Assembly: GCA_039584755.1 (NCBI GenBank) | Contig: JBDGXD010000002.1 | Coordinates: forward strand, 2,706 to 66,705 | Direction: 5' to 3' | Source of the DNA: Gemmatimonadota bacterium | Lineage (GTDB): Bacteria > Gemmatimonadota > Gemmatimonadetes > Gemmatimonadales > GWC2-71-9 | DNA: 64,000 nucleotides | In this document: positions 1 through 64,000 of the stretch, piece after piece | Layout: the number at the start of each line of letters is the position of its first letter | How positions within the stretch are numbered: position 1 is the first letter of the stretch | Translations under genes and position numbers: made by a program | Notes under the pieces: generated by a model | What the model was told of the DNA's origin: nothing | The model's database searches: none | What the model saw: the letters and a program-made list of their open reading frames with translations, nothing else

Positions 1-543
1 TAACGAATCGATGATGTCAGCGTTCACGGGGTCCAAGCCTGATGTCGGCTCATCGTAGAGGAGATAAGTGGGCTGCCCGGCAATTGCCCTGGCCAGGCCG
101 ACTCGCTTTCTCATCCCCCCGGAGAGATCAGCAGGGAATTTGCCTGCCGTGCTCTGCGGCAGGTTCACGTGTTCGAGACACTCTATGACTCGGTGTTCAC
201 AATACTCCTTGCTAGAACTGCATTCTTCGTCTGTGATTCCCAGTTTGATGTTATCAAACACATTCATTGAATCGAAGAGCGCACCGAACTGGAAGACATA
301 TCCGATGGAGCTGCGGAGCCTAGCGAGGTCATTCCGCTTGAGGTGCGCGACCTCCATTCCATCGACATTCACCGTACCGGCATCAGGGTGAAGCAGGCCG
401 TTTATGTGTTTCAAGAGCACACTCTTGCCAGTGCCCGATGGCCCCAACAGCGCAACCGTCTCACCCCGCTGCACTTCGAAATCCACCCCGTCCAGCACAA
501 CAAGGTCGCCGAAACGCTTGTGAACATTGGATAGCGTTATCAC
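1..543 (-). CDS. mlaF: ABC transporter ATP-binding protein, MlaF-like (3' end runs off the window)
   Basis: Absent from the ORF track because there is no stop in the window. Reverse translation from GTG at 543 gives VITLSNVHKRFGDLVVLDGVDFEVQRGETVALLGPSGTGKSVLLKH (Walker A) ... ADLSGGMRKRVGLARAIAGQPTYLLYDEPTSGLDP (LSGG signature plus Walker B). It starts 38 nt downstream of the permease gene. Confidence 0.85.
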   Translation of the reverse strand, partial: MITLSNVHKRFGDLVVLDGVDFEVQRGETVALLGPSGTGKSVLLKHINGLLHPDAGTVNVDGMEVAHLKRNDLARLRSSIGYVFQFGALFDSMNVFDNIKLGITDEECSSSKEYCEHRVIECLEHVNLPQSTAGKFPADLSGGMRKRVGLARAIAGQPTYLLYDEPTSGLDPVNADIIDSL

Positions 544-580
544 GCCTCAATCTCCATTGAGCTCGGTGACCAGCTTTCCC

Positions 581-1426
581 TCACTGCAGCAACACCTTGG
601 CGAGGGCCACATCGAGGAATAGGATCAAGACCGACGCACTCACCACAGCCGTTGTCGTCGAGCGTCCCACTCCCTCGGCACCTTGCTTGGTACTGAATCC
701 CATGTAGCAGGGGACGATGGTTATCGCCAGACCGAATGCCAGCGACTTGATCATTGAATACCAGAGGTCGAATGGCTTGAAGAAGTAGCGCGCACCGTAC
801 ACAAAGTCTGCGTTGCTAATGCCAAGTGCTCCCTTCGCAGCAATCCACCCAGCACCTATACCGACAGCATCCGCAAACACCACTAGTACCGGTAGCATCA
901 GCGTACCGGCAATCACACGCGGGATTATCAAGTGTGAGACCGAGGACCGCCCCAGGCTTTCGAGCGCGTCGATCTGCTCGGTCACGCGCATCGTACCCAG
1001 CTCGGCGGCATATCTCGCGCCGATGCGGCCCGCCAGAATCAGACCCGTCAACACCGGCCCGAGCTCCAGTACGATCGACTCCACTATCACGCCGGCGGCG
1101 AAGTACACGGGAATACCGCCAGTGAATTGATATCCCGCCTGAAGCGACGTGACGCCGCCAGCGAAGCCCGCCGTCAACAGCACTATGAACAGTGAACCGT
1201 AGCCCACATGTACACCCTGCTCGGCTGCCCTCGGCAGCCAGATTCGCCACTCAGGAAGTCCCCGCATCACCTCCCACAGCAGGTATGCAATGCGACCGAT
1301 ATGGCTGGTCGCTCTCAGGCTTGCTCGACCGACGATTCTCCTGACGTCGATCGATGGACCCGGATCGATAGCCTGATATGAGTCGGTGAGGCGCCAGTTC
1401 TGTGCCATTATGTCCCGCCGTCCCAA
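581..1426 (-). CDS. mlaE: MlaE-family ABC transporter permease
   Basis: 281-aa polytopic membrane ORF. The sequence pattern (GVHVGYGSLFIVLLTAGFAGGVTSLQAGYQF ... TEQIDALESLG) is typical of the MlaE/YrbE/Ttg2B family. It sits immediately upstream of the ATPase gene. Confidence 0.85.
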   Translation of the reverse strand: MGRRDIMAQNWRLTDSYQAIDPGPSIDVRRIVGRASLRATSHIGRIAYLLWEVMRGLPEWRIWLPRAAEQGVHVGYGSLFIVLLTAGFAGGVTSLQAGYQFTGGIPVYFAAGVIVESIVLELGPVLTGLILAGRIGARYAAELGTMRVTEQIDALESLGRSSVSHLIIPRVIAGTLMLPVLVVFADAVGIGAGWIAAKGALGISNADFVYGARYFFKPFDLWYSMIKSLAFGLAITIVPCYMGFSTKQGAEGVGRSTTTAVVSASVLILFLDVALAKVLLQ

Positions 1427-1578
1427 GCGTTCTTCATGTCCCTACCGCACCCGAGATCACCGCAGCGCACTCGAATGTTCGCGGATCCGCAGCATGGAGT
1501 CCAGGACCAAACGGTAACACCTGTGCGACAGGTAATAGTCAAGAGACGAGGTTGACGAGGTCACCCAAGGATCGCTAC

Positions 1579-2043
1579 CTACAGCACCACGCCGGTGAAC
1601 AGTGCCAGCAGCGCCAGGGCACCGCCAACAAAGGACACCTGCATCTGCCGTCGGCGATAGTGGCCCACTACCGGCAGCAGCTGGCCGTCATCCGTCAAAA
1701 CCGCAAGCCCACCCAGCTTGATCGCAGTGGGGATTCCAACCAGGAGGACCAGCGCCCCACCTATCAGTCCGGCCCCCTCCATTACCCACAGGCCCACAGT
1801 CGGCGCGGACCTTTCGGCCTCCCCACTCTGCACCAACCACATCGTCCACACAACTCCGGTGCCCACAGTCAACACAGCTCCTAGACCGATAACCACAGTG
1901 TGCACATGCCGCAACAGCCGGTACACCGCTGCCTGGACCACGATCGACTCCTGTCGAACCGTGATCGTCACCAAGATGGCCGCGGCCGCTCCCCCAATCC
2001 AAAGAGCCGTGCCCAAGAAGTGAAGGAAACGCACGAAAGCCAT
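1579..2043 (-). CDS. Hypothetical integral membrane protein (4 predicted TM helices)
   Basis: 154-aa hydrophobic ORF. Its ATG overlaps the upstream gene's stop codon (TAATG at 2043), which suggests translational coupling. No family was recognised with certainty. Confidence 0.6.
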   Translation of the reverse strand: MAFVRFLHFLGTALWIGGAAAAILVTITVRQESIVVQAAVYRLLRHVHTVVIGLGAVLTVGTGVVWTMWLVQSGEAERSAPTVGLWVMEGAGLIGGALVLLVGIPTAIKLGGLAVLTDDGQLLPVVGHYRRRQMQVSFVGGALALLALFTGVVL

Positions 2044-2474
2044 TACTCAGATCCCCCCCGGATCAACTCGGGCACCAATTCCTGGCGGCCGGCAAAACCA
2101 GCATCCAGCTCATGCCAGTATGTGATTTCCTTCTCCCCGATTTTCCAGCATAGGAAGACGTCCCTCCCCTCCAGACGAGAAAAGAAGTCGACCAGCCCGC
2201 CGTCAAAACCTTTGAACACGCATCCCACTGCGGACAACTCATCCAGGTACTCGTTTATCTGTCGCGCAAGCTTATCCACCTCTTTCCGGGCCACCGCCTG
2301 TTCCTCGGTCTCACCGTGGTCAATGCGGCTGCCCGCAGCAACTACTTCGTACAGTCCCACGCCATCCTGCCATTTCTTGTAGGTATCCACGATATCGCAG
2401 ACGACGGGACGCACATACGGCAGCGTCCGGTTGGCCTCCTCCAGCGTGAAATATTGAATCGATTGGTCTGCCAT
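2043..2474 (-). CDS. DUF2203-family protein
   Basis: 143-aa ORF. The N-terminus FTLEEANRTLPYVRPVV and overall pattern match my recollection of DUF2203. Confidence 0.7.
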   Translation of the reverse strand: MADQSIQYFTLEEANRTLPYVRPVVCDIVDTYKKWQDGVGLYEVVAAGSRIDHGETEEQAVARKEVDKLARQINEYLDELSAVGCVFKGFDGGLVDFFSRLEGRDVFLCWKIGEKEITYWHELDAGFAGRQELVPELIRGGSE

Positions 2475-2599
2475 CTACATCCCCGGCGATGACGGAACTG
2501 TGGTGCTGGCCGTAAACTAATAACTGTATTGTCCGAGCCACGACTCTTGAAGATCCCGGCGCCTTCTGGCAATCGCCACCTGGCTAGCTTCCCTGCGAA

Positions 2600-3433
2600 T
2601 CATCGGTCCTTGATCCAATGATCTAACGCGCGGACCGCCGCCCGATAACCCTCCTCAACATAGGTGACGGCCGCATCCAGAGCGAACGTGGCTTGTTGCT
2701 GACGTTTCGGCCGCACAAGGACCAGCGGTATCTCTCTGTCTTGCCACATGGCAACCTCGGCCTCGACCTGGGCAGCCATGAGAATGCGGGTTGCCTCATC
2801 GTGCGCTCGAACCATTGCCGGTAATGGAGTCGCCCGGTCAGGAGGATCCGAGTAAAGAGAAGGCCCCACGTCGACTGCGAAAATCATGTCGGGATCGAAC
2901 TCGCCTGCCACAGTCAAGGGGAGAACTGCTCTCACCCCTCCATCAATGCAGTCTAGGTCTTCTATTCGACCGGGTGGATAGTATAACGGCAGCGCGCAGG
3001 ATGCGTACAGCGCATCCACCAGAGGAATACCAAGCCGTCCGCCGGTACCTAGTAACAACAACTCGCCGCTGGATGCATCTACCGTGGTAACGGTAAGCGG
3101 GACCTCGAGTTCATCGAACTGGCGTGCCGGCACCAACCGACCAATCGTGCGTCGCAGCGGCTCCGCCCGCAGTAAACTGGATGCGAAGGGTCCCAGGATG
3201 ACGCTGAGTGAGACCGCAGCCACATCGCGTCTGGTAACGGAAGTGATGCGCTTCACGGCCTCGGCATAGGAAAGCCCGCTGGCAAACAACGCTGCGACCA
3301 CCGCTCCCATCGAAGTACCAACGTAATGTGCCGGACTCAGGTCTCTCTCTCTCAACGCCTCAATAGCGCCGATCTGGGCAGCGGCCTTAACACCGCCACC
3401 ACTGAATACGGCGATCACCCGTAGCGGCTTCAC
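2600..3433 (-). CDS. Patatin-like phospholipase
   Basis: 277-aa ORF with the oxyanion motif FSGGGVKAAAQIG, the nucleophile elbow GTSMG (GxSxG), and a later DGG motif. Confidence 0.85.
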   Translation of the reverse strand: MKPLRVIAVFSGGGVKAAAQIGAIEALRERDLSPAHYVGTSMGAVVAALFASGLSYAEAVKRITSVTRRDVAAVSLSVILGPFASSLLRAEPLRRTIGRLVPARQFDELEVPLTVTTVDASSGELLLLGTGGRLGIPLVDALYASCALPLYYPPGRIEDLDCIDGGVRAVLPLTVAGEFDPDMIFAVDVGPSLYSDPPDRATPLPAMVRAHDEATRILMAAQVEAEVAMWQDREIPLVLVRPKRQQQATFALDAAVTYVEEGYRAAVRALDHWIKDR

Positions 3434-3921
3434 CGCCGCTCGCTCCCGAGCTTCTCATCTCTCCGTCGGCGGCGCTCCTTGGCATGCTCGTACCATTCCT
3501 TCTCCTGCTCCGACTCAGGCATGACCTTCGGTACGGGAATGGGATGGCCTTCATTATCAATTGCCACAAAGGTCAGGTAACAACTGTTTGTGTGCCGTCG
3601 TTCACCGGTCACCAAGTTCTCGGCCTCCACCCTGACTCCAATGTCCAACGATGTACGGCCCACATAGTTCACGTTTGCCTTGGCCATCACGAGCTCACCC
3701 AGGTGGATCGGTTCTCTGAACTCCACCCGATCGATCGATACCGTCACGCAGGCACTCTGAGCATGACGCACTGCTGCAACTACCGCTGCGCGGTCGATCA
3801 GCGACAAGATCACACCACCAAACACGTTCCCCAGATTGTTCGCCATGTTGGGCATCATCAGCTCAGTCATGGTGGACTGAGATGCAGCGGCGGGGCGGGG
3901 CGCCAGTCGACTGGAGGTCAT
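3430..3921 (-). CDS. Acyl-CoA thioesterase (hotdog fold, YciA-like)
   Basis: 163-aa ORF. The stretch MPNMANNLGNVFGGVILSLIDRAA ... is typical of hotdog thioesterases. It overlaps the patatin gene by 4 nt, consistent with an operon. Confidence 0.8.
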   Translation of the reverse strand: MTSSRLAPRPAAASQSTMTELMMPNMANNLGNVFGGVILSLIDRAAVVAAVRHAQSACVTVSIDRVEFREPIHLGELVMAKANVNYVGRTSLDIGVRVEAENLVTGERRHTNSCYLTFVAIDNEGHPIPVPKVMPESEQEKEWYEHAKERRRRRDEKLGSERR

Positions 3922-3996
3922 TCGATCTCCTTCCCGTTCATCCGGTCCTCATTATGGGAAGACAACGGTTCGGAGTGAGAGGAGCAGTTGTGACGG

Positions 3997-5796
3997 TCAA
4001 TAGTCGACCGGTCTCAAGTACGACTCTCCAATCGCGGTTCCACTCACCATCGCCACTGTAGGGAGTCGTCTCTTCCAATGCGTGCCGTGCAATCTCGTGC
4101 TCACCAACTGCACATCGGATGGTTCGAATCCAAGCATGACAATCTGTTCATTGCGCAGTCCTTTGAGCAGCCAATAGAGAATCCGATCGGCCCTGACATA
4201 GGAGATCCCCAGATCGCCCTCGTCTGTTTGGCCCGCCACCAAATCGGCCGTAGCGGGCTTCGATAGCACAGCTTCTGGAACCCCGACGTGTCTGGCCAAC
4301 TCCCAGATTTGAGTCTTGAAGAGATCACCCAAAGGATTCACCGGCGGAGAATCGTCCGCGTGCCACGTGTAGTACCCCAGCAGGCGTTCTGTCTTGTTAC
4401 CCGTACCTAATGGTAGCGCATCGTATTTGGCCGAGAGATCGAACAAAGTAACCATTCGGATCCGGGCCATGATGTTGCCGCGCCGCGTCGGATTCGCGTG
4501 CTTGTCGGCAGCACCCAGGTAGCCGTCCACGGCGTTACTGATATCGACGGTCTCGAGACTGATGCCCAGTTTGTCAGCAATGTGTTCAGCGTGCTCGAGG
4601 CTTTCCGGGCTGGAGGTTCGGTATGGCATCCGCACACCTATCACGTTCTCGGGTCCCAAGGCCTTGGCTGCAAGCGACGCAGTCAGAGCACTGTCCACTC
4701 CACCCGAGAGACCGACGATTCCCTTCTTGAAGCCACGACGACGTACCACCTCATCTTCCAGAAACGCAGTCAGCCAACGCGCAGTGAGTTCGCAATCGAT
4801 TGACAGTGGATCGGTACTCTCATCGCTGATGACGACGGGCAGTTCGGCCCGTCCTGCTGTGGTGGCTTGCGTCCCTGACGACGCAGCGGGGTCGTACTCA
4901 ATCTGGATTGGATCGGTGTCGATCGAGCGCAACAAGTTGAGAAGCTGGGTCTCGAGATCTCCCAACAAGGGTTGCTCCGCGCGAGCCCTAGTAATCGCAT
5001 CAAGGTCTAGGTTGGCAACGACCATTCCCTCCTCAAAAACGGGACCTCGGGCCAACACCAGACCGTCGGGACCGACAAGAGTAGAACTCCCCTGGAAACC
5101 CTTGCCACCTTCGAAGCCGACCAACTGAGCCAGTACCGTGAAGACACCGTGCTCTTCGGCCATGTGTTGCAGCAAACGTTCCCATCGTTCAACACTTGCG
5201 GGCCGGGATTGAACTTCTGCAGGTGAGCTCTCTGCCGGAGCCACTCCGCGAGCTGGCGCCGCAGACAACACAATCAGCACCTGCGCCCCATCTAGAGCAG
5301 CCAAGGTTCCGGTAATCGAGTGCCAGGCATCTTCACACACCAGCATCGCCGCCCGGCCCCAGCGTGTATCAAACGCATGCACCGTGGAACCGCGCTCAAC
5401 GAAGCGCTGCTCGTCAAACAGGCCGTAGGTGGGCAAGAACACCTTGCGATGCACATGCTTGATCTCGGCCTCGCGCCCCAGTGATGCGTATAGGGCCGAG
5501 TTGTAATAGCGATTGCGAAACTCCTCATAAAAGCCGATCGCCACATCCAGCTGTGGTGCTCCGGACTCTTCGTGCAACTCGACTAGGTTTCGCAACAGAG
5601 TTGCGGCGGTGACTGCAACCTCCCCAACACCACCCTCGAGGAAATATCCGGACATCACGCTTTCGGGAAACACAAGTAGGTCCGGCATGTGATCCCAAGA
5701 TGCAACGTCACCAAGCACTTCACCAACGCGCATCAAGTTGGCGGCGTAGTCAGCTTTTGTTGGCCTTATCTGAGCAATTGCAGTGCGGACTCTCAT
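3997..5796 (-). CDS. nadE: Glutamine-dependent NAD+ synthetase
   Basis: N-terminal CN-hydrolase/nitrilase domain (VFPE ..., LVCEDAWH) fused to an NAD-synthetase domain (VGLSGGVDSA P-loop). The ORF track extends to 5853. I prefer the internal start MRVRTAIAQ at 5796, which fits the family N-terminus. Confidence 0.9.
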   Translation of the reverse strand: MRVRTAIAQIRPTKADYAANLMRVGEVLGDVASWDHMPDLLVFPESVMSGYFLEGGVGEVAVTAATLLRNLVELHEESGAPQLDVAIGFYEEFRNRYYNSALYASLGREAEIKHVHRKVFLPTYGLFDEQRFVERGSTVHAFDTRWGRAAMLVCEDAWHSITGTLAALDGAQVLIVLSAAPARGVAPAESSPAEVQSRPASVERWERLLQHMAEEHGVFTVLAQLVGFEGGKGFQGSSTLVGPDGLVLARGPVFEEGMVVANLDLDAITRARAEQPLLGDLETQLLNLLRSIDTDPIQIEYDPAASSGTQATTAGRAELPVVISDESTDPLSIDCELTARWLTAFLEDEVVRRRGFKKGIVGLSGGVDSALTASLAAKALGPENVIGVRMPYRTSSPESLEHAEHIADKLGISLETVDISNAVDGYLGAADKHANPTRRGNIMARIRMVTLFDLSAKYDALPLGTGNKTERLLGYYTWHADDSPPVNPLGDLFKTQIWELARHVGVPEAVLSKPATADLVAGQTDEGDLGISYVRADRILYWLLKGLRNEQIVMLGFEPSDVQLVSTRLHGTHWKRRLPTVAMVSGTAIGESYLRPVDY

Positions 5797-6634
5797 TACG
5801 ACAGAAGATACACAGCTGAGTGGTAGGGAGTAGGGGAGCCGGATCAGGTCCATTTGCTGGGCTACCGGCTACCATATCCTGCAATGTTGCAGCGCATTGG
5901 GGGAAAGGGTCTCCGTAGAATCGGCTGGACAGAAAACCGAATATGGACGTGACCCTCTGCTGCAGTTCGCTCAGGGCCGGCGACCACATTGACAGGGCTC
6001 GCTTGGACGAACCAGGCATCTCGGCCTGCTTCCTCGGGTGGGAACGCGGGCTGACCCATCTTATGTAGGCAAAGTCGGCCGTCGGCTGCTGTGCCAAATC
6101 CAGCATCAGTCTCCGTCTTATCCACCGATCGTCTGTCAAGACAAGTGCGACGTTACGTGATCGCAGAAGCTCGAGTAGCTCGACTGTCATCCAGTCTGCC
6201 CTCCTGCACTCCAACGCCCACTTGAACCCAGCCGGTAAGGACTGTACGAAGTTCGTTAGAGCACGGCGTGTCTCATCGCTCGGGGAAATGGCGGTAGACA
6301 TGCTCAATAGCAGAGGTCCCAGTTTGTTCTCCAGCAGGATCACTCGCTCCAAAAAGCGCGACAGCAACTTGCTGGTACCCACAAACCGACGCTCGTGCGT
6401 GACTTGCTGTGGAACCTTCAGGGCAAACTGGAACCCGTCCGGGACCGCCTCACGCCAGGCCTCCACCAGCGACGCAGGTGGGATCCCCGCAAACGTGTCG
6501 GCGATCTCGACCGTGGGGTAGTCGGCTGCGTAAACCCGCAGTATCTCGAATTCCCCACTTGCGTGTCGATCGTAGGGACCCGGACATTCGAACTGGTTCC
6601 AACCATGACATCCCAGAAACAAGGAAGTGCCCAT
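5750..6634 (-). CDS. DUF72 (UPF0759) family protein
   Basis: 294-aa ORF. LGCHGWNQ ... YPTVEIADTFAGIP ... FQFALKVPQQVTHE matches the DUF72 pattern. Its 3' end overlaps the nadE start region. Confidence 0.8.
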   Translation of the reverse strand: MGTSLFLGCHGWNQFECPGPYDRHASGEFEILRVYAADYPTVEIADTFAGIPPASLVEAWREAVPDGFQFALKVPQQVTHERRFVGTSKLLSRFLERVILLENKLGPLLLSMSTAISPSDETRRALTNFVQSLPAGFKWALECRRADWMTVELLELLRSRNVALVLTDDRWIRRRLMLDLAQQPTADFAYIRWVSPRSHPRKQAEMPGSSKRALSMWSPALSELQQRVTSIFGFLSSRFYGDPFPQCAATLQDMVAGSPANGPDPAPLLPTTQLCIFCRNESPHCNCSDKANKS

Positions 6635-6645
6635 CGTCCGGCCCG

Positions 6646-7038
6646 CTACTTCGATGTTCGGTGCCAGTACATCCGCATCTCCGCTATCTTCCCCTCGATG
6701 GTCTCACAGAACAGGGCACCGCGCACGTCCATTATCTGCCCGGTGCGGCGGCGGCGGAACGTGCATTTGATCTCAGTGGCAAACCAAGGACCGGCCACAA
6801 ACATCTCGCCGAAGCGAAACGCGATTTCGGCTTGTTCACGCGGGATGTCCTTCCAATACTCGACGATCGCCGGCTTGCCTCGTAGTGGGGTATCCAGCGG
6901 ACTGGGATACAGGACTCCATCTTCGGTAAAGAGATCGGCAATCTCCTCCGGCTCGCCTCTCTCCCACCCTTTGCCGAACCGATCGATAAGCTCGGCGTAT
7001 GCGGGTTGCAGCTCTTTCCAACCAGTGGGTGCAGTCAT
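6646..7038 (-). CDS. SnoaL/NTF2-like fold protein
   Basis: 130-aa ORF with the composition and length of the NTF2-like family (... FTEDGVLYPSP ... IVEYWK ...). It reads better than the overlapping plus-strand ORFs. Confidence 0.65.
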   Translation of the reverse strand: MTAPTGWKELQPAYAELIDRFGKGWERGEPEEIADLFTEDGVLYPSPLDTPLRGKPAIVEYWKDIPREQAEIAFRFGEMFVAGPWFATEIKCTFRRRRTGQIMDVRGALFCETIEGKIAEMRMYWHRTSK

Positions 7039-7062
7039 GGTTTCGCGTGGACCCCCTTGGGC

Positions 7063-8055
7063 ATGATACCAACGTTAGGCTGTGACGGAGATGCACGCCA
7101 GTCCGATCGCCTGCCCTTGGTCATCGACACTGACCCCGGGATCGACGATGTGGTCACGTTGGCACTCGCAGCCCGTTCGCCCTCCCTGGACATCGTGGCC
7201 GTGACCACCACCTACGGTAATGCACCTCTGGATGCCACGACAAGGAACGCTCACGAAGTTCTCCGACTCGCAGGACGCAGCGACATACCCGTTTGGCCCG
7301 GGTGCGATAGGCCGCTGGTCAGGTCACTAACGACAGCTCCACAGGTCCATGGCATCACCGGTGTGGGTTACGCCCCCGTGCCCAGCCCTTCCCAGGCCGA
7401 TGGAACACCAAACGATCGGGTCCTGCTCGACATCTTGTCCCGCTGTCCCGAACCGGTCATTCTCGTGACCTTGGGACCACTCACAAACCTGGCCCGAGCA
7501 CTGGAGGAGGATTGTGACGTCGTCCAGTCACGGATCTGCCAACACATTGGTATGTTTGGTAGTCTAACGGAGCGGGGCAGCGTGGACCGCTGGGCAGATT
7601 TCAATGCCTGGTGTGATCCCGAGGCTGTCGACCATGTATTGCGCGCAGGTATGAACACGCACATGGTAGGACTGGACGTAACACGCAGGATGGTGTTGAG
7701 TAGAAGCGAAGTCAGTGCTCTTGCCTCTTCCTCGGATGCACTCGTCAAGTGGTTGGGTCAGGCACTACAGTTCAGCGTTGAAGCTCACGCTGAACGACTG
7801 CCGCTGAATGGCTGCGTCGTAAACGATGTCTTGACTGTCGGGGAATTGCTGTCACCTGGCATGCTGAGGTTTGTCACACACAGACTGAGGGTTGATCCCG
7901 GCGATGGCGAACACCGCGGTCGTACAAGAGCAGACTCCAATGGGTTTCGGACTCTCGTTGCGGTCGAAGCCGACACAGACCGTATGCACACAACACTCGC
8001 GCGCGTGTTGGGAAACGATGGCCTCGCTCAGTGGATCGTAGGAGGGAGCAGATGA
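7063..8055 (+). CDS. Nucleoside hydrolase (IUNH family)
   Basis: Carries the hallmark N-terminal motif LVIDTDPGIDDVVTLALA. The ORF track starts at 7006. I moved the start to ATG 7063 to avoid overlap with the convergently placed upstream gene. Confidence 0.85.
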   Translation: MIPTLGCDGDARQSDRLPLVIDTDPGIDDVVTLALAARSPSLDIVAVTTTYGNAPLDATTRNAHEVLRLAGRSDIPVWPGCDRPLVRSLTTAPQVHGITGVGYAPVPSPSQADGTPNDRVLLDILSRCPEPVILVTLGPLTNLARALEEDCDVVQSRICQHIGMFGSLTERGSVDRWADFNAWCDPEAVDHVLRAGMNTHMVGLDVTRRMVLSRSEVSALASSSDALVKWLGQALQFSVEAHAERLPLNGCVVNDVLTVGELLSPGMLRFVTHRLRVDPGDGEHRGRTRADSNGFRTLVAVEADTDRMHTTLARVLGNDGLAQWIVGGSR

Positions 8056-9029
8056 CGGGCGAAAACGTGCAGGTTGCGGTAGTTGGAATGGGTGAAACCG
8101 GCAGGGGATGGGCTGCGACGTGTGTGGCAGCCGGATGGCCCGTAGCGGTTTACGACAACGAGGCTCAGGCGCTCCGTGATGCACCAGACGAGATCAAAGA
8201 TCGAGCGCGTAGATTGGTTGCGCTCGAACAGGCAACCCAGAGTGTGGTGGATGCCGGGATAGCCTCCCTGAGAATTGGGCGTAGTCTGCTGCAGGCTTGT
8301 GGAGATGCGGTCTGGGTGATAGAGGCCGTCCGAGAGGACCTGCTGGTGAAGCAGAAGGTCCTCGAGGCAATAGAATCGGTGGCGGCGAACGCGCGGGTCA
8401 TAACCAGCTCATCCAGCGGATTGAGCGCCAAGGATGTCGCCGGTCGTTGCGTGCGACAGGACCGCTGCCTGGTCGCACATCCGCTCGATCCCGTAGAACT
8501 CATTCCGCTGGTCGAGCTTGCACCAAGCACTTACACCGATGGGGCATTGGTGGAACTGCTCAAAGGATGGCTGCGTGCTCTCGGTCGGATACCGGTGACC
8601 CTCAACAAGCAGGTTCCGGGAAACGTGGCCAATCGCATATCGGCCGCCGTATGGCGCGAATCCATTGATCTCGTTCTGAAGGGCGTCATCGACGTCGACG
8701 ATCTGGACCGCGCGGTGTCCCTGGGTCCAGCACTTGGCTGGGCGGCGGCAGGCCCACACCTCACGTATCAACTCGCCGCCGGCAACAAGGGTCTCGACGG
8801 CTTCCTCCAACATTTGCTGCACACGTTTGAGGACACCTGGGCCGACCTCGCAACTTGGTCGAAGCTCGAACCAGACCAACGCAGCAGGCTGATTCATGCA
8901 ATTGAACGCACATATGAGGACACCGTCGAGAAACTGAGGCCGTTGCGTGACAAGCGGCTTGCTGGGATACTGCGGAGTCTGGAACGAACCAGGCGGACCG
9001 TAGCGATGCGTTATGTCAGCGAGGAATAG
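8052..9029 (+). CDS. 3-hydroxyacyl-CoA dehydrogenase family protein (lambda-crystallin / L-carnitine dehydrogenase-like)
   Basis: Rossmann motif VAVVGMGETGRGWA plus the C-terminal HADH helical domain. ATG 8052 overlaps the upstream stop (ATGA) and is preceded by GGAGGGAG. Confidence 0.8.
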   Translation: MTGENVQVAVVGMGETGRGWAATCVAAGWPVAVYDNEAQALRDAPDEIKDRARRLVALEQATQSVVDAGIASLRIGRSLLQACGDAVWVIEAVREDLLVKQKVLEAIESVAANARVITSSSSGLSAKDVAGRCVRQDRCLVAHPLDPVELIPLVELAPSTYTDGALVELLKGWLRALGRIPVTLNKQVPGNVANRISAAVWRESIDLVLKGVIDVDDLDRAVSLGPALGWAAAGPHLTYQLAAGNKGLDGFLQHLLHTFEDTWADLATWSKLEPDQRSRLIHAIERTYEDTVEKLRPLRDKRLAGILRSLERTRRTVAMRYVSEE

Positions 9030-9041
9030 GAGTGGGGAGCC

Positions 9042-9743
9042 TCAGCCGACCTCTTTCTCCACCACGACGCACAACAGTGATTCAGCCAACTCGTGACCTA
9101 TGACCTGTTCTCGTACCGTAGGTCCGGCTAGCTCAATTGTTGTTGGGCCCCGGAATGGTTGCCGCGCTATCACCTCGAATGACACTCCGGGCCTCAGGCC
9201 CAGCGATGCAATGAAGCGCAAACGCTCCGCATCCTTGTCGCTGACCATTCGCAGCTGCGCGATGCCTCCTACCGGAACGTCTGCAAGAGAAACGTAGTCG
9301 GGTGTTTCTATGACACCTTCTTTGGTCGGAATGGGAGCCCCGTGCGGATCGTAACTGGGGTTATTCAGCGCCATTGCCATCCGTTCTATCAACCCGTCCG
9401 AGACAGCATGCTCGAGGCGCTCAGCCTCTTCATGCACCGAGTCCCAATCGTAGCCGAGTTTGGTCGTTAGGTAAGTCTCTACCACGCGGTGACGCCGTAC
9501 CATCTTCAAGGCAGTCCGCCTTCCGTCTTCTGTTAGTTGGACTCCCCGATATGGGACGTGCTCCAAAAGCCCGGCCTCTGACAACCGCTTCACCATTCCA
9601 CTGACCGACGGCGGCGCCACTTCTAGTGCGTTAGCAATAGCACTGGTCTGCGCCGGAGACCCGCCGAGTTCGAGTTCGTAGATGGCCTTGAGGTAGTCTT
9701 CGACCGACCTGGTGAGAGTTGATCCGCTCGATGTTCCTACCAC
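9042..9743 (-). CDS. DtxR/MntR-family metal-dependent transcriptional repressor with C-terminal FeoA/SH3-like domain
   Basis: 233-aa ORF. The N-terminal winged HTH (VEDYLKAIYELE ... TSAIANALEVAPPSVSGMVKRL) and the dimerisation/metal-binding region are typical of DtxR. The GTG start is preceded by GGAGGA. Confidence 0.85.
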   Translation of the reverse strand: MVGTSSGSTLTRSVEDYLKAIYELELGGSPAQTSAIANALEVAPPSVSGMVKRLSEAGLLEHVPYRGVQLTEDGRRTALKMVRRHRVVETYLTTKLGYDWDSVHEEAERLEHAVSDGLIERMAMALNNPSYDPHGAPIPTKEGVIETPDYVSLADVPVGGIAQLRMVSDKDAERLRFIASLGLRPGVSFEVIARQPFRGPTTIELAGPTVREQVIGHELAESLLCVVVEKEVG

Positions 9744-9815
9744 TCATCCTCCGGATGTTTTTGCATGCCTAAAGCTGGATCGAGCTACACCGAAACGCAA
9801 GCTATTGGCCATCTC

Positions 9816-10379
9816 TCAGCCTGCTAAGTTTATGATTGGCCTTAGGATACGCTCCGTCATGCCCCACACGATGTGGGGCCCGACGACATATGACGGGACT
9901 TCCAGTTCCTCACCCCGCACCCGGATCAGCGACCGGGTGGACGACGCTCGCAGCTCATGTAGTGACACCCACACGTGTAGCGTCACCTCGTCGCTGATCG
10001 CCACCAGGGGACGCCGGCCCACACTGAAGACGAATGGTCGGACGATAATCGCTGGCAGCACTCGAGTCCTGGGGTGCAGGTCATCGAGTTCGCCCAAGAG
10101 CTGCTGCTCGGTCAGCGAGACCCCCGTCTCCTCCCGAGTCTCGCGGCGCGCGGTCCTCAACAGGTCTTGATCTTGGGGCTCGCGGCGTCCGCCCGGTAAC
10201 GCCATCTGACCGGACCAGGGATCGCCTTCCCGCTCGGACCGTTTGATCAGGAGGAGTTCGGGACTGGCCGAAGTCTCTGTGGCTAGCACGACAGCGACCG
10301 CCGCTTCAGTGACACCTTGCTCGGTGATCCGGCATGGTTGATGCCGAATCAGGAAATCGGTGATCGAACTGATCGACAT
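9816..10379 (-). CDS. NUDIX hydrolase (CoA pyrophosphatase-like)
   Basis: Nudix box GGRREPQDQDLLRTARRETREETGV. Confidence 0.8.
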   Translation of the reverse strand: MSISSITDFLIRHQPCRITEQGVTEAAVAVVLATETSASPELLLIKRSEREGDPWSGQMALPGGRREPQDQDLLRTARRETREETGVSLTEQQLLGELDDLHPRTRVLPAIIVRPFVFSVGRRPLVAISDEVTLHVWVSLHELRASSTRSLIRVRGEELEVPSYVVGPHIVWGMTERILRPIINLAG

Positions 10380-10503
10380 TCGGTCACGACCGGCAGTGAC
10401 TGATGATGGAACTCATAACACCGAGTCCGGTAGGCATAGGTGGAACAGTAACAGCATTGGGCACTTGCGCTTGTAACTATATTGTGACCGGGAAGCAGTG
10501 TTC

Positions 10504-10683
10504 ATGGGAGAACATCACTATCCCAAGGAGGTTCCTATCAGGAGCTTTGGTGTTGGACTTCTAGCATTAGCGACTGTAGCTGCCGCCGGGATTTTCTTGC
10601 GGCGCCGTAGACAGGCGCCGGCCAAAGTCGCTGGTGGTCGCACCCAAACACAAGTCGACCAACTTTACGCAGCTGGCATGTAA
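10504..10683 (+). CDS. Small single-pass membrane protein (about 60 aa), hypothetical
   Basis: One TM helix (FGVGLLALATVAAAGIFL) followed by RRRRQ. A strong intrinsic terminator follows immediately. The start is uncertain: GTG 10498, ATG 10504, or an internal AAGGAGG at 10525-10531. Confidence 0.4.
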   Translation: MGEHHYPKEVPIRSFGVGLLALATVAAAGIFLRRRRQAPAKVAGGRTQTQVDQLYAAGM

Positions 10684-10694
10684 CGCTTGAACTC

Positions 10695-10724
10695 GGGGGC
10701 TCTACAATGAGCCCCCGTTTCTTT
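10695..10724. terminator. Intrinsic terminator hairpin between convergent genes
   Basis: GGGGGCTC (10695-10702), loop tacaat, GAGCCCCC (10709-10716), then GTTTCTTT. It is a perfect 8-bp GC-rich stem. It lies 11 nt after the small ORF's stop and 9 nt after the minus-strand hydrolase's stop. Confidence 0.75.
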
Positions 10725-10732
10725 AAGCAGAT

Positions 10733-11581
10733 TCACGCGAGATGGCCTGCGAACCAACCCACCGTAGCCTCCGTCGCCTTTTCAAGCTCCGCAACATACC
10801 CTGCCCATGGATGCACCGCACCGAAGGTGTGAGTTCCACCTTCGATAATCTCGAGCTGGGTGGTATCAGGGTTAGCTGCATCACACAGCTCCTGCGCTTC
10901 GGTAACCGAGACGGACTCATCGTCGGCACCGTGTATGATCAGCCAATCGGCCCTTGCTCGAGTTGCCGCCTCTAGAATGTCGAGCGCGTCACGCCGGGCA
11001 GTGATATCATCAAGCATGTCGGTGGAGAGTGACAGAACTTCGCCCGTGCGAGCATTGACGACGTCCTGCTTCCCTGCTGCTCTCCACCGTTCCACGACTT
11101 CCTGATCCCAACGAAATACCCTCGCAATTGCTGCCCATGTGACCAAGGCGCTTACCACGCCGTTTCCAGCGGCGTGCAGGATTGCTGTTCCACCGCCGCG
11201 ACTGTGCCCAAACAGACCGTAGCTGGATAGCGCGGGGAGCTCCGCTATCAGATCACCCCGCAACAGCGCATCGGTGACCGTAGCCAGATCCTCCAGGTCG
11301 CCCGAGTATGTGCTGCGATTGAATCGTTCTCGCTCCGTGAAGTTCTCTCCGTCCGGTCCGACACCGCTACCGCTGAAGTTGAAGCTCACTGCGGTTATAC
11401 CAGCTCGCGCTAGCCGCTCCGCCAGCTTGGGGAAGAAACCCCAGTCCTTGAATCCCTTGAAGCCGTGACAGATCACCACAGCGGGCCGCCCTTCCCCACT
11501 TCCAGCGGTCCTCACCTCACCTCGCAGCGGCCCACCATCAGCGCCATCCAACTGGAATCGTGTCATCTTCATCGTTGACAT
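10733..11581 (-). CDS. Alpha/beta hydrolase
   Basis: Nucleophile elbow GHSRGG plus the HG oxyanion region (VVICHGFKGFKD). The start was moved from 11614 to ATG 11581, which has GAGGAGG 9 nt upstream. Confidence 0.8.
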   Translation of the reverse strand: MSTMKMTRFQLDGADGGPLRGEVRTAGSGEGRPAVVICHGFKGFKDWGFFPKLAERLARAGITAVSFNFSGSGVGPDGENFTERERFNRSTYSGDLEDLATVTDALLRGDLIAELPALSSYGLFGHSRGGGTAILHAAGNGVVSALVTWAAIARVFRWDQEVVERWRAAGKQDVVNARTGEVLSLSTDMLDDITARRDALDILEAATRARADWLIIHGADDESVSVTEAQELCDAANPDTTQLEIIEGGTHTFGAVHPWAGYVAELEKATEATVGWFAGHLA

Positions 11582-11647
11582 CAGTTTTGACCTCCTCAAG
11601 CCAGCTGGGTACATTGTTCTCCGAACTTACTACGGAGGGAACGCAAG

Positions 11648-12220
11648 ATGGGTCTCACAGCGCGTCCCTCCAGTCCAGCCCTCGCCGCCGTCGGTCGCTC
11701 CCTGTCATCCGGCCGTGATCGACTGATAGCCCTCTGGTCCGACTGGCTGATGGGCCGCATGAGTCAGGCTCCCCATCTCGACCGTCCCACGATCGAACGG
11801 CAACTCGCGCTACTGATCGACGTGATGATCGAAATGTCCGGACCATTGAGACGGCAGGGGACAGAACTTTGGTTCAACGCCTGCGACGCCTACGGCAGGA
11901 CTGCAGCCGCTCGTGGGTTGGCAGCGGGTGAGGTCGTTGAGGAGATCCAGCACCTTCGGGAACTCTTGATCCGTGACCTGTCGGAGGTAATCGCAGCGCT
12001 ACCGGCTCGTCAATCGCTAGCCACTGTGCTGCGGCTCAATCGATTCATCGACCGCGGCATTTCTCACGCTGTGGTCGGATACACCGACGTTCTAGTCGAG
12101 ACGCTGTTGAACAAGAGGGGTGTCACATTTGGCGTTTCTGAACTCGGCGAAGACGTAGTCAACAAACGTCTCGACCAACTCGAAGAGGAACTCGCCTCAC
12201 TCCGGAACCGGCGGTCCTAG
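11648..12220 (+). CDS. Hypothetical all-alpha protein (possibly RsbRD N-terminal-like)
   Basis: 190-aa ORF with coding-like composition. The family assignment is only a weak recollection. Confidence 0.5.
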   Translation: MGLTARPSSPALAAVGRSLSSGRDRLIALWSDWLMGRMSQAPHLDRPTIERQLALLIDVMIEMSGPLRRQGTELWFNACDAYGRTAAARGLAAGEVVEEIQHLRELLIRDLSEVIAALPARQSLATVLRLNRFIDRGISHAVVGYTDVLVETLLNKRGVTFGVSELGEDVVNKRLDQLEEELASLRNRRS

Positions 12221-12230
12221 CCGGTCAGCC

Positions 12231-13028
12231 TCAACCCATTATATCTTCGCCCCCATCTACATTGATGACGTTTCCGGTCATCCAATCCGTGCCAGGTTTC
12301 GACAGCGCGACTATTGCCTTCCCAATGTCATCTGGTGTCGTGAGCCGCTTGTGAGGGTTGCGTCTCACAGCTTCGACAAACAGCTGATCGCTCTCCGGAA
12401 TTCGCTCCGCTGCCGGTGTTCTCGTAACACCGCCTCTCAGCGCATTGACCGTAACATCATGCGGTGCTAGCTCGACAGCGAGCTGGCGGGTGTGCGATTC
12501 CAATGCAGACTTGGCCGCTGATACCGCGCCGTACGAGTGGATCACCCGATTCGATCCGGCCGATGTCATCGAGAAGACCCGGCCCCCCTTGCCCATCAAA
12601 CCACGTCTTATGAGATCTTGCGTCCAGTACACGAGCGAGTGAGCCATGACGTCGAGCGTCATGTCCATATTTCGCTTGGTGAGCCCATCGTCAGCGATGT
12701 ACGGTTTGAGGGTGCCAAACGCGAGGGAATGCATGAGCACTGCAACGGTGCCGCCGTTTTCGTCGATCTCAGCTTCGACCTCGTCCAATACCTCGGAGCG
12801 TTTGCCCTCGTGAGCCGCATTGACGTTGAAGTAGAGTGCGCTGTGGCCCGTCGACTCGATGTCAGTGATGACCTCGTCGACATGCGGCATCGTACTGCTA
12901 CGATCCAAGTGTACCCCAATGATGTTGTACCCAGCCCGGGCAAGGTGCTTAGCTGTAGCTTCTCCAAACCCGCTCGACGCTCCCAATATCAATGCCCAAC
13001 GTGGTGTGACGATTTGTGCATGTCTCAC
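12231..13028 (-). CDS. SDR-family oxidoreductase (enoyl-reductase-like)
   Basis: Nucleotide-binding motif LILGASSGFGEATA, a catalytic Y..K region (YGAVSAAKSAL), and the C-terminal TGNVINVDGG. A GTG at 13028 preceded by AGGAGA is preferred over the track start at 13094. Confidence 0.8.
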   Translation of the reverse strand: MRHAQIVTPRWALILGASSGFGEATAKHLARAGYNIIGVHLDRSSTMPHVDEVITDIESTGHSALYFNVNAAHEGKRSEVLDEVEAEIDENGGTVAVLMHSLAFGTLKPYIADDGLTKRNMDMTLDVMAHSLVYWTQDLIRRGLMGKGGRVFSMTSAGSNRVIHSYGAVSAAKSALESHTRQLAVELAPHDVTVNALRGGVTRTPAAERIPESDQLFVEAVRRNPHKRLTTPDDIGKAIVALSKPGTDWMTGNVINVDGGEDIMG

Positions 13029-13198
13029 GGCATTCTCCTTTTGCGAGCGAACGAAGATAGTCGGTCCCGGCGCGTTTCGCCACGGCGCCTTCATACGGCG
13101 GGTTGCGGCTCCCGCAGATAACTGTTTCTATCTGTGGGTCAAACAGCCGGACTCGTAACACCGGACCCTTCAACACATCGCCCGAGGACGTCCCGCCA

Positions 13199-14362
13199 AT
13201 GGACTATCAGCTGACAGAAGAGCAACAGCTAATCAGAGATCTGTGTCATCAGATCGCAGAAGAGAAGATCAAGCCGATCGCCCAGCAGTTTGATGAATCG
13301 GCCGACTTCGCCTGGGACATCGTAAAGCTGCTGGCCGACTCCGACATATTCGGCGTGTCGATCCCGGAGCAATATGGTGGCATGGGTGGCGGCGTCATGG
13401 AGATGGCACTCGTGACAGAGGAGCTGTCCTGGGGATGTGGGGGAATCGCACTTGCATTCGGGGCAACAGGCCTGGGAGCGTTTCCCATTCTGCTGTTCGG
13501 CAACGAAGAACAAAAGCAGAGAACCTTACCCGACATAGCTGCGGGTAGGAGGCTCGCCGCGTTCTGCATCACCGAGGCCGATGCAGGGTCCGACGCTGGA
13601 GGTATCAAGACCACCGCAGCGAAAGACGGCAACTACTACGTGCTGAACGGTACGAAGCAATGGATCACCAACGGTGGCGAAGCCGAAGTGTATACAGTGG
13701 TGGCAGCGACCGATAAATCCAAGGGAGCTCGGGGAGCGAGTGCATTCATCGTTGAAAAGGGTACACCGGGCCTTTCTTTCGGCAAGAAAGAAAACAAGAT
13801 GGGGATCCGAAGCTCGGCGACCAGAGAGGTGATCTTCGAGGACGTGCGCGTCCATAAGGACAACCTGCTCGCCGCAGAGGGAAAGGGGTTTGTGATCGCT
13901 CTGAAGACGTTCGATCAGGCTCGCCCCGGCGTGGCTGCCCAAGCAGTGGGCATAGCTCAACGTGCCTTGGACGAAGCGGTGCACTACGCGCGGGTCCGAA
14001 AACAGTTCGGTCACCCGATCTCGTCCTTCCAGGGCCTGCAGTTCATGCTAGCCGACATGGCGATCCAGGTCGAAGCTGCCCGAGCCCTCATCTACGCCGC
14101 GGCCCGTTCCATTGACGCTGGGACAAAGAACATCGCAAAAGATTCGGCTATCTGTAAGACCTTTGCCTCGGATGCCGCGATGAAGGTGACCACAGATGCT
14201 GTACAGGTGTTCGGTGGGTACGGCTATATGAAGGAGTATCCAGTCGAAAAACTCATGAGAGACGCGAAGATCACCCAGATATATGAAGGCTCAAACGAGA
14301 TCCAGCGAAACGTGATCGCGGCGGCACTGATCAAAGAGAGTATCGCCAAGTACGGAGATTGA
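13199..14362 (+). CDS. Acyl-CoA dehydrogenase
   Basis: Classic ACAD sequence (MDYQLTEEQQLIRD ..., CITEADAGSDAGG, QVFGGYGYMKEYPVEKLMRDAKITQIYEGSNEIQ). The start was moved from 13103 to ATG 13199. Confidence 0.9.
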   Translation: MDYQLTEEQQLIRDLCHQIAEEKIKPIAQQFDESADFAWDIVKLLADSDIFGVSIPEQYGGMGGGVMEMALVTEELSWGCGGIALAFGATGLGAFPILLFGNEEQKQRTLPDIAAGRRLAAFCITEADAGSDAGGIKTTAAKDGNYYVLNGTKQWITNGGEAEVYTVVAATDKSKGARGASAFIVEKGTPGLSFGKKENKMGIRSSATREVIFEDVRVHKDNLLAAEGKGFVIALKTFDQARPGVAAQAVGIAQRALDEAVHYARVRKQFGHPISSFQGLQFMLADMAIQVEAARALIYAAARSIDAGTKNIAKDSAICKTFASDAAMKVTTDAVQVFGGYGYMKEYPVEKLMRDAKITQIYEGSNEIQRNVIAAALIKESIAKYGD

Positions 14363-14421
14363 TCCAGTGAGACAGCTCGGCTGCGTTTCCGCCGAATGCC
14401 GCCAGTGGTGAGGAGGTACCT

Positions 14422-15672
14422 TTGCCGCTGAAGCTCCACATTGCGATAGCACTCGGCTTGGCCGCGGGTCTCGCCCTAGGACTAGCTGCCTCAATAACCG
14501 GCTCACCGATACTCATCGGTATAGCGCAGAGCTTTGAGCCGTTGGGTGACGCGTTCGTCAATCTGCTCAAGATGGTGGTTCTGCCACTCATCGCGTCGGT
14601 GATATTCGTAGGGGTATCCTCGTTGGGTGACTTGAGGCGCCTCGGTCGGATGGGAGTCATCACCATGGTTTTTCTCGCGATTGCGGCCATCCTCGGTGTC
14701 TTGACTGGCATGGGGGTCATGAAGCTATTGCTACCATGGGCCAGCGAAGCCGCCATTCAAACGATCTCACCCGCTGCATTGGAAGCATCGACTTCGTTGC
14801 GGCCGATAGACTTCCTGCTCGACCTGATCCCCAGCAATCCGTTTGAGGCTGCCGCGCAAGGCGCGTTGCTACCATTGATCGTGTTCACCGTCTTGGTGGC
14901 GGCTGCGGCTGGCGCCCTGCCTAGACACGAACGCGACCTGCTTTACAACCTGGCCCAGGCAGTGGCCGCGGCACTCATCAAGCTTGTCCATTGGATCCTG
15001 TGGCTGGCTCCCATCGGTGTATTCGCTCTTGCCGCACCGGTTACTGCCCAGGCAGGATGGGCGGTGCTGCAAAGCCTGATCATGTTCGTGTTGGCAGTCC
15101 TTCTGGGCCTCGCCATGTACATCGGACTGGTCTACCTGACTACCGTGAGATTCTTGGCGAAGCGGCCGGTGGGATCGTTCTTGCGGGCCTGTCTGACTCC
15201 ACAGGCCATAGCAGCAGCAGCCACCTCGTCACCGGCCACAGTTCCCGCAATGCTCGAGGCGGCAGGTGAACTGCAGGTGTCACCACCAGTGGCGGGATTC
15301 GTGATCCCTCTCGGAGCCGGGATCGCACGTGGTGGAAGCGCCGTGTTCCAAGGAGCAGGCATCGTATTCCTGGCATGGCTCTACGGAGTTCCCTTGGCTG
15401 CAGCGGGAATCGGGGGAGCAGTACTTGCAACTTTCATCGTGTCGTTCGCAGTTGCGAGCGTCCCCGGCGGCAGTGTGCTGAGCATGGCTCCGGCGATAGA
15501 CACAGTTGGCATTCCACTCGATGGACTGGCTGTTCTACTGAGCGTTGATCATATTCCCGATATGGCCCGCACGGCGACCAACGTTACGGGTACAATGACA
15601 GCCACCGTGCTCATTGACAGATTCGAGGGGGTCACAGCCGATGAGAGCAATGGAGGAGCTAGTGAGTCATGA
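14422..15672 (+). CDS. Dicarboxylate/amino acid:cation symporter family (DAACS/SLC1) transporter, divergent paralog 1
   Basis: 416-aa polytopic protein with HP1-like ATSSPATVPA and TM8 DMARTATNV. The TTG start is preceded by AGGAGG (14411-14416). Confidence 0.85.
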   Translation: MPLKLHIAIALGLAAGLALGLAASITGSPILIGIAQSFEPLGDAFVNLLKMVVLPLIASVIFVGVSSLGDLRRLGRMGVITMVFLAIAAILGVLTGMGVMKLLLPWASEAAIQTISPAALEASTSLRPIDFLLDLIPSNPFEAAAQGALLPLIVFTVLVAAAAGALPRHERDLLYNLAQAVAAALIKLVHWILWLAPIGVFALAAPVTAQAGWAVLQSLIMFVLAVLLGLAMYIGLVYLTTVRFLAKRPVGSFLRACLTPQAIAAAATSSPATVPAMLEAAGELQVSPPVAGFVIPLGAGIARGGSAVFQGAGIVFLAWLYGVPLAAAGIGGAVLATFIVSFAVASVPGGSVLSMAPAIDTVGIPLDGLAVLLSVDHIPDMARTATNVTGTMTATVLIDRFEGVTADESNGGASES

Positions 15673-16904
15673 AGCTCTACGCAGCGGTGGCTCTCGGTTT
15701 GGCTGGCGGTCTGTCGCTGGGCCTCATCGCCGCCCTCACAGACTCTCCCCTGTTGATCGGCATCTCCGAGGGAGTCGAGCCTATTGGCACCGCATTCGTG
15801 GATCTCCTCAAGATGGTCGTGATACCACTCGTAGCCGCGGTGATATTCGTAGGGGTCAGCGCCCTGGGAGATCTCAGACGTTTGGGGCAAATAGGGATAC
15901 TCACACTCCTATTCTTTGCAGTGACTAGCGCAAGCGGTGTGCTCATGGGCATGGGGACCATGCGGCTCATGCTACCGCTAGCCAGCGAGGCAGCGGCGCA
16001 AGCGGTCACCAGCGCGACGCCAGAGCCAACCGCAATTCCAGGACCGATCGAGTTCCTCGTCTCGCTCATTCCCAGTAACCCGTTCCAGGTGGCCGCTGAA
16101 GGAAAGCTGCTTCCGCTCATCGTGTTCACCGTCCTGTTTGCAGCGGCCGCCGGAGCACTGCCCACCGAGCAACGCGATCTGCTGTTGTCGCTGGGGAATG
16201 CCGTCACGGCGGCGCTGATCAGGCTAGTCCATTGGATCCTCTGGCTGGCACCCATTGGTGTTTTCGCTCTGGCAGCACCTGTGACAGCCCGCGCGGGGTG
16301 GGCCGTGCTGCTGAGCCTCGGTGCGTTCATACTGGCGGTGTTCATAGGACTCGTTGCGCTCGTGGGAGTGATCTTCCTTCCGGCCGTCCGATGGCTGGGC
16401 GGCATGCCAGCGCCGGTATTCCTCCGAGCCGTAGCCAATCCACTCGTCATTGCTGCCAGCACCTCCAGCACGGCGGCGACGGTACCGGCCATGCTCGAAG
16501 CAGCGCACGAAAATCTCCAGCTGTCGCGTTCGATCTCCAGTTTCGTAATTCCGTTGGGAGCGGGCATTGGGCGAATGGGAACCGCTCTGTTTCAGGGAGC
16601 CGGGGTCGTCTTTCTGGCATGGTTGTTCGGAGTGTCGCTTCCAGCAACAAGCATAGGTGGCGCCGTGATGGCCACTTTCATGGTGTCTTTCACCGTGGCT
16701 GGCATACCGGCTGGCGGCGTCGTAAGTCTTGCGCCGGCCCTGGATTCGGTGAGCGTGCCGCTTGACGGGCTCGGTGTCCTGCTGGGCGTTGACCGCATCC
16801 CCGACATGGCCCGAACCGCCACCAACGTGGCTGGCATCCTCGCTGCGGCCGTTGTGATGGACAGGTTGTTGGGTGGTTCACATGCCATACCGTCTGGCAG
16901 CTGA
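15669..16904 (+). CDS. DAACS/SLC1 family transporter, divergent paralog 2 (tandem duplicate)
   Basis: 411 aa, collinear with and highly similar to the upstream gene (for example the identical LVHWILWLAPIGVFALAAPVTA). Its ATG overlaps the upstream stop (ATGA). Confidence 0.85.
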   Translation: MKLYAAVALGLAGGLSLGLIAALTDSPLLIGISEGVEPIGTAFVDLLKMVVIPLVAAVIFVGVSALGDLRRLGQIGILTLLFFAVTSASGVLMGMGTMRLMLPLASEAAAQAVTSATPEPTAIPGPIEFLVSLIPSNPFQVAAEGKLLPLIVFTVLFAAAAGALPTEQRDLLLSLGNAVTAALIRLVHWILWLAPIGVFALAAPVTARAGWAVLLSLGAFILAVFIGLVALVGVIFLPAVRWLGGMPAPVFLRAVANPLVIAASTSSTAATVPAMLEAAHENLQLSRSISSFVIPLGAGIGRMGTALFQGAGVVFLAWLFGVSLPATSIGGAVMATFMVSFTVAGIPAGGVVSLAPALDSVSVPLDGLGVLLGVDRIPDMARTATNVAGILAAAVVMDRLLGGSHAIPSGS

Positions 16905-17253
16905 CGCACTCGTCGCGCTTCATTTCGGGTTCATCGTGTTCGTCGTGGTGGGCGGCTTCTTGCTGTTGCGGTGGCCTCGCCTTGTATGGGTTCATCCAGC
17001 TGTAGCCCTCTGGGGCGCCTTGATTGAGTTCTTCCACTGGACATGTCCACTCACACCGCTAGAGAATCACTTGCGAGCCCTTGCTGGTGATGCGGGTTAC
17101 CGGGGAGGATTCATCGAACACTATGTGATCCCGATAGTGTATCCAGCTGGCCTGGGACGTGAATTACAGGTTGCATTGGGCATCGCGGTAGTTCTCGTCA
17201 ACATATTGGCCTACACCATATACTTCAGGAGCAAACGATCAACAGACCATTGA
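16873..17253 (+). CDS. DUF2784-family membrane protein
   Basis: 126 aa. ALHFGFIVFVVVGGFLLLRWPRLVWVHPAVALWGALIEFFHWTCPLTPLEN matches my recollection of DUF2784. Confidence 0.65.
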   Translation: MVHMPYRLAADALVALHFGFIVFVVVGGFLLLRWPRLVWVHPAVALWGALIEFFHWTCPLTPLENHLRALAGDAGYRGGFIEHYVIPIVYPAGLGRELQVALGIAVVLVNILAYTIYFRSKRSTDH

Positions 17254-17306
17254 CCCAAATACGCTGTTGACCTGAAGCTAAGCGAACGCGTTACCTAGCG
17301 AGAGAG

Positions 17307-19169
17307 ATGCCGGCGAACAACAGATCACAAGACGTACCACTAATCCCGCGAGAAGTCCTGTTCGGTAACCCCGAAAAGGCTGCGCCCCAAATCTCCCCCG
17401 ACGGAACCCGGATGGCGTACCTCGCTCCGGTAGACGGGGTGCTGAACGTGTGGGTCGGACAGCTTGAACAAGCGGGCTATCGCCCGGTCACACACGATAC
17501 CGACCGTGGAATCCGGGTCTATTTCTGGGCTCACGACAGTCAACATATCATGTATTTGCAGGACGTGGGCGGTGACGAGAATTGGCGGTTGTTCAGTGTT
17601 CAGCTGGACAGCGGGGTTGAGTCGGACTTGACTCCATTCGACAATGTACAGGTTCAGATCCTGCACCACGATAAGCATCACCCGCACGAGCTGATCATAG
17701 CAATCAATAGGGACGATGTGCAGGTACACGATGTGTATCATCTGGATCTGACGTGCAATGCTTTGAAATTGGCTGCGAAGAATCCGGGAAACGTGGCGAG
17801 TTGGTTGGTTGACGCCGACATGACGGTACGCGCCGCAGTGGCTTCGACCGAAGATGGCGGCTTCGACCTGCTGTTACGTGACTCGGAAGATGCTGACTGG
17901 TACACCCTGGTGTCGTGGCAGCCGGAGGATGCACTGACGAGTGCCCCCGTCGGGTTCACGCGAGATGGCCAGTCGCTGTATCTGCTTGACTCCCGCAACG
18001 TCAATACGGCGCCGCTCGTGAAAATGGAAATCGCATCCGGTGATGTAGAGGTGCTCGCACATGACGAACAATTCGACGTAGGTGACATCACGATCCATCC
18101 TGATACCTACGAAATCCAGATAGTGTCCTTTGTCAGGGAGCGAACCGAGCACCAGGTACTCGACCCTTCGATCGAAGAGGATCTCAGAGTGATCGAGCAG
18201 CTCAGTCCTGGAGACTTCGGCATCTACAGTAGAACGCACGACGATCGATTCTGGCTGGTTGGGTTCACTGCAGACAGCGAGCCGTTCTCCTACTACGCCT
18301 ACGATCGCGATACCAGAACCGGCACCTTCCTGTTCTACGCGCGACCAGATCTCGCTGAATACACGCTCACCAGAATGGATCCGATTTCGTTTGAATCACG
18401 TGACGGCTACACAATCCACGGCTACCTGCACCTGCCTTCTGAAGTGACAGACCGGAAGCTACCTACCGTTCTCCTCGTTCACGGCGGCCCCTGGCATCGA
18501 GACACCTGGGGGTATGACCCTGAAGGTCAGTGGTTGGCCAATCGCGGTTACGCGGTTCTGCAAATCAACTTCCGGGGCTCAACCGGTTTCGGTAAGGAAT
18601 TCTTGAACGCCGGGGACCGGGAATGGGGCGGAAAGATGCACAACGATCTAGTGGATGCCGTCAGCTGGATTGTTGACCGCGGGGTGGCCGATCCAGCGCG
18701 GGTAGCTGTCTACGGCGGCTCGTATGGAGGGTACGCTGCTTTGGTGGGCGCAACCTTCACTCCCGATCTCTTTGCGTGCGCTGTCGACATAGTTGGCCCC
18801 AGCAATCTCATCACCTTTATCGAGACCATCCCTCCATATTGGTCGACCTACCGCGCCATGTTGCACAAGCGCGTGGGGAATCCGGAAACCGAAGCCGACT
18901 TCCTCAAGTCACGATCTCCCCTGTTCCATGTCGCCGAGATCAGGATCCCGATGCTCATCGCCCAGGGGGCCAACGACCCCCGAGTGAAGCAATCTGAGTC
19001 GGAACAAGTAGTCGCGGAGATGGAGAAGAAGGGCATCGACTGCGAGTACATGCTCTTCCCAGATGAGGGACATGGATTCGCCAAGCCTGAGAACCGCATC
19101 AAGTTCTATGTTGCTGCAGAGCAGTTTCTCGCCAGCCATCTGGGCGGCAGATTGGAAGAACCTGGCTAG
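17307..19169 (+). CDS. S9-family serine peptidase (prolyl oligopeptidase / dipeptidyl aminopeptidase-like)
   Basis: 620 aa with an N-terminal beta-propeller-like region and a C-terminal alpha/beta hydrolase domain. Nucleophile motif GGSYGGY, later D and H (DEGHGF). Confidence 0.9.
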   Translation: MPANNRSQDVPLIPREVLFGNPEKAAPQISPDGTRMAYLAPVDGVLNVWVGQLEQAGYRPVTHDTDRGIRVYFWAHDSQHIMYLQDVGGDENWRLFSVQLDSGVESDLTPFDNVQVQILHHDKHHPHELIIAINRDDVQVHDVYHLDLTCNALKLAAKNPGNVASWLVDADMTVRAAVASTEDGGFDLLLRDSEDADWYTLVSWQPEDALTSAPVGFTRDGQSLYLLDSRNVNTAPLVKMEIASGDVEVLAHDEQFDVGDITIHPDTYEIQIVSFVRERTEHQVLDPSIEEDLRVIEQLSPGDFGIYSRTHDDRFWLVGFTADSEPFSYYAYDRDTRTGTFLFYARPDLAEYTLTRMDPISFESRDGYTIHGYLHLPSEVTDRKLPTVLLVHGGPWHRDTWGYDPEGQWLANRGYAVLQINFRGSTGFGKEFLNAGDREWGGKMHNDLVDAVSWIVDRGVADPARVAVYGGSYGGYAALVGATFTPDLFACAVDIVGPSNLITFIETIPPYWSTYRAMLHKRVGNPETEADFLKSRSPLFHVAEIRIPMLIAQGANDPRVKQSESEQVVAEMEKKGIDCEYMLFPDEGHGFAKPENRIKFYVAAEQFLASHLGGRLEEPG

Positions 19170-20075
19170 CTAGCCTGCCATGAAACGATAGACAAGATCA
19201 GACAGATCAGCAATCAATCTGTCGGAAACCGAAGGGTCGTCAACACCTGAGGTCAGTACCACCAACACGTAACGCTCGCCACCGTCCGTGTAGACAATGC
19301 CACCGTCGTGATTGATCCGCGTGATCCTGCCAGTCTTGTGGGCTACGCGCGCGTTTGCCGGTAGGCCAGCGGGGATTCCGGCACTGAATTCCTGCCGAGC
19401 CAGCAGTTCGATCATCCGGCGACAGCTGGAGTCACTCGCTGCTCTCCCTTCAGCAATGGCCCCGAACAGGGATCCCATGTCACTGGCAGTCGTGCGGTTG
19501 TTGATCCCAGCCTCGTACGCCTTGAGATCCTCTACCCCACGTATCAGCATCATGGAGTGGGCCTCGAGTTCGTGGTTCAGCAGCTGGATCCGGTCAGCAC
19601 CCAGATGGTCGATCAAGATGTTTGTCGCCAGGTTGCTGGATACGGTGATCATCAGCTCTACGAGCTCACGCACAGTGGCCCGCTCCCCCAATCGGGCGTA
19701 CAAGGTGGTATCACTGTCTTCCCCGGCACGCAGCACGTATGGAGATCCGTCGACGACTGAGCGGAAAGAACCCGTGACTGTCAGTTCGTCATCCAGTCTC
19801 ACGCGATTGGCATCTACATCACGGAATGCCTGAATCATGACGGATACCTTCATCATGCTTGCAGCGTGGAGCACGACTCCGGCATCGATGGCTAGGGAAT
19901 CACCGCTCTCGAGATCGTGCAAATAGACGGCGACTACTTCCGCGTCGGTCTCGGCGATCCGGTCTTTGAGCGAGGTTTCGAGCTGGCAGACCCGACCTGG
20001 ACCGCAGGCCATTGCAACAACGGAGAGACCGACAACGGTCCTTCCCCACTGCCAGATTGAAGGTCGTATACTCAT
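19170..20075 (-). CDS. Class A beta-lactamase-related serine hydrolase, probable lipoprotein/secreted
   Basis: SxxK motif (ASMMKV), SSN, and a KTG-like AHKTGR. I prefer the start at M30 (20075), which gives a signal/lipobox-like MSIRPSIWQWGRTVVGLSVVAMAC. The ORF-track start at 20162 would share CATG with the divergent kinase gene. Confidence 0.75.
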   Translation of the reverse strand: MSIRPSIWQWGRTVVGLSVVAMACGPGRVCQLETSLKDRIAETDAEVVAVYLHDLESGDSLAIDAGVVLHAASMMKVSVMIQAFRDVDANRVRLDDELTVTGSFRSVVDGSPYVLRAGEDSDTTLYARLGERATVRELVELMITVSSNLATNILIDHLGADRIQLLNHELEAHSMMLIRGVEDLKAYEAGINNRTTASDMGSLFGAIAEGRAASDSSCRRMIELLARQEFSAGIPAGLPANARVAHKTGRITRINHDGGIVYTDGGERYVLVVLTSGVDDPSVSDRLIADLSDLVYRFMAG

Positions 20076-20160
20076 TGGCCCCAATTTACCGTCCTGGTCG
20101 ACCAGCTCAAGCGTCGACTCTGGCGTGAGGGGGCCGAACTCATTATACGTGTGCTTTGCC

Positions 20161-23154
20161 ATGCCCTACTGTCCCGAGTGCTCAGTGTCCGTACCGGCAG
20201 ATGTCGATAGCTGCCCTGCCTGTGGTGCTGCTTTAGAAACGACACCCACTGCCGCGGCCGATACACCCGAGCCACCCAAACTCGACCTTCCGAAGCTCGA
20301 GCAGACGTTGCAGGCTTCGCTGAGCCCGACGTACGAGGTTTTGCGACCACTAGGGTTGGGTGGCATGGGAGCGGTCTTCTTGGCCAAGGAACCGGCTCTC
20401 AAAAGGCTCGTCGCTGTCAAGGTGCTCGCACCGCGACTGGCGGCCGACAAGCGAGCCCGCGTGAGGTTCGAGCGAGAGGCGCGCGCAGCCGCTGCGATTT
20501 CGCACCCCAACGTGGTCCGCGTGTATGCTGTTGGCGAAACGAAACGGACTAAACTGCCCTACATCGTCATGCAGTATGTGGATGGTCCCAACCTCGAGGA
20601 GTGGCGGTTGCGACGTGGTAGGGTTGCGGAGCGCGAAGTGCGTCGCGTGGTCGGCGAGATTGCTGCTGCGCTCAGTGCGGCACACACCCGGGATCTGATC
20701 CACCGGGATGTGAAGCCAAGCAATGTGCTAATCGAGAAGGAGTCGGGGCGGGCGTTTGTTGCCGATTTCGGAGTGAGCGCTGCGCTGTCAGCGGAGGGCA
20801 CCGAGGAAACGAAGCTCACCGAGACGGGGGCACTCATCGGCACACCGCCATTCATGAGTCCCGAACAGTCAGCTGGTCTTGTGCTGACACCAAAGAGCGA
20901 CGTCTACAGCCTAGGGGTTCTAGCATACCAGTTGGTGACTGGCGACCTGCCATATTATGCCAACTCGACAATGGGTTGGGCTGCAGCTCACCTGCGAGAC
21001 ATACCGACACCTACAGCCGAGATGCGGCCCGAACTTTCGCCCGCCGTCGCTCAGATGGTGGACCGCTGTCTCGACAAGTCGCCTGATGAGCGCCCGACGG
21101 CTGACGCGGTCTCTCGGGGAATGCTGCCGTCGCTCGAGTCAGAGATCGAGTGGCCGCCGCCTGGACTGCAGTGGTTGCAGGGACGCGCGCAGGTGGTTAA
21201 CCGGGTGGGATTGGGTGCAGTGATCGGGGCGATTCTCGTGACATTCGCCTTTACCTTCGTTCCAGAAATCCTAGTGGCTCACTCCAGTTGGCTGGGGCGA
21301 TTCCAGCTGGTCACCCAGTTTGCGGAATCGACGTTTCAGTCAGGGGAACGACTGTCCAACGCCGCAGTTCTTTCGATGTTCTTGTGGCAGGGAACTCTCG
21401 TAATCGGCCTCGCAACCTTCATCCTAACCACTCTGGGATTCCTAGGTTCGTCGTTCAGGACCGTGGAGCGGGTTCTGGGGCAGCGTCGTTTGGGATGGTG
21501 CAGCGGCACCCTGTATGACGTACTCACCGACTACGATGGCCGTTCGGGTTTGGTGGTTTCGGGCACTCAGGACTTCGCCTCCCTCAGCGTCAAGCGACGT
21601 CGCTGGATCCTGTTCGCTCGTCGAATCTTTAGCTCCCTCGTTCTCTTTGCCGTGCTGTGGATTGTCGGTTCGTTCGCAATCCGCTCGATACTCATCAGTG
21701 CCGGAATACTCTCTGGGCCAGCTGGTTACAGTCTGTTCGACAGCCGTGACACCATCATCATCCTGCTACCTGGTGCTGTACTGCTCTTTCTCGCTGCGAT
21801 CGTGCGCTTCACGGAACGGCGGCTGCTGGGAGCCCTGGGACGACCCCTTTCATTTGAAGCCGAGCCGGATCTCGTCTCCAATTGGTATTCCAACCTACCT
21901 GAAGGGTACAGTCACTCTCCGGCGCTCCCCTCCGACTACCAGATGAGAAAGACGATCTGGAGCTATCGATCCGCTCAGATCATTCTCTCGATCGTGGCGA
22001 TTGCGCTCGTCGTGAATCTACTAGTGGGTGGATTTGCCGCGTTCAGTGCAGCGAAATTCACTGAGCGATACGGGCCGCGCACAACTACGTTGCTAGCCAC
22101 GCTCCAGCGCATCAACAGTGATGATCCGATTGGTACGGCGAGAGCCGAGTGGACTCGCTATTTGCCGTCCAAGGATGCCACTTCCGCTGCAGTCGCGACG
22201 GGATGGTTGAGTTCACTTATGGCCGGCGGTGACGAGTCGCCGGGGCTCGACGATTTCACGGTCCCTCTGTGGCGGTTTTTTCACGATGACCAGGCGTTTC
22301 TCTCTGTGTTTGACAGAGCGCAGCGGGGCGCGATTCCGGCCGACACCCTCGCATTGTTGGCGGTTGTGACCGCTCACCCGCGCGCACACCAACTCAGGAG
22401 GATCGCGCACTCACCGGCCATTGACTTCGCGGATGCGCTGCCAAGAGACTCGGGCAGTGGGCGTGGGACAGCTTTGCCATCGGCGCGCTACGCCCGCAGG
22501 GTGATCGAAGCTACGCGCGCCAACGCGCTTGGTGCTGTGTTAGATGTTGCGTTGCAACGTCCAGATTCAGCGTTTGCACGCTTGGGCGAGAACGCGGCAA
22601 TTGGAGAACATCTCTTGCGCGTGCCGGACATGCTGATGAACCAGGCAGCATTGTCGCTGCTACGTGATCATGCTCTGAGGCCGCTTGCGTCCCTCGAGCG
22701 GACGCGCAATCGGATAGAACGGTCGGCGCGCTTGGGAAACGCGGCGCAACAGATACAGATCGGAAGCGGTCTTGCAGGAATGGCAGGATTGGCTGTGGAT
22801 CCAACCGACCTCGACCGCTTCGCGTCGGCACTCACCAATCCACGGATTCCGCTGGGTTACAGACTACGTTGGCTGAGCGAAGGCTGGACCGGGCTCTGCG
22901 CCCATCCAAGAGAGATCGTTTTGGGACCAAGCCGCGAACGAGCCGTTGCACTCAATGCGTTGGCAGACTCAATGGAAGACCCACGATACGCCGTTGAGAC
23001 AGCGCAAAGATCAGAAGCGTTGTGGCAGCATCCAGTCACCGCCACCGTGCCCGCCGGAGAAACGGCCAGTCTCTTGAGTCGCTTATCTGAACCCGTTCTC
23101 CTGGGAGCTTTTCACCGACTCGTATTATGCGCCGGACCGGATGATCTGCAATAG
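20161..23154 (+). CDS. Hanks-type Ser/Thr protein kinase with N-terminal zinc ribbon, multi-TM region and large uncharacterised C-terminal domain
   Basis: Start MPYCPECSVSVPADVDSCPACG (CxxC-N12-CxxC). Kinase motifs are GLGGMGAVF, VAVK, HRDVKPSN, DFG and SPEQ, followed by at least 5 hydrophobic helices and about 370 aa of helical sequence. The track start at 19966 was rejected because it overlaps the divergent gene. Confidence 0.85.
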   Translation: MPYCPECSVSVPADVDSCPACGAALETTPTAAADTPEPPKLDLPKLEQTLQASLSPTYEVLRPLGLGGMGAVFLAKEPALKRLVAVKVLAPRLAADKRARVRFEREARAAAAISHPNVVRVYAVGETKRTKLPYIVMQYVDGPNLEEWRLRRGRVAEREVRRVVGEIAAALSAAHTRDLIHRDVKPSNVLIEKESGRAFVADFGVSAALSAEGTEETKLTETGALIGTPPFMSPEQSAGLVLTPKSDVYSLGVLAYQLVTGDLPYYANSTMGWAAAHLRDIPTPTAEMRPELSPAVAQMVDRCLDKSPDERPTADAVSRGMLPSLESEIEWPPPGLQWLQGRAQVVNRVGLGAVIGAILVTFAFTFVPEILVAHSSWLGRFQLVTQFAESTFQSGERLSNAAVLSMFLWQGTLVIGLATFILTTLGFLGSSFRTVERVLGQRRLGWCSGTLYDVLTDYDGRSGLVVSGTQDFASLSVKRRRWILFARRIFSSLVLFAVLWIVGSFAIRSILISAGILSGPAGYSLFDSRDTIIILLPGAVLLFLAAIVRFTERRLLGALGRPLSFEAEPDLVSNWYSNLPEGYSHSPALPSDYQMRKTIWSYRSAQIILSIVAIALVVNLLVGGFAAFSAAKFTERYGPRTTTLLATLQRINSDDPIGTARAEWTRYLPSKDATSAAVATGWLSSLMAGGDESPGLDDFTVPLWRFFHDDQAFLSVFDRAQRGAIPADTLALLAVVTAHPRAHQLRRIAHSPAIDFADALPRDSGSGRGTALPSARYARRVIEATRANALGAVLDVALQRPDSAFARLGENAAIGEHLLRVPDMLMNQAALSLLRDHALRPLASLERTRNRIERSARLGNAAQQIQIGSGLAGMAGLAVDPTDLDRFASALTNPRIPLGYRLRWLSEGWTGLCAHPREIVLGPSRERAVALNALADSMEDPRYAVETAQRSEALWQHPVTATVPAGETASLLSRLSEPVLLGAFHRLVLCAGPDDLQ

Positions 23155-23177
23155 AGACATCAGCTGATACCTGCCCA

Positions 23178-23702
23178 ATGCCAACATCCGTCCACTTCGA
23201 GTATCATCGTCCGGGCAAGGATGTCACTGTCTACGATGAGGAGCTCGTCCTGGACCGCCCAGATGTCAAGGTGTTGTTTCAGAGCAACTTCACGGGAGAC
23301 GATGTATGCGCCGGTGGTTCTGTCATTCTCCAGCACGACGCTCCAATAGTGTGGTTCGTCCTGGTCGGATCCTGGCACGATATCGGCCGGTTTCACCTCA
23401 AAGACGGTTCATTCACCGGATTCTACACAAACCTCTCGCAACCAGTTGAGATCTGCGCTGACAAGTGGATTGGGCGTGACCTCTTCCTCGACCTCTGGCA
23501 GCCGACACAGGGGCAACCCCACTGGTTGGACGAAGACGAATTCGCCGGCGCTGTCAAGGATGGGCTCATCGATGGGGCAACGCGAAGGCGTGTCTTGAAT
23601 GAACGCTCGCTGATCGACCTGCAAGTCAGTAGAGGCGAGTGGCCACCACCGATTGTGAGAGACATAGACCTGGGACAAGTACGCGCGTTGTTGAGCACAT
23701 GA
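23178..23702 (+). CDS. DUF402-family protein (FAU-1 / nucleoside di- or triphosphatase-like)
   Basis: 174 aa with the pattern GFYTNLSQPVEI ... GRDLFLDLW ... LDEDEF, as in DUF402. It starts 23 nt after the kinase's stop. Confidence 0.7.
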   Translation: MPTSVHFEYHRPGKDVTVYDEELVLDRPDVKVLFQSNFTGDDVCAGGSVILQHDAPIVWFVLVGSWHDIGRFHLKDGSFTGFYTNLSQPVEICADKWIGRDLFLDLWQPTQGQPHWLDEDEFAGAVKDGLIDGATRRRVLNERSLIDLQVSRGEWPPPIVRDIDLGQVRALLST

Positions 23703-23830
23703 CGTTACACAGCCAGTGGCAGAGCAGGCAAAGAACCGCCGAAGTCTCGAGTGACCCTGCAACAATTTGATCACACCCGCGTCGATCTGATGTAGTAGCC
23801 ACGCCAGCGCTGGTTTACCGTGGTCCGATC

Positions 23831-26800
23831 ATGCAACAGCGACCCACGATCACCTCGGTTCTCCGGCAGTTGAACACAACGCGGCAGCTGACTCTGCTGT
23901 TTCGACTCCTGGAATATCAACCCGATGATCGACCGTTTGGCGACCGCTGTCAGATCGTGGCTCGATGGAAGGGATTCGAGGTCATTGCGTTGGACAGTGC
24001 GAGGCCGCGAGATGAAGTGCGAGAATTGGCTCGCAGGCTCGCCGGCACCTCCTCTCGAGCACTGGCAGTAGCGGTAGATCCAGCACGAGAGCTGGCTCTT
24101 GCCGCACCTCGATTCGGCCAGCCCGGAACCACGAGGGTCTTGATCATCTCCCTCGAGTCGCCATCACCGTTCGCACTTCAACAGCTCGAACGACTGCGTC
24201 CGGCTCGATCTTCCAGCGCGCTGGGTCACGCGCTCCATGTAGCAGACGTCTTGAGCAGTGAAGAGGTGAGCGACCGATTCTTCACTGCATTTCGCGGGAT
24301 AATGGAGCGAATGGCCGCGTCATTGAGCAAGAACTGGTCAATGGCAGATCGACGCATGGTCACGTTGCTTGCGTTGAACCGCATTCTGTTCTTGTACTTC
24401 GTTCAGGCCAAGCATTGGCTCGATGGCCAGCCCGATTTCCTGTCACGGTTGCTCGATGATTCGCTCTCGTGCGGCGCGGACTTCCACCGCACGGCTCTCG
24501 AACCGCTCTTCTTCGGGACCCTGAACCGTGCACCCCAAGACAGGGAGCAATGCTGCAAATTCGGCGAGATTCCCTATTTGAACGGCGGTCTATTCGAGCC
24601 GCACACAGTAGAACGACGGCTCGGGTCTGTACACTTCTCCAACGAACTGTGGCGCGATGCATTCGACGGTGTCTTCGAACGGTTCAGATTCTGTATCAAT
24701 GAATACGATGAGGTAGACGCCATAGCACCAGACATGCTGGGACGAGCATTCGAGAGGTTGATGGACCATGCAGAGCGTCATGAGACAGGTACCTACTACA
24801 CACCGGAATCGATCGTTCGGCAAGTCGTGGAAGCTGCAATTGAGACTGCCCTGACAGCACACGTTTCCTCTGATGTGGCCCAATCACTCGTCAGGCGACG
24901 CGCACTAACAGCAAAGGATGCACGAGCGTGTCACACAGTTCTCAAGAGGTTGCGCATTCTGGACCCAGCCGTTGGGTCCGGAGCATTCTTGCTCGGTGCA
25001 CTCCAGTCGCTCACGGAGATGAGGTCCAAACTGGCACAACCACGACAAACAGGCAGTGGAGGGCAGCTGAGAAGGGAGATTCTTCAGGAAAACCTGATGG
25101 GAGTCGATCTCAATCCGATTGCAGTGCGACTTGCCGAGTTACGGCTCTGGCTCGCGGTGATAGCCGACGATGCAACCGATGACATTGGCAAGATCATGCC
25201 CTTGCCCAACCTGGATGGCGTCGTACGTCAAGGTGACACTCTGCTGGACCCACTCAGCGCAGCTCAGATGCTGAGTCCTGCCAGCCTCAACTTAGGGGGC
25301 CGCTCGGCGCTTTCAGTGAGTACGGCAAGACGAGCGTTGTTCGACGCGCGGGGCGAGGCTCTCTCGACCAATATGCGCAACCTACGAGCTGCCGAAACTT
25401 TGATGGCATACAGTGTTCTAGACCATGCGATGGAGAACACGGTCCAGGCTACGAACGATCTCGCCAGTGTGGCCCTCAGCAACGATCTGTTCGGCAAGCG
25501 GACCGGTTTGTCCGCCGCTCAGCGCCAGAGACATCGCGCGCTGAAGCGTGTGAGACAAGGTCTGCTGCTTGCTCGCAAGAAGATCACGGAAGGTGAGCTG
25601 CCGTTTTTTGCGTTCGAGGTGCATGCACCTGATATCATGGCGGACGGGGGTTTCGACATGGTGGTCGGGAATCCCCCGTGGGTACGTGCTGAGCGACTGC
25701 CGCTGAATCGGCGGCGCGCTCTACGCAAGCGATTCAGCTGGTGGCGTGGTGACCATGTACGCGGGTTCGCACATCTGCCTGACCTCTCTGTTGCGTTCCT
25801 ACAGCGTTGTCTCGAGTTGACGGCACCCGACGGTGCGGTCGGATTGCTATTGCCCAGCAAGATAACGTCAGCGGCATATGGCGAAACGGCAAGGCGGGCT
25901 CTCGTGAAAGAAACGTCTATTGCATACTTGAATCGCATTGCTGAAAAGGATGCTGCTCGGTTCAAGGCCACGACCTATCCACTGGCCGTTGTGGTTCAGA
26001 AGAAACGGCCGACTAGAGACCACGAGGTGAAGATCGCGTTTACAGAAGATCGCGCAGTCCTACAACGTCTGCTCGATGTTCCCGGATCGTGGATCATACT
26101 TCCGTCGAAAGCCCGCAACGCTATCGATGAGTTTCTTTCTGCCGGTGACTCGTTGGGTAGCATCTCGCCACCCATGTTGGGTGTGAAAACAGGCGCTAAT
26201 GACGTCTTTGTGGGTGAGTTGATCGACTCTCGTGGAGACAGCGCCGTGGTGAAGTTTGGCAATCACAAGACAATGGTCGAGCAGGCGTTACTGAGACCAG
26301 CCCTCCGAGGACGTGACATTCGTCCCTTCATGTCGACGAGCGTCCGTGTCATCCTGTGGACACATGACGGCTCCGGCAGGCCATTACGATCCCTACCGCG
26401 AAAAGCATCACGATACCTCGGTCAAAAGAACGAGCGCCTGCGCTCACGGCAAGACTACCAGAGCGGCCCGACCTGGACCGTCTTCCGGGTGGCCGGTGCG
26501 ATCTCCACCAATCGAGTGGTCTGGTCTGACATAGCACGTTATCCGCGCGCCGTGGCACTAGATGAAGTGAACGCTAGCACCGCAGTCCCACTGAACACGT
26601 GCTATGTAGCGGCCGCACCTGACAGGGAGGTGGCCCTGGCGATCGCAGCAACATTGAACTCAAGCTGGGCGCACGCCTTGTGCTTGGTGAGCGCCGACGA
26701 AGCACGAGGCGGTTACCGGCGTATCAATGCACGCCTCGCAGCTCAGATACCGATTCCTGCCGGCAGCGCTTCCCGTGAAGCACTTGCCGACTTGAGCCGA

Positions 26801-26920
26801 CGGGCTCACCAGCGAGAAGATGTCAACCAAGACCAAGTGGACGAGGCAGTGGCCGATGCCTTGGACCTATCAGGAGCAACCCGAAAAGTCCTCCGGTCTC
26901 TGGCCCCGCATCGAGGCTGA
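23831..26920 (+). CDS. N6-adenine DNA methyltransferase, gamma-class, Eco57I/PglX/type IIG-like with TaqI_C-like specificity domain
   Basis: 1029 aa. It has the helical N-terminal region with IPYLNGGLFE, YYTP, motif I ILDPAVGSGAFL (about 24.96 kb), motif IV NPPW (25670-25681), and a C-terminal region resembling TaqI-type target-recognition domains. I could not see a PD-(D/E)xK nuclease motif. Confidence 0.85.
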   Translation: MQQRPTITSVLRQLNTTRQLTLLFRLLEYQPDDRPFGDRCQIVARWKGFEVIALDSARPRDEVRELARRLAGTSSRALAVAVDPARELALAAPRFGQPGTTRVLIISLESPSPFALQQLERLRPARSSSALGHALHVADVLSSEEVSDRFFTAFRGIMERMAASLSKNWSMADRRMVTLLALNRILFLYFVQAKHWLDGQPDFLSRLLDDSLSCGADFHRTALEPLFFGTLNRAPQDREQCCKFGEIPYLNGGLFEPHTVERRLGSVHFSNELWRDAFDGVFERFRFCINEYDEVDAIAPDMLGRAFERLMDHAERHETGTYYTPESIVRQVVEAAIETALTAHVSSDVAQSLVRRRALTAKDARACHTVLKRLRILDPAVGSGAFLLGALQSLTEMRSKLAQPRQTGSGGQLRREILQENLMGVDLNPIAVRLAELRLWLAVIADDATDDIGKIMPLPNLDGVVRQGDTLLDPLSAAQMLSPASLNLGGRSALSVSTARRALFDARGEALSTNMRNLRAAETLMAYSVLDHAMENTVQATNDLASVALSNDLFGKRTGLSAAQRQRHRALKRVRQGLLLARKKITEGELPFFAFEVHAPDIMADGGFDMVVGNPPWVRAERLPLNRRRALRKRFSWWRGDHVRGFAHLPDLSVAFLQRCLELTAPDGAVGLLLPSKITSAAYGETARRALVKETSIAYLNRIAEKDAARFKATTYPLAVVVQKKRPTRDHEVKIAFTEDRAVLQRLLDVPGSWIILPSKARNAIDEFLSAGDSLGSISPPMLGVKTGANDVFVGELIDSRGDSAVVKFGNHKTMVEQALLRPALRGRDIRPFMSTSVRVILWTHDGSGRPLRSLPRKASRYLGQKNERLRSRQDYQSGPTWTVFRVAGAISTNRVVWSDIARYPRAVALDEVNASTAVPLNTCYVAAAPDREVALAIAATLNSSWAHALCLVSADEARGGYRRINARLAAQIPIPAGSASREALADLSRRAHQREDVNQDQVDEAVADALDLSGATRKVLRSLAPHRG

Positions 26921-29159
26921 ACAACTCCGCCGCGTTCGCGAACCACTGCGATGGTTGCTGGAGCTGGGCCGCCGCGAGGCCGCGACCGATGTTGAGCCGG
27001 TTCTCCGGAGGGCGGCACTCGGCCTGAGAGATGACCGGTGGAACCCACCGGAGTGGTTGCTTCCACATCAGGTGGACGCAGCACGTCGCGTGACACACAG
27101 CTTGCAGTCATTCGGCTTCGCGCTTCTAGCCGACGCGGTCGGACTCGGCAAAACCTACGTTGCCCTGGCCCTAGCGGCAGCCTACCGCAAGCCAGTCGCC
27201 GTGGTTCCGGCCGCGATTGTCTCACAGTGGCAGCGGGTCAGCGGCGAGGTTGGAATCGATTTAGCCATTCATACTCACGAGGCGATGAGCCGCGGGAGGC
27301 GAGCGCTTGGTGCCGACCTCATCATCACAGATGAAGCTCACCGATTCCGCAATCCCAACACGCGGCGTTACGACGTGCTCGCGCGCACAGTTGGGTGCTC
27401 GCATCTCCTGTTGCTTACTGCGACACCTGTGGTCAACGGCGCTGCCGATCTCGTGAACCTGACACGCCTCGCTCTAGCGGACAATGCATTCGCCATCTTC
27501 GGCTTGCCATCAATGGAGCGAGCTCTAAACGGTGGAGATCACCAACGGATAATGCACGCTTCCGCAGCGGTGATAACCGCGCGCGCGCCCAACAACATCC
27601 CCAGCCTTCACGAATCCCTACCCAAGGTGACAGACGAACCGGTACTGCGCCCGCCACCTGCAGCATACAGGAGAGTCACCGCCCTGCTACGCGCGGTAGA
27701 CAGACTCGAGTTCCCCAGCCTGAGTAACACTGCTGAGGCGGCCCTGCTCCGACTCCACTTGTTGTACAGACTCGCTTCCTCCACGGACGCGTGTCGTGAA
27801 ACAGTACTACGCCACCTGGTTTACATGGATCGGGCGATTGAAGCGGCCGACAGAGGTGAGACTCTGTCACGTGCGAAGGCTAGGCAGGTCTTCTCGTCTG
27901 AAGTTGAGCTAAAGCTAAACCTTCAGCAGTTCTCGCGGCTCGAGAACGTGGCTGACATACAGAAACTGCGAGAAGACCGTCATCGACTCGGACGATTGCT
28001 GCTCCTTCTCACCAGGATGAACGGTACAAGCCCAAAGACCATCGCACTCAAGCGACTCCTGACCAAGCGCACCAATCGCAAGACCATAGTATTCACTACC
28101 GCTCTCGCGACCGCACATATGCTCGCCCGGGCTATGGGCTGGCAACGGGTTGCTGTCGTCGGCTCTGGCCAGGCCTGGATTGCTTCTGGACGTTTGCCAG
28201 TGGAAGAAGCCCTGGCGTTGTTTGCTCCGGTGGCGCGTCGCGCACCCAATCCGCCAGCCTCTTCTGTAGTTCAAGTTCTGTTGGCAACAGACCTAGTCAG
28301 TGAGGGACTCGATCTGCAAGATGCTGATGCAGTTGTACACTACGATCTTCCCTGGACCCCGCTCAGGCTGCAACAGAGAGTTGGCCGTGTTGTGCGGTTG
28401 GGTTCGAGGCACGACGCAGTAGAGGTATCGTGGTTTGCTCCACCGAGTGCCATTGAGTGCAGACTCGCACTGGAAGCAAGAATCGCCGCAAAGGCAAGCT
28501 GCCAGCTCGATCTTCACGTTGCGATCACGTCGAGCGTCGGCAACGCACAAGTAATGAACCGCCTGCTGGAACAACGCGAAGCACTCGGCATGGCGCACAG
28601 CACCACGGCGCCGTCCGATCCTCGGCACGCAGTGGTCAAGGGTCCACAGATCGCGATAGTCGCGATACAATGGGAGTGGGGTAAGGCAAGCGGTACGGAA
28701 CTATTGGCAATGACCGGCGAACCCCCTCGACTGGTTGGCAGCTACGGAGAGATTGACATCCTCATCGGGCTGTTGAGTTCCTCACCCCGCACTCCCTCCC
28801 CTCCACCTGATGCGCTGTTGGCATGCCTCCTCCCCGTGGTGCGATGCCGCCTGGCTACGGCTGATCGGGGATCAACGAATCAAGCAACCCGGCGTCTGGC
28901 ACGCCATTTGGTTAGACGTGCCTACATTGCAGGCAAGAGGCGTGATGCCAAGTCTGTCAACATATGCGACGCCGTACTCGACCGCTTGAGGCACGGTGTC
29001 TCAGTTGGTGGCGAGCGCAGTTTGGAGGAGTTGTCACGCCTCGGAGGACCCCTAGGAGGCCTCAGCGACTGGCTCAAAGATCAACCAGAAAAAAAGGACG
29101 GTTGCCCCAAATTCACCATCGTGGCAGCCATGTTTGGCGACGGCACTGTAGCTGAGTGA
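26820..29159 (+). CDS. SNF2-family (SF2) helicase/translocase
   Basis: Motif I GLGKT (27141-27155), motif II DEAH (27330-27341), motif III LLLTATP, motif VI QQRVGRVVRLGS. About 250 aa at the C-terminus are uncharacterised. The 5' end overlaps the methyltransferase gene by 68-100 nt, depending on the start chosen. Confidence 0.85.
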   Translation: MSTKTKWTRQWPMPWTYQEQPEKSSGLWPRIEAEQLRRVREPLRWLLELGRREAATDVEPVLRRAALGLRDDRWNPPEWLLPHQVDAARRVTHSLQSFGFALLADAVGLGKTYVALALAAAYRKPVAVVPAAIVSQWQRVSGEVGIDLAIHTHEAMSRGRRALGADLIITDEAHRFRNPNTRRYDVLARTVGCSHLLLLTATPVVNGAADLVNLTRLALADNAFAIFGLPSMERALNGGDHQRIMHASAAVITARAPNNIPSLHESLPKVTDEPVLRPPPAAYRRVTALLRAVDRLEFPSLSNTAEAALLRLHLLYRLASSTDACRETVLRHLVYMDRAIEAADRGETLSRAKARQVFSSEVELKLNLQQFSRLENVADIQKLREDRHRLGRLLLLLTRMNGTSPKTIALKRLLTKRTNRKTIVFTTALATAHMLARAMGWQRVAVVGSGQAWIASGRLPVEEALALFAPVARRAPNPPASSVVQVLLATDLVSEGLDLQDADAVVHYDLPWTPLRLQQRVGRVVRLGSRHDAVEVSWFAPPSAIECRLALEARIAAKASCQLDLHVAITSSVGNAQVMNRLLEQREALGMAHSTTAPSDPRHAVVKGPQIAIVAIQWEWGKASGTELLAMTGEPPRLVGSYGEIDILIGLLSSSPRTPSPPPDALLACLLPVVRCRLATADRGSTNQATRRLARHLVRRAYIAGKRRDAKSVNICDAVLDRLRHGVSVGGERSLEELSRLGGPLGGLSDWLKDQPEKKDGCPKFTIVAAMFGDGTVAE

Positions 29160-29181
29160 TCGAGGCTTTCGACGTCAGCGT

Positions 29182-29892
29182 TCAGTCGTCGTTGTCACCG
29201 TCTCCCGTCAGCAGCGCATCCTCGTCATAGTAGTCGAGCTTGTGCAATGGCATGACAACGCTGGACAACACATTCAACACATGGCCCCCGATACGCTTGT
29301 AGAAACGCGCCCCCAAGACCACGGCAGTTGTAGTACTAGCGTTATGATCGCTCCGCGCGACAGTCTCCACCAACTTGTCGCATCGGTGAGCTAGATCCTT
29401 CCCCGCCTGGATCAACTCAACAGCCCGCTCCATGTCTGATTCCTCAAATACTTCAGCGGTGGCCGCAAACGCAGTCTCTACGCCCGCACGAATCTCTCTC
29501 AACTCAACGACCATGTCGTCTTCTGGAAGCGGTCCCGCGTAGAAATCCACCACTTCGGTCAAGTTCTTGGCATAATCACCTAGGCGCTCGACGTCTTTCA
29601 CCAAGCTCATCAGCAGTAGGCAATACGGTAGGTCCGCTGCGGTACCGGATATCGAAAGATGGGCAATTACCTGCTTGCGTATCGTGCGTTCGAGTTTGTT
29701 GACTTTCACATCCTGCTTGTAAACCCAGGTCCGTTCATCTGGCTTCACTTCTTCGCCGAAGTAGATATCTCCGGCCTTCCGTGTAGTCTCATGGGTAATC
29801 TTGAGCATCTGAGCAAAGTTCTCACCCATCGCCCGCAGTGGATTATCAGACCGGAAGATACTGATTAGTTGACGAAGCATCGGTGCCCCCAA
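29182..29892 (-). CDS. PhoU-domain protein (two PhoU repeats)
   Basis: 236-aa helical protein with PhoU-like repeats (... DVERLGDYAKN ..., ... RIGGHVLN ...). It lies 3 nt downstream of the Na/Pi cotransporter gene. Confidence 0.75.
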   Translation of the reverse strand: MGAPMLRQLISIFRSDNPLRAMGENFAQMLKITHETTRKAGDIYFGEEVKPDERTWVYKQDVKVNKLERTIRKQVIAHLSISGTAADLPYCLLLMSLVKDVERLGDYAKNLTEVVDFYAGPLPEDDMVVELREIRAGVETAFAATAEVFEESDMERAVELIQAGKDLAHRCDKLVETVARSDHNASTTTAVVLGARFYKRIGGHVLNVLSSVVMPLHKLDYYDEDALLTGDGDNDD

Positions 29893-29895
29893 AGA

Positions 29896-31125
29896 CTACT
29901 TGAACAACTTGTCCAAGACCGCGAACAGTGCCGGCAGTAAATAGAACAGTCCCATGACGTATACGAGTGCCCACTTGCGTGACTTGACGGCGGTATTCGA
30001 GATCCAGCGTGCGGCGTTCAGCGGAATGGCGCGAATTCGCGGCCATGGGTAGATGAGAACGGTGCCACTCACATTGAATCCCAGATGCACCAGGGCAATG
30101 ATGAGACCTGCCTGTGCATTCTCACCAGTAACTGCGAGAGCCGCAAGTAGCGCAGTAATGGTCGTACCGATATTGGCTCCGATCGTGATGGGAAACGCTC
30201 GCGCCAATGTGATTACGCCGGCACCTGCTAACGGCACGAGGAGCGATGTCGTGATCGAACTGGATTGAACCATCACGGTTACGATAACCCCAACCAACAT
30301 TGCAAGCAGAGCGCTGCGGTCCAGGGCTTTGGAGACAATAGATTCCACGCGTGTCTGCATGGCCGATCTCATCACCTTTACGAGCATCATCAAGGCAAAG
30401 AAGATCAGAATGCAGCTCACTACGATCAGCACGATTGACTGGATCTGGTGCGCATCGGTTACGAAGGCTATCGCACCTTTTATCTGTCCTACCGTAGCCT
30501 TGAGGGCACCTTTGATTGGACTGTCATAGTCCATCCCGCCTCCCCCGAGTTCCGTGAGAAAGACGGAGAGTGTGGTCGCACTGCGTTGCAGGTAGCCCGT
30601 CAACAATTCCAATGGCAGCAGCACAGCAACGGCTAAGAAGTTGAAGAAATCGTGGCAGGTGGCCACTGCAAAAGCGCGCCGGAACTCCTCTGGTCGTCCC
30701 ATGTGCGCCAGGGAGACAATGGTGTTGGTGACCGTAGTGCCGATGTTGGCACCCATTATCATCGGAACAGCATTGGCGATGGGAAGAGGATTATCGGGAG
30801 CGGCCACGAACGCCACAATCATCGATGTGGTAACCGACGAACTCTGAGCGAGTGTCGTCGCAAGAACACCAACCATCAATGCAACGAACGGATTTTCGGT
30901 AGCCGCGAAGAACGAGTCGAGCACCCCTTGGCCAAGTGACTTGAAGCCGTCACCTAAACCATTCACACCGGTCAAGAATATGAAGAGAAGCAAGAGGACC
31001 GCAGCCAACCTTGCGGTCGGGTGGGTTGCAAGTGACGCGAGTTTCCCCGGCGGTGGCGAACCACCTGTCATCGGCGGACTCGTTGATGTGCGAGGTGAGT
31101 CAGGCTCGGATGACGATTCCGTCAA
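29896..31125 (-). CDS. Na+/phosphate cotransporter family protein (NptA/YjbB N-terminal type)
   Basis: 409-aa polytopic protein with duplicated motifs GANIGTTVTN / GANIGTTITA, characteristic of Na/Pi cotransporter II-related proteins. It has a TTG start at 31125, and an alternative ATG at 31071 is possible. Confidence 0.85.
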   Translation of the reverse strand: MTESSSEPDSPRTSTSPPMTGGSPPPGKLASLATHPTARLAAVLLLLFIFLTGVNGLGDGFKSLGQGVLDSFFAATENPFVALMVGVLATTLAQSSSVTTSMIVAFVAAPDNPLPIANAVPMIMGANIGTTVTNTIVSLAHMGRPEEFRRAFAVATCHDFFNFLAVAVLLPLELLTGYLQRSATTLSVFLTELGGGGMDYDSPIKGALKATVGQIKGAIAFVTDAHQIQSIVLIVVSCILIFFALMMLVKVMRSAMQTRVESIVSKALDRSALLAMLVGVIVTVMVQSSSITTSLLVPLAGAGVITLARAFPITIGANIGTTITALLAALAVTGENAQAGLIIALVHLGFNVSGTVLIYPWPRIRAIPLNAARWISNTAVKSRKWALVYVMGLFYLLPALFAVLDKLFK

Positions 31126-31220
31126 CCGACACTAGATGCTGCAATCTTTGTCGCAGCAAATTTTATCCTGTAAAGCCTTGCAAATCAAGCAGATAAATGG
31201 CTGTCTTGCTTGAGTGTAAT

Positions 31221-31260
31221 TTCGGGTTATATTCGGTATAATGGCCGAACAAACGCCGAA
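31221..31260. promoter_or_regulatory. Candidate operator: TTCGG-N6-TTCGG-N8-CCGAA-N6-CCGAA, symmetric about a TATAAT box
   Basis: TTCGG at 31221 and 31232; CCGAA at 31245 and 31256; TATAAT at 31237-31242. It sits in the AT-rich divergent intergenic region between the Na/Pi transporter gene and the radical-SAM/imuB/dnaE2 operon. Confidence 0.45.
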
Positions 31261-31346
31261 TACGCAACCCCGCGGCGCAACCCTGGCAAGCTCCAGAAAA
31301 GCGGTGGAGCAAACCATTCTTTGGACATCTGCACGATGTCCGGAAT

Positions 31347-32429
31347 GTGGCGCAAGTGTTTACCCAGCTTCAGGTTGCTTTTTCTGTCCGACATGTGGAT
31401 GGGGTAAGTGTGGCTAGGGGCGGTGGATGGCAGGATGGACAGAAAACAATCTCGTTGATCGATCTCGACATCAAATCGATCATCAACCCGCCTGAGAGCA
31501 CCGGTATGGGTTTTTGGTCGATCAATCCCTACGTGGGATGCGAGCTCGGGTGCAGCTACTGCTATGCCAGGTATGCACATCGTTACGTGATGGAGCGAAC
31601 ACATGATGCTGGGCAGATATCGATCGAGGAGTTCAATCGGTTTAGGGAAACACAGAGTTGGGAAGGTTTCGAACGACAGATATTTGTAAAGCGACGTAGG
31701 TCTGTACTTATAGCACTGGAGCGTGATCTCGCGAAAATTCGCATGAAAAGCACCCGTAGCAGACCACATCCCATAGTCATTGGCACTGCCACGGACCCCT
31801 ACCAACCGGCAGAGCAACGTTTTCATATAACACGCGCCATACTCCGCAGATTGCTGGAGACTCGGGGCTTAACCATCAGCCTCATAACAAAGAGCCCTCG
31901 TGTCTGTCGCGACATCGAGTTGCTGCGCGAGCTTAGCGCTAGACATCGGCTGGTAGTGTACATCTCACTCATCAGCACCGACGTACGGATCATCAAGCAG
32001 TTCGAGGCACGTTCACCGATGCCTCATGCGAGGCTCGCTACGCTGCGGAAGTTTACCGACGTTGGTATCATCGCTGGGCTCAACGTAGCTCCTGTACTAC
32101 CTGGTATTACCGACTCTGCTTTTCAGATAGACTCTCTCATGGCGGCTGCGCGTGAAGCTTCTGCTACTTTTGTGCATCCTGCGGCACTTCAGTTCTTCCC
32201 CACAGTTCGAGATGGCTACTTGCCAATAGTCGAAAAGCACTTTCCCGATCTGGTTCCACGGTATCGTGTCGCTTACCGAGGCAACTGGGATGCCCCAACT
32301 GATTATGTAGCTGCGATCAGACGACGTTTCCAGCGTGCCGCCCGCAAGTACGGGCTGGACACTGATGATCCACTACAAATAGGAGAGCAACGCCAAGCGG
32401 AATGCGATGCACAGTTGAGTCTGCTATGA
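31347..32429 (+). CDS. Radical SAM protein, SplB/COG1533 'DNA repair photolyase'-like
   Basis: SINPYVGCELGCSYCYARY (CxxxCxxC at 31539-31562) plus the downstream TIM-barrel-like pattern typical of this family. The start is uncertain, with in-frame GTGs at 31395 and 31410. Confidence 0.85.
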   Translation: MAQVFTQLQVAFSVRHVDGVSVARGGGWQDGQKTISLIDLDIKSIINPPESTGMGFWSINPYVGCELGCSYCYARYAHRYVMERTHDAGQISIEEFNRFRETQSWEGFERQIFVKRRRSVLIALERDLAKIRMKSTRSRPHPIVIGTATDPYQPAEQRFHITRAILRRLLETRGLTISLITKSPRVCRDIELLRELSARHRLVVYISLISTDVRIIKQFEARSPMPHARLATLRKFTDVGIIAGLNVAPVLPGITDSAFQIDSLMAAAREASATFVHPAALQFFPTVRDGYLPIVEKHFPDLVPRYRVAYRGNWDAPTDYVAAIRRRFQRAARKYGLDTDDPLQIGEQRQAECDAQLSLL

Positions 32430-33886
32430 AACGGGCGGCAAGACTGTCTCGAGGTAAGACGGTACGAAACAGGGTAGCGTCTCACCGACGAACCAACTTA
32501 TCACCTTACCGCAGCGCAGGCGGCAGTACGAATCTCCAAAGCGAGTTGGCAGTTTGCATCTGGTTACCACTTTTCGCACTACGTTGCGAACAACAACGGC
32601 GGTCCGAGTTTACGAATGACCCCACTGCACTCCTCGCCGTGGAGGACGTACGCAGACTCTGGCAGGTATCCCCAACTGCACGCCGTGCAGGTGTCAAGGC
32701 AGGCATGACAGTGAGCCAAGCGGTTGGACTCTGTCCAGCTCTCTTACTCTGGGAACCTGATCCAGTGTACTATGACGTGCAATTTTCCAATTTGCTCCTC
32801 GAGCTGGGCAATGTAAGTCCGGTGATCGAGCCAGGAGAATTGGGTCAGCTGTATGTGGGGGTCGACGGATTGCAAAGACTCTATGGATCACCGGAAGATC
32901 AGATAGGCATGATCCAACACACAGTGACGGTGTGGCAGCGAAAGCTGGTGGCCGGAAGCCGGGAGTCAAGAGCGAATATCGCAAGGGATGGCTGGAAAAC
33001 GCGGAATAGGAAGTGGGAGTTACGCCTTTCTAAGGGTGACAAGGAAACGGAGCAAGCTGCACGTTTTTGCGTTTGCACCTTTGCACGTTTTGGATGGGGC
33101 CGCGGCAAGTTCACTGCCTGGGTAGCTGCCACGCGTGCTAATCCTGGTGAGGCGGTGATCGTCAGCGAGAAGGAGCGGGTGGGATTCCTTGCATCACAAC
33201 CGATTGCAGTATTGCCACTCGAGTCAGACACACACAGACGATTGTGGCGCCTTGGAATTAAAACGTTGAGTGACCTCGCCCAGTTGCCTGAAGCTGCTGT
33301 AGTGTCTCAATTCGGTAGGGTGGGACGCCGTTTGTGGTCGCTCGCTGCTGGCGCGGTGGTCGATCCTGTTGTCGGTAGGAAGACCCCTGAACCAATCATA
33401 GCCAAAGTCGATTTTTCCCATCCGGTAGCAGATCGTACAATGCTCTCGCATTCCCTCGACCGGCTGATCGAGCAAGCATTACGCCATCCCCAACGTGCCG
33501 GTTGGCGCATCCTCAAAGCTCAGGTATGCGCACGACAAGAGAACGGCACCTCCTGGGTGTCCAGCGCCACTCTCAATGATCCTTCGGCGGATCGGCGCCA
33601 CATAGCCGCTCCTCTGAAGATCCGACTCGAGCACGCGCAATTCGTGAAAGCGGTTGAAACCCTAGCAGTGGAATTCACGATGTTCGCCCGCGGCACCGAT
33701 GAGCTACAACTGTTTGCCCGTGACGCAAACAGCTCAGCTCGGGCAGGGCGCCAACGTGCGCTGCGCACTGCAGTACGCGAGATAAAGGCGAGGTACAGAC
33801 GTTCTGGTCTGTATCAGATAGTAGAGGTTCAACCACATTCGCGACTGCTCGAACGCCGTTATGCACTAATAGACTATGATCCATAA
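32426..33886 (+). CDS. imuB: ImuB-like Y-family DNA polymerase homolog (predicted catalytically inactive)
   Basis: Y-family fold pattern, but the N-terminus reads LAVCIWLPLFALRCEQ, with no DxD carboxylates. There is a possible clamp-binding-like ELQLF at 33701-33715. ATG 32426 overlaps the radical-SAM stop (ATGA), and the track start at 32402 is also possible. Confidence 0.8.
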   Translation: MKRAARLSRGKTVRNRVASHRRTNLSPYRSAGGSTNLQSELAVCIWLPLFALRCEQQRRSEFTNDPTALLAVEDVRRLWQVSPTARRAGVKAGMTVSQAVGLCPALLLWEPDPVYYDVQFSNLLLELGNVSPVIEPGELGQLYVGVDGLQRLYGSPEDQIGMIQHTVTVWQRKLVAGSRESRANIARDGWKTRNRKWELRLSKGDKETEQAARFCVCTFARFGWGRGKFTAWVAATRANPGEAVIVSEKERVGFLASQPIAVLPLESDTHRRLWRLGIKTLSDLAQLPEAAVVSQFGRVGRRLWSLAAGAVVDPVVGRKTPEPIIAKVDFSHPVADRTMLSHSLDRLIEQALRHPQRAGWRILKAQVCARQENGTSWVSSATLNDPSADRRHIAAPLKIRLEHAQFVKAVETLAVEFTMFARGTDELQLFARDANSSARAGRQRALRTAVREIKARYRRSGLYQIVEVQPHSRLLERRYALIDYDP

Positions 33887-34193
33887 TCAGCTGCACCCAC
33901 TCAATCTCCCACGGCGTGTACAGGTCCAGTTGAACAATGAGGGGCTGCCATTGGCTGTGGCAAGCGACTCCGTCCTATTACCTGGTTCGACGGTTGAGAA
34001 GCAATTGAGTGACGTGCCCAAAGACGACGTAAAATCGGTAGCCGCCATACTCGAGATCTGGCGTGTCGAGGACGAATGGTGGCGGCAGCCGATATCACGC
34101 CGCTATGTGGAGGTTGTTCTGCAGGGAGGACGTCATGTGGTGTTGTACGAAGATTTGGCTACGGGTGATTGGTTTATACAAAGATGCGATTAG
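33876..34193 (+). CDS. Small Trp-rich protein of the imuB-dnaE2 cassette (DUF6504-like by recollection)
   Basis: 105 aa. The motif ILEIWRVEDEWWRQPISRRYVEVVLQGGRHVVLYEDLATGDWFIQ is present. It overlaps the imuB 3' end by 11 nt and lies 56 nt upstream of dnaE2. Confidence 0.6.
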   Translation: MIHNQLHPLNLPRRVQVQLNNEGLPLAVASDSVLLPGSTVEKQLSDVPKDDVKSVAAILEIWRVEDEWWRQPISRRYVEVVLQGGRHVVLYEDLATGDWFIQRCD

Positions 34194-34249
34194 GAGGCAG
34201 AAGAAAGAGATCGAATTGACTCTACCTCCCTTTCCCTCTCCTCTTCATT

Positions 34250-37200
34250 ATGTACATCGAACTCCACTGCCATTCCGCATTTTCGTTTCTTGACGGTGCC
34301 ACACCACCTGAGCAGCTGGTACTTCAAGCACACAACCTCGGTTATCCAGCCCTTGCGCTCACCGACCATAACGGTTTGTACGGCTCCATGGCTTTTGCCC
34401 AGTCAGCCACACAGATGGGCATTCAACCAATTACTGGCGCAGAAGTCACTCTGTTAGATCGCTCACATGTCACACTGTTAGCAGAAACATCTGAGGGCTA
34501 TGGTAACCTATGTCGCTTGATCACAGAGGCACATCTAGGTCGAGAAGACCGGCGTGACCCACGACTCGACTTCGCATCTTTGGAACGACTCCACGGCGGC
34601 ATTCTCATACTTTCTGGGTGTCGTGCCGGTTTACTACCGACGGTACTGCTCCGCGAGGGGTACACAGCCGCACGGAGATTGGCCGAGCGTTGTCGTCACG
34701 TTTTTGGACAGGATAGTTTTTTCATCGAGCTGCAGCGCAACTCGGTACGCGGTGATCGAGCACTCAACGCAGCGCTTTGCGATATAGCCGACACTACGGG
34801 CATTCAGGTTGTAGCTACTGGCAACGTGCATTACGACCAACCACAGCGGCATCGCCTTCACGATGCGTTAATTGCAATAAGACACCGCAGTACACTCGAT
34901 GCGTCCCACGAGGTGCGTCATTCAAACGCAGAATATTATCTGCGGTCCCCTGAGCACATGGCGACTCTATTTGCGGACCGGCCTGACGCTGTAGCAAATA
35001 CCAGGGCGATCGCTGAGCGATGTGCGTCGTTTGATCTGACGAGAGATCTGGGATACACATTTCCCGACTTCCGTGGAGCAGATCGATCGACTGCCCAACG
35101 GGCCCTTGCAGAACTCGCCGCTGTAAAGCTCGAGGAGATGTATCCACTCGACTCACCGCATCGCAGCGAAGCCGAAAGCCGGGTGAAGCAGGAGCTGAAA
35201 CTGATCGAGCAACATGGCTTGTGTGGTTTTTTCCTTGTTTATCGGGACCTGCTCGAGCTTGCCCATGAAGTTGCAACTGACGTGCGCAAAGGGTCACGTC
35301 GCATCAAAGGAAATTTGCTCCCGGGACGGGGCCGCGGTTCATCCGTTTCTTCAATCATCTGCTATTTCCTGGGTTTGTCACACATCGATCCCATTGCAAA
35401 TAATCTCTTCTTGGGACGATTTCTCAATGAGTCACTTACTTCGATTCCGGACATCGATCTCGATTTCCCCCGTGAGATCCGTGAGGAGCTGATCCGACGG
35501 GTCTATCAACGCTATGGTTCCGAACACGTCGGCCTCGTTTGTGCCTTTCCTACATACCATCTCCGCTCAGCAGTTCGCGAGCTCGGAAAAGCGCTGGATC
35601 TGCCGCAATCGGAATTGGAACAGGTCGTGCGGCTCGCGGGACACGGATCTGCCAAGAGTCTACGTGAGGAGCTGAAGAAGCTGCCCGCCTTCGCCGCCAG
35701 GGTCAATGCAACTCAATGGCGCAACCTGTGTGATTTGGCCGAGGACGTGGCGGAGTTGCCAAGACACATTTCACAGCATGTGGGAGGCATGATCATTTCG
35801 AGTCGCCCACTCGTTGAACTTGTTCCACTCGAACGTGCCGCCATGCCTGATCGCGTTATATGCCAGTGGGATAAGGATTCCTGCGATGATGCCCGTTTTG
35901 TCAAGATCGATTTTCTCGCACTCGGCATGCTTTCGCTCGTTGAAGAGTGCGTTGAACTGATAGCCCGGCGTGATGGGGAGCCCCCTGACCTGAGTCGCAT
36001 CGATTTCCACGACGCCTCGGTGTATGACCAGATCTGCACCGGTGATACTGTAGGAACTTTTCAGATCGAAAGTCGCGCCCAAATCCAGATGGTCCGACGC
36101 ACCCGGCCTCGTAGTCTCGAGGATCTCTGTGTGGAAGTCGCCATTGTCCGGCCTGGCCCAATCGTGGGTGGCGCGGTCAATCCTTTTGTTCGTCGACGCG
36201 AGGAGCAACGGCGCGCGCACTCGCGCAGCAAATCTTACCAACCACCCGTGGATCATCCACTGCTCAAAGAGGTGCTCGCGGAAACCCTAGGAGTCATTGT
36301 TTATCAAGATCAAGTGCTGCAGGTATGTCAGGCACTAGCTGGTTTCACCGCCGGACAAGCAGAAGCGCTGCGCCGGGCAATGAGTCGACGTCGCTCGCGG
36401 GAACTCATGGAAGGCTTTTGGCAGGAGTTCCGCGAGGGCGCTGCGCGACGTGGCGTAGCAGAAGACACTGCCCAGCGTGTCTTTACTCAGGTTGTGGCGT
36501 TTTCCGAGTTCGGCTTCCCTAAATCGCACGCGGCCGCATTTGGCCTTCTGGCGTACCAATCAACCTGGCTACGGCACTATTACCCCGTCCAGTACTATGC
36601 GGCACTCTATAATAATCAACCAATGGGTTTCTATTCGCTGGATGCTCTCGGGCGTGATGCGAATCGGCACGACGTAGAGATTAGGCTGCCCGACATCAAT
36701 CGTAGCGACGTTCACTGTGTGGTTGACGAGAATGCAGTACGAGTGGGATTTGCATTTCTACGCGACTGGGGCCGCGATGTTGCAGAACAAACGGTGCTCG
36801 AACGTGAAGTAAACGGACCTTACCGAAGTCTGGCCGACTTCGTGCGGCGGGCACCATCACGATTGTCCCGTGATGCAATTGAAAATCTGGCTTGGGTGGG
36901 TGGCTGCGATTGTTTTGGCCTGACCAGACGTGAGCTACTCTGGCAAGTTGGACTGTGGCTACCACCTAAGACCGCGCAGCCGGACGGTAAGCGAGTGCGG
37001 CGTCAGTTGGAGCTGCCGTTCAATCACCCATATGAAGATCTCCGGTTCACCGACGTACCGGCCGATCAACGGCTCCTGTCGGAGTACCAGATGTTGGGCT
37101 TTGCCGCGAGTGGTCACCCTTTCACGCTTCTGACTCGCAGCCTTCCACAGGGCATAGTGAGTAGTGATAGGCTCGTGCATATGGAACATGAAGCTGAGAT

Positions 37201-37534
37201 ACAAGTAGCCGGACTGGTCGTCGCACGACAGCGGCCCGTCACCGCGAAGGGTTTCACGTTCATCCTACTGGAGGATCAAGCGGGTATGATGAACGCCATT
37301 GTCAGACCAGATGTATACGAACGAGACCGTGTCACCATCCGCGGTGAACCACTAGTGTGGATTATCGGTAAGCTGGCAAAAGATGACGGCACTGTGAACG
37401 TGATTGCTGAACAAGTGCGGGCTCTGGAAGTGCGATCACAGAATGTACCCAAAATCCTATCTGCATCACGATCACCGAGTGCATTTCTCAAGGATCTACG
37501 GCGCACGGCTCCAGGTTCTAGAAACTGGGGCTAA
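34250..37534 (+). CDS. dnaE2: Error-prone DNA polymerase III alpha-like subunit DnaE2 (ImuC)
   Basis: 1094 aa. N-terminal PHP domain MYIELHCHSAFSFLDGA ... LALTDHNGLYG, then the Pol III alpha core and a C-terminal OB region. The length and the imuB neighbour are typical of DnaE2. Confidence 0.9.
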   Translation: MYIELHCHSAFSFLDGATPPEQLVLQAHNLGYPALALTDHNGLYGSMAFAQSATQMGIQPITGAEVTLLDRSHVTLLAETSEGYGNLCRLITEAHLGREDRRDPRLDFASLERLHGGILILSGCRAGLLPTVLLREGYTAARRLAERCRHVFGQDSFFIELQRNSVRGDRALNAALCDIADTTGIQVVATGNVHYDQPQRHRLHDALIAIRHRSTLDASHEVRHSNAEYYLRSPEHMATLFADRPDAVANTRAIAERCASFDLTRDLGYTFPDFRGADRSTAQRALAELAAVKLEEMYPLDSPHRSEAESRVKQELKLIEQHGLCGFFLVYRDLLELAHEVATDVRKGSRRIKGNLLPGRGRGSSVSSIICYFLGLSHIDPIANNLFLGRFLNESLTSIPDIDLDFPREIREELIRRVYQRYGSEHVGLVCAFPTYHLRSAVRELGKALDLPQSELEQVVRLAGHGSAKSLREELKKLPAFAARVNATQWRNLCDLAEDVAELPRHISQHVGGMIISSRPLVELVPLERAAMPDRVICQWDKDSCDDARFVKIDFLALGMLSLVEECVELIARRDGEPPDLSRIDFHDASVYDQICTGDTVGTFQIESRAQIQMVRRTRPRSLEDLCVEVAIVRPGPIVGGAVNPFVRRREEQRRAHSRSKSYQPPVDHPLLKEVLAETLGVIVYQDQVLQVCQALAGFTAGQAEALRRAMSRRRSRELMEGFWQEFREGAARRGVAEDTAQRVFTQVVAFSEFGFPKSHAAAFGLLAYQSTWLRHYYPVQYYAALYNNQPMGFYSLDALGRDANRHDVEIRLPDINRSDVHCVVDENAVRVGFAFLRDWGRDVAEQTVLEREVNGPYRSLADFVRRAPSRLSRDAIENLAWVGGCDCFGLTRRELLWQVGLWLPPKTAQPDGKRVRRQLELPFNHPYEDLRFTDVPADQRLLSEYQMLGFAASGHPFTLLTRSLPQGIVSSDRLVHMEHEAEIQVAGLVVARQRPVTAKGFTFILLEDQAGMMNAIVRPDVYERDRVTIRGEPLVWIIGKLAKDDGTVNVIAEQVRALEVRSQNVPKILSASRSPSAFLKDLRRTAPGSRNWG

Positions 37535-38730
37535 TCCGTAACCGACTGGCCTCGCGTCTGCAGGATCCGCTCGATCGCTTCACCAATCTTATTGTTTGGC
37601 GTCGAAGCTCCGGCAGAAACGCCAACAGCCTGCACATTCTCCAACCAGTCGATCTTCTCCACTTCATCAATCTCACCAACGGGCTTGAAGCTAATTGATC
37701 CCGAAACTGGATCGATACATGAAGCATCGGCGATATGGTAGGTCGTGCGTTTTTCTGAACATATCTTTGCCAAGTGATTAGTGTTGCTCGAGTTGTATCC
37801 CCCGATCACAAGCATGACATCCAACGGTTGCTCGATCAGCTCCAGAACAGCGTCCTGCCGTTCCTGGGTTGCAGAACAGATGGTATCGAATGAGCGAAAG
37901 TGCTCGGACAAGTCCGCCTTGCCAAACCGTCGTTCCATGGCCGCTGCAACGCGATCGGCGATCGCCAGCGACTCGGATGCCAGCATTGTAGTCTGGTTGG
38001 CTATTCCAATGTGCTCGAGATCGTGCTGGAAGTCGAAGCCTTCAGACACTTTCTCGCGAAACGAGGCCTCGAGCACAGTAGCATCTCCACCATGCTCGAT
38101 GAAGTTGCACACGATTTCGGCTTCTGCCATGTCTCGTACGATCAAATACCTGCCGTTGGCGAACTTCCGTACCTGACTTGCCGTCGCCTTAGTCTCCTCA
38201 TGGAGATACTTGCCGTGGACCACGGCCGTGAATCCATCTCGCGCGTATTGTTCTACTCGTTTCCACACGTTGAGCACCGACCCACACGTAGTGTCAACGA
38301 GTACGCAACCGAGTTCGCGAAGGTGTTGGAAATCACGCAAGGTTACTCCAAATGCCGGAATGATGACCACATCCTCAGCCGTGACAGGAGAGTAGTCGAA
38401 TTCGCCAGCGGCATCGGGACGAAGGATGGTGATCCCCATGCTTTCCAGTTTGGCATTGACGTGCGGGTTATGAATGATCTCGCCAACGAGGAAGACCCGC
38501 TTGTCCGGAAACTTGGTCTCTGTTTCGTAGGCATATTCCACTGCCCTATCGACGCCGTAGCAGAACCCGAACTCCTTCGCAAGCTTGACGGTGATGTCGC
38601 CCACTAACAGAGAGTTACCTGACAGACGTATGCGATCGATTAGCTGGCTGTGATAGTCGGCGGCGAGATTTCCAGCGATCTCGCGCTTCAGGCCGAAACC
38701 CTTACGAAAGTAGGTCTGATTCATCAGCAA
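37531..38730 (-). CDS. ispH: 4-hydroxy-3-methylbut-2-enyl diphosphate reductase (long form)
   Basis: FGFCYGVDRAV ..., HNPHV, and conserved Cys/His/Glu positions of LytB/IspH. At 399 aa it resembles the long cyanobacterial/plant-type form. Its stop overlaps the dnaE2 stop (convergent). Confidence 0.9.
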   Translation of the reverse strand: MLMNQTYFRKGFGLKREIAGNLAADYHSQLIDRIRLSGNSLLVGDITVKLAKEFGFCYGVDRAVEYAYETETKFPDKRVFLVGEIIHNPHVNAKLESMGITILRPDAAGEFDYSPVTAEDVVIIPAFGVTLRDFQHLRELGCVLVDTTCGSVLNVWKRVEQYARDGFTAVVHGKYLHEETKATASQVRKFANGRYLIVRDMAEAEIVCNFIEHGGDATVLEASFREKVSEGFDFQHDLEHIGIANQTTMLASESLAIADRVAAAMERRFGKADLSEHFRSFDTICSATQERQDAVLELIEQPLDVMLVIGGYNSSNTNHLAKICSEKRTTYHIADASCIDPVSGSISFKPVGEIDEVEKIDWLENVQAVGVSAGASTPNNKIGEAIERILQTRGQSVTD

Positions 38731-39389
38731 CTAGTCCGATCGGCTGGTAGAGTCCGCGCCGACCGGTCCCGCGGCGCCGGCGGTGGCTCAGGTTCTAGTC
38801 TGAGGCCCCGACAGTAGTCAGCAGAGAGCTCAGCTATCTTGACGTCCCGGAAAGTACCGACGTACCGTGTCAGCACTTCGCTCTGTACTTCCTTTATGGT
38901 CGACGCGAACCGTCCGGAAATCACCTCTCCGAGTGAAAGAACCTCAAGCGTTCCCTCTATCGCCTGGAAGCCAAATGCTTGTCTCTCTTCGAATACCTGC
39001 ACCCCAACGAGTGCGATGCGTTCATCGATCGTCACGGAGTCAGACTGAACGATGGGATAGACACCTGTGGGTTCGCCATCTGGATAATGCAGCACGATTG
39101 CAGATCCTGAGGTCTCGTCTTCCGCATACAATTCCATCACAAAGGCGCCTTCACACGATCCCACGTCTGCATCCCACTCATGATCTATCACGTAATCCCC
39201 GGAGCTGACGACTGTGAGGTTACCTCGCGCTGCGTTCGGGTAGTCGGGCATCGGGGGGAGTTCCTCTAACGTCAATCTGGCCTTGGCCGGTTCATCTTCA
39301 TTGGGAACTTCGGCCCCAGAGTCAATCTCGGCATCGAAGCTGCAAGCTGTCACTACACCAACGAGTAGAACAATCATCCGTGCTCTCAT
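38724..39389 (-). CDS. Hypothetical lipoprotein
   Basis: The preferred start gives MRARMIVLLVGVVTAC (signal peptide plus lipobox-like VTAC). The ORF-track start at 39527 adds 46 non-signal residues. There is no recognisable domain. Confidence 0.5.
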   Translation of the reverse strand: MRARMIVLLVGVVTACSFDAEIDSGAEVPNEDEPAKARLTLEELPPMPDYPNAARGNLTVVSSGDYVIDHEWDADVGSCEGAFVMELYAEDETSGSAIVLHYPDGEPTGVYPIVQSDSVTIDERIALVGVQVFEERQAFGFQAIEGTLEVLSLGEVISGRFASTIKEVQSEVLTRYVGTFRDVKIAELSADYCRGLRLEPEPPPAPRDRSARTLPADRTSC

Positions 39390-39570
39390 GAGTCCCTGCC
39401 AACCTCTCGAAACAGTTGCGCCTCCGCAATTGCGAAAACCGGGAACACAATCACTTGAAGATAACGCCCGCACTGCCAACATCGAGCCAACGTAGGTCCT
39501 CGTCCAGTGTGAACTTGCCGGGCTCATGCCGCAAACTAGGCGGGCAGCACCCAGCAGGAAAGTGAGCTGT

Positions 39571-41775
39571 TCAGCGAGAGGCTCTGAAGACCAGGTCGAA
39601 CCTGACGTTCTGCGCCGGACGGAACCCCTTTGACAGGTCGAAACGGATCATCCCGTTCAACAGCGACAGGCCCGCGCCACCGCCAACCAGCGGGTCGGAG
39701 GAAAACGTATCACCAATGTCGGCAAACACTACTGGTGTCCATATGGAAGACTTGCGCAAAGCGAAGTCGAGTTGCGCTGACCAAAACTGGCGGTCCGCGC
39801 GAGTGCCATAGGCGTAACCGCGGACCGTTTGGGGACCGCCCAGGCGATAGTCCATCTGCAACAGGGAGTCACCTGCAACAACGCCGGCCCGGAATGTGAG
39901 CATCCCAGTGCGTCTAATGACAACGAACGGAACTGTAGCCGAGCCCCAGAACCGTGCTGTAACTCGATCCCTGTTCCCAGTTACCTCGGCTCCGGCCTGC
40001 AGTTCAGCGAATCCGACTTGGGCCGCACGGATCAAGGTGCCACGGAGAAACACGTCCTCCACCACGGGTCGGTTAGCCGGGAAGGTCCCATCGCCGAACA
40101 GGCTCGGAACCGGGGCACTTACTTCCGTTTGCATAGACTCGTGAGACTCGACAAAGGCCCCGAACTCGACGTCTCTCAGGAAGCCCGTGTTCCACTGATA
40201 CGACAAACCGCCACCCAAAGAACGATAGTACTCGGCGTCGTCGTGGCCAGTGAAGAAAGCGTTGAGCGAGTTACCGATGCCGACGCCGTGGGTCCACGGT
40301 TCAACCTCACGAACATCCCAATAGGCTGACAAATCCAGGCGGCCTCCGGGGCCATCACGCCGCCACACAACCGAGGCTGTGGGTTTCAAATCACCGATTC
40401 CGAACCTCCCAGTCAGCAACACAGTTGTGAATGCCGGTCCCGGACGGAACTGAAAGCCCGCACCAAGCGAAAAGCCCTGGACGCGGTTGAAGCGGACGAT
40501 GTCTGAGAACCTCTCCCATGCCATCTGGAAGCGCTGCTTGCCGACCCACTGTGACGGTAGATCTTCCGAGATGCTGGCAAGTTCGGCAATCGATTCGTGT
40601 ATTCGACGCTGTTCGTCCGCGTCGAGCGCAACCTTGAACTCACCATCCCACTCGTACGACGTCAGGGAATCCGCCGGGGGCACATCCACTTCCCAACGTC
40701 CGTCACTCCAGAGGCCGGCATGGTAGTATCCGTTCCTGTAGCGTTCCTCGTGGGTAGACTCGTCTTCGCTGTATCGGTCTCCGACCTTTGCCGCAATTCT
40801 CCTGCGTGATCTGCGCTGTGTACTGTCGTCCTCGAGTGGGAGGACAAAGGTCAGGCTCGGTGAGGTATTTACCTGATAGCTACTGAACGTGGAAACCGCT
40901 CGAGCGGGAACGGTGGCGTTGACGAACCAGGGAATCACCGCCGTCATCGCCAGAAGTTGACGATATGGGAGCCAGAATCGTCTTTGGACGAGCGCGTACT
41001 CGATGTCGGCCTCGACACTGAGAAACCGATTGGCCCACTCATTCTCTTTGCGCGCGTCGGCACTGTCTTCCGGTGTCCTGCCATTGGGCTCTTCCCACAG
41101 ATATGCACCGACAAACACGACCGTCAACCGTACGACATCTCCGGTCTCCCGATCGATCCACAGGTCGCCCGCGACCAGAGATGCACCCAGTTCCTTGGGC
41201 TCCACTCTCATCTTGACAGCACGCACTTCGCGGCCTGGCACACTCAAGGCAACGGAGTCCGTTATGGCAAATCGATAGTGACTTGTTGCGCCGGCAGCCA
41301 AGGGATGAAGCGCTGCTCGGTCCGGCACCCCCATCAACCTGATGCTATCTCCCAGCGAACGGGGTATGAACCACGGTCGATCAAACCAGACCTCTTGCCT
41401 GAGTTCACCCCTCACATCCTCGTCGAGCTCCTCATCGAGTTCCGGACTGATTCCCACCATCATCCCCAGAATCGGTGCCGCCGATCTTGCTCCCTGGATG
41501 CGTACTTTGAGGTCGTTGGGAGACCGCCAGGCGACTCGAGCCATTGTCTCGTGAGCAACAAGCGCGGTCTGTCTGGCAAAGCGGCTTCGGCCCGCCGTGA
41601 CGTCCATGCGGGTGTGGACCGTAGCTTGGTAATCACGAACCAGGGAATCCTGCCGGATGTGACGCACTCGAGCGAGGGCATACAGCGCCGCTGTGGTGCC
41701 GTCGCTGAATGTGGCAGTATCTCCCTGCTGGGCTTGGGGGAACAGAAAAAGAGCAGCTAGGAAGCTTGCGACCAT
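39571..41775 (-). CDS. Outer-membrane beta-barrel protein, Omp85/surface-antigen-like (hypothetical)
   Basis: 734 aa with an N-terminal signal-like MVASFLAALFLFPQAQQ. The C-terminal third shows an alternating beta-strand pattern rich in G and aromatics (... GGGAGLSLLNGMIRFDLSKGF ... VRFDLVFRASR). Confidence 0.6.
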   Translation of the reverse strand: MVASFLAALFLFPQAQQGDTATFSDGTTAALYALARVRHIRQDSLVRDYQATVHTRMDVTAGRSRFARQTALVAHETMARVAWRSPNDLKVRIQGARSAAPILGMMVGISPELDEELDEDVRGELRQEVWFDRPWFIPRSLGDSIRLMGVPDRAALHPLAAGATSHYRFAITDSVALSVPGREVRAVKMRVEPKELGASLVAGDLWIDRETGDVVRLTVVFVGAYLWEEPNGRTPEDSADARKENEWANRFLSVEADIEYALVQRRFWLPYRQLLAMTAVIPWFVNATVPARAVSTFSSYQVNTSPSLTFVLPLEDDSTQRRSRRRIAAKVGDRYSEDESTHEERYRNGYYHAGLWSDGRWEVDVPPADSLTSYEWDGEFKVALDADEQRRIHESIAELASISEDLPSQWVGKQRFQMAWERFSDIVRFNRVQGFSLGAGFQFRPGPAFTTVLLTGRFGIGDLKPTASVVWRRDGPGGRLDLSAYWDVREVEPWTHGVGIGNSLNAFFTGHDDAEYYRSLGGGLSYQWNTGFLRDVEFGAFVESHESMQTEVSAPVPSLFGDGTFPANRPVVEDVFLRGTLIRAAQVGFAELQAGAEVTGNRDRVTARFWGSATVPFVVIRRTGMLTFRAGVVAGDSLLQMDYRLGGPQTVRGYAYGTRADRQFWSAQLDFALRKSSIWTPVVFADIGDTFSSDPLVGGGAGLSLLNGMIRFDLSKGFRPAQNVRFDLVFRASR

Positions 41776-42191
41776 CTCCCGCGACCGTCACGGTGAAGGC
41801 CGTACTCCTTCAAGCGACGCCACAGCGTGGTGCGTGAGATCCCCAGTCGGCGGGCGCTCTCCGCCAATCTCCAACCGGTACCCTGGAGCGTAACCAGAAT
41901 CGCCTGCCGTTCGCGCTCTGCGAGTGTCCGTTCGCCCGACCGCCCCGGCAAGTAGACCGCCTCACCCACCTTGAGTCCGCCGGCTCTCAACGGTGCGATT
42001 CTTCCACCCCGCCTCGCCAGCCTGGGCAGCAGAGCGGCCGCATCCAGCGTAACGTCCTTGCCGAAACTGCGCAGTATCTCCGCGGCCGGATCGTTGGCGA
42101 ACACAACCTCGCCGTGCAGATCGAAGACCACGACACCCTCGCTGAAGGAGTCGAGCACCGCTCGGGCAAATGGGGAAAACGCTGACGACAT
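41757..42191 (-). CDS. PAS-fragment plus Fis-type HTH (HTH_8) DNA-binding protein
   Basis: 144 aa. The N-terminus is PAS-like (LDSFSEGVVVFDLHGEVVFANDPAAEIL). The C-terminus ERERQAILVTLQGTGWRLAESARRLGISRTTLWRRLKEYGL is typical of NtrC/Fis HTH. There is no AAA+ domain. Confidence 0.7.
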   Translation of the reverse strand: MSSAFSPFARAVLDSFSEGVVVFDLHGEVVFANDPAAEILRSFGKDVTLDAAALLPRLARRGGRIAPLRAGGLKVGEAVYLPGRSGERTLAERERQAILVTLQGTGWRLAESARRLGISRTTLWRRLKEYGLHRDGRGRWSQAS

Positions 42192-42267
42192 ACTCTTATT
42201 AGGACTCGTTGGCTTGGCAAAATTCTGTACGCTGTTGACTTGCCGAAGGTTTCAAATCGAGCCGTTC

Positions 42268-42312
42268 TTGGCACGGTGCCGTGATATCTCTATATTTGAC
42301 TGAGTGGTCAGA
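42268..42312 (+). promoter_or_regulatory. Sigma70-like promoter (TTGGCA-N17-TATATT) with overlapping palindromic operator TTTGACTGAGTGGTCAGA
   Basis: -35 TTGGCA at 42268-42273, a 17-nt spacer, -10 TATATT at 42291-42296, and an inverted repeat TGAC-N6-GTCA at 42297-42310. It lies 60 nt upstream of the TetR gene. Confidence 0.55.
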
Positions 42313-42371
42313 TAGGACAGTTTCGTGGCAGCGGCCACCGTTAACCGGTCAACCAGTCAAAGGAGGGGCGC

Positions 42372-42953
42372 GTGTCGAACACGCGAGGAAAAGCTAGAGA
42401 GACAATCCTTGAGAGTGCCGAGGCCTTGGTGAAGGAACATGGAGCGGCAACTGTCACGGTCGAAGCCGTGGCCAAGGCCGCTGGCACTGCAAAGGGCCTA
42501 ATCCATTATCATTTCAAGACTAAGCAAGGTCTACTGAGCGCCGTCACAGATCGCCTCACCGAGTCCAGAACCAAGAATTGGGCTGATGCGCTCAAACCAA
42601 GTGCACAGATATCCCCAGCCGAGCGGTCCTGGCAGCTACTGACCAATGAGTCAGCCACAGGTGTGACGCTTGCGTGGCAAACACTACTCTGTTTGGAGGC
42701 AGAGTCTTCTGACCACCGAGCCAAGGCACACGTTAGTGAGTTCAGCAGCTCGCTGGGCGCGGCGTTAGCGCGGCTGTTCAAGGAGGATATGGGGCTGACT
42801 CCGACCGTGCCGGTCGGGGAGATTGGCTGGTTAATGACGGCTGTAATAGACGGTGTGGGATTGCAGTTGTTGTCTGGCGCCGGTGGTGAGGAATTGCAGG
42901 GGGCTTACGCTGCTTCCTGGCTGGGTATGCTGTCGCTCACGACACCTGCATGA
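42372..42953 (+). CDS. TetR-family transcriptional regulator
   Basis: N-terminal HTH ILESAEALVKEHGAATVTVEAVAKAAGTAKGLIHYHFKTKQGLL. Confidence 0.85.
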   Translation: MSNTRGKARETILESAEALVKEHGAATVTVEAVAKAAGTAKGLIHYHFKTKQGLLSAVTDRLTESRTKNWADALKPSAQISPAERSWQLLTNESATGVTLAWQTLLCLEAESSDHRAKAHVSEFSSSLGAALARLFKEDMGLTPTVPVGEIGWLMTAVIDGVGLQLLSGAGGEELQGAYAASWLGMLSLTTPA

Positions 42954-42957
42954 GGGC

Positions 42958-44412
42958 CTAGCGACGGCGCCGCCGTCGTCGTCGTCGCGCTCGACCGCTC
43001 GCCTTGTTGGCAGGAAGCAACTGCATTCGGTGGTGCAGCTCCTCCACTGATTCAGCCCGGACTATCTCACGTCGCCTCCGCTGGACACTGAGGAGCAAAG
43101 GGCGGTCGAGAGAGGGGAGGTCCCGCTTGCGCAAGCGGCGAGCCTGACCTTCTCGCAACCTTAACACAGCAACCGGGTTCACACCCTCAAGTTCATAGAC
43201 GATTGGGATTCTGTCACCCAGAACGGATACCGAGGTTGGCAACGCGTCCAACGGTTTGCGAAGGTCGGGGTCCAGCATCTGGTCCACGTCGAGACGCAGA
43301 TCCACCTGCAGGAAGTCGCTCCAGCTTTCCACCCACCCCAGTTGGCCTCTGAGCAGCTCGATCGCGTGTACCGGATTGGCCGCCTCGATCATGCAGCCAG
43401 AGCGACGCCAGTACTCGTCCAGGCGCGCAACTGCCCGTGATATGTCAGCTTGCGATCGATGTGCGGTGACACCGTCTGTAAGTGCCCGGGCCAATACGTC
43501 CCGCGCTGCGTCAACGAATTCCTCGGGGATCTCGTCGGCAAGCCACGTGCGTTCGTTGCTCAACTCGAATCCGAAGTACGCCGTTCGTCGCGTTGCAACC
43601 AAGCCTGAGCGCCGATTGTCAACTTGAAACTCGATTATGGGGTCTCCCCGCCTGGCGTACCGCTGGATCATGCGCAGTGGGATGTTGGTACCCTCGATTG
43701 CGGCTCGCGGCACTCCAAAGCGGTTGGCGAAGAATGACAATGCTCCGGCGATTGCCGAATAGGGATTGCACACCGATGAGCGAGACACCCGAACTCTCTC
43801 GCCGGAAACCGACTCTTCACCGATGACCAACTCGAATGGCATTATTCGAGCTATCAGATCTCTGAATCGCGTCGCGACGTCATTCTTGACGCGGGGCAGT
43901 TTCTCTCCAAGTGGCCGTTCCAAGGTTCGCATCACCGATGCCGTACCCAACGCAACGTCCTCGATTGCCTTGACCAGCACGCCTCGCTCATCGGCCCAGC
44001 GGTCGATCTCGTCGGTGAACAGATGGCGCGGAAGGCCGTAGACACGACCCACGTAGCCACATTCGTTGACTGCGGCGGCGAATATGTTGTACGCGGTCAG
44101 ATGGTCGCTGCCATGAACGACCAGCCCACGAAGATCGGATTCCTCCCGAGTGATCCTGTGTAGCGAATCGACGTTGGCTGCAACCGCTAGGTACGGGATC
44201 AAATCGTCGTCGGCGTGTGCCAGCAGTTCACCCCAAGGGCGGTCCACCGGCATGGCCTCCACATCTCTCCCATAGTCAGTCAAGCGGCCGGCGTGCACCA
44301 GGCCGCGGTCGCTCAGCAGCCTGACGGACGCGGAGTAAGCGCGGCGGTCGAGCGGTACTGGAAGGTCCAGCGCGGCAAAGTCAACACCGAGGGCCGCGGC
44401 CGTCAGGGCCAC
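42958..44412 (-). CDS. DEAH-box helicase C-terminal fragment (HA2/OB-like region, HrpA/HrpB-like) ending in a poly-Arg tail
   Basis: The frame is open upstream to about 44490 (... VPTPPDFQLAGDTERVALTAAALGVDFAALDLPVP ...), resembling the post-RecA2 PEI ... region of DEAH helicases. It ends in GRA followed by nine Arg. Confidence 0.65.
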   Translation of the reverse strand: MALTAAALGVDFAALDLPVPLDRRAYSASVRLLSDRGLVHAGRLTDYGRDVEAMPVDRPWGELLAHADDDLIPYLAVAANVDSLHRITREESDLRGLVVHGSDHLTAYNIFAAAVNECGYVGRVYGLPRHLFTDEIDRWADERGVLVKAIEDVALGTASVMRTLERPLGEKLPRVKNDVATRFRDLIARIMPFELVIGEESVSGERVRVSRSSVCNPYSAIAGALSFFANRFGVPRAAIEGTNIPLRMIQRYARRGDPIIEFQVDNRRSGLVATRRTAYFGFELSNERTWLADEIPEEFVDAARDVLARALTDGVTAHRSQADISRAVARLDEYWRRSGCMIEAANPVHAIELLRGQLGWVESWSDFLQVDLRLDVDQMLDPDLRKPLDALPTSVSVLGDRIPIVYELEGVNPVAVLRLREGQARRLRKRDLPSLDRPLLLSVQRRRREIVRAESVEELHHRMQLLPANKASGRARRRRRRRRR

Positions 44413-44486
44413 ACGTTCAGTATCACCAGCCAGTTGGAAATCCGGTGGTGTCGGGACCAGAGCTGCGAAATCGATATCACGATCCG

Positions 44487-45428
44487 TTAATTGCGCCCGC
44501 GATCGATGACGATGTTGTAGCAGGCGTCGTAGATAACGACAGTGTCGAGGCCCTGGACATTCAGAGCAGATTGACCTGCCTGGGTCATGCTCAGAACGAA
44601 CGGCTTCTGTGCAGTCCCATCGAGAAAAGGCTTGATCACTCGTATCGGCTCACCACCGTGGTAGAACGCGGTGTTGAGGTGTTCCCAACGCCATCCAAGC
44701 TCACCAGCAACCTGCTCGACCTCCGCGCGTGTTGGCAGGAAGACGGCTACACCACGATGCTCCTTCACCACTCTGCGAATGAAGTGATCGTCGATGAAAG
44801 CCGATGGCGACTCGCGACTGTATTCAACTCGGGCCGCCATGTCCGGATCGAACACAGAAGTCTCGAGCACTTCGGTTGATTCCAAATAGTCAGCGTAGAA
44901 CGCGGGATCTACGGTGGCCGAAAGCCAGATGAAACGGCAGCCGACTCGCTTGCCCAACGCGAGACATAGCTCCAGTTCGGCTGAGGTCTGATGTATCTCG
45001 TCCACCACCAAGGTGTCATGTGAGTCGATTAGATCATCCTGAAACCAACGGCGGGCAATGCCAGTGGTTACGATGACCACATTCCACGTGGGTGTTTCCG
45101 GCATCGCCTCCCGTTCGCGATTCACCACCCCGACCTTGAGCTGGGTACCCAGGATTTCTTCTGAGATCGAGCGGATCGCCAAGGTCTTACCTGTTCCAGT
45201 ACCTGCCACAATGCCGAAGCCCCGGCCGCTGCTCGCCAGCTGTGCCACCTCTTCTCCGTGTTCACGGTCCAGCACGGTTGAGATATTCAGATGCATCGCG
45301 AACTCGATGGTCTCGCATGCCGCTCTGGTGGGAGCGATCACGATGACGCGACCCGTGGACGGCTCGGCTCTACGATAGGCCTCCGGATCCGGCGGTAGGT
45401 AGTGATCTCGTACGTGATGCCGCGACAT
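44487..45428 (-). CDS. DEAH-box helicase N-terminal fragment (RecA1 plus part of RecA2)
   Basis: Motif I AGTGTGKT, motif II DEIH, motif III SAT, and the start of RecA2 (FLPTRAEVE ... SMTQAGQSALNVQGLDTVVIYD). It stops at TAA before any motif VI (QRxGRxGR). Confidence 0.7.
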   Translation of the reverse strand: MSRHHVRDHYLPPDPEAYRRAEPSTGRVIVIAPTRAACETIEFAMHLNISTVLDREHGEEVAQLASSGRGFGIVAGTGTGKTLAIRSISEEILGTQLKVGVVNREREAMPETPTWNVVIVTTGIARRWFQDDLIDSHDTLVVDEIHQTSAELELCLALGKRVGCRFIWLSATVDPAFYADYLESTEVLETSVFDPDMAARVEYSRESPSAFIDDHFIRRVVKEHRGVAVFLPTRAEVEQVAGELGWRWEHLNTAFYHGGEPIRVIKPFLDGTAQKPFVLSMTQAGQSALNVQGLDTVVIYDACYNIVIDRGRN

Positions 45429-45512
45429 GGACTCAACTTAATCCAGTATACAGCTGTGGCATGGCACGATGTCGCTTAGATTGCATCCGACTCATCCTCA
45501 GGGGACGCTGGC

Positions 45513-46817
45513 GTGACAGACGAAAACAAGCCTCACTCCGAAAAACCCAAGACCGAAAGCAAGGGCATCAAGCTCCACACCCAGATTCTCATCGGACTGC
45601 TCCTGGGCGCATTGCTCGGGCCAGTCATGGGGAATGCGGCGCTCTGGATCAAGCCCATCGGCGACGCGTTCATCAATCTCCTGATCATGATTGTCGTGCC
45701 GCTCGTGATGGCCTCACTCATAGTAGGTACCGCCAGTCTCGGTAACCTCAGGAAGCTTGGCCGAATCGGGCTGAAGACGGTGGGCTATTACCTGGTCGCC
45801 ACTGCAATCGCCGTCTCATTCGGATTGGCTGCCGGCAAGGCATTCAATCCGGGCGCCGGAATGGATGAGGATGTGAAGGCTCGCATGATGACGGACTATG
45901 CCGGCGTTACCGAACAGCAACTGGAACGAGTAGCCGAGAAGCCGAGCCTGTCTGAGTTCCTGGTCAACATTGTGCCCCGCAATCCATTCAGGGCGATGGT
46001 CGAGACGAACTTCCTGCAGATCATCTTCTTTGCCCTGCTGTTCGGCATATCACTCACTATCCTGCCAGAGGAGCGTCGCAAACCGGTCGTCAACCTTCTC
46101 CAGTCCATAAACGACGCGATGATAGTGCTGGTGAAGATGGTCATGAGGATCGCACCGCTTGGTGTGTTCGCCCTCATTGCTGCCGTCGCGGCACAATTCG
46201 GCTACGGTGTTCTGCTGACCCTGCTGAAATACGTAGTCGTCACGATCGGGACGATGATCGCCTTTGTCGCGATCGTATACCCGATCTCGCTCCGTCTGTC
46301 GGGCATGTCGCCGGTTTACTTCTTCAAGAAGTACTACGAGGTCGCGCTGTTTGCTTTCTCGACTTCGTCCAGCAACGCCACTCTACCGATCAACATTCAG
46401 GTCTCGAAAGAGGACCTGGGTGTATCGAATGACGTGGCCTCGTTTGTGCTGCCACTGGGCGCCACCATCAATATGAATGGGACTGCCATCTACCAGGGAG
46501 TGAGTACCATCTTCATCGCTCAGGTGTTCGGCATGACGCTGGGCATACAGGATCTCATCATCGTCGTTTTGACCGCGACGCTGGCGTCAATCGGTGCTGC
46601 GGGCGTGCCGGGCATTGGCATGGTAACGCTCACAATCGTGCTGCAACAGATCGGAATCCCCGTAGAGGGTATTGCCCTAGTGGTGGGAGTCGAACGGATA
46701 CTGGACATGACTCGTACTGCTGTGAACGTAACCGGTGACACTACCTGTGCTGTATGGGTGGCAAAGACGGAAGGGGAGTTGAACACACCGCAGGAGTCGG
46801 AGGGGGCGGCAGCCTAG
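45513..46817 (+). CDS. Dicarboxylate/amino acid:cation symporter (canonical DAACS, GltP/GltT-like)
   Basis: 434 aa with the canonical motifs SSSNATLP (HP1), NMNGTAIYQG (NMDGT-like) and DMTRTAVNVTGD. Confidence 0.9.
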   Translation: MTDENKPHSEKPKTESKGIKLHTQILIGLLLGALLGPVMGNAALWIKPIGDAFINLLIMIVVPLVMASLIVGTASLGNLRKLGRIGLKTVGYYLVATAIAVSFGLAAGKAFNPGAGMDEDVKARMMTDYAGVTEQQLERVAEKPSLSEFLVNIVPRNPFRAMVETNFLQIIFFALLFGISLTILPEERRKPVVNLLQSINDAMIVLVKMVMRIAPLGVFALIAAVAAQFGYGVLLTLLKYVVVTIGTMIAFVAIVYPISLRLSGMSPVYFFKKYYEVALFAFSTSSSNATLPINIQVSKEDLGVSNDVASFVLPLGATINMNGTAIYQGVSTIFIAQVFGMTLGIQDLIIVVLTATLASIGAAGVPGIGMVTLTIVLQQIGIPVEGIALVVGVERILDMTRTAVNVTGDTTCAVWVAKTEGELNTPQESEGAAA

Positions 46818-47926
46818 TCCCCCATACTGATTCCCAGTTCCCTCGCCGTCCTGATCTGGTCGCAGTCGAGAGGCACGACGTGCGGGTTGCCGACGGCCTC
46901 TTTGAGAGGCACAGTTTTCACGTTGGGCGGATCGAAAGCGACCATATGGTTCACATCCCCCTGCTCCACAGCCCGTACAGCAGCAGCGCCGAATCTCAAT
47001 GCCAGCAGACGGTCGAAGGTGGTAGGGCGACCGCCCCTTTGAAGATGGCCCAGGGTCACAGTGCGTGTTTCCTTGCCGGTATGCATCTGGATGTACTCGG
47101 CGACGAGATTGGAGACACCGCCAAGGCGCTCGCTCGCACCCGCCACCGCTCCCGCTTTCAGAACCGCTGAACCGCCTTTGTGTGTCGCCCCCTCCGCCAC
47201 AATCACCACGCTGAACTTGCGGCCCAGCGCCTCGCGTTGGCGAACCTTGTCACACACCTTGTCAAGGTCAAATGGGATCTCGGGTATCAGTATCGCATGC
47301 GCGCTGCCCGCCAGACCCGCGTGGAGCGCTATCCACCCCGCGTAGCGGCCCATCACCTCCACGACCATCACTCGTTCGTGACTCTCGGCCGTGGACTCGA
47401 TCTTGTCCATGGCATCGGTAGCAGTGTTGACTGCGGTATCGAAGCCAAAAGTGGTCCACGTACCACCGACGTCGTTATCGATCGTCTTCGGCACACCAAC
47501 CATGGGCAGGCCTTTTTCCGCCAGGTCAGCGGCGATACCGAGCGTACCGTCACCGCCAACAGCGACTACCGCCTTTATCCCCAATAATCTCGCCTTGTCG
47601 ATCAATTCGTCGGAGCGGTCTGCTTCGACCCACGTGCCATCAGATTGTGGTACCGGCCAACGGAACGGGTTGCCGCGATTCGTCGTACCGAGCATAGTGC
47701 CGCCAACATTCGTGAGGCCTCTCACGTCTGCTCGATCGAGTGATACCACTGGCGAATCTCCCAACAAGCCACCGAACCCGCGTCTGATGCCCAGTACCTC
47801 CCAGCCGCGATTCAGCCCGCCAAGAACCACGGCACGAATCACCGCATTCAAGCCGGGTGCATCGCCACCACCCGTCGATACGGCGATACACATCGAATCG
47901 GGGTAAGCCCCATGTGGCCTATTCAT
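46814..47926 (-). CDS. pfkA: 6-phosphofructokinase (phosphoryl donor ATP vs PPi unresolved)
   Basis: TGGGDAPGLNAVIR, GGDGT, PKTIDNDV, MGR. It has Gly in GGDGT (ATP-type) but Lys in PKTIDND (seen in PPi-type and actinobacterial enzymes). Confidence 0.9.
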   Translation of the reverse strand: MNRPHGAYPDSMCIAVSTGGGDAPGLNAVIRAVVLGGLNRGWEVLGIRRGFGGLLGDSPVVSLDRADVRGLTNVGGTMLGTTNRGNPFRWPVPQSDGTWVEADRSDELIDKARLLGIKAVVAVGGDGTLGIAADLAEKGLPMVGVPKTIDNDVGGTWTTFGFDTAVNTATDAMDKIESTAESHERVMVVEVMGRYAGWIALHAGLAGSAHAILIPEIPFDLDKVCDKVRQREALGRKFSVVIVAEGATHKGGSAVLKAGAVAGASERLGGVSNLVAEYIQMHTGKETRTVTLGHLQRGGRPTTFDRLLALRFGAAAVRAVEQGDVNHMVAFDPPNVKTVPLKEAVGNPHVVPLDCDQIRTARELGISMGD

Positions 47927-47957
47927 TTGGCTGGCTCGATCATGAGCTAGTCCCCAG

Positions 47958-48176
47958 CTAACGGATCAGTCCCATCACTTCTCCAGGCCCGGCATGCCGG
48001 CCGAGCTTCTTCTTGGAGAACATCAGGCTACCATCCACCGTAACCTCGAACACGCCCCCCGAGCCCTCGATTAACTCGATCTCAGCCTCGGGATATGCAT
48101 CTTTGATTTCAGCCGCCAGACTGGTGGCTCTCGGTTCATAGTTTCAGACGACGCAGTACTCGATACTCAACTTCAT
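47958..48176 (-). CDS. SelW/Rdx-family selenoprotein (72 aa) with in-frame UGA = Sec in a CxxU motif
   Basis: Absent from the ORF track. Minus strand: GGAGGA-tcc-ATG (48176) MKLSIEYCVV, TGA (48146-48144), NYEPRATSLAAEIKDAYPEAEIELIEGSGGVFEVTVDGSLMFSKKKLGRHAGPGEVMGLIR, TAG (47960-47958). It matches the Rdx pattern (YCxxC/U ... RA ... G.FEV.V.G.L.FSK). Confidence 0.85.
48111..48129 (-). promoter_or_regulatory. Candidate bacterial SECIS hairpin downstream of the UGA
   Basis: In the mRNA, 14 nt after the UGA: AGCCACCA-GUC-UGGCGGCU. This gives 7 Watson-Crick pairs plus one A/C mismatch, with G-U in the apical loop about 23-24 nt after the UGA. Confidence 0.5.
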
Positions 48177-48311
48177 GGATCCTCCGGAGCTTTCCAATGG
48201 ACAGTGTGCGGGCAGTAAGGTACGGGTCAGCCCAGTCGGAGCCAAGGGGTCCAGGTCGTCAGCGCCTTGCAGTTTTTCGGTTGCCCGACAACATTGCGGC
48301 CGCAGCCTCTT

Positions 48312-50441
48312 ATGTCTGACACAGAAAAAAGCGTGAGCAAACCCAAGACAATCTCCCGCTCCGGATTGATCCGATTCGCCAGCGAGCTTGGCGGGTTGGG
48401 GTTCTTCTTAGTTGCCGTGGTCGGTCTCTTGGAAGATCCCACGCTCCGTGGTGGCGCCTTCACACTCCAGACGATCGTAATCGGAGCAGCTGCCGCGGCG
48501 AGCAGACGATTCGCGGTCTCCCTGCCAGGTAGAGGAATAGCGTCGTTCGCGACCGGCGTAGCGGTGGCTGCGATCTTGCTCAGGGGCTGGCAATTCGCCG
48601 TGTTCGTCATCTGTGTGGGGATGTTGTTCGGTGAAATCGTCATGCGGCGGCAACGGATTGCCGATGCCCTGTCCATCGCGGGCCACCTGGGACTGGCTAC
48701 AGGCTTCATCGGGCTTCTCTATGGGCTCATTGGCGGTGTTACGGGAGCGGGAGCCGTCGAGATCGCCAACTTGGTGCCTTTGGTGTTCATTGTGGTAGTC
48801 CTCCCGGCGTTTGTGAACGCCACGTTCTATTCGGAACTGGCTCTATCGGGGGGAGTGGCCTGGGTCGACGCCAAGCTGACCCTTCGATGGGAAGCTGTGA
48901 TGGCACTCGCAGGTAGCGGACTGGCTATAGCGTGGGTGGGCCTACTCACTGCAGAAGCTCCGACCCTGCCTGCGCTGGGAGTTGCGGCAGCCTTCATGGC
49001 CGTAGCGCTGTTGATCTACTGGGTGATCCAATCCGGTGTACGGGCTGACGAATTGCGATTGGTTCAGCGGCTGGCGGGGACGGTGGCTGCGGAGGTAAGC
49101 ATCCAACAAAGTTTTGAGCGGATCCAGCAGCTGACCACGCGACTTCTGCCCTGGGAAAACATGGGATTCGCACGGTACCAAGCGGGCACCAACGAAATGG
49201 TGATCCTCGCCGACACGGCGGGTTCGAGTGAGCTGCGGTTCCCGGCCGGAACCGGCCTTATCGGTGACGCTGTGCGGCACGGTGAACCGGTGGTGGCGAG
49301 TGCGCTCACGTATGGTGATATGGTCTTGCCCGAGGGAGAGACTCCCGGCTCAGAGATACTGGTGCCCTTGTACCATGGTGGAGGCCTGGCCGGTGCTTGG
49401 AGCATACGGCACAGCGATCCAACGATGTACCGGCGTGATGACGCGTTCTTGCTCAATCTCCTCGCTCCCCAACTCGCATTGTCACTGAATCTGAGCACAA
49501 CGGTGGCACCGTTGGTTCAGTCGTCCGATAGAGCGGCACGCTGCGTTGAGCAACTGGCTGCGACGGGCGATACGATTCGGGAGGCTACCCAGCAGGCTGC
49601 CAAGAACGCGGCAAGGGCAGAGTCCGAGGCCCGAAAGGCTGTCGAGCGAGCCGAAGACGGCGTCAAAGCGCTGGAGCGTCTGGTTGACGGCATCGGTGGC
49701 ACCCGCCAGGCCGGTACGGACACCGAACAGGCCACACGGTCGGTAGCGAAAACTGCGGTCGAGCTACACGAGGCCAGTGGCAACACGGTCGAGCAGCTGA
49801 GGCAATTGGGTTCCACGATCGAGATTGGCGTGACAGAGGTCGACCACCTGAGGGACGCAGCCCAGGATGTCGCCGAGTTTTCCGACACCATCGCAAGCAT
49901 AGCCAACCAGACCAACCTGTTGGCTCTGAACGCCACCATCGAGGCGGCCCGGACCGGTCTACAGGGGAAGGGCTTTGCCGTGGTAGCAGATGAGGTGCGG
50001 AAGCTGGCCGAGCAGAGCGCGGACGCTGCGAGAAAGATGGGAGGTAGCGCCCAGGACACTCGACGAGCCATCGACAAGGCAGCACGGGTACTGGAAGACC
50101 TTGGCGGACAGCTGGCCCAACTGACCGAAGGCTCCAACGAGTGGGCCGCTGCTCTGACCCACATCCTTGATACCGCGGAGGTTACTCGGCGTACTGGTGA
50201 GCGGATGGTGGCGCTACCACAGAGCAACCTCGAGATCGCCGAAGAGACCAGCCTCATAATGGCGGAAGCCCGTGCGGCCGCCGAGCGCTCCGCTGGCGAG
50301 GCAGCGCATCTTGTTGTGGCCACGCAGGCTCAACTTCAAGCGCTTCAGGAGCTTACGCGCAGCGGCGCAGAGTTGTCACAGATCACGAGCCAGTTGTCTG
50401 AGGCTACCCGATTCCTTCACGCGGACCAAGGAGACAACTGA
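48312..50441 (+). CDS. Methyl-accepting chemotaxis protein with polytopic N-terminal membrane domain and GAF domain
   Basis: About 8 hydrophobic helices, then a GAF-like region (... [14 protein letters not shown] ... [17 protein letters not shown] ...), then the MCP signalling domain ([43 protein letters not shown]). The start was moved from 48267 to ATG 48312. Confidence 0.85.
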
Positions 50442-50606
50442 GTCCAACTCACCGATCCTCCCGATCCGGTACCTCAGAGCAGCTGGATTGTGACGTCTGC
50501 CGCAGAACCCGGGGGGAGGAAGCCGCTTATTCGTGGCATGTGAGGGCGATGAGAAGCGGCAGCATGATGGTAACACCAGTAAAACGGATGTCTTAGATTC
50601 TTGCCT

Positions 50607-52193
50607 ATGTTGAGAAATGGTATTTTAGCCGCGAACGTCGCCATCCTGGCAACTGCCTACGGACTGCTGTGCTCCAGCCCAGTCCATGCACAATCGGGTA
50701 CTGCAGGTCAATTCGAGGTTGGGGCGTACGGCCAGTATACCGCCTACGACGATAGCCTTGCGCTCAAGAGCCGTGGCGGTGCGGGCGGTAGACTGGGATT
50801 CTTCTTCACTCCAGTTCTCGCCCTAGAGGTCAACGGCGACTACACGGTGACGTACGCCGTCGCCAGCGGAGACCGGGTTACGGTGACCCGTGTGGGGGCC
50901 GATCTTGTTGCGTACGGCCACACGACATCCTGGAATTCTTTTTATTTCGGGGTGGGGTACGAACGGCAATACTACCGGGGTGCAGCAACCGACGATGAGG
51001 GCGCCGCCAATGTGATGCTGGGAAGTCGGATCAACCTGGGAGCGAGGATGGCGTTTCGTATCGAGGGCAGAGGATCATTCGCTCCGTTCGGCACTCTGCG
51101 CTCAGCAAACCTGAGTGCCAACGCCGGAATCTCGATATTTGCGTTTGGCGGTCCTCCGCGCGACGCCGACCTCGATGCCGTTCCCGACAAGCACGACGTC
51201 TGTCCTGCCACACCGCAAGGAGTTTCCGTCGACGCGCAGGGATGCCCTATTGACAGTGACCGGGACGGTGTCTTTGACGGCCGTGATGCCTGCCCAGACA
51301 CACCGTTTGGTGCGACAGTCGATGAAAAGGGTTGTCCGACTGATGCCGACTCTGATGGCGTTTTCCTGGGGATTGACATCTGTCCCGAAACGCCGGTTGG
51401 GGCAACCGTGGATGAATTGGGTTGCCCAACGGACACGGACGTAGATGGCGTTTTCGACGGATTGGACCAATGTCCAGATACTCCAGCTGGTGCGGAAGTC
51501 GACACCAACGGATGCCCGATTGACTCAGATGCCGACGGAGTGGTCGACGGTCTCGACCGCTGTCCCGACACGCCGGAAGGTGTGGTGGTTGACGAGTTCG
51601 GTTGCCCCACCGACACCGACGCGGACGGTGTGCTCGACGTCAACGACGAGTGTCCGGGCACGCCACCGAACACCAGAGTGGACAGCCGCGGCTGTCCTGT
51701 GGTCAGCGACTCGGACGCCGATGGTGTACCGGATGGGGAAGACCGTTGTCCCAATACAGCCCCAGGCCACCCGGTGGACTCCGCGGGGTGCCCGGTACTT
51801 TTCGTGATCGCAGGCGGTGTATTCGTTACCCAGCAGGGTGAGCGGGGCCCCTTAATCCTGCGGGGAGTGAGTTTTGAGACGAGCAGGTCGAGACTCACTC
51901 AAGATTCGTATGCCATTCTCGACTTGGTTGCCGAGTCTCTGCTCGATTATCCTGACGTGCGCATAGAGGTAGCCGGACACACGGACGCAACGGGTTCCGA
52001 TGCGATCAACAACCCGCTGTCGCTAGCCAGGGCTCGGTCGGTGATGGCCCACTTGGCGCGCAGGGGTGTGCCACCCGAGCGAATGGAGGCCCGTGGCTAC
52101 GGTTCCGGGGATCCGATTGCCACCAACTCGACAAGAGCAGGCAGAACACAGAATAGACGGGTTGAATTGAGAGTCATTGAGGGGGGCAACTGA
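50607..52193 (+). CDS. OmpA-family outer membrane protein with thrombospondin type-3 (TSP3) calcium-binding repeats
   Basis: Signal peptide (... SSPVHA-QS), an N-terminal beta-barrel-like region, 7 TSP3-type repeats, and a C-terminal OmpA domain (GHTDATGSDAINNPLSLARARSV ... NRRVEL). Confidence 0.85.
   Translation: MLRNGILAANVAILATAYGLLCSSPVHAQSGTAGQFEVGAYGQYTAYDDSLALKSRGGAGGRLGFFFTPVLALEVNGDYTVTYAVASGDRVTVTRVGADLVAYGHTTSWNSFYFGVGYERQYYRGAATDDEGAANVMLGSRINLGARMAFRIEGRGSFAPFGTLRSANLSANAGISIFAFGGPPRDADLDAVPDKHDVCPATPQGVSVDAQGCPIDSDRDGVFDGRDACPDTPFGATVDEKGCPTDADSDGVFLGIDICPETPVGATVDELGCPTDTDVDGVFDGLDQCPDTPAGAEVDTNGCPIDSDADGVVDGLDRCPDTPEGVVVDEFGCPTDTDADGVLDVNDECPGTPPNTRVDSRGCPVVSDSDADGVPDGEDRCPNTAPGHPVDSAGCPVLFVIAGGVFVTQQGERGPLILRGVSFETSRSRLTQDSYAILDLVAESLLDYPDVRIEVAGHTDATGSDAINNPLSLARARSVMAHLARRGVPPERMEARGYGSGDPIATNSTRAGRTQNRRVELRVIEGGN
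51162..51795 (+). repeat. Coding tandem repeats (about 81 nt / 27 aa, 7 copies) encoding TSP3 motifs
   Basis: Repeated unit D.D.DGV.D..D.CPDTP.G..VD..GCP, for example DSDRDGVFDGRDACPDTPFGATVDEKGCPT, DADSDGVFLGIDICPETPVGATVDELGCPT, and so on. Confidence 0.8.
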
Positions 52194-52221
52194 GTCGTCG
52201 ACTCAGCTGGTTGACCACCGT

Positions 52222-53445
52222 ATGAGGAACCCACTGCAGCAGCTCGTAGCCCTGGTCTCCCTGGTCATATGGTCCGGCGGTCTTGCTGCTCAAACCGCTG
52301 ATTCGATTGACTGGACGGACTTGTACCAGCTCAAGCTTCGGCCCGACTACTTCGCCGAGATACTGCCAGGTGACGCCGCAGCGATCAGGCTGCCTGCACC
52401 CCCACTAGGTCAACCACCTGCAGCGGTCCGGGGCATCTACCTCAACGCCTGGGTGTTCGGCGGGAGCAGATTCTACGATCTGTTAGCGCTTGCGGATACC
52501 ACCGAGATCAATTCGTTCGTGATAGACGTCAAGGACGGCACTGGATACGTCACCTACAGGTCGAGTGTACCAGTCGCTGTATCAGTTGGCGCGAACGGCC
52601 TTATCAGAGCCAGGGACGTGAGGGAGCGTCTGGCGGTCTTGCGCCGACACGGGATTCACCCGATAGCCAGGATCGTGGTCGCCAAGGATCCTCGACTTGC
52701 CGAGCACAAACCAGATTGGGCAGTGCAAGACGTTGGCGGTGGGCTGTGGAAAGACCGCTTCGGAGATGCATGGGTAGATGCTTACAAGGACTCGGTTTGG
52801 ATCTATGCGGCCGATATCGCTGCGGAGGCGGTGTTGATGGGATTCCGTGAGGTCCAATTCGACTATGTGAGGTTTCCCGACGAGCCAGCCGAGAACCTGG
52901 AGAGGGCTGTCTTTGCCGCCCGCAGGCCAGGCGAGTCGAGACGGGCTGGCATCAGACGGAATCTGGGGCTGGCGGGTGAGCGGGTGCGAGAACTGGGCGT
53001 CCCATTCACGCTCGATGTGTTTGGCCTGGCCACCTCAGCGACCAATGATCTAGGAATCGGACAGTATTGGGAAGACGTGATCAAGCTAGCCGATGTGGTG
53101 CTTCCAATGGTGTATCCCAGCCATTACGGGCGGGGCGCCTACGGATTCGACTGGCCAAACTCCTACCCATACGAGATCGTATCTAGAGCGATGCAGGATG
53201 GGATGCGCCGAGCCGAGCAGGTAACCGGATCGGCCAAGATTCGCCCGTTCCTGCAGGCTTTCTCGATTCGCCGGGTGCGATATACAGCGACCGAAGTAAG
53301 AGCCGAGATCGAGGCGGTCGAAGATGCCGGACTGACCGACTGGGTGTTGTGGAACGCCAGCGGACGCTACCCGCCCGGAGCATTCAGAACCACCGGGCGA
53401 GCAGTCGTTTCTACGCCTGATTCAGGAGGATCGAGGGGAAACTGA
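52222..53445 (+). CDS. Putative secreted glycoside-hydrolase-like TIM-barrel protein (DUF4015-like)
   Basis: Signal peptide MRNPLQQLVALVSLVIWSGGLAAQ. The patterns RGIYLNAW ... INSFVIDVKD ... and VQFDYVRFPDEP match my recollection of the DUF4015 / putative glycosyl hydrolase family. Confidence 0.65.
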   Translation: MRNPLQQLVALVSLVIWSGGLAAQTADSIDWTDLYQLKLRPDYFAEILPGDAAAIRLPAPPLGQPPAAVRGIYLNAWVFGGSRFYDLLALADTTEINSFVIDVKDGTGYVTYRSSVPVAVSVGANGLIRARDVRERLAVLRRHGIHPIARIVVAKDPRLAEHKPDWAVQDVGGGLWKDRFGDAWVDAYKDSVWIYAADIAAEAVLMGFREVQFDYVRFPDEPAENLERAVFAARRPGESRRAGIRRNLGLAGERVRELGVPFTLDVFGLATSATNDLGIGQYWEDVIKLADVVLPMVYPSHYGRGAYGFDWPNSYPYEIVSRAMQDGMRRAEQVTGSAKIRPFLQAFSIRRVRYTATEVRAEIEAVEDAGLTDWVLWNASGRYPPGAFRTTGRAVVSTPDSGGSRGN

Positions 53446-53476
53446 TCCGGCCGATTGCCACACCTGCAGCAATACG

Positions 53477-53512
53477 AAGCGCCTCGCACAGTTGCGAGGC
53501 GCTTGCTGTTGC
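53477..53512. terminator. Intrinsic (bidirectional) terminator between convergent genes
   Basis: Perfect 12-bp stem AAGCGCCTCGCA (53477-53488), loop CAGT, TGCGAGGCGCTT (53493-53504), followed by GCTGTTGCTG. Confidence 0.7.
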
Positions 53513-53543
53513 TGTCTCAGGGCACTGGCCGTGCCGGATCGAG

Positions 53544-55562
53544 TCAATCGCGCTCCCACGCCGTGATGTGTCCTGCAACCGCGCTGGCTGCAGTTGTATA
53601 TGGACTTGCGAGGTATAGCTGACCGGGTCCCGACCTGCCAGGGAAGTTGCGGTTGATGGCGCTTATCGTCACTGTTTTGCGATCGTAGGACACGCCTGGG
53701 CCAGCGTTGATACAGGCGCCGCAGGAAGGTTCGATGAAAGTGGCACCTACCTTTTCGAACACCTCGAGGTATCCCTGTTCCTCGCAATAGTGCTTCACGT
53801 GCTGTGAGCCACATTGAATGAAGCACTGCACATCGGAGTGTATGCGCTCACCGCAGCCAAGGGCGTCTTCGAAGACGCGCGCATACATGTCCATGTCTGA
53901 CTTCTTTCCAGCAGTGCACGAGCCGCCGTATGCGATGTCGATCTGGATCAGTCCACCAAGTTCTTCGATAAAGAGCCCGTTACCGGGATCTCCTGGGAGC
54001 GCCACCAGCGGTCGCAGTTGTGCAGCGTCAAGTTCGATGACCTCCTCATACACCGCATCGTCCTCTGAGTAAAGGTCGCGAATCAGGGCACGCACTTCAC
54101 TCGGATCCAGCCCACGTTCGGTCTCCAGGTAGCCAACCACCATTTCGTCAGGCCTGATGATGCCAGTGAACGCGCCGACCTCAGCAGCCATGTTTGTCAT
54201 TGTGGCACGCTCGTCGACAGAAAGGGATTCCACAGCTTCCCCAGCATACTCGACAATCTTGCCAATCGCGTGACCGTTCTTCACGTAGGAGTGCTTCAGG
54301 ATTTGCAGCATGAAGTCCTTCGCGGTCACGTTTTCCGGCTTGCTCCCGGAAACGCGGATGAGAACCGACGGGGGAACCTTGATTCGCACGTCCTTCGTCA
54401 GCCACGAGTTGAAGATCGCAGTCGTGCCCACCCCGAACGCTACGCTGCCAACGGCACCGGCGTGTGGGGTGTGTGAATCACTGCCGATGATCACGTGACC
54501 CGGCAAAGCGTGCTGCTCGAGGATCTTGGAATGGCAGATCGCCTCTGAGCCTTGGGCCGTTCCACGACCCTTGGCACGAGGAAGCTCCCCATAGAGTTTA
54601 ACGCCTTGGACTTCGGCGAACTGCTGCTGCTTTCGCTCGAGTTGCAGCGCCACATCCAGCAGCCCCTGTGCCTTGCGCTCATCCGTCATGGCAACATCGA
54701 GAAAGGTCAGATGGTCGCGGAAAAAGAAGACAGAGCTTGGATCCACTATTCGCTCATCCGGTCCTACGTAGTCTTCCCAGAATATCGCTGACATGGGAGT
54801 CACGTACTCGTGACTGAAACGGATGTCAGTGCGAACAAAACCCTCATCTCCCGGTTCAACATGGGAAACACCAACAGAGTCCTTGGCGAGATCACGAACC
54901 CAATGGCGCGCAATGATCTTTTCCCCCAGAGTCATCGGACGGTCAGCCGTCTCTGGGGTCAGTACCTGAACCTTCCCCTGAATTCGGGCCACGTTGTAAT
55001 GGAACAGCCCCCCATGTCTGATGACATCCCGGGTGATGGCACCTTCACCCTCGATGAACTCGGACAACGGGATCTCCTCCCCATCCCTGACGCGTTCAAT
55101 GAGGGAGAAGTCAGTGCTTGTGAGAACCCCGAGGTTCTGGCAGTTCTCGCGGTAGATCCTCTCGATATTCTCTGCTATGACCAGGCTAATCCCAGCCGAC
55201 ATCTCGGCATATGGTGATTGCTCGCGCGACGAACCCTTGCCACGCCGCTTGCCACTCACCGAGCAGACGAATCCCCCTGCCCTAACGCTGCCACGCTGGA
55301 TGGGAAACTCATCCCCAGCCTTGAAGCCTAGGTAGGGAAACTCGCCGAGGGTCTCATCATAGTAGTAGCAGATATAGGCCGGGGTTATCTCGTCCGTTGA
55401 TATGTTGTCCCTGAGGGAGGCACTAAGCGGCCAGGGAAGATCCTCACCACCCAATTGCCGACGAATCAGTTGGGGATCATCAGCCAGGAACAGGATCCGG
55501 CCATTAAGCCGCACCCTATCTGGAAGAGTCACCACCTCGCGTTGTTTGAGACTCTCGATCAT
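53544..55562 (-). CDS. Aconitase-family Fe-S hydro-lyase with N-terminal swivel (LeuD-like) domain fused before the catalytic (LeuC-like) domains
   Basis: 672 aa. The N-terminus has GKRRGKGSSREQSPYAEMSAGISLVIAENIERIYRENCQNLGV (small-subunit-like). This is followed by IIGSDSHTPHAG, YGGSCTAGK and SCGACINAGPG (cluster Cys ligands). Confidence 0.85.
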   Translation of the reverse strand: MIESLKQREVVTLPDRVRLNGRILFLADDPQLIRRQLGGEDLPWPLSASLRDNISTDEITPAYICYYYDETLGEFPYLGFKAGDEFPIQRGSVRAGGFVCSVSGKRRGKGSSREQSPYAEMSAGISLVIAENIERIYRENCQNLGVLTSTDFSLIERVRDGEEIPLSEFIEGEGAITRDVIRHGGLFHYNVARIQGKVQVLTPETADRPMTLGEKIIARHWVRDLAKDSVGVSHVEPGDEGFVRTDIRFSHEYVTPMSAIFWEDYVGPDERIVDPSSVFFFRDHLTFLDVAMTDERKAQGLLDVALQLERKQQQFAEVQGVKLYGELPRAKGRGTAQGSEAICHSKILEQHALPGHVIIGSDSHTPHAGAVGSVAFGVGTTAIFNSWLTKDVRIKVPPSVLIRVSGSKPENVTAKDFMLQILKHSYVKNGHAIGKIVEYAGEAVESLSVDERATMTNMAAEVGAFTGIIRPDEMVVGYLETERGLDPSEVRALIRDLYSEDDAVYEEVIELDAAQLRPLVALPGDPGNGLFIEELGGLIQIDIAYGGSCTAGKKSDMDMYARVFEDALGCGERIHSDVQCFIQCGSQHVKHYCEEQGYLEVFEKVGATFIEPSCGACINAGPGVSYDRKTVTISAINRNFPGRSGPGQLYLASPYTTAASAVAGHITAWERD

Positions 55563-55704
55563 GGCCTGGAAACTTGCGCGGTCGTTCGAGCCTAGGCAAC
55601 CTCCTGACTGCCTCGAGAGCCCGCTCTATAACGTCCATGATCACAACAAGTTACGTTGTCGGGCTGGCCGAAACGCTGCCAACGCTGTAATTTCTCGCGC
55701 GCCG

Positions 55705-56847
55705 GTGTCCCGCATCGTTGTCTCCAACCGAGGATTCGACCTGGATCTGCCCGACACCCATACCGTTCCTGTAAGCTGGATCCGCGAGAAGGCCTGCCCG
55801 TCGATCCGGTGGCGCACGGTGACCCAGATACTCCCTCCCGGATCGGCCACCGACGGCGACATGGACCAACTGCGCCAGGACGTCTTGCAGTACAAGCCCG
55901 TGAAACAGGTCATGAAGAAGCAGCGTGTGAACGGCACGTGGAGCGGCAATATCCTGGGCTTGGCCCCCTCAAAGGCGCAGGGCATCAAAGACGTTGGCAC
56001 GGTCGCGCAATACCGTCGTCTGCTTGAGCTTGGACTTCCTACCGCAGAACGTCCGTTCCGACTAGCCGACCGCCTGTTCTACCGCTTGCTATCGCGCGAT
56101 GATGATCCTTCACTACAGTTTGAATACCAGAAGGCCAACAAGACAAATCCACTCCTGGGGGAATGGTCACGCGATCTCATGCGTGAAGGTGTCACCGCAG
56201 CACTCGCCCAAGCACGCAAGAATGAGGACCCGAGGGTTCGCGGATCAGCCCACAAGATCGTGACCCACATATCTCAGTTTTTGCGGAGCGACTTGGCTGA
56301 AAAGCCGATCGTGCGAAAGGGCTCACGCAACATTTTGCACCCGGATGCCCGTCCACCGACTGTATTCGCAGTCGCGGCACTGGCGTATATGCCCAGGCTG
56401 CAGCGCGAAAGGGCCGGTTTCGTTGAGCGGCTCGGTGCATTCCTAACCAAGGCGGCCACCAAACGCACGTACGTTATTCAGCTCGGTCGCAAGACAGTGA
56501 AGCCCACCTTTCACCTCCTGGGAGACCCTTTGTCTGCCGATAGCGCCGGCAACCCCAAGGACTTGCCTTTCGCACTTCACTGGCTGGAACTGCTCGTACG
56601 ATTACAGCTGCTGGAGCACTCGTCGGTCGGGAGCCGGATCCTCACTCGACTGCTCAAGGACTGCGATGAGCAGGGAGTCTGGAGCCCCAAGAACCTGCGA
56701 ACCTTGCCGAAGGGAAGCTCGAGCCTGGCAGATTTTGCGTTTCCCCTCGAGGCCGATGTCAGATCCCAAGATGGCAGGAAGGCCGACGTGACATTCCGGC
56801 TCGCTCTCATTGCCAAGCTCGCGGGATGGACTCTGCAATACAGCTAG
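55705..56847 (+). CDS. Hypothetical protein (helical-repeat-like), start uncertain
   Basis: Long ORF with coding-like composition. The track start at 55402 overlaps the divergent aconitase gene by 160 nt, so I tentatively use the in-frame GTG at 55705. No family was recognised. Confidence 0.5.
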   Translation: MSRIVVSNRGFDLDLPDTHTVPVSWIREKACPSIRWRTVTQILPPGSATDGDMDQLRQDVLQYKPVKQVMKKQRVNGTWSGNILGLAPSKAQGIKDVGTVAQYRRLLELGLPTAERPFRLADRLFYRLLSRDDDPSLQFEYQKANKTNPLLGEWSRDLMREGVTAALAQARKNEDPRVRGSAHKIVTHISQFLRSDLAEKPIVRKGSRNILHPDARPPTVFAVAALAYMPRLQRERAGFVERLGAFLTKAATKRTYVIQLGRKTVKPTFHLLGDPLSADSAGNPKDLPFALHWLELLVRLQLLEHSSVGSRILTRLLKDCDEQGVWSPKNLRTLPKGSSSLADFAFPLEADVRSQDGRKADVTFRLALIAKLAGWTLQYS

Positions 56848-57021
56848 TCCCAATCTCAAGAAGAGAGAAGGGCTGCGAAGCCTAATCGCCCAGCCCAGAG
56901 TCAGCTTGGCGGCACACCCCGGCTGACTAGCAGCTCACGCCCCAATGTCACCATCCCCCATTGCGCATCCTGCACTACCTCATTAGTAGTAGCTAATACT
57001 ACCTCTAAGGATCTGTGTCCC

Positions 57022-57708
57022 ATGGATCTGGTACCGTTCGGCTTCACTCCAACTGAATCGTTGATGTACCACCAGCTAGTAACTCGCGGGGCCACATCCG
57101 CTTATGCACTATCAAAGGCAGTTGGAGTGGCTCGAGCCAACACCTACCAAGCGCTCAACGGACTCGTGGCAAAACGGGCAGCGATACTGGTTACGACTGA
57201 GCCACAGGTGTTCAAGCCCGTTGCGCCAGAAGCACTGTTCGCACTCATCGCCAGCAGGCAGGCCAAGAGCCTCGATATGCTCGAGGAGCAGGTTCACTCA
57301 ATCGGACGAGTGGGCGAGCCGGCAACCATCGAGTTCAGCGGAAGTCGGTCTTTCGGTGACCTGGCGTTGCGGACTGCTGTTAGGGCAGAATCCGTCACAT
57401 GCCTAGCACCGGCTGATACGCTCGCTACTCTGGCTCCCATCTGGCGAAAACGGGTAGCCGACAAGACATCGACGGCACTGTGGACCATTGGCAGAGCTCC
57501 ACAGGACTCTCGCCTGGACCTCGCCGGGGCGGTCGACCCCGGCGAGGTGACAAGCTTATTCAAGACCGATGGCATCGTGTGTCTTGATACCGGAACCAGC
57601 GCGATCCTAGGAACGTGGGAGAAAACAGAGCAACTGAGAGGCTTCTGGTCAGCAGACCCGTTGTGGGTAGCCGCAATACGAGGTGCCATATTGGCGCTCA
57701 CGAGTTGA
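57022..57708 (+). CDS. TrmB-family transcriptional regulator
   Basis: N-terminal winged HTH LVPFGFTPTESLMYHQLVTRGATSAYALSKAVGVARANTYQALNGLVAKRAA, typical of TrmB. Confidence 0.7.
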   Translation: MDLVPFGFTPTESLMYHQLVTRGATSAYALSKAVGVARANTYQALNGLVAKRAAILVTTEPQVFKPVAPEALFALIASRQAKSLDMLEEQVHSIGRVGEPATIEFSGSRSFGDLALRTAVRAESVTCLAPADTLATLAPIWRKRVADKTSTALWTIGRAPQDSRLDLAGAVDPGEVTSLFKTDGIVCLDTGTSAILGTWEKTEQLRGFWSADPLWVAAIRGAILALTS

Positions 57709-57762
57709 CGGCAAGACACGAGTATGGCACCTTGATACTTCAACCAACTAGTTGGATGATCA

Positions 57763-58350
57763 ATGACCGACGCAGGGGAAGGTGGTCGAAGAAGCCGGAT
57801 TGCCCGGGTTGCTGCCCGGGAGTTCGCTGAATATGGGCTCGCGGGCTCCCGTGTGCAGCGGATCGCCGATAACGCGGGAGTGAACAAGCAACTGCTGTTC
57901 TACTATTTCGGATCCAAGACAGGGTTGTACCGATCCGTCATGGAAGAATCCAGCCGATGCCTTACAACACCTGCCGCAGTGGCAGACGCTCATGCTACGG
58001 GGCAACTCCGCGATGAGCTCCGCGCCGTGTACAAATCACTGGCCGAGAGCCCTCACCTGATTCGTTTGATGGCGAACGACTCGTGGACGGACGGTCTCGC
58101 TCGAGAACTCGCAGCATCGGTCATGGCGGGCCTGAAGCGGCGGGTCTCAGATATCGTCACTCGGGGTCAAGGCTTGGGGTACTTTCGTGATGATGCAGAT
58201 CCGGACTCCATCGGGCACCTGGCGCTGAGTCTCGTCCTAGGCCACCAGTGCCTCACGGCCGCGAATCCGACGTCCGTTGACGAGGGGCCTGGATGTCGGG
58301 TGCCATCCGACTCTATCAGCGACCTGTTGCTCAGGAGTCTCGAGTGGTAG
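57763..58350 (+). CDS. TetR-family transcriptional regulator
   Basis: HTH region RIARVAAREFAEYGLAGSRVQRIADNAGVNKQLLFYYFGSKTGLY. Confidence 0.85.
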   Translation: MTDAGEGGRRSRIARVAAREFAEYGLAGSRVQRIADNAGVNKQLLFYYFGSKTGLYRSVMEESSRCLTTPAAVADAHATGQLRDELRAVYKSLAESPHLIRLMANDSWTDGLARELAASVMAGLKRRVSDIVTRGQGLGYFRDDADPDSIGHLALSLVLGHQCLTAANPTSVDEGPGCRVPSDSISDLLLRSLEW

Positions 58351-58357
58351 CCGTTCC

Positions 58358-60799
58358 TCAGTTGCGACTCGCAGCCAGGTCTGCATCCTCGGCTTCATGC
58401 TTCGGCCTTTCGGCCTTTCCGCGCTTGCCCTGAAATGCCACAGCGATCACGTCGCTCAGGGTTTCAGCTGCGTAGACCTCGATCCGGTCCCGCTCCGCTT
58501 CGCTGAGGTCCTCCAGATCGGGGATGTTCTCTTTCGGAAGCATGATGTTGGAGATGCCGGCGCGGCACGCACCGAGGACTTTCTCCTTGACACCGCCGAT
58601 CGGGAGCACTCGCCCAGAAAGCGTAATCTCTCCCGTCATGGCAAGATCGTGCCTTACGGGCACGCCCGACATACGGCTTATCAGAGCCGTGGCCATCGTG
58701 ACGCCGGCAGATGGTCCGTCTTTCGGTATCGCACCTGCAGGCACGTGAATGTGGATGTCCTTCTCAGCGAACATGTCAGCGGCAATACCTAGTTCGGCCG
58801 CGTGCGACTTGGCGTAAGAAAGCGCCGCTTGGGCCGACTCCTTCATTACATCACCTAGCTGACCGGTGAGAACCAGACTGCCCTTGCCTGGCATGACCGA
58901 TACCTCCACGAACATGATGTCTCCACCCGCTGGCGTATAATACATGCCAGTTGACACACCGAGCTGATCCTCCTCCGCCGCCTTCTCGGGATGCACCTTC
59001 GGCCTTCCAATGAGGTCACGTACGTTCTCTCGATCAACGTCGAGGGAGTCGATCTCTTGCACGGCTATCTTGCGTGCCACTTTGCGAGCGACCTTCCCCA
59101 ACTCACGCTCCAGTTGCCTGACTCCCGACTCCCGGGTGTAGCCGGAGATGACAGCACTGACGGCCCCATCTGCGATGGTCAACTCGTCCAAAGACAGACC
59201 TGCATCGTTTACTTGACGCGGAACCAGATACTGCCGCGCTATTTCGAGCTTCTCGCGCTCCGTGTAGCCGGAGAACTCCACCAACTCCATCCTGTCCAAC
59301 AACGGTGGCGGGATGTTGGGGATGAAGTTTGCCGTGGCTATGAACATCACTTCGGACAGGTCAAACGGTATGCCAAGATAGTGATCGGTGAAGGAGTCGT
59401 TTTGTGCCGGATCCAACACCTCCAGTAATGCCGAGGCGGGATCGCCTTGGAAAGACGCACCCAGCTTATCCACTTCGTCCAAGAGAAAGACCGGGTTCTT
59501 GCTCCCGGCCCGTTTGAGTCCATCCATGATACGGCCCGGCATCGCACCAACGTAGGTTCGTCTGTGTCCCCGAATGTCGGCTTCATCCCGAGCGCCACCC
59601 AGCGCAATACGGACGTACTTGCGGCCTATCGCTCGGGCAATCGACTTGGCGACAGACGTCTTCCCGGTTCCCGGAGGGCCGGCAAACAGGAGGATGGTGC
59701 CTTTTGGCCGTCGATCGTCCTCATTGCCAGCGGGTTCGTCTCCGTCGGTTCGTTGCCCCTGGAGCTTCCGGACGGCCAAGTACTCCAGAACACGGTCCTT
59801 GACTTCCTTGAGGCCGTAGTGATCCTCGTCTAGCACCTCTTGGGCAATCTTGAGATCGAGGTGATCCTCGGTGCGCTCGTTCCAGGGAAGTTCGGCCACC
59901 GCCTCGAGGAAGGTCCTGATCACCTGAGCTTCCATCGATTCTCTGGGTGAACGATCCAACCTGCCCAGCTCACGGTTCACCTCCTTGCGGGCTTCTTCCG
60001 ACAAGTCGAGGCCCTTTAGACGCTCCCGCAGCTCGTCCACATCAGCACCTTCGTCCTCATCGCCCAATTCGCGACGGATCGCTTTGAGCTGCTCACGGAG
60101 AAACATCTCACGCTGCCGTTCTCCCAATTCCTCTTGGACCTTGGACTTAATCTCCGCTTGTGCCTTCAGCAGTCCGATCTGCCGTTGTGCATGAAGCAGC
60201 ACACGGCGCAGGCGTTCCTCGACGCCGAGGGTTTCAAGCAGCCCTTGTCTCTCCTGCTTGGGTATCTCCAGGTAACCCGCCACCAGATCGGCAAAGCTCC
60301 CTGGGTCGTTCACACCCTCCAAGACTTGTTGAATGGCCTCTTCCGGAATCCCCGTCTTCTCGCCCAGCTCGGTTGCGCGCTCTCGCACCTCACGGTACAG
60401 GGCTACGAAGGCTGCGCTCTCAGCGTCGATGGGGTCGAGGTCGGGAGCTTCTTGCACCGCCGCTTCCAGGTAGCTGCCCGCCTGGTTGTACTGCAGGACC
60501 GCGCCACGGTGCTTGCCGTGAAGCAGGAGTTGAATGCCACCCAGCCCACGCTGCACTTGCCCGATGCGGGCGACTGTCCCCATGGTGTGCAGCCCCTCGG
60601 GCTCCACCTCCTCTTGATCTTCACGCTGGCACACCGCGAAGATCAAGCGACCGTCGGACTCGCTCTTCAATGCCGCCTCGATGGCCGCAAGCGTGCGTGG
60701 CCTGCCCGCTCCAATGGGCGCCGTCACACCCGGAAACAGAACCAGCCCTCGAAGCGGTAGTACAGGGAGTCTCCGGCGTATCAGTCTTTTTTCCGTCAT
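58358..60799 (-). CDS. lon: ATP-dependent Lon protease (LonA)
   Basis: 813 aa with an N-terminal LON substrate domain (LPVLPLRGLVLFPG), the AAA+ Walker A GPPGTGKTS, and a proteolytic domain with PKDGPSAGVTMATAL and a catalytic Ser-Lys dyad. Confidence 0.95.
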   Translation of the reverse strand: MTEKRLIRRRLPVLPLRGLVLFPGVTAPIGAGRPRTLAAIEAALKSESDGRLIFAVCQREDQEEVEPEGLHTMGTVARIGQVQRGLGGIQLLLHGKHRGAVLQYNQAGSYLEAAVQEAPDLDPIDAESAAFVALYREVRERATELGEKTGIPEEAIQQVLEGVNDPGSFADLVAGYLEIPKQERQGLLETLGVEERLRRVLLHAQRQIGLLKAQAEIKSKVQEELGERQREMFLREQLKAIRRELGDEDEGADVDELRERLKGLDLSEEARKEVNRELGRLDRSPRESMEAQVIRTFLEAVAELPWNERTEDHLDLKIAQEVLDEDHYGLKEVKDRVLEYLAVRKLQGQRTDGDEPAGNEDDRRPKGTILLFAGPPGTGKTSVAKSIARAIGRKYVRIALGGARDEADIRGHRRTYVGAMPGRIMDGLKRAGSKNPVFLLDEVDKLGASFQGDPASALLEVLDPAQNDSFTDHYLGIPFDLSEVMFIATANFIPNIPPPLLDRMELVEFSGYTEREKLEIARQYLVPRQVNDAGLSLDELTIADGAVSAVISGYTRESGVRQLERELGKVARKVARKIAVQEIDSLDVDRENVRDLIGRPKVHPEKAAEEDQLGVSTGMYYTPAGGDIMFVEVSVMPGKGSLVLTGQLGDVMKESAQAALSYAKSHAAELGIAADMFAEKDIHIHVPAGAIPKDGPSAGVTMATALISRMSGVPVRHDLAMTGEITLSGRVLPIGGVKEKVLGACRAGISNIMLPKENIPDLEDLSEAERDRIEVYAAETLSDVIAVAFQGKRGKAERPKHEAEDADLAASRN

Positions 60800-61019
60800 G
60801 CTAAATCAGCCCCACTAATCACAGGATTTCAGGCCAGGCAGATCGGCCCGTCGCGCCCCAACTGGCACTTACCATGCCCGTACAGGAGCGTCCATGCACC
60901 TAAAACACCTATCATCGTGGCAGTGTGCCAGCCACTTAGGCGTTACGGACGCCCAAGTGTCTGTCAATATGGCAGCGAGTGTAGTAAGGCTCGAGCACAG
61001 CGTGAGGCAGCGTAGCGGA

Positions 61020-61265
61020 CTACGGAGCCCTTGGAGCTATGTTGAGCAGCGCTTTGAGTTCGGACTCGGTCAGCTGTTCGAGCAGCCCAGCCCGGGTGGT
61101 GACCTCGCGGGCAGGTTCAGAGTTGTCCGACTCACAGCTGAAGCGAATTATGTCGGCTGGCTCAGGGAACGAGCTCTTAGTCTTCTTTGTCGCGATCATG
61201 CCAGACGTCCGACCTACTCGTTCGGCGGCCCAGCGTCGACCAGCATCATCTGTCAACCAGCGCAT
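61020..61265 (-). CDS. Hypothetical small protein (81 aa)
   Basis: It reads more protein-like than the two overlapping plus-strand ORFs. No motif was recognised, so support is weak. Confidence 0.35.
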   Translation of the reverse strand: MRWLTDDAGRRWAAERVGRTSGMIATKKTKSSFPEPADIIRFSCESDNSEPAREVTTRAGLLEQLTESELKALLNIAPRAP

Positions 61266-61350
61266 GCGTCCCCACTAGTGGCAGTTCCCTGGCAGGTTGC
61301 CAATTGGTAAATATCAAGGTTAATCTACGCTCGGTTGGTAACATACGCCA

Positions 61351-63240
61351 ATGGACGAAGCACAACTCGGACCGCTCGCGGCGCGCCTAGCCGACACGCT
61401 CACCGGATCCTATGTCATTGAGGGCGAGATAGGACGGGGTGGCATGGGTGTGGTCTATAGCGCCCGTGATCTGAAGCTAAAGCGGCGAGTAGCCATTAAG
61501 CTGCTCCCCCCCGAACTGGCGTTCCGGAGGGAAATCAAGCGACGATTCATCCGTGAGGCCCAAATGGCCGCTCGGCTATCCCATCCCCACATCGTCCCGA
61601 TACACGCGGTCGGTGATGAGAATGAGCTCGTCTACTTCGTCATGGGCTATGTGGACGGCGAGTCGCTGGCCCAACGTCTCCGAAGACGTGGCCGTCTGCC
61701 TGTTGAAGAATCCCGGCGAATCATGAAGGAAACCGCTGACGCTCTTGGTCTGGCACACGCCACCGGGATAGTCCACCGTGACGTGAAACCGGACAACATC
61801 CTCCTGGAAGGAACGCGCCGGCGCGTCATGGTGACGGATTTTGGGATAGCGAAGGCGTTGTCAGAGGCCGGAGCAGGTACGCTCACGGGTACGGGAGTAG
61901 CGCTGGGCACACCGACTTACATGAGCCCGGAGCAAGCGGCGGGCGAGAGTGATATCGACGCTCGCAGTGATCTCTACTCTTTGGGAGTGGTCGCGTTCGA
62001 GATGCTCTCTGGCAAGCCGCCGTTCAAAGCCCCAACGGTGCCAGGCGTGTTGATGAAGCAGATCACGGAACTACCGCCCGATCTGATTCGGCTGCGATCG
62101 GAAGTGCCGGAGGAATTCGCCGCCACGGTCATGAGGTGCCTGGAAAAAGACCCTGAGACTCGGTGGCCGACGGCCGATTCACTGCGGCGAGCCTTGGAGA
62201 GCCGTTCCTCCGTCCCTTACCGACCCCGGTCATCTGTGCCACGGCGATCGAGCGGTTCCCGTGCGACACCGGCCCTTAGATCGAGCCGCGAGCCCCACGA
62301 TTGGGGTGATTGGTGGGATGAGCGCCAACGTCACGGCGACCGACCACGACCGCGCCATCTAGCTAGGCAGCAGCAACGCGATCGCAAGCAGGTCAAGAAG
62401 GCTGATGAATCCGGTTCCGAGACCGGCATGATACGCAAGTTCCGCGCGAACTTCGCCTCCTATGTCTCGGTAAACGGGGGGCTATTGCTCCTCAACGTGG
62501 TGACCACGGGCCTCGACAGCCCCTGGTTTCTAGTGGTGGCCTCTGCCTGGGGAATTGGACTGGCATCTCAGTACGGCAAGCTGTGGGCAGAAGGGTACAG
62601 CATGCGCGACGTACTCAATCCCCCACCCGCAAAGGACTCGCTCGCCCGCGCCAAGACGGCTGGGCCGTCGAGGGCACTACCTGCATCTGTTGCAGAGCCG
62701 TCGAGTGGAGAGTATGGCAAGTATGCGCCACCGATGGAGCAGATGCGTAAAGACCGCACCGCGATCGTCCAGGTTGTCGAGAAACTGCCCGAAGCGGATC
62801 GCCAAATGTTGCCGGATGTGGTCCGGACCGTGGACCAATTAATGGAGCGTGCCGCCGACCTGGCCCGGACCCTGAATCACATGGAAGGTGACGTTGATTC
62901 CGACTCATTGAATGAGCTGGAGACCCGCATCAAGGAGCTCCAGGATGGGACGGACGGCGGTGAGGATGACAGGCGCATCGGCCTGTTGCAACGGCAGCGC
63001 GATTCACTCGCGGAGTTGTTGAACCGTCGTGAGGCAGTTGAATCTCAATTCGAGTCCTGCGGGCTGGCCGTCCAGAACATGCGATTCGACCTGTTGCGAC
63101 TCCGCTCGGCGGGCGTGGCGGCGGTCATAAACGATCTCACCTCTGCCACTCAGCAGGCGCAGGCTCTGAGAATCGACGTTGAAGCAGCCATTGGAGCTGC
63201 CGGTGAGATAAGAGAGGCCTTGGGTCGCAATCTGGATTAG
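61351..63240 (+). CDS. Hanks-type Ser/Thr protein kinase with C-terminal 2-TM hairpin and coiled-coil domain
   Basis: GRGGMGVVY, VAIK, HRDVKPDN, DFG, SPEQ. These are followed by a basic linker, the hydrophobic pair YVSVNGGLLLLNVVTTGLDSPWFLVVASAWGIGLASQYGKLW, and a long helical C-terminus. Confidence 0.9.
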   Translation: MDEAQLGPLAARLADTLTGSYVIEGEIGRGGMGVVYSARDLKLKRRVAIKLLPPELAFRREIKRRFIREAQMAARLSHPHIVPIHAVGDENELVYFVMGYVDGESLAQRLRRRGRLPVEESRRIMKETADALGLAHATGIVHRDVKPDNILLEGTRRRVMVTDFGIAKALSEAGAGTLTGTGVALGTPTYMSPEQAAGESDIDARSDLYSLGVVAFEMLSGKPPFKAPTVPGVLMKQITELPPDLIRLRSEVPEEFAATVMRCLEKDPETRWPTADSLRRALESRSSVPYRPRSSVPRRSSGSRATPALRSSREPHDWGDWWDERQRHGDRPRPRHLARQQQRDRKQVKKADESGSETGMIRKFRANFASYVSVNGGLLLLNVVTTGLDSPWFLVVASAWGIGLASQYGKLWAEGYSMRDVLNPPPAKDSLARAKTAGPSRALPASVAEPSSGEYGKYAPPMEQMRKDRTAIVQVVEKLPEADRQMLPDVVRTVDQLMERAADLARTLNHMEGDVDSDSLNELETRIKELQDGTDGGEDDRRIGLLQRQRDSLAELLNRREAVESQFESCGLAVQNMRFDLLRLRSAGVAAVINDLTSATQQAQALRIDVEAAIGAAGEIREALGRNLD

Positions 63241-63284
63241 CCACCACCAAGACCCTCCAGTCGATGGCCCGCTCGCATCACAGG

Positions 63285-64000
63285 CTAGAAGCGGTGCAAC
63301 TCTTCGATAGCACCCACCAAGTCGCCCACCTGCGGTAGAATCACATCTTCCAGTTCGGGACTGTAGGCGACAAACGTATCCGCTGCCGCAACCCGCCGCA
63401 CCGGCGCGTCGAGCCATTCGAAATACTCGTCGGCCAGCCTTGCTGCCAACTCAGCACCATATCCCCACGACCGGGAATCCTCATATGCGACTACGACCTT
63501 GTTGGTCTTCTTCACCGACTCGCCGATCGTATGCCAATCCACCGGGCTGAGCGATCGCAGGTCGATGACTTCTGCGCTGATTCCCCGCTCTTCCTCCAGT
63601 TGCCTAGCAGCTTGCACGGACCGCTGGACAACGGCACCGTATGTCAGTACTGTCACATCAGCACCTTGACGAGCAACCCTTGCTCGGCCAAACGGGATCA
63701 TGAACTCCGGGCCGGGATTCACTCCCTTGTTGTAGGTCTGCCGGTACAGGTGCTTGTGTTCCAAGAAGATCACGGGGTCATCACAGCGGATTGCGGTTCG
63801 CAGCATTCCATTGGCGTCTAGGGCCGTTGCCGGACATACCACCCTCAACCCCGGAATCCCCGTGTACACTGCAGCACCTGTTTGTGAGTGGTAGATAGAA
63901 CCGCCTTTCAGATAACCACCGTAGGTAACCCTGATCACCACGGGAGCTTTGAAAGCACCATTACTCCGCCAACGCATTAGCGCCAGTTCGTTGCGAATCT
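63285..64000 (-). CDS. 2-oxoacid dehydrogenase E1 component beta subunit (5' end beyond the window)
   Basis: The frame is open to the window edge (... [39 protein letters not shown] ...). The transketolase pyrimidine-binding and C-terminal domain pattern matches E1-beta. Confidence 0.85.

Follow-up and report, generated by a model that had tools for sequence, protein, structure and literature searches.

What is the function of a symmetric sequence element placed between a phosphate-transport operon and a divergent mutagenic-repair operon, and which protein is likely to bind it? The question arises from the window (the whole 64-kb stretch of Gemmatimonadota DNA analysed here), in which Na/Pi symporter and PhoU genes lie on the minus strand and genes for a radical SAM (rSAM) protein, an ImuB-like protein and DnaE2 lie on the plus strand. 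The original prediction had described an AT-rich region between these operons, carrying TTCGG and CCGAA repeats, and had offered two readings: a non-canonical LexA-type SOS operator covering a -10 hexamer, or a PhoB/OmpR-type site serving the phosphate genes. Both the flanking genes and the base composition were found as described, with a GC content of 0.40-0.44 around the element vs ~0.54 nearby.

A composite of two inverted 16-bp sites

Read directly from the window, positions 31221-31260 are TTCGGgttataTTCGGtataatggCCGAAcaaacgCCGAA. TTCGG occurs at 31221 and 31232, an 11-bp period, and CCGAA at 31245 and 31256 with equal spacing; the centre of symmetry (31240.5) falls within the hexamer TATAAT (31237-31242). 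Repeats, periodicity, mirrored spacing and dyad axis are all as originally claimed. The element consists of inverted copies of a single 16-bp site, both TTCGG-N6-TTCGG with a T/A-rich spacer. The first, O1, is TTCGGGTTATATTCGG (31221-31236, plus strand), overlapping the spacer and -10 of a candidate promoter; the second, O2, is TTCGGCGTTTGTTCGG (31245-31260, minus strand; CCGAACAAACGCCGAA when read on the plus strand), spanning codons 2-7 of a small open reading frame (ORF). The 64-kb window contains just two exact copies of TTCGG-N6-TTCGG, both belonging to this element.

To gauge the four-fold symmetry, arrangements of any pentamer with direct spacing of 0-10 and a gap of 0-20 were counted in simulated sequence. 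A first-order Markov model predicted 0.035 such arrangements per window, with at least one in 14 of 400 simulations. Since the real window holds three, including two within ORFs (at 23999 and 46244), this null model is too simple, and the four-fold symmetry by itself is only moderately significant. The two additional arrangements, GCGAG-N3-GCGAG-N18-CTCGC-N3-CTCGC (23999-24046) and GATCG-N7-GATCG-N9-CGATC-N7-CGATC (46244-46286), lie in long ORFs and are probably compositional. A chance origin of the O1/O2 element is ruled out by its conservation across related loci, as seen from invariant cores in nine orthologous regions and a ~40-fold enrichment of the site.

Conservation and distribution of the site

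Thousands of relatives of the rSAM protein were identified, and the DNA around 160 of them was fetched from genome and metagenome collections; the loci of three further relatives, beyond the 160, were obtained through exact protein match. The extended gene order of the window is common to metagenomic relatives, and a core comprising NaPi-PhoU and the divergent rSAM-imuB-orf105-dnaE2 genes is common to the window and three assemblies labelled Gemmatimonadota, which probably places the source of the window in this phylum or in a close sister group. The element is present, nearly unchanged, in every relative of 59-75% rSAM identity with usable upstream DNA; a relative of 95% identity lay outside this comparison, its upstream DNA being too short. 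Comparison of orthologous intergenic regions, suggested in the original prediction as a check, revealed invariant columns, the operator cores included, in an alignment of nine regions (A2): TTG at 31206-31208, TTCG, TAT.TT.GG, ATG, C.GAA and CC.AA, with variable flanks.

Beyond these close relatives, 134 perfect ten-base cores were identified in 1.23 Mb of related loci, vs ~3.5 in resampled sequence, almost all of them in promoters of Gemmatimonadota rSAM (SplB/Rv2578c-like), imuA, imuB and dnaE2 operons. In 79 Gemmatimonadota-type loci, the 450 nt preceding the rSAM gene contain at least one site with no more than one core mismatch. Many loci possess a single site only; the inverted O1/O2 pair was found in 22, the window included, at start-to-start distances of 24 bp (10 loci), 26 bp (6), 25 bp (2), 19 bp (2), 23 bp and 28 bp. 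The four-fold layout is, in other words, a recurrent composite of two 16-bp sites. Where imuB-orf105-dnaE2 is separate from the rSAM gene, extra perfect sites precede it (L004-L018, L089, L090 and L111). Further perfect sites precede imuA-type genes (L040, L056 and L058), a Y-family polymerase gene (L027) and dnaE2 (L041). This distribution is the pattern of a regulon motif.

The specificity of the motif is illustrated by the cultured Gemmatirosa kalamazoonensis: in 732 kb of its plasmid 2, perfect sites whose spacer contains A/T number only two, one of them ~125 nt upstream of the rSAM gene of this species. The other (NZ_CP007130.1, 576460) stands 21 nt before the start codon of a VOC/glyoxalase-like gene, its family judged by eye, which may be a further member of the regulon.

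Loci from Acidobacteriota were found to carry a variant, GCGAA-N6-GCGAA (TTCGC-N6-TTCGC), differing from the Gemmatimonadota site at one position per pentamer and located ~200-440 nt upstream of the rSAM match (L074-L080 and L093-L135). This variant often occurs twice, 33 bp apart, with one copy before TTGACA and one filling the spacer ahead of TATAnT. CTGT-N8-ACAG palindromes beside the acidobacterial sites were considered as LexA boxes and rejected: their centres are mostly GC-rich and, among those read, a T-run follows in L135 and L106, giving them the appearance of terminators of the upstream gene. A different palindrome was observed in Gemmatimonadales, where four imuB promoters (L006 at 7690, L009 at 7704, L012 at 7241 and L015 at 6979) carry the operator TTCGGGATATATTCGG with the short palindrome GTCCCnTTGGGAC directly after it.

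Promoter architecture and the predicted start site

The original prediction had taken TATAAT (31237-31242) as the -10 hexamer, which is probably wrong. The hexamer is composed of TATA and the first two bases of an ATG (31241-31243), and its counterparts in relatives read GTTAAT, ACATAT, GACAAT or TATTAT while the ATG is invariant. The hexamer that is conserved is TATATT (31228-31233, plus strand), which lies within O1 and is kept in close relatives, apart from one substitution (TATCTT) in L003. We infer from this conservation that TATATT is the -10 and that TTGCTT (31206-31211, plus strand), 16 nt away and beginning with the TTG that is invariant in A2, is the -35. A simple sigma-70 scan of the region reported zero plus-strand promoters, TTGCTT not being among its output.

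A consistent arrangement emerges from the 82 plus-oriented perfect sites in related loci, in which a TTG begins either 15-17 nt or 7 nt before the site. In the first register, that of the window, TATATT comes from the spacer of the site and lies 16-18 nt past the -35; in the second, it is the interval between -35 and -10 that the site occupies, with TATnnT next. The site is thus a 16-bp bipartite one with pentamers 11 bp apart that overlaps the inferred -10 or occupies the -35/-10 spacer, dimensions within those of LexA operators (about 14-20 bp, with half-sites 9-12 bp centre to centre). TATA-type spacers occur only in gene-facing sites, those in reverse orientation being of TTTG type, which fits a double role of the plus-oriented sites as -10 elements. 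Of 66 promoter-embedded sites scanned, 65 had an ORF opening with ATG or GTG, and in 23 of these 65 the start codon lies 6-11 nt past the hexamer; the transcripts of these 23 are therefore probably leaderless.

On the minus strand, the sigma-70 scan matched a conserved promoter-like block, TTGATT-17-TAAAAT (31160-31188), which is clear of O1 and O2 and is probably the promoter of the divergent NaPi-PhoU operon. Its form in relatives is TTGnnT-17-TAAGAT, and in L001-L003 the block contains short inverted repeats with arms that differ by lineage (GTTTGA..TCAAAC; ATGTTGTT..AACAACAT).

Genes of the mutagenesis operon

The operon opens with a small ORF for 58 amino acids (31241-31417, plus strand), absent from the annotation of the NCBI record, which encodes a zinc ribbon and ends in CPECG-x10-CFFCPTCGWGKCG at its stop codon. 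Searches with tblastn identified it in 34 loci. Differences in its last 30 codons are distributed over the three codon positions as 325:233:906, a bias which indicates a real gene. It had zero matches in the protein collection. Its product matches model NF006417 (E 1.3e-7), at the C-terminal Zn finger of class II (B12-dependent) ribonucleotide reductase. We predict that the ORF is read from a leaderless mRNA and, because it lies directly upstream of the gene for a radical SAM enzyme, a role of its product as redox partner of that enzyme is conceivable. Where O2 overlaps the ORF, it is constrained as DNA and not as protein: third-position bias is absent from the first seven codons (84:67:106), codon 2 is GCC, ACC, CCC or TCC across relatives, and O2-type sites in other loci fall in a different reading frame or upstream of the ATG. 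The zinc-ribbon protein was also considered as the regulator itself and rejected, since it is missing from many motif-bearing loci and the motif is likewise found ahead of imuA and imuB operons lacking its gene.

The rSAM gene (31410-32429, plus strand) encodes a protein of the SplB-like / Rv2578c / PA0069 family. Its start is uncertain: a GTG at 31410 overlaps the stop of the small ORF, and the gene call of the database record begins at 31356. The C-terminus of the protein (32415-32429) is a nearly invariant QLSLL in alignment A1, resembling the beta-clamp-binding motif QL[SD]LF; if this motif is real, the rSAM enzyme would be tied physically to the replisome or mutasome. Downstream, homology and locus comparison identify an ImuB-like inactive Y-family polymerase (32402-33886, plus strand). 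It is followed by orf105, a conserved ORF of 105 amino acids found in the same place, between imuB and dnaE2, in 19 loci (33876-34193, plus strand). The latter overlaps the imuB stop by 11 nt, contains WRVEDEWW, and had zero Pfam or NCBIfam matches and no detectable similarity to the ImuB of the window. Given that the cassette lacks imuA, orf105 may represent the missing accessory subunit or a detached C-terminal module of ImuB. The error-prone polymerase DnaE2 (34250-37534, plus strand) is encoded by the final gene of the operon.

A probable SOS operator

The site covers the -10 or the promoter spacer, with a second site just inside the transcript, which is the layout of a repressor operator. 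Together with the distribution of the motif, this makes it very probable that the element is the repressor operator of a DNA-damage/mutagenesis regulon. As for the binder, LexA is the most likely candidate, and we regard it as the probable one, since it classically controls genes of this set and since canonical LexA boxes are found at orthologous rSAM genes elsewhere. Of the LexA-type SOS operator originally proposed, then, a regulatory operator on the rSAM-imuB-dnaE2 promoter fits the distribution across the phylum and stands; the placement of its -10 at TATAAT probably does not.

The explanation that we favour overall, and consider reasonably probable, is a composite operator that blocks the promoter of the mutagenesis operon and is most likely controlled by LexA. 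O1 would take in the -10 TATATT, together with the last part of the spacer separating it from the -35, in a sigma-70-type promoter, whose transcript would start at or beside the ATG at 31241 and hence be leaderless, with O2 covering roughly +5 to +20. A dimeric repressor on each site would keep RNA polymerase away from the promoter. Once DNA is damaged, LexA would cleave itself under stimulation by RecA, leaving the promoter free and so turning on the mutagenic repair cassette, the controlled operon comprising the zinc-ribbon ORF, rSAM, imuB, orf105 and dnaE2.

Evidence for LexA comes from the identity of the regulated genes, the sites being located upstream of rSAM, imuA, imuB and dnaE2 operons in ~80 loci, and from the observation that orthologous rSAM genes elsewhere carry the LexA box of their own clade. 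Among the other loci fetched, these canonical boxes are CTGTATGGATATACAG in L140 and CTGTTTAATTAAACAG in L129 and L130 (CTGT-N8-ACAG with AT-rich centres), as well as GTTCTTGTTATGTTC and GTTCGCATATTGTTC, GTTC-N7-GTTC being present at the rSAM genes of L137 and L147. In keeping with this, Mycobacterium tuberculosis LexA was found bound at Rv2578c/Rv2579 by ChIP-seq (PMC3381160), and SplB-type rSAM proteins have been reported as SOS-regulated in several phyla (PMC8565304; PMC7739468; PMC3765255), sharing predicted SOS networks with DinB homologues and genes for the alpha subunit of Pol III (PMC8565304; PMC7739468). A direct-repeat LexA box of the same 11-bp period, GTTC-N7-GTTC, is also known (PMC8565304).

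Within the element itself there are zero exact matches to the canonical boxes CTGT-N8-ACAG, CGAAC-N4-GTTCG and GTTC-N7-GTTC, as had been stated originally, nor does the motif correspond exactly to any other published LexA box, its conserved positions being those of TTCGG and not GTTC. One near-match, GAAC-N7-GAAT (31247-31261), is a single mismatch away from the alphaproteobacterial box; such near-matches number 55 in the window vs 52.8 expected, a chance frequency. Searches for the regulator covered several collections. Queries from Escherichia coli and Bacillus subtilis (tblastn, phmmer) identified no LexA, UmuD or RecA genes in the window or the 160 loci, the only matches being to ImuA-like proteins of RecA fold, nor were genes of these three types found in the 732 kb of G. 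kalamazoonensis plasmid 2 or an SOS regulator in a 10-kb extension of the window's contig on one side. A synthetic consensus LexA matched only Firmicutes, Actinobacteria and Armatimonadota in a collection of 5.8 billion proteins, and zero Gemmatimonadota or Acidobacteriota records were among the matches listed when it was compared with plasmids. A LexA profile identified 80 loci in viral contigs, of which 0 had the motif upstream.

Alternative explanations

An alternative that we consider unlikely, though it survives better than any other, is a dedicated repressor other than LexA (an XRE-S24 'non-canonical LexA', a WYL-type or a DdrO-like protein) that controls mutagenesis and rSAM genes only. 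Consistent with such a specialised regulator, all genes seen downstream of the motif form one functional module (rSAM, imuA, imuB and dnaE2), the DNA covered holding none of the core SOS genes lexA, recA and uvrA, and damage regulators other than LexA provide a precedent in other phyla (PMC8565304; PMC10693628). However, zero candidate regulator genes are conserved next to the regulated operons in ~160 loci. The canonical LexA boxes on orthologous rSAM genes likewise argue for LexA, as does the 11-bp distance between half-sites, which is the geometry of known direct-repeat LexA boxes.

We find it very improbable that the TTCGG blocks are instead promoter elements recognised by an alternative sigma factor. 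The fixed distances between TTG and the plus-oriented sites, their TATA-type spacer and a similar TTG-N-TTCGGnnTATATTCGG arrangement in some phage contigs would fit such a role, but the pentamers are 11 bp apart, unlike a -35/-10 spacing, and occur in two different registers relative to TTG. Further, reverse-oriented copies such as O2 lie beyond the start codon or start site, and the Acidobacteriota site is found both before the -35 and inside the spacer.

Pairing of TTCGG with CCGAA into an RNA or DNA hairpin, acting as an attenuator or as a structure in the 5' transcript, is less credible still. The region does fold, modestly, at -15.6 kcal/mol (z = -2.46 vs shuffles), but the arms are invariant where covariation would be expected of a structure, a single half is all that most loci possess, the predicted start site places the left arm outside the RNA, and there were zero Rfam matches.

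Least credible of all is the PhoB/OmpR-type site of the original prediction, by which the element would control the divergent Na/Pi transporter-PhoU operon: direct repeats of 11-bp period, shared with the Pho box bound by PhoB, and a phosphate operon adjoining the element in the window and its nearer relatives are in its favour, but the motif tracks repair genes in ~80 loci, has no association with phosphate genes across loci (NaPi/PhoU neighbours occur in 9 of 160, all close relatives of the window or of L001-L003, plus the three relatives fetched later), is found ahead of imuA, imuB and dnaE2 operons that have no phosphate gene nearby, and leaves the predicted NaPi promoter (31160-31188, minus strand) clear. 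The sequence of the element bears no resemblance to the Pho box consensus. Since the synteny of NaPi-PhoU with the divergent rSAM operon is kept in a subset of loci, the operators may nonetheless influence the phosphate operon to some degree.

Relationship to known LexA boxes

Returning to the preferred reading, a LexA-controlled operator, the closest parallel is the alphaproteobacterial box GTTC-N7-GTTC, which likewise consists of short direct-repeat half-sites with an 11-bp period and a TTC core, and is found on SOS promoters including those of imuA-imuB-dnaE2 and rSAM genes. The parallel extends to promoter layout: in L147 the alpha-type box GTTCGCATATTGTTC is followed at once by TATACT, just as TTCGGGATATATTCGG is followed by TATAAT. 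The two differ in that a G precedes TTC in the alphaproteobacterial box (GTTC) whereas here GG follows it (TTCGG), in lineage, the present element being from Gemmatimonadota, and in the frequent occurrence here of two sites as an inverted pair.

The Gram-positive/Actinobacterial (Cheo) box CGAAC-N4-GTTCG shares the half-site core TTCG/CGAA and, in Actinobacteria, controls imuA'-imuB-dnaE2 as well as Rv2578c, the orthologue of the rSAM gene (PMC3381160). It is, however, a palindrome with 4-bp spacing, while the half-sites here are repeated directly with 6 bp between them, and in the inner TTCGG-N8-CCGAA pair of the element the order of half-sites is reversed relative to it. Direct-repeat LexA boxes in Balneolaeota (TTACACATATTTTWTACATA) and Patescibacteria are precedents for the evolution of direct-repeat recognition by LexA in several lineages, among them the group to which Gemmatimonadota belongs, and at the heart of their regulons, too, are translesion polymerases together with a radical SAM protein (PMC7739468). 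Those boxes are unrelated in sequence and were validated by EMSA, whereas the present site is a candidate defined by sequence conservation.

The 16-bp site is most likely the SOS (LexA) box of Gemmatimonadota, a phylum for which none seems to have been described. As a fuller proposal, which we put forward tentatively and with some doubt, TTCGG-N6-TTCGG would be the LexA box of Gemmatimonadota and TTCGC-N6-TTCGC its counterpart in Acidobacteriota; in part of the phylum the box would be present as an inverted pair around a leaderless promoter, the first product of which would be a zinc-ribbon peptide akin to the redox tail found in class II ribonucleotide reductase. The literature searched yielded no account of this motif, or of any LexA box in Gemmatimonadota or Acidobacteriota; some key older papers lie beyond that search and an earlier description among them is possible.

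For most major phyla the SOS box has been determined, one phylum at a time, and each made the damage regulon of its phylum readable from genomes. A defined 16-bp motif would similarly render SOS/mutagenesis regulons predictable in genomes and metagenome-assembled genomes of both phyla. If the assignment is true, it adds a further independent direct-repeat SOS box, in two major soil phyla, and another case in which LexA, or a substitute, has evolved direct-repeat recognition. It also draws attention to a conserved small gene at the head of the mutagenesis operon that current annotation misses. A repressor box on SOS promoters is a well-known kind of system, and the finding extends this known picture without establishing a new principle.

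Observations on neighbouring genes and phage contigs

Beside the phosphate genes (23831-29159, plus strand), a gene for an MmeI/Eco57I-type methyltransferase-nuclease is followed by one for an SNF2-family helicase with weak similarity to DISARM DrmD and to DpdE. The pair, which looks like a defence module, also adjoins PhoU in relatives L298 and L301, and L300 keeps the methyltransferase gene only.

A scan of viral contigs for the motif returned mostly random matches. Its matches include two sets of GC-rich phage contigs (L162/L164/L204/L231 and L168/L179/L202/L272) with cTTGnc-N10-TTCGGnnTATATTCGG, the same -35/operator/-10 layout, standing ahead of structural or terminase-like genes; a further viral contig, L205, carries a cluster of TCTTCGG repeats. 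The phage contigs with this layout may derive from Gemmatimonadota phages wired to the same regulator.

Follow-up and report, generated by a model that had tools for sequence, protein, structure and literature searches.

Four genes that lie in the same direction at positions 31347-37534 of the window (the whole 64-kb stretch of DNA analyzed) form a single operon, encoding a radical-SAM enzyme, a Y-family polymerase homologue (iPolY), a 105-aa protein, and DnaE2. We consider it likely that this is a damage-induced operon, which joins an enzyme resembling spore photoproduct lyase (SPL) to a mutasome with a split ImuB, RecA replacing ImuA. New here are the location of the radical-SAM gene upstream of or adjacent to the mutasome genes in Gemmatimonadota loci, often with a 4-nt overlap, the β-clamp-binding-like peptide QLSLL that ends the radical-SAM protein, and a conserved sequence that appears to serve as a common operator for Gemmatimonadales recA and ruvB as well as for the radical-SAM gene and the mutasome operon.

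The four genes and their products

All four ORFs were confirmed, and their spacing is the one described by the sequence-only reading (Table 1). The first two genes share ATGA at 32426-32429 (CTATGA), the iPolY gene stops with TAA (33884-33886) after an 11-nt overlap with the small ORF, whose ATG is at 33876, and 56 nt separate the stop codon of the small ORF (34191-34193) from the dnaE2 ATG at 34250. For the radical-SAM and iPolY genes, the start codon is not fixed, and the first ∼32 and ∼36 residues, respectively, are unconserved. Genes on the opposite strand occupy both flanks: those for PhoU and a Na/Pi cotransporter precede the cassette, and that for IspH follows it. The public gene calls of JGI split the radical-SAM gene on this contig and place an ORF on the minus strand across its 5' half; this is a gene-calling error, as the 360-aa ORF can be aligned with its homologues over the full length.

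Table 1. Coordinates of the genes, motifs, and regulatory elements in the window
Feature	Position	Strand	Remarks
Promoter	31206-31233	+	-35-like TTGCTT 31206-31211; 16-nt spacer; -10 TATATT 31228-31233; read from sequence
Operator, four half-sites (putative)	31221-31260	.	TTCGGGTTATATTCGG 31221-31236 and inverted copy CCGAACAAACGCCGAA 31245-31260; straddles -10 box
Radical-SAM gene	31347-32429	+	360 aa; first possible start GTG
CELGCSYC (CxxxCxxC, [4Fe-4S] cluster-binding motif)	31539-31562	+	C65, C69, C72 invariant in 40 homologues
QLSLL, β-clamp-binding-like pentapeptide, extreme C terminus	32412-32426	+	Q356 invariant; L357, L359 ≥90% conserved
Y-family gene (iPolY)	32426-33886	+	Alternative ATG at 32402
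ELQLF, candidate β-clamp-binding motif, iPolY tail	33701-33715	+	ELQLFARDA almost invariant in 70 homologues
RecA-NT-like motif RQRALRTAVREIKARYRRSGLYQI, iPolY tail	33749-33820	+	Conserved in 70 homologues
Small ORF (standalone ImuB-C)	33876-34193	+	105 aa, all-beta
DnaE2	34250-37534	+	1094 aa
Catalytic aspartate motif PDIDLDF	35447-35467	+	Aligns with PDIDTDF, Taq Pol III alpha (PDB 2HPI)
Catalytic aspartate motif KIDFLAL	35903-35923	+	Aligns with KMDFLGL, Taq Pol III alpha (PDB 2HPI)

DnaE2 contains PHP, DNA_pol3_alpha, finger, HHH_6, and OB domains and scored 928 bits against the NCBIfam model "error-prone DNA polymerase" (NF004225), just below the cut-off of 939. Together with its aspartate motifs, this marks it as a C-family error-prone polymerase whose active site is intact. 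iPolY matched Pfam IMS (E value of 2e-13) and scored far under the cut-offs of the NCBIfam Pol IV models. In an alignment with E. coli Pol IV, D103 and E104 are replaced by G and Q, and extending this alignment upstream by hand revealed I and L in place of D8 and D10. With these Pol IV catalytic residues lost, the protein is catalytically inactive, as had been proposed from the sequence, and an ImuB-C profile did not match it; it is an ImuB that lacks its C-terminal domain.

The 105-aa protein, previously left anonymous, had no match in Pfam, NCBIfam, or the PDB. A profile of 252 small-ORF sequences nevertheless aligned by hhalign with canonical ImuB C termini (probability of 94.3%, P of 9.6e-8, 80 columns), the alignment stopping no more than three positions short of the ImuB C terminus; controls gave 12.4 for the reversed profile and at most 19.7 for 20 shuffles. 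The AlphaFold2 model has six strands (pLDDT of 81). Profile comparison thus identifies the protein as a standalone ImuB-C domain, so that "imuB" and the small ORF together constitute a split ImuB.

The iPolY tail follows a pattern conserved in 70 homologues, ELQLF...RRRALRxAAxEI...LY...IEVQPWSRLPERRYALIDYEP, where the position of ELQLF and the ImuB literature make it a candidate for clamp binding. The segment RQRALRTAVREIKARYRRSGLYQI aligned by hhalign with the RecA N terminus (ERRKALNLAITQIEKTCGKGAIMRM) with a score of 16.1 (P of 0.022), a match that is statistically weak and suggestive only, although none of 20 column shuffles scored as high (maximum, 13.3).

Relatives and surroundings of the radical-SAM gene

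The radical-SAM protein matched Pfam Radical_SAM (E value of 6e-11). Its scores against the Rv2578c family (NF038135, the best NCBIfam match; 175 bits, E value of 2e-51) and the PA0069 family (NF033668; 164 bits, E value of 6e-48) fell well under the curated cut-offs of 430 and 360 bits, and it therefore represents a distinct COG1533 subfamily. No sequence-level match to PDB chains or to an SPL family model was obtained. An AlphaFold2 model (pLDDT of 84, low confidence for the first ∼32 residues) was compared with the PDB using Foldseek, and the top six hits were all SPL (E values of 1.6e-8 to 4.6e-7, TM scores of 0.50 to 0.55). The modeled structure, with its SPL-like fold, agrees with the earlier assignment to a COG1533-type, SPL-like protein. 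SplB of Geobacillus thermodenitrificans (PDB 4FHC/4FHG) is the closest solved fold, over ∼300 aligned columns; the two proteins would have in common a radical-SAM chemistry acting on DNA but differ in that they are only 14% identical and that the present organism is not a spore former. Because of this low identity, TM scores near 0.5, and scores below both subfamily cut-offs, "photoproduct repair" is used here as an analogy.

In many phyla, COG1533 "splB" has been documented as an SOS gene (PMC4951493, PMC8565304), and an operon link between SplB-like COG1533 radical-SAM genes and ImuB-C was noted in 2013 (Aravind et al., PMC3765255). Our protein resembles these SOS-regulated relatives in its radical-SAM core with CxxxCxxC, in its presumed membership of a DNA damage regulon, and in a clamp-like C terminus common to one Streptomyces and one Ralstonia homologue, but they stand alone whereas here the gene is joined into a mutasome operon. 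It is highly unlikely that the enzyme instead modifies DNA or nucleotides, generating or marking bases and so promoting DnaE2 mutagenesis rather than repair. It scores under the cut-offs of all named subfamilies, and mutagenesis-related DUF4130 enzymes near SplB-like radical-SAM genes have been the subject of speculation (PMC3765255); however, the closest solved fold is that of a direct-reversal repair enzyme, the family is SOS regulated alone in phyla without DnaE2 linkage, and the gene calls around the cassette include no DUF4130 or UDG partner.

A pentapeptide of the QLSLL type recurs among the relatives. In 67 of the 120 closest homologues, the last 8 residues contain Q-hydrophobic-x-hydrophobic-hydrophobic, mostly QLSLL, and other Gemmatimonadota copies end in Q-x-x-L-x-L. 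With endings of QLTLL in the Streptomyces homologue and QGSLF in that from Ralstonia, the clamp-like C terminus is conserved in three phyla (two beyond Gemmatimonadota). The pattern alone is not fully specific, since 15 of the 55 RecA/RuvB sequences used as controls fit it too, each with a QVVLF-like ending.

We then looked into gene order. iPolY, the small ORF, and DnaE2 follow each other in 77 of 80 Gemmatimonadota loci. In 58 of the 67 loci with enough flank to be counted, the radical-SAM gene precedes them on the same strand. It is directly adjacent to the iPolY gene in 23 of these 58, and 22 such junctions were analyzed: 11 have a 4-nt overlap and 6 an overlap of 7 to 8 nt. The adjacency is thus not unique to one genome, and the coupling seen by the sequence-only reading is conserved. 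The other 35 loci have the gene 0.9 to 3.6 kb away, as a transcription unit of its own that is equipped with an operator, mostly beyond a divergent DUF72 gene (∼300 aa). No radical-SAM gene was found in 9 loci within the available upstream sequence (6.4 to 7.6 kb), and Gemmatirosa kalamazoonensis has a solo copy, without any of the three mutasome genes (iPolY, ImuB-C, DnaE2) within 9 kb. Flanking synteny is identical in one further genome. As small-ORF homologues are abundant (111 in one search, 1038 clusters at 50% identity in another) and the cassette gene order was found again in dozens of genomes, the arrangement is not due to chance.

The cassette has no imuA, lexA, or RecA-fold gene, as was originally noted: LexA, RecA, and five ImuA or ImuA-like sequences used as tblastn queries gave nothing in the window (all E values of ≥0.05) or in the 80 related loci of ±8 kb, the window and these flanks being the sequence covered. 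The absence of ImuA, the radical-SAM/mutasome linkage in 58/67 loci, the 4-nt stop/start overlaps, and the clamp-binding-like motifs on both the radical-SAM protein and iPolY might suggest that the enzyme is an integral mutasome subunit, replacing ImuA or processing the lesion within the iPolY/DnaE2 complex. We judge this unlikely in view of the 9 loci without the gene, the solo copy, the status of splB as a separate SOS gene in other phyla, and the lack of any mention of a radical-SAM partner in the published iPolY, ImuB-C, and DnaE2 systems of other phyla; the RecA-NT-like motif also points to RecA as the substitute for ImuA. As to the link between radical-SAM chemistry and translesion synthesis advanced by the sequence-only reading, the coupling is conserved, and the separate transcription units in 35/58 loci argue for co-regulation over an obligatory complex with ImuB. 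Since both proteins have clamp-binding-like motifs, a physical link, if any, would more likely be made via the β clamp.

The promoter and its TTCGG repeats

The promoter fits a pattern, CTTGC-N∼13-CTTCGGGATATATTCGGG, conserved before homologous operons; a generic sigma-70 scan missed it because its -35 box fits at only 3/6 positions. Exact TTCGG-N6-TTCGG occurs twice in the 64 kb, both times at this promoter, and 122 of 128 exact sites in the 80 related loci (1.05 Mb) are just upstream of radical-SAM or iPolY genes. The motif also stands 25 to 36 nt ahead of the predicted recA start codon in Gemmatimonadales and 21 nt ahead of ruvB; the NCBI product names of these two genes are those of Gemmatimonadales and Gemmatimonadaceae proteins. 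A metagenome scan located it before recA (11 contigs), ruvB, UvrD-like and Lhr-like helicase genes, a gene for a DinB-family protein, and RecA-fold ImuA-like genes (as in contigs L096 and L198). In high-GC contigs, it overwhelmingly precedes DNA repair genes, including ImuB-like and radical-SAM genes and the iPolY operon. None of the loci examined has a lexA gene adjoining the motif, which does not mean that damage control is absent, given the operator common to recA and ruvB.

OmpR/PhoB-type regulators typically have direct repeats with an 11-bp periodicity as their sites. A regulon unrelated to damage, governed for instance by a response regulator or by phosphate, could on this ground be envisaged, all the more as lexA was not detected in the vicinity of the motif and PhoU and Na/Pi cotransporter genes adjoin the cassette here and in L214. 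We find it extremely improbable that the cassette is not SOS-like, considering the repair functions of the motif-linked genes and that the alphaproteobacterial LexA box, GTTC-N7-GTTC, is also a direct repeat with an 11-bp periodicity (PMC8565304). This box shares with ours a TTC core and a location before recA and a mutagenesis cassette; it differs in that our half-site is TTCGG, that inverted copies are added at radical-SAM promoters, and that no lexA was seen downstream of our motif.

Relation to known mutasomes and proposed function

Genes 2 to 4 correspond to an already described ImuA-less mutasome type, and the cassette is a conserved variant of known systems. A dead Y-family polymerase with ImuB-C and DnaE2 and no ImuA was first noted by Aravind et al. 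in 2013 (PMC3765255) and described further by Timinskas and Venclovas (NAR 2019, PMC6511836) and as "split ImuB" (NAR 2026, PMC12926913). The view that the cassette was noncanonical and uncharacterized consequently does not extend to its ImuA-less architecture or to the splB/ImuB-C operon link; the upstream or adjacent location of the radical-SAM gene in Gemmatimonadota, a phylum that PMC6511836 and PMC12926913 do not mention, is new. The putative DnaE2-iPolY-ImuB-C(-RecA) mutasome (Kyrpidia tusciae type, "DnaE2X," "split ImuB") likewise has three genes in one operon, no imuA, and RecA-NT-like and clamp-like motifs in the polymerase tail, but here a COG1533 radical-SAM gene leads the operon, which contains no lexA. 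With canonical (LexA)-ImuA-ImuB-DnaE2 (ImuABC) of Proteobacteria and Actinobacteria, our cassette shares an active DnaE2, a dead Y-family scaffold, an ImuB-C module, and a likely role in damage-induced mutagenesis; it differs by the absence of ImuA, of a lexA gene, and of a known LexA box, and by an ImuB split in two genes.

We propose that a putative repressor occupies the four TTCGG half-sites. The radical-SAM enzyme, probably tethered to the β sliding clamp by its QLSLL C terminus, would most likely use 5'-deoxyadenosyl-radical chemistry to reverse or process a DNA lesion directly. iPolY would be a scaffold with clamp-binding-like and RecA-NT-like motifs, and DnaE2 the active error-prone polymerase of the split-ImuB mutasome. 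By analogy with published AlphaFold models in which ImuB-C touches the DnaE2 PHP domain (PMC6511836, PMC12926913), the separate ImuB-C β-barrel may dock on this domain. RecA, encoded elsewhere, would be expected to stand in for ImuA, as proposed for other dead polymerases with a RecA-NT motif (PMC3765255, PMC6511836, PMC12926913). With the same operator placed before recA, ruvB, and other repair genes of related genomes, the cassette would be switched together with them, and damage would therefore turn on lesion reversal and lesion bypass at once.

Cassette layout and the split ImuB

ORF listing and translation bore out the four co-directional genes described in the sequence-only reading, together with their junctions. 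CTATGA gives an ATGA overlap at 32426-32429 between the radical-SAM gene and the gene for iPolY (a putatively inactive Y-family homologue, "ImuB" in that reading), the small third ORF, starting at an ATG, overlaps the end of the Y-family gene by 11 nt, and a 56-nt spacer precedes dnaE2. A hairpin considered in this spacer was rejected (z = -0.06). On the opposite strand, PhoU and Na/Pi-cotransporter genes border the cassette on its upstream side and IspH borders it on its downstream side.

Features of the cassette and its surroundings in the window
Feature	Position	Strand	Basis or remark
MmeI/Eco57I-type methyltransferase-restriction gene (872 aa), then overlapping SNF2/helicase gene (767-779 aa)	~24302-29159	+	
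Operator, four half-sites bracketing the -10	31221-31260		Only two exact matches in 64 kb
Minus-strand ORF, 199 aa	31227-31826	-	Overlaps 5' half of radical-SAM gene
Radical-SAM protein, 360 aa	31347-32429	+	ORF listing and translation; Pfam Radical_SAM, E 6e-11
C-terminal QLSLL of radical-SAM protein	32412-32426	+	
Y-family homologue (iPolY), 486/494 aa	32426 or 32402 to 33886	+	Pfam IMS, E 2e-13
Standalone ImuB-C, 105 aa	33876-34193	+	Profile-profile comparison with ImuB C-terminus
DnaE2, 1094 aa	34250-37534	+	PHP, DNA_pol3_alpha, finger, HHH_6 and OB domains

The minus-strand ORF is called as a 180-aa gene in the JGI record of the 129-kb metagenome contig that contains the window, where the radical-SAM gene is split or truncated and dnaE2 is truncated; this call is most likely a gene-calling artefact. 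The G+C content is 0.535 to 0.553 over positions 30001-38000, versus 0.58 to 0.60 on both sides, and amounts to 0.64 to 0.72 in related Gemmatimonadota loci; the dip across the cassette may reflect horizontal acquisition or a local composition bias. The methyltransferase-restriction and SNF2/helicase pair, immediately followed by the PhoU and Na/Pi genes, is a possible defense module.

We then analyzed the sequences of the three mutasome proteins. Alignment of iPolY with E. coli Pol IV revealed the substitutions D103 to G and E104 to Q, and extending this alignment by hand into the upstream part gave D8 to I and D10 to L. The Y-family protein thus lacks the catalytic carboxylates of Pol IV and is predicted to be catalytically dead. 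The ImuB-C domain, which closes canonical ImuB, is absent from iPolY (the ImuB-C profile scores -0.1 bits there). In 70 homologues, the iPolY tail displays a conserved succession of ELQLFARDA, which looks clamp-binding-like, ARAGRRRALRxAAxEIxxRLKRxxLY and IEVQPWSRLPERRYALIDYEP. The segment RQRALRTAVREIKARYRRSGLYQI aligned weakly with the RecA N-terminus (score 16.1, P 0.022, above 20/20 shuffles) at a position that agrees with the motif described by Timinskas and Venclovas (PMC6511836), and the tail stops about 35 aa past this RecA-NT-like motif.

The 105-aa ORF is a real, conserved gene: one search recovered 111 homologues, another recovered 1038 clusters at 50% identity, and the protein contains the near-invariant motif WRVDDEWWRQPISRRY...G.HVVLYEDL.TG.WF.Q. 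Searches of Pfam, NCBIfam and PDB sequences with the protein and 37 homologues returned nothing useful. Against canonical ImuB, a narrow Gemmatimonadota-only HMM was not significant and a broader 252-sequence HMM reached only ~10 bits, so that profile-profile comparison was needed. The canonical ImuB set comprised sequences from imuA-imuB-dnaE2 cassettes on Agrobacterium and Burkholderia plasmids, an ImuB-like protein of Thermomicrobium and rhizobial ImuBs; a protein search with Agrobacterium ImuB recovered only sequences at least 79% identical, which added little diversity. With hhalign, the 252-sequence profile matched the ImuB C-terminus (probability 94.3%, P 9.6e-8, 80 columns) up to at most 3 positions from its end, and scored 48.7, versus 12.4 for a reversed control and at most 19.7 for 20 column shuffles. 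Because of this match and its negative controls, we assign the 105-aa protein as a standalone ImuB-C domain, and judging from these alignments, iPolY and the 105-aa protein together make up a split ImuB. The AlphaFold2 model of the small protein is all-beta (pLDDT 81), and Foldseek found nothing better than E 0.36 for it in the PDB, a lack of solved relatives that is consistent with the published novel beta-barrel (PMC12926913).

DnaE2 scored 928 bits against the NCBIfam model "error-prone DNA polymerase" (NF004225), marginally below the cut-off of 939. Its PDIDLDF and KIDFLAL match the catalytic aspartate motifs of Taq Pol III alpha, with the three catalytic Asp aligned, and the active site is predicted to be intact and the polymerase live. 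The DnaE2 proteins of related loci are 66 to 83% identical to that of the window (tblastn), which makes a Gemmatimonadota origin of the window very likely. In loci L065, L077, L080, L210 and L211, which represent some lineages (for example Longimicrobiales), iPolY and ImuB-C have no DnaE2 beside them; the gene that follows in L210 is a convergent one of the Memo family.

Gene order across Gemmatimonadota and published relatives

We then looked into the conservation of the cassette. An ImuB-C alignment scan of one genome per species gave 344 loci, the best 80 of which were all from Gemmatimonadota, and gene order in these 80 was determined by tblastn with the four window proteins. The order Y-family-ImuB-C-DnaE2 was found in 77 of the 80 loci. 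The radical-SAM gene was located upstream, on the same strand, in 58 of the 67 loci whose upstream flank covers 4 kb or more, and one NCBI assembly showed the full synteny again, down to PhoU and the Na/Pi cotransporter. In the neighborhood survey that the sequence-only reading had called for, both the adjacency and the overlap recurred: the radical-SAM gene was directly beside iPolY in 23 of these 58 loci (adjacent type), and among 22 analyzed junctions, its stop overlapped the nearest in-frame start by 4 nt in 11 and by 7 to 8 nt in 6. In the remaining 35/58 loci (separated type), it was 0.9 to 3.6 kb from iPolY. The association between the radical-SAM gene and the mutasome is therefore conserved and co-transcription is not obligatory. 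The translational coupling had been taken to suggest a physical or functional link with translesion synthesis; the idea of a direct complex between the radical-SAM protein and ImuB is weakened by the many loci in which the two genes form separate transcription units.

The absence of imuA and lexA, also claimed from the sequence, was upheld by tblastn within the 64-kb window and the 80 related loci, each taken with +/-8 kb. With RecA and five ImuA or ImuA-like proteins as queries, no match in the window was better than E 0.1, and no imuA was found there or in the related loci; elsewhere, the ImuA-like queries detected RecA at ~1e-10. Unlike a canonical ImuA-ImuB-DnaE2 system, the cassette thus has neither an ImuA gene nearby nor an ImuB-C fused to its ImuB.

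Several elements of this arrangement have precedents. Aravind et al. 2013 (PMC3765255) defined ImuB-C and described operons in which solo ImuB-C accompanies DnaE2, in some cases together with inactive DinB, as well as operons in which it accompanies SplB-like radical-SAM genes; the portion of their supplement available to us holds no Gemmatimonas entry. Timinskas and Venclovas 2019 (PMC6511836) described ImuA-less variants composed of an inactive PolY, a standalone ImuB-C and DnaE2, in which RecA was proposed to replace ImuA. A 2026 NAR survey (PMC12926913) named the arrangement "split ImuB" (DnaE2X systems) and modeled ImuB-C on the PHP domain of DnaE2. Gemmatimonadota are mentioned in neither of these two polymerase surveys. 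According to the accessible parts of two papers from the Erill laboratory (PMC4951493, PMC8565304), COG1533 "splB" is LexA-regulated in several phyla, belongs in Bacteroidetes to the same regulon as dinB-dnaE2 operons, and forms its own operon apart from the mutasome genes. In view of these ImuA-less or split-ImuB systems and of SOS-regulated splB, the core of our finding is of a kind already known: the cassette shares with the split-ImuB mutasome, DnaE2-iPolY-ImuB-C(-RecA), the dead Y-family homologue, the adjacent standalone ImuB-C and a DnaE2 whose active site is intact by alignment.

A TTCGG operator at the cassette promoter

A generic sigma-70 scan missed the cassette promoter, which was revealed by comparison of related loci, and no terminator-like site was found in 31050-31400. 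The upstream regions of these loci have in common the pattern CTTGC-N~13-(at)CTTCGGGATATATTCGGG, which reads as a putative -35 box and a -10 TATATT with a TTCGG half-site on each side, the two being spaced by 11 bp (TTCGG-N6-TTCGG, hereafter the operator). Radical-SAM promoters contain two extra inverted half-sites, CCGAA-N6-CCGAA. Related loci amounting to 1.05 Mb contained 128 exact operator sites, 122 of them at radical-SAM or iPolY promoters. The operator precedes the radical-SAM gene in 21/23 adjacent-type loci and iPolY in 1/23; in separated-type loci, it precedes iPolY in 34/35 and usually the radical-SAM gene as well.

A metagenome scan with the query TTCGGNNTATATTCGG yielded 11 radical-SAM and 13 iPolY promoter sites. 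The motif was also found 25 to 36 nt before the predicted start of eleven recA genes and in front of genes for RuvB, a UvrD-like helicase, an Lhr-like DEAD helicase, a DinB-family protein, DUF5131, two RecA-fold ImuA-like proteins, one canonical fused ImuB, a sigma-70-family factor and an XRE-type regulator. By their NCBI names, the products of recA and ruvB come from Gemmatimonadales and Gemmatimonadaceae, and the radical-SAM gene shares its operator with recA and ruvB of Gemmatimonadales. Since the motif precedes recA, ruvB and other repair genes, it is best read as the DNA-damage operator of the phylum. We propose TTCGG-N6-TTCGG (loci and contigs L001-L080 and L087-L206, and the window) as a candidate SOS-type box for Gemmatimonadota; it resembles a LexA-type SOS box in being a conserved repeat at the promoters of recA and other repair genes. 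Our literature search found no paper describing this motif, which is apparently the first candidate DNA-damage box for the phylum. Tblastn with LexA, an XRE regulator and ImuA gave no repressor candidate in the window, the genome loci or the metagenome loci, and no lexA homologue was found in any examined locus bearing the motif.

The high-GC metagenome contigs L096 (2313-), L198 and L199 (6349-) have RecA-fold ImuA-like genes and a canonical fused ImuB downstream of an operator of this type, and classical and split mutasomes may coexist among organisms using it.

In most separated-type loci, an opposite-pointing ORF of ~300 aa is located just upstream of iPolY, and two examples matched Pfam DUF72 (E 6e-53 and 1e-25). 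A first pass over the gaps between the radical-SAM gene and iPolY gave ORF clusters that we discarded as spurious and low-complexity, typical of high-GC DNA; restriction to long ORFs left the divergent DUF72 gene. This gene, of about 300 to 330 aa, diverges from the iPolY-ImuB-C-DnaE2 operon in L007 (5624-6517, minus strand), L025 (5686-6624, minus strand) and about 30 other loci. The operator is located in the intergenic region common to this gene and the operon, which we take as a hint that DUF72 is a member of the damage regulon as well.

The radical-SAM protein and its possible role

The cluster motif CxxxCxxC of the radical-SAM protein reads CELGCSYC, with cysteines invariant in the homologue alignment. 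The best NCBIfam matches were the Rv2578c family (NF038135, 175 bits against a cut-off of 430) and the PA0069 family (NF033668, 164 bits against 360), and by these scores the protein falls in a subfamily related to, and separate from, both. The description as SplB-like, taken from the sequence alone, held for the fold but not for sequence-level membership in the spore photoproduct lyase (SPL) family. In Foldseek searches of the PDB with the AlphaFold2 model (pLDDT 84), the top six matches were all SPL (E 1.6e-8 to 4.6e-7, TM 0.50 to 0.55, 14% identity), followed by RlmN at 9e-6; no SPL family model was among the NCBIfam matches at E of at most 1e-2, and no PDB sequence relative was found at E of at most 1.

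Proteins that bind the beta clamp carry the consensus QL[SD]LF or QLxLxL, which the C-termini of the radical-SAM proteins resemble. Within the C-terminal QLSLL, Q356 does not vary, and conservation reaches 90% or more at L357 and L359. A motif of this type is present in the last 8 residues of 67 of the 120 closest homologues, a few others end in QLELWG, QLGLWG or QLSFWQ, and more distant Gemmatimonadota copies end in Q-x-x-L-x-L. Elsewhere (L207, L208 and L209), a Gemmatirosa plasmid copy ends in QLSLGI, a Streptomyces protein in QLTLL and a Ralstonia protein in QGSLF. The pattern that we used is loose and also matched RuvB C-termini ending in QVVLF; Gemmatimonadaceae RuvB (L117; protein cluster P0537-P0551) has this ending, which is likewise similar to a clamp-binding pentapeptide. 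In our literature search, no paper connected radical-SAM enzymes with clamp-binding motifs, and no biochemical study of COG1533 "SplB-like" radical-SAM proteins came up.

The gene identities, ImuB-C homology, gene-order conservation and operator are shown by the present data, and their best reading is that of a probably damage-inducible operon co-expressing an SPL-like, probably clamp-tethered, lesion-processing enzyme with a split-ImuB/DnaE2 mutasome, in which damage induction, protein contacts and enzyme chemistry are the parts that we infer. The mutasome would presumably use RecA in place of ImuA. We also considered a broader scheme, which we regard as unlikely: SOS-regulated COG1533 radical-SAM proteins would be clamp-tethered lesion-processing enzymes at stalled replisomes and, in Gemmatimonadota, would form a "toolbelt" with split-ImuB/DnaE2 on the same beta clamp, converting or reversing a lesion that DnaE2 then bypasses or need not bypass. 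If this "toolbelt" scheme were true, the translational coupling would reflect a true functional module joining radical-SAM chemistry and translesion synthesis.

COG1533 "SplB-like" radical-SAM proteins rank with the most broadly conserved SOS genes. The presence of the gene in a DnaE2 mutasome operon phylum-wide, the operator shared with recA and the clamp-binding-like C-terminus of homologues from three phyla provide concrete leads, open to testing, as to the site and timing of the enzyme's action. The locus is a phylum-wide, well-conserved case of the "split ImuB" mutasome, itself proposed as the ancestor of ImuABC, and cultured Gemmatimonadota suggest themselves as a system in which to study it.

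Follow-up and report, generated by a model that had tools for sequence, protein, structure and literature searches.

The 105-aa protein encoded between a Y-family polymerase gene and dnaE2 is, as judged from its sequence, the ImuB C-terminal domain (ImuB-C) in detached form. Its homology to ImuB-C, together with a Y-family partner predicted to be dead and a DnaE2X-like polymerase, leads us to interpret the locus as a "split ImuB" cassette (iPolY/ImuY - ImuB-C - DnaE2). The gene lies in the window, the 64-kb stretch of DNA analyzed here, in an operon with the order SplB-like radical SAM enzyme, iPolY, ImuB-C, and DnaE2 (table 1). This type of protein is already known, and the present one is an additional ImuB-C, from an uncultured Gemmatimonadota lineage. 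We assign a probability of roughly 80% to the whole reading, that is, a stand-alone ImuB-C in a split-ImuB cassette that works through the scaffold mechanism proposed below. Identity, homology, synteny, the loss of catalytic residues in iPolY, and the conserved motifs are all observed here. A "hypothetical protein" can in this way be annotated as a probable subunit of an SOS-type mutagenesis machine. Interest in the mutasome stems from its role in driving damage-induced mutation and drug resistance.

Table 1. Features of the split-ImuB cassette and of its upstream region (window coordinates)
Feature	Position	Strand	Remarks
Operator-like pair	31221..31260	.	Candidate DNA-damage (SOS-type) operator of the operon
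Operator site A	31221-31236	+	TTCGGGTTATATTCGG; followed by TATAAT at 31237-31242
Operator site B	31245-31260		CCGAACAAACGCCGAA; minus-strand reading TTCGGCGTTTGTTCGG
SplB-like radical SAM protein (Rv2578c/PA0069 type)	31347..32429	+	First gene of the operon; Pfam Radical_SAM; ATGA overlap at 32426-32429
iPolY / ImuY / "split ImuB" body	32402..33886	+	Pfam IMS; start uncertain: ATG 32402, ATG 32426 (the ATGA overlap with the radical SAM gene stop), or TTG 32546
ELQLF, beta-clamp-binding-like motif in iPolY tail	33701..33715	+	(E)LQLF conserved in almost every one of 80 orthologous tails
RecA-N-terminus-like motif of iPolY	33749..33829	+	RQRALRTAVREIKARYRRSGLYQIVEV; conserved in 80 tails; colinear with canonical ImuB over its RecA-NT region
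Extreme C-terminal tail of iPolY	33830..33883	+	QPHSRLLERRYALIDYDP; conserved; corresponds to the "PER" segment preceding ImuB-C in fused ImuB
ImuB-C gene (105-aa ORF)	33876..34193	+	ATG 33876 to TAG 34193; predicted stand-alone ImuB-C protein
N-terminal conserved segment	33888..33959	+	LxPLNxPxxVxVxLxxxGxPxxV; first two beta strands (alignment, model); aligns to canonical ImuB-C
Variable linker (residues ~31-52)	33966..34031	+	Length-variable gap region; pLDDT 53-58; short or absent in other lineages
C-terminal conserved core	34056..34175	+	WRvdDEWWRxPIsRRY...G...lyeDL.tg.Wf.Q; four beta strands; invariant columns; hhalign matches
DnaE2, error-prone C-family polymerase, DnaE2X-like	34250..37534	+	PHP, pol3_alpha, finger, HHH_6, and OB domains

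The small ORF is a real gene under purifying selection. The initial annotation had described it as a Trp-rich ORF that overlaps the 3' end of imuB and carries a distinctive C-terminal motif. These points were borne out: four of the 105 residues are Trp, the Y-family ORF upstream, whose stop codon lies at 33884-33886, shares its final 11 nt with the start of the small ORF, and the motif occupies residues 61-100 (IWRVEDEWWRQPISRRYVEVVLQGGRHVVLYEDLATGDWF, in which the dash of the initial annotation is a Q). The 11-nt overlap suggests translational coupling of the iPolY and ImuB-C genes. The same gene was called independently by JGI as a 105-aa hypothetical protein. We identified 111 homologues with E <= 1e-3, and a search with the family profile retrieved 1043 cluster representatives. 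Ten alignment columns are invariant, including W62, D66, E67, W68, W69, R70, and R75; R76 is nearly so, and W99 is invariant in the broader of our two alignments (A2, the window protein plus 43 relatives) and nearly so in the narrower, family-only A1. In a conserved block of 49 codons aligned for 80 sequences (the window and 79 loci), mean pN is 0.22 and mean pS 0.71 (pN/pS ~0.3), and the codon-position entropies are 0.69/0.52/1.32, the third positions being the most variable. A spurious or miscalled frame in the imuB-dnaE2 spacer might have been suspected from the shortness of the ORF, the lack of Pfam and NCBIfam matches, and the lack of an obvious Shine-Dalgarno sequence ahead of the ATG. 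This explanation has a negligible probability and is already refuted by conservation: hundreds of homologues share the invariant residues, variation is concentrated in third codon positions, the placement is conserved over 80 loci, and the beta-rich model is confident. Between this ORF and dnaE2, a purine/pyrimidine-rich, hairpin-looking spacer folds no better than shuffled sequences (z = -0.06).

A DEWWRxPIxR peptide pattern with an encoded relative was found in 344 species genomes, the best 80 of which are all Gemmatimonadota, which shows split-ImuB cassettes to be common in this phylum. Directly upstream of the small gene, a Y-family gene is present in 80/80 related Gemmatimonadota loci, and dnaE2 follows directly downstream in 77/80. 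The window has the same arrangement, Pfam and NCBIfam models identifying a Y-family gene on the 5' side and an error-prone DNA polymerase gene on the 3' side, in agreement with the position between imuB and dnaE2 given by the initial annotation. The latter had also proposed to look at the co-occurrence with imuB/dnaE2, and had envisaged that homologues might lack this linkage or that the protein might be poorly conserved; the opposite was found. As the small protein almost always lies between the Y-family gene and dnaE2, its interpretation as an integral mutasome subunit or adaptor, also advanced in the initial annotation, is the best one.

Cassettes of this type have been described computationally in 2013, 2019, 2021, and 2026 (PMC3765255, PMC6511836, PMC8072749, PMC12926913). 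The first of these studies defined the ImuB-C superfamily and its solo forms, associated with an inactive DinB and DnaE2 and with SplB-like radical SAM proteins (PMC3765255). Operons with the order iPolY - ImuB-C - DnaE2 and devoid of ImuA were then reported (PMC6511836), UV mutagenesis in Deinococcus deserti was found to require imuY and dnaE2 (PMC8072749), and the interface between ImuB-C and the DnaE2 PHP domain was modeled under a "split ImuB" reading (PMC12926913). The qualification of the small protein as uncharacterized in the initial annotation stands insofar as descriptions of the stand-alone protein are computational; it does not stand for the family and the exact gene order, which these four studies cover. 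Gemmatimonas aurantiaca, the sole member of the phylum in the 2019 data set, has the canonical fused ImuA-ImuB-DnaE2 (PMC6511836), and the main text of PMC12926913 and the supplements consulted contain no mention of Gemmatimonadota. A limited literature search for "DUF6504" returned nothing.

The closest published relatives of the 105-aa protein are informative on its identity. By BLASTP, it shares 35-36% identity over ~100 aa (E ~2e-16) with the ImuB-C proteins of Sphaerobacter (ACZ39476) and Dehalogenimonas (ADJ25744). In a plain HMM search of three canonical or ImuB-like proteins, the family profile produced no significant match, and homology to canonical ImuB was detectable only by profile-profile comparison with a broader alignment. 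With hhalign, profile A2 and the C-terminal domain of canonical Rhizobiales ImuB align at 96.3% probability (E 1.7e-9) over 81 columns that include both conserved halves, as compared with only 58% probability (E 9.6e-5) for the narrower profile A1 against canonical ImuB-C. The iPolY tail and the small protein, once concatenated, are colinear with fused ImuB over its final 190 aa, at a probability of only 42% (hhalign, E 2.6e-4). The initial annotation had pointed to DUF6504 proteins that lie next to Y-family/DnaE2 pairs and are in some cases fused to the C-terminus of ImuB, and was right in substance. PF20114 (DUF6504) maps to canonical ImuB C-termini and is matched by 16 of 44 distant relatives of the 105-aa protein (best E 2.3e-7), as well as by the stand-alone ImuB-C of D. 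deserti at 30 bits. The window protein itself has no match to this model even at E <= 10 (gathering score 24.2 bits), and the whole ORF and its C-terminal half were without matches in Pfam and NCBIfam; the first 36 family members yield just stray sub-threshold matches. As the published ImuB-C of Sphaerobacter and Dehalogenimonas fail the DUF6504 model too, this model misses the sub-family rather than excludes it, which is an annotation gap worth fixing.

The AlphaFold2 model of the 105-aa protein is beta-rich (pLDDT 80.8), with strands at residues 13-19 and 25-30 (pLDDT > 90) and core strands at 52-68, 71-82, 87-93, and 99-103. Foldseek searches of the PDB with this model retrieved no significant fold match, nucleic-acid-binding folds included, and at the sequence-profile level the only PDB match was a meaningless one to BFR2 (E 1). 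A small, mainly beta domain without a close fold relative in the PDB is what characterizes the ImuB-C superfamily, for which a closely related PDB structure was likewise not found in PMC12926913. The C-terminal Trp, at least two conserved basic residues, and the absence of a catalytic-type motif, by which the superfamily was defined (PMC3765255), are also found here.

The two flanking proteins fit this assignment. At the positions of D103/E104 of E. coli Pol IV, the window iPolY has G148/Q149, and an Ile at that of D8; 74 orthologues have G plus R/L/K and V/C/L/I at the catalytic carboxylate positions. From these replacements, the window Y-family protein is predicted to be catalytically dead. 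It aligns end to end, from window residue 52 and including the C-terminal tail, with Sphaerobacter iPolY ACZ39475 (33% identity, E 1e-54). In the tail, ELQLF resembles the QLxLF consensus and is a putative clamp motif. The downstream region has the pattern R..AL..A..EI..R....LY.V.EV in the 80 tails, resembles the RecA-NT motif defined in PMC6511836, and aligns with the equivalent part of Sphaerobacter iPolY, whose own tail reads EPWSRIPERRRALISFDP. As the extreme tail of iPolY is equivalent to the "PER" segment preceding ImuB-C in fused ImuB, the gene is split right after it. The DnaE2 ORF encodes 1094 aa, matches the error-prone DNA polymerase model with 928 bits, and retains the catalytic-Asp motifs PDIDLDF and KIDFLALG, predicting an active enzyme. 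Its N-terminal 400 aa share 54% and 43% identity with two published DnaE2X and 27-31% with two DnaE2A; among these references, it is most consistent with the DnaE2X group. The window iPolY, too, has its greatest similarity to published components of DnaE2X systems.

The initial annotation had also considered that the small protein might substitute for ImuA. An imuA-like gene was indeed not found in the window or beside the related cassettes: phmmer with three seed sequences, a weak test, found no ImuA- or RecA-like ORF in the window, and the same seeds gave one weak match (E 0.008) within +/-8 kb of the 80 loci, so a small gene occupying the cassette slot could be thought to stand in for the RecA-like subunit. 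We nevertheless rejected this identity on homology and size. With ~100 aa and a beta-rich structure, the protein is a module that shares homology with part of ImuB and lacks a P-loop-type fold, whereas ImuA is a RecA-like protein of ~240-250 aa; it matches neither NCBIfam ImuA nor Pfam RecA, and its profile does not match Agrobacterium or Burkholderia ImuA. Canonical systems carry both ImuA and the ImuB-C domain, which are therefore not interchangeable. Furthermore, iPolY keeps the RecA-NT-like motif, a docking element for RecA or ImuA (PMC6511836), for which reason RecA is presumed to replace ImuA (PMC6511836, PMC12926913); with RecA in this role, a substitution by the small protein becomes very improbable.

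The split-ImuB cassette can be compared with four known systems. The DnaE2X-iPolY-ImuB-C-RecA system of Sphaerobacter thermophilus (ACZ39476) and Dehalogenimonas (ADJ25744) (Timinskas and Venclovas 2019, PMC12926913) has the same two partners, namely a Y-family polymerase that is dead and carries a RecA-NT/"PERR" tail, and a DnaE2X-like polymerase, and its ImuB-C shares the motifs LRPLNxP..., WRxDDEWWRxPxSRRY..., and W-x-Q near the C-terminus. The window protein differs by a ~8-residue-shorter N-terminus and, relative to Sphaerobacter ImuB-C, by ~19 extra residues in the variable linker. Its operon is headed by the SplB-like radical SAM gene, lacks lexA, and belongs to a Gemmatimonadota host. 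The damage-inducible imuY-imuB-C-dnaE2 cassette of D. deserti (PMC8072749) has the same order, a dead Y-family polymerase, a small ImuB-C, and DnaE2, without imuA. However, lexA is part of the Deinococcus operon, and the 80-aa D. deserti ImuB-C shows little similarity to the window protein (E 0.01) and, of the two, is the only one to match DUF6504 directly. In canonical systems, the homologous domain is fused to the polymerase body, whose partners are ImuA and DnaE2A, and it is reported to bind DnaE2 and to contribute to ImuA binding (PMC6511836, PMC12926913). In the window, by contrast, it is a separate polypeptide with no ImuA found nearby and a DnaE2X-like polymerase. This naturally domain-separated ImuB could ease the dissection of the role of ImuB-C on a separate 100-aa protein. 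Finally, UmuD' and YolD (YqjX) of Pol V-type mutasomes are also small beta-rich accessory subunits encoded beside a Y-family gene with a RecA-NT motif. They are nevertheless unrelated in sequence, and the barrel of ImuB-C is reported to be unlike their SH3-like core (PMC12926913). The window protein has no LexA-like autoprotease domain, and its Y-family partner is predicted to be inactive, leaving synthesis to DnaE2.

The radical SAM protein matches the NCBIfam model rSAM_Rv2578c with an E of 1.9e-51, yet below the model cut-off. A radical SAM gene is found upstream on the same strand in 56/80 related loci, often 1-3.6 kb away and with its own operator. Ahead of the operon, a TTCG-N7-TTCG dyad occurs in 64/71 upstream regions, versus 1-3/71 coding controls, and sites A and B are the sole perfect matches to this dyad in the window. 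The conserved TTCGG-N6-TTCGG preceding the operon is a candidate SOS box. Promoter calling on the + strand upstream of the operon returned no sigma-70 consensus, and a limited literature search found nothing on a LexA-binding motif in Gemmatimonas. In metagenome contigs, TTCGG-N6-TTCGG is also present upstream of recA, ruvB, uvrD, and lhr.

We propose that DNA damage would lead to derepression of the operon, as suggested by the conserved operator in common with recA. The inactive iPolY would act as a scaffold, binding the beta clamp through ELQLF and RecA through its RecA-NT-like motif. ImuB-C would dock by the RecA-NT/"PER" tail of iPolY and provide the main surface holding the PHP domain of DnaE2. 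DnaE2, the only polymerase predicted to be active, would thereby be positioned at stalled forks for error-prone lesion bypass. The contacts drawn here follow the literature on fused ImuB and published AlphaFold models.

ImuB-C could also be a lesion-sensing or DNA-binding module, recognizing damaged DNA or photoproducts, that guides both the radical SAM enzyme and the mutasome, beyond mere docking of DnaE2 (Aravind 2013). The conserved basic R70, R75, and R76 and the invariant Trp residues are compatible with such a function, as are the co-operonic radical SAM gene, its same-strand neighborhood in the related loci, and the solo ImuB-C reported with polymerase-free repair operons (PMC3765255). 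Linkage to iPolY is however far tighter than that to the radical SAM gene, published models put ImuB-C on the DnaE2 PHP domain and ImuA, not on DNA (PMC12926913), and the fold searches matched no nucleic-acid-binding protein; we consider this function unlikely. A more speculative extension of the scaffold mechanism, to which we likewise give little credence, is that ImuB-C is a dissociable, separately dosed switch that gates the loading of DnaE2 onto clamp-bound iPolY-RecA and that might, via its lineage-specific linker, also serve the co-regulated radical SAM enzyme. If so, direct photoproduct repair and mutagenic bypass would be linked under one newly recognized Gemmatimonadota damage operator, TTCGG-N6-TTCGG.

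An XRE-type protein encoded beside one operator site (locus L112) proved unrelated to the 140-aa HTH proteins that are inserted in some related cassettes.

The 105-aa ORF between the Y-family gene and dnaE2 lies exactly where the initial annotation placed it, and the motif quoted there is found at residues 61–100 of its product. Its first 11 nt double as the last 11 nt of the upstream ORF, which has 494 aa and stops at 33884–33886. The small protein has no Pfam or NCBIfam match, even at E ≤ 10, and no Pfam domain was found in the 111 homologues recovered by a word-indexed search (identity down to 40%). An exhaustive profile search matched 1043 cluster representatives to the family at E ≤ 1e-3. 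The alignment consists of an N-terminal block, L-x-x-L-N-x-P...V-x-V...G-x-P, and a C-terminal block, W-R-v-D-D-E-W-W-R-x-P-I-s-R-R-Y...G...D-L...W-x-x-Q, joined by a length-variable linker, and includes 10 invariant columns. Across an ungapped block of 49 codons in 80 sequences (the window and 79 loci), mean pN is 0.22 versus a pS of 0.71, and codon-position entropies are 0.69, 0.52, and 1.32, third positions varying most. The same 105-aa protein was called independently by JGI on a 129-kb metagenome contig. This small ORF is a real gene.

The ImuB-C superfamily has been defined as the domain that follows ImuB's dead Y-family region on the C-terminal side; stand-alone ImuB-C proteins are known beside DinB, inactive DinB and DnaE2, UmuC, or SplB-like radical SAM genes (PMC3765255). 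Operons encoding iPolY (a Y-family protein, also called ImuY), ImuB-C, and DnaE2 without ImuA have been described, RecA being presumed to bind a RecA-NT-like motif of the Y-family protein (PMC6511836), and a "DnaE2X-iPolY-ImuB-C-RecA" module was interpreted as a split ImuB (PMC12926913). Over its whole length, the window protein shares 36% and 35% identity (E ~2e-16) with the stand-alone ImuB-C of Sphaerobacter thermophilus and Dehalogenimonas, respectively, taken from the supplement of the 2026 paper (PMC12926913). PF20114 (DUF6504) maps to the C-terminus of Agrobacterium ImuB and to dozens of C-terminal fragments annotated "protein ImuB", and also matches D. deserti ImuB-C. The same domain is detected in 16 of 44 proteins distantly related to the window protein (best E 2.3e-7). 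A profile built from the window protein and these relatives matches that of canonical ImuB C-termini with 96.3% probability (E 1.7e-9, 81 columns, both blocks); for a narrower, Gemmatimonadota-only profile the probability is 58% (E 9.6e-5). The link to DUF6504 and to fused ImuB proposed in the initial annotation was correct. By these tests, the window protein falls within the ImuB-C family and would work like its other members; the locus belongs to the iPolY/ImuY–ImuB-C–DnaE2(X) cassette class. The DUF6504 model also misses the published Sphaerobacter and Dehalogenimonas proteins, so the lack of a direct Pfam match reflects a gap in model coverage for this sub-family. The sub-family that PF20114 leaves undetected carries the signature WRxDDEWWRxPISRRY. 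Weak matches to PF08682 (DUF1780) were seen in 4 of the 44 relatives.

When the last 90 iPolY residues are joined to the small protein, the resulting profile is colinear with the C-terminal 190 residues of fused ImuB, taking in the RecA-NT region, the "PER" segment, and the barrel up to its end (E 2.6e-4, 42% probability, with low-diversity profiles). This colinearity places the gene boundary exactly at the linker that precedes ImuB-C in the fused protein. The AlphaFold2 model of the small protein (pLDDT 80.8, pTM 0.69) contains six beta strands and a low-confidence insertion at residues 31–51. It has no significant neighbor in the PDB (best E 0.38), consistent with the report that the ImuB-C barrel lacks a close PDB relative (PMC12926913).

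The upstream ORF matches Pfam IMS; its matches to DNA polymerase IV models are numerous but weak. In the phmmer alignment, the catalytic D103/E104 of Escherichia coli Pol IV are replaced by G148/Q149 and the D8 position by Ile; in 74 iPolY orthologues the catalytic columns hold G, R/L/K, and V/C/L/I. The Y-family protein is predicted to be an inactive scaffold. Its strongly conserved tail begins with (E)LQLF, a clamp-binding-like motif, followed by R-x-x-A-L-x-x-A-x-x-E-I-x-x-R-...-L-Y-x-V-x-E-V and then Q-P-W-S-R-x-P-E-R-R-Y-A-L-I-D-x-E-P. The published Sphaerobacter iPolY has the same tail arrangement and is 33% identical over the full length (E 1e-54), whereas Agrobacterium or Burkholderia ImuB shows local similarity only. 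As the Sphaerobacter alignment begins at window residue 52, translation may truly start not at 32402 but at TTG 32546 or at ATG 32426, where an ATGA overlap joins it to the radical SAM stop.

A scan for the pattern DEWWRxPIxR in one genome per GTDB species returned 344 stretches encoding a relative of the small protein, the best 80 of which are all Gemmatimonadota MAGs or chromosomes. In all of these 80 loci, the small gene abuts or is overlapped by the end of a Y-family homologue; 77 have a DnaE2 homologue starting at most about 100 nt downstream, and 56 have a radical SAM homologue upstream in the same orientation. This adjacency agrees with the role of mutasome subunit, which the initial annotation had rightly recognized. 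The three exceptions (L065, L077, and L080, Longimicrobiales-like) keep the iPolY–small gene pair without an adjacent dnaE2; published accession numbers suggest that DnaE2X is unlinked in Sphaerobacter too. The iPolY tails of these three loci lack the usual (E)LQLF context, LF occurring in a different setting.

The downstream 1094-aa ORF reaches 928 bits against the "error-prone DNA polymerase" model. It encodes a complete set of domains (PHP, pol III alpha, finger, HhH, and OB), and its catalytic-Asp motifs, PDIDLDF and KIDFLALG, are retained. Over the first 400 residues, identity is 54% and 43% to two DnaE2X proteins and 27–31% to two DnaE2A. This ORF closes a four-gene, same-strand unit (radical SAM, iPolY, ImuB-C, DnaE2) with overlapping or short junctions and no internal terminator-like signal above background, flanked by a Na/Pi cotransporter gene (divergent) and ispH (convergent). 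The small protein had also been proposed as an ImuA substitute, a role left unsupported by its membership in the ImuB-C family. In a weak, local test, no ImuA- or RecA-like ORF was found within the 64-kb window and one weak match among the 80 flanks. The SplB-like radical SAM gene heads the operon and shares an ATGA overlap with the next ORF; the link between ImuB-C and such genes was pointed out previously (PMC3765255). At L084, the metagenome locus corresponding to the window region, JGI calls shorten three of the four genes (radical SAM 157 aa, iPolY 373 aa, DnaE2 951 aa without the PHP N-terminus) and add a 59-aa minus-strand ORF; the full ORFs carry complete domain sets. In a sub-clade, the radical SAM gene and iPolY are separated by inserted opposite-strand genes that the window lacks: those for a 140-aa protein with a weak HTH_31 match, present as one to three tandem paralogues, and a DUF72 gene divergent from iPolY, so that one operator region is common to both.

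Features of the window and of related loci
Feature	Location	Strand	Remarks
Small gene (105 aa)	ATG 33876 to TAG 34193	+	ORF reading
SplB-like radical SAM gene	31347–32429	+	Rv2578c/PA0069 type, below NCBIfam cut-offs
Operator-like pair	31221–31260		Upstream of operon; TTCGGGTTATATTCGG, then TATAAT, then CCGAACAAACGCCGAA
140-aa HTH_31 protein	L025 5132–5554; L039 4148–4570; about 20 further loci	-	
DUF72 gene	L025 5687–6625; L039 5640–6584	-	
recA-upstream sites	L096, L102, L127, L131, L143, L146, L157, L164, L170, L183, L198, L203		Among matches listed (L087–L206)
Other sites	lhr L118; ruvB L117; uvrD L171		Among matches listed (L087–L206)
Closest plasmid-borne DnaE2 locus	L081, Thermomicrobium roseum megaplasmid NC_011961.1, 2703–8168		

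Extrapolating from work on fused ImuB (PMC6511836) and published AlphaFold models (PMC12926913), iPolY would bind the clamp and RecA, ImuB-C would adjoin the RecA-NT motif and supply the principal interface with DnaE2's PHP domain, and DnaE2 would perform error-prone synthesis. A less likely alternative, from Aravind, is that ImuB-C senses damaged DNA. Because of the 11-nt overlap, translational coupling of iPolY and the small gene is suggested; with ImuB-C acting as the second half of a split ImuB, such coupling would favor matched amounts of the two halves. The finding is a correct observation that was already explained, and its novelty is modest, lying in a new host lineage: in the sole Gemmatimonadota genome of the 2019 survey, the system takes the fused ImuA-ImuB-DnaE2 form (PMC6511836). 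Further new points are a variable linker of greater length, a radical SAM gene heading the operon, the operon without lexA, and the gap in Pfam coverage.

The operator-like motif and its candidate regulon most deserve follow-up. Upstream of the operon, two copies of the direct repeat TTCGG-N6-TTCGG stand in opposite orientation around a −10-like box (TATAAT), with a motif consensus of about TCTTCGGGATATATTCGGG. Of 71 upstream regions from related loci, 64 contain the dyad, versus 1–3 of 71 coding controls. Where the radical SAM gene lies 1–3.6 kb from iPolY (related loci, L002–L080), each unit has its own copy. Scanning metagenomes with TTCGGNNTATATTCGG gave at least 124 sites, many of them chance matches in low-GC contigs. 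Among the matches listed, 13 closely precede an iPolY gene, 12 precede recA (mostly some 26 nt from its start), 11 precede the radical SAM gene, and two precede DUF5131 genes; dnaE2, lhr, ruvB, uvrD, and an XRE-type regulator are each preceded by a single site. This distribution is the pattern of a DNA-damage regulon operator and suggests a candidate SOS-like damage regulon. In its 11-bp direct-repeat form, the motif resembles the LexA box of alphaproteobacteria and Acidobacterium, GTTC-N7-GTTC, and the copy at L002 is exactly GTTC-N7-GTTC. No account of a motif like this for Gemmatimonadota emerged from a literature search of limited coverage.

At the plasmid-borne T. roseum locus, DnaE2 (about 40% identity) follows two proteins: one with a RecA domain, annotated "recombinase A", and a "hypothetical protein" of 416 aa. 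The second, which combines IMS_C with a C-terminus rich in Trp (…DLWWPVERHRRTVWVEL…), resembles a reduced, fused ImuB accompanied by an ImuA3-like partner.

Follow-up and report, generated by a model that had tools for sequence, protein, structure and literature searches.

Does the seemingly empty interval between a phosphofructokinase gene (pfk) and a divergent chemoreceptor gene of a Gemmatimonadota bacterium encode a selenoprotein, and how would the ribosome deal with the in-frame UGA that such a gene contains? The interval lies in a stretch of 64,000 nucleotides that we analyzed as a whole and refer to as the window. The original prediction had placed in it, on the minus strand, a hidden gene of the SelW/Rdx family carrying selenocysteine (Sec). 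Our results lead to the same reading: with a probability that we put at roughly 92%, judged from sequence, the locus is an unannotated, Sec-decoded SelW-like (Rdx) gene of a Gemmatimonadota with a Cys8-x-x-Sec11 motif. This reading is supported by profile matches, a TGA in 79 of 79 related loci, homologues with Cys at the same column, and covariation in a SECIS-type hairpin. The features of the locus are:

47958-48176, minus strand: predicted coding sequence of a SelW-like/Rdx-family selenoprotein, 72 codons, C8-V-V-U11 motif, TAG at 47958-47960
48144-48146, minus strand: in-frame TGA, predicted Sec11; TGA in 79/79 related loci, TGT/TGC in the Cys-form orthologues
48153-48155, minus strand: TGC encoding Cys8, the first CxxU residue; a Cys column in all relatives except a Verrucomicrobial UxxU variant
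48180-48185, minus strand: Shine-Dalgarno-like GGAGGA, followed by TCC (3 nt) and the ATG at 48174-48176
48111-48129, minus strand: bacterial SECIS-type hairpin AGCCaCCA-GUC-UGGcGGCU, whose stem of 8 positions contains one A.C mismatch and whose GUC loop occupies 48119-48121
46814-47926, minus strand: pfk (phosphofructokinase), Pfam PFK E=1.5e-101
48267-50441, plus strand: GAF-MCP chemoreceptor gene, divergent, the upstream neighbour of the SelW-like gene

The gap between pfk and the MCP reading frame measures 340 nt, the size given in the original prediction. Translation of its minus strand from 48176 to 47958 yields MKLSIEYCVV*NYEPRATSLAAEIKDAYPEAEIELIEGSGGVFEVTVDGSLMFSKKKLGRHAGPGEVMGLIR*, which begins MKLSIEYCVV-UGA-NYEPR, ends LIR-TAG and contains a single in-frame TGA, at codon 11, so that the proposed 72-codon frame with one TGA and a terminal TAG is present at these coordinates; the proposed GGAGGA-N3-ATG start can likewise be read directly from the sequence. 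That ORF callers would overlook such a gene also proved correct, as the minus strand of the gap holds no standard ORF of at least 40 aa and the gene calls on the deposited contig JBDHBO010000001.1 leave the gap empty. This contig (129,347 nt, from the Gemmatimonadota MAG GCA_039592585.1) is on record at NCBI and JGI and matches the window base for base from 47900 to 48300, TGA included, an identity that rules out an artefact of the window sequence.

Elsewhere, the window and the deposit differ. At 44489/44490 (within 42867-45428, minus strand), the window is missing 91 nt relative to the deposited contig (L081 13438-13528), and because this loss falls inside an 853-aa DEAD/Helicase_C gene, it frameshifts the gene into two ORFs, 44487-45428 and 42958-44412. 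Ten substitutions, at 6628, 37309, 37330, 38086, 43212, 45103, 47813, 59201, 61179 and 61503, separate the two sequences further. These differences, none of which touches the SelW-like finding, may reflect strain variation, another version of the assembly or an edit.

Two further gene groups of the window stand on the plus strand. At 23831-29159, a 1029-aa Eco57I/MmeI-type N6-methyltransferase fusion is followed by a 779-aa SNF2/ResIII helicase, a pair that looks like a restriction-modification or defence type. The genes at 31347-37534 resemble an SOS mutagenesis cassette and encode, one after another, a radical-SAM protein, an ImuB-like protein of the impB/mucB family and a second, DnaE2-like DNA polymerase III alpha of 1094 aa.

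An Rdx-family product

For the profile scans, U11 was written as Cys. The translation matched the Pfam Rdx profile (PF10262) at 71.3 bits (cutoff 22.6; E=7.7e-20), with residues 3-72 aligned to profile positions 2-73 of 74, and it exceeded the curated cutoffs of TIGR02174 CXXU_selWTH (64 bits, cutoff 34.2) and of the NCBIfam equivalog NF041051, "SelT/SelW/SelH family (seleno)protein" (102.8 bits, cutoff 88). With these full-length matches, the family named in the original prediction is confirmed, and in all three profiles the two halves of the frame align as a single Rdx domain. Taken alone, the part downstream of the TGA reaches 49.7 bits against 71.3 bits for the whole, and the N-terminal 10 residues thus add to the Rdx match.

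A sequence search of the PDB returned 2fa8, 2ljk, 3dex, 2ojl, 2oka, 2obk and 2npb as relatives, and the CVVU motif aligns to CTQC of Atu0228, to CEPC of MIEN1 and to CVVC of the Cys orthologues. Atu0228 from Agrobacterium tumefaciens (2fa8) shares fold and length with the window protein and matches it with E=7e-11 over residues 2-71, differing in that it carries CxxC in place of CVVU. Indeed, Atu0228, 2obk, 2oka, 2ojl, 3dex and 2p0g are all CxxC forms, for which neither UGA recoding nor a SECIS is needed, whereas the window gene encodes CxxU. MIEN1 (2ljk) is another Rdx fold with CxxC at the homologous position. Mammalian SelW (2npb) has the Rdx fold and a CxxU at that position, with weak sequence similarity to the window protein (E=0.007).

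As a proxy for the window protein, we used the AF2 model of P0001, its closest Cys-form orthologue, which is 69% identical to it (pLDDT 93.4). The model displays the order beta1(2-8)-alpha1(14-27)-beta2-beta3-beta4-alpha2, with CxxC placed between beta1 and alpha1, and Foldseek aligned it with TM 0.81-0.87 to 2fa8, 2obk, 2oka, 2ojl, 3dex and 2p0g, followed by MIEN1 and mouse SelW (2npb). By proxy of this model, the predicted fold of the SelW-like product is the thioredoxin-like Rdx fold.

Conservation on both sides of the UGA

We collected 80 related loci, nearly all from Gemmatimonadota MAGs, in a scan of one genome per species, queried solely with the peptide that follows the TGA. Every locus in which the Sec column could be tested has a TGA there (79/79; 58-79% protein identity). 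The TGA thus occupies the column of the second redox residue of CxxC/CxxU, as had been proposed, and homologues carry Cys at this column (P0001-P0006, Atu0228 and MIEN1). Before the TGA, which the query did not cover, the relatives share the pattern M/V-x-[IV]-x-I-[EQ]-Y-C-x-x, and in 80/80 a start codon (ATG in 65, GTG in 15) stands exactly 10 codons upstream of it. A Shine-Dalgarno-like GGAG, GAGG or AGGA precedes the start in 55 of the 80.

The entropies of the three codon positions are 0.75/0.55/1.10 across the 10 upstream codons and 0.74/0.49/1.26 across the 57 downstream codons; in the 5' leader they are about 1.8 everywhere. The N-terminal decapeptide is under the same-frame coding selection, from which it follows that the UGA must be read. 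A reassigned code (code 4/25) is ruled out as the way in which this happens: TGA is the commonest terminator in the window and ends 24 of its 40 genes. A TGA-split frame is in itself a frequent sight, as the high GC content of the genome produces hundreds of others in the window.

A hairpin behind the UGA and the proposed decoding of codon 11

Bacterial SECIS (bSECIS) elements have been modeled as a 4-16 bp stem with a 3-9 nt loop, a G as the first or second loop base (N1-G-[G|U]-N-N2), a UGA-to-loop distance of 16-37 nt and an MFE of at most -7.5 kcal/mol (PMC13188914). The hairpin at 48129-48111 lies within all of these limits: its stem begins 14 nt and its loop 22 nt past the UGA, with an MFE of -9.4 kcal/mol. 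Like the bSECIS consensus, it sits just 3' of the UGA within the coding sequence, and a G-U opens its small apical loop. Unlike the consensus, its primary sequence is unrelated, and its loop is very small, with 3 nt, or 5 nt should the closing A-U/G-U pair open. The archetype of such bacterial elements is that of E. coli fdhF. Eukaryotic SelW, by contrast, relies on a SECIS in the 3'-UTR together with SBP2/eEFSec; the element described here is part of the ORF, 14 nt past the UGA, as in bacteria.

Folded on its own, the hairpin has no significant stability advantage over shuffled sequences (z = -1.8 with 25 nt and -0.8 with 60 nt), and we therefore take support from covariation across species, computed on a gap-free alignment of the 80 sequences. 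Standard pairs fill 92% of the stem cells, compared with 15-51% in registers slid by 1-3 nt; because the relatives are phylogenetically non-independent, shuffle statistics inflate the significance. Five of the eight stem pairs (30-48, 33-45, 34-44, 35-43 and 36-42) change on both sides. The basal pair 30-48 is GC in 40 sequences (41 before merging identical rows), AU in 29, CG in 6, UA in 1, GU in 1 and unpaired in 2, and it connects two third codon positions, one in an Arg codon and the other in an Ala codon. Because these sites are synonymous, selection on the protein cannot explain their covariation. Further compensated pairs turn C-G into U-A (L053, L080) or C-G into G-C (L002, L071, L076, L074), and the internal A.C mismatch, found in about half of the sequences, is elsewhere replaced by G-C, U-A or A-U. 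All 80 sequences open the loop with G, 76/80 continue with U, and at least 7 of the 8 stem pairs form in 78/80, a conservation that is partly driven by the protein, as the codons of the conserved peptide RA[TA][SG]LAAE run through the stem. The check for a bacterial SECIS thus came out positive, with covariation. Rfam gave no SECIS or credible RNA family, either in the whole window at the gathering threshold or in a permissive scan of 47900-48300; we dismissed weak glmS and snoRNA matches as noise.

In line with a role for the hairpin in Sec decoding are the orthologues that carry Cys. Among the database homologues, P0001-P0006 are true Cys forms (CVVC), and where we read the DNA (P0001, P0003, P0004 and P0006) the Sec codon is TGT or TGC (orthologous loci L084, L087, L088 and L089). 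Other database entries, P0007, P0016 and P0018, show W at the Sec column because the caller took TGA for Trp. The Cys-form orthologues share the MCP-flanked syntenic position. At the P0001 locus, for example, the order is OmpA-TSP3, GAF-MCP, the divergent Rdx gene with codon TGT, and a DEAD-type helicase. Of the 8 pairs, the four Cys-form hairpins retain 6 (loop CGC), 7 (CUC), 8 (GUC) and 4 (GUU). In 3/4 loci, either the hairpin or the G of its loop has thus decayed, the G being lost outright from one locus (CUC) and shifted in another (CGC). This pattern in four loci, one of which keeps a perfect hairpin, is consistent with relaxed selection once Sec had been replaced.

The perfect hairpin (8/8 pairs, GUC loop) belongs to L088:564-800 (Logan SRR21285592), a Cys form with TGT. 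It suggests either a very recent switch from Sec to Cys or that part of the element is kept by the peptide sequence alone.

These observations point at the following order of events. Translation would start at the ATG at 48176, and on reaching the UGA at 48146-48144 the ribosome would not terminate. Rather, the hairpin at 48129-48111 with its GUC loop would act as a bacterial SECIS that recruits SelB.GTP.Sec-tRNA(Sec) while the UGA occupies the A site. Sec would be inserted as residue 11, and translation would run on to the TAG at 47960-47958. The 8-kDa thioredoxin-fold CxxU product would then, by homology, be a putative redox protein that cycles between the thiol/selenol and the selenenylsulfide. 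SelB-dependent insertion, redox activity and an operon with pfk are the parts of this scheme that we infer.

The genes and the tRNA that this route would use did not turn up in the DNA that was searched. ARAGORN scans of the window and of 60 related loci gave no tRNA-Sec, and Pfam found no selA, selB or selD among the 40 main ORFs of the window; neither did the flanks of about 8-9 kb that we added at each window end contain these genes. For this genome, the sel-gene search covered about 81 kb of the 129-kb contig, and the absence applies to that part; the sel genes are thus not linked to the SelW-like locus. A tblastn search with approximate E. coli SelA/SelB/SelD queries had no match in the 1.35 Mb of related loci. 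The searchable literature on Sec use in Gemmatimonadetes/Gemmatimonadota/Gemmatimonas, including the supplements of a 5,200-genome survey, yielded no relevant statement.

The lack of Sec machinery in these 81 kb would suit an explanation in which the UGA is read through but yields a residue other than Sec, such as Cys or Trp by a near-cognate or suppressor route, with the hairpin serving as a generic stimulator of read-through. Cys-form orthologues, which function with Cys at this position, would also be compatible with it. The hairpin, however, fits the specific bSECIS consensus in its loop G-U, spacing and size. The family is moreover among the most abundant documented Sec families, with CxxU at the same column (PMC1088965, PMC2398784). 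General suppression of TGA would be costly where TGA is the commonest terminator, and if Cys were the residue inserted, the fixation of TGA in 79/79 genomes would be hard to explain against a simple TGC or TGT. We consider non-Sec decoding very improbable.

Less probable again is that the UGA simply terminates translation, leaving a 10-residue peptide or a truncated Rdx fragment begun downstream. Public pipelines do call truncated products of this kind in relatives (P0008-P0010, P0013, P0025 and others), P0013 being a 57-aa "Rdx family protein" from Gemmatimonadota that lacks its N-terminus. In the window, however, the first in-frame start past the TGA does not come until the 31st codon after it, a GTG, and the resulting 31-residue fragment would be without beta1, alpha1 and beta2. 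Nor is a downstream start conserved, since its first occurrence varies among the relatives from codon 9 to codon 57. Termination also leaves the same-frame coding constraint on the upstream 10 codons, the start codon and the Cys without a cause, and the profile match needs both halves (71.3 versus 49.7 bits).

The least credible account, to which we give almost no weight, is that of a pseudogene in which a nonsense mutation turned TGC or TGT of a CxxC Rdx gene into TGA, or of a sequencing or assembly error with the same outcome: a single base change does separate TGA from TGC/TGT and the gene is unannotated in the deposit, but the same TGA recurs in 79 independent genomes at 58-79% protein identity, purifying selection acts on both sides of it, the downstream hairpin covaries, and the base is identical in the deposited contig and on record at JGI as well, so that the pseudogene is effectively refuted by TGA conservation, covariation and codon constraint.

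Sec insertion at codon 11 is thus the reading that we retain. From the sequence evidence, we strongly infer that this organism decodes Sec.

Linkage to pfk and place among SelW-like proteins

The stop codon of the SelW-like gene lies 31 nt upstream of the pfk start on the same strand, and we found no terminator-like site between the two genes. In 74/80 related loci, pfk is again immediately downstream on the same strand. Other neighbours occur less often than pfk, namely OmpA in 51 loci, DUF4015 in 36, DEAD helicase in 33 and MCP in 20. The exceptions to the linkage are L004 and L070, in which a helicase is directly downstream (as it is in the Cys-form locus L085), L039 with an SDF transporter, L029, whose contig ends, and L074 and L080, which are without any of the window neighbours. 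Given the shared strand, the 31-nt spacing, the lack of a terminator and the recurrence of pfk, the SelW-like gene and pfk are probably co-transcribed, as far as gene arrangement can tell. A more speculative proposal, which we regard as unlikely, is that functional coupling has conserved a SelW-like/pfk operon across Gemmatimonadota, for example with the Rdx protein as a redox switch or repair partner of PFK.

At its 3' end, pfk overlaps by 4 nt with a convergent gene for a sodium:dicarboxylate symporter (SDF) at 45513-46817 (plus strand). This is the third SDF paralogue of the window; the other two stand in tandem at 14422-16904 (plus strand).

Bacterial SelW-like selenoproteins have been described in surveys of prokaryotic selenoproteomes (PMC1088965, PMC1794560, PMC2398784) and are listed in a review (PMC13188914). 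They occur in sequenced Deltaproteobacteria, Clostridia and Actinobacteria (PMC1794560), and their function has been called unclear (PMC1088965). The gene described here resembles them in encoding a small single domain with CxxU after beta1, in its in-frame UGA, in the hairpin with a loop G and in having Cys homologues. It differs from them in its Gemmatimonadota host, in a Sec form that is apparently fixed in the 79 sampled genomes, and in the pfk gene that lies downstream in 74/80. Knowledge of bacterial SelW-like CxxU selenoproteins goes back to 2004-05, and family, motif and SECIS type are textbook; that an NCBI equivalog model exists and that the gene passes it means that this kind of gene is already known. 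The modest novelty lies in the lineage, in a Sec form that appears fixed across the sampled Gemmatimonadales and in the conserved position directly upstream of pfk.

A separate observation concerns a Verrucomicrobial relative. In L080:393-464 (Verrucomicrobiales MAG JABSSR010000074.1), the codons TAT TGA GGA ATG TGA spell Y-U-G-M-U, with TGA at both redox positions and hence a putative UxxU diselenide motif. This form recurs near-identically in five JGI metagenome assemblies (L090-L094, around 9940-10160), L080 is a diverged allele, and the proteins P0011, P0012 and P0025 belong with it. Both of its UGAs fall within 16-37 nt of the loop of the same hairpin, at 31 and 22 nt. As a 2026 review gives SelW-like proteins only as CxxU with one Sec (PMC13188914), the Verrucomicrobial UxxU form may be an undescribed SelW-like variant.

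For the organism and its lineage, these analyses add a real gene that is absent from the deposited record and whose relatives are widely mis-called, through N-terminal truncation or a W at the TGA. Our understanding of Sec decoding itself is unchanged by a SelW-like gene. The conservation of the UGA implies that Sec decoding is widespread in Gemmatimonadales, within a phylum of soil and sediment. If the coupling to PFK were true, selenium or redox status would be tied to glycolytic flux, and a bacterial SelW-like protein would have its first physiological partner. The phylum-wide placement of the gene directly before pfk offers a testable lead on the function of the family.
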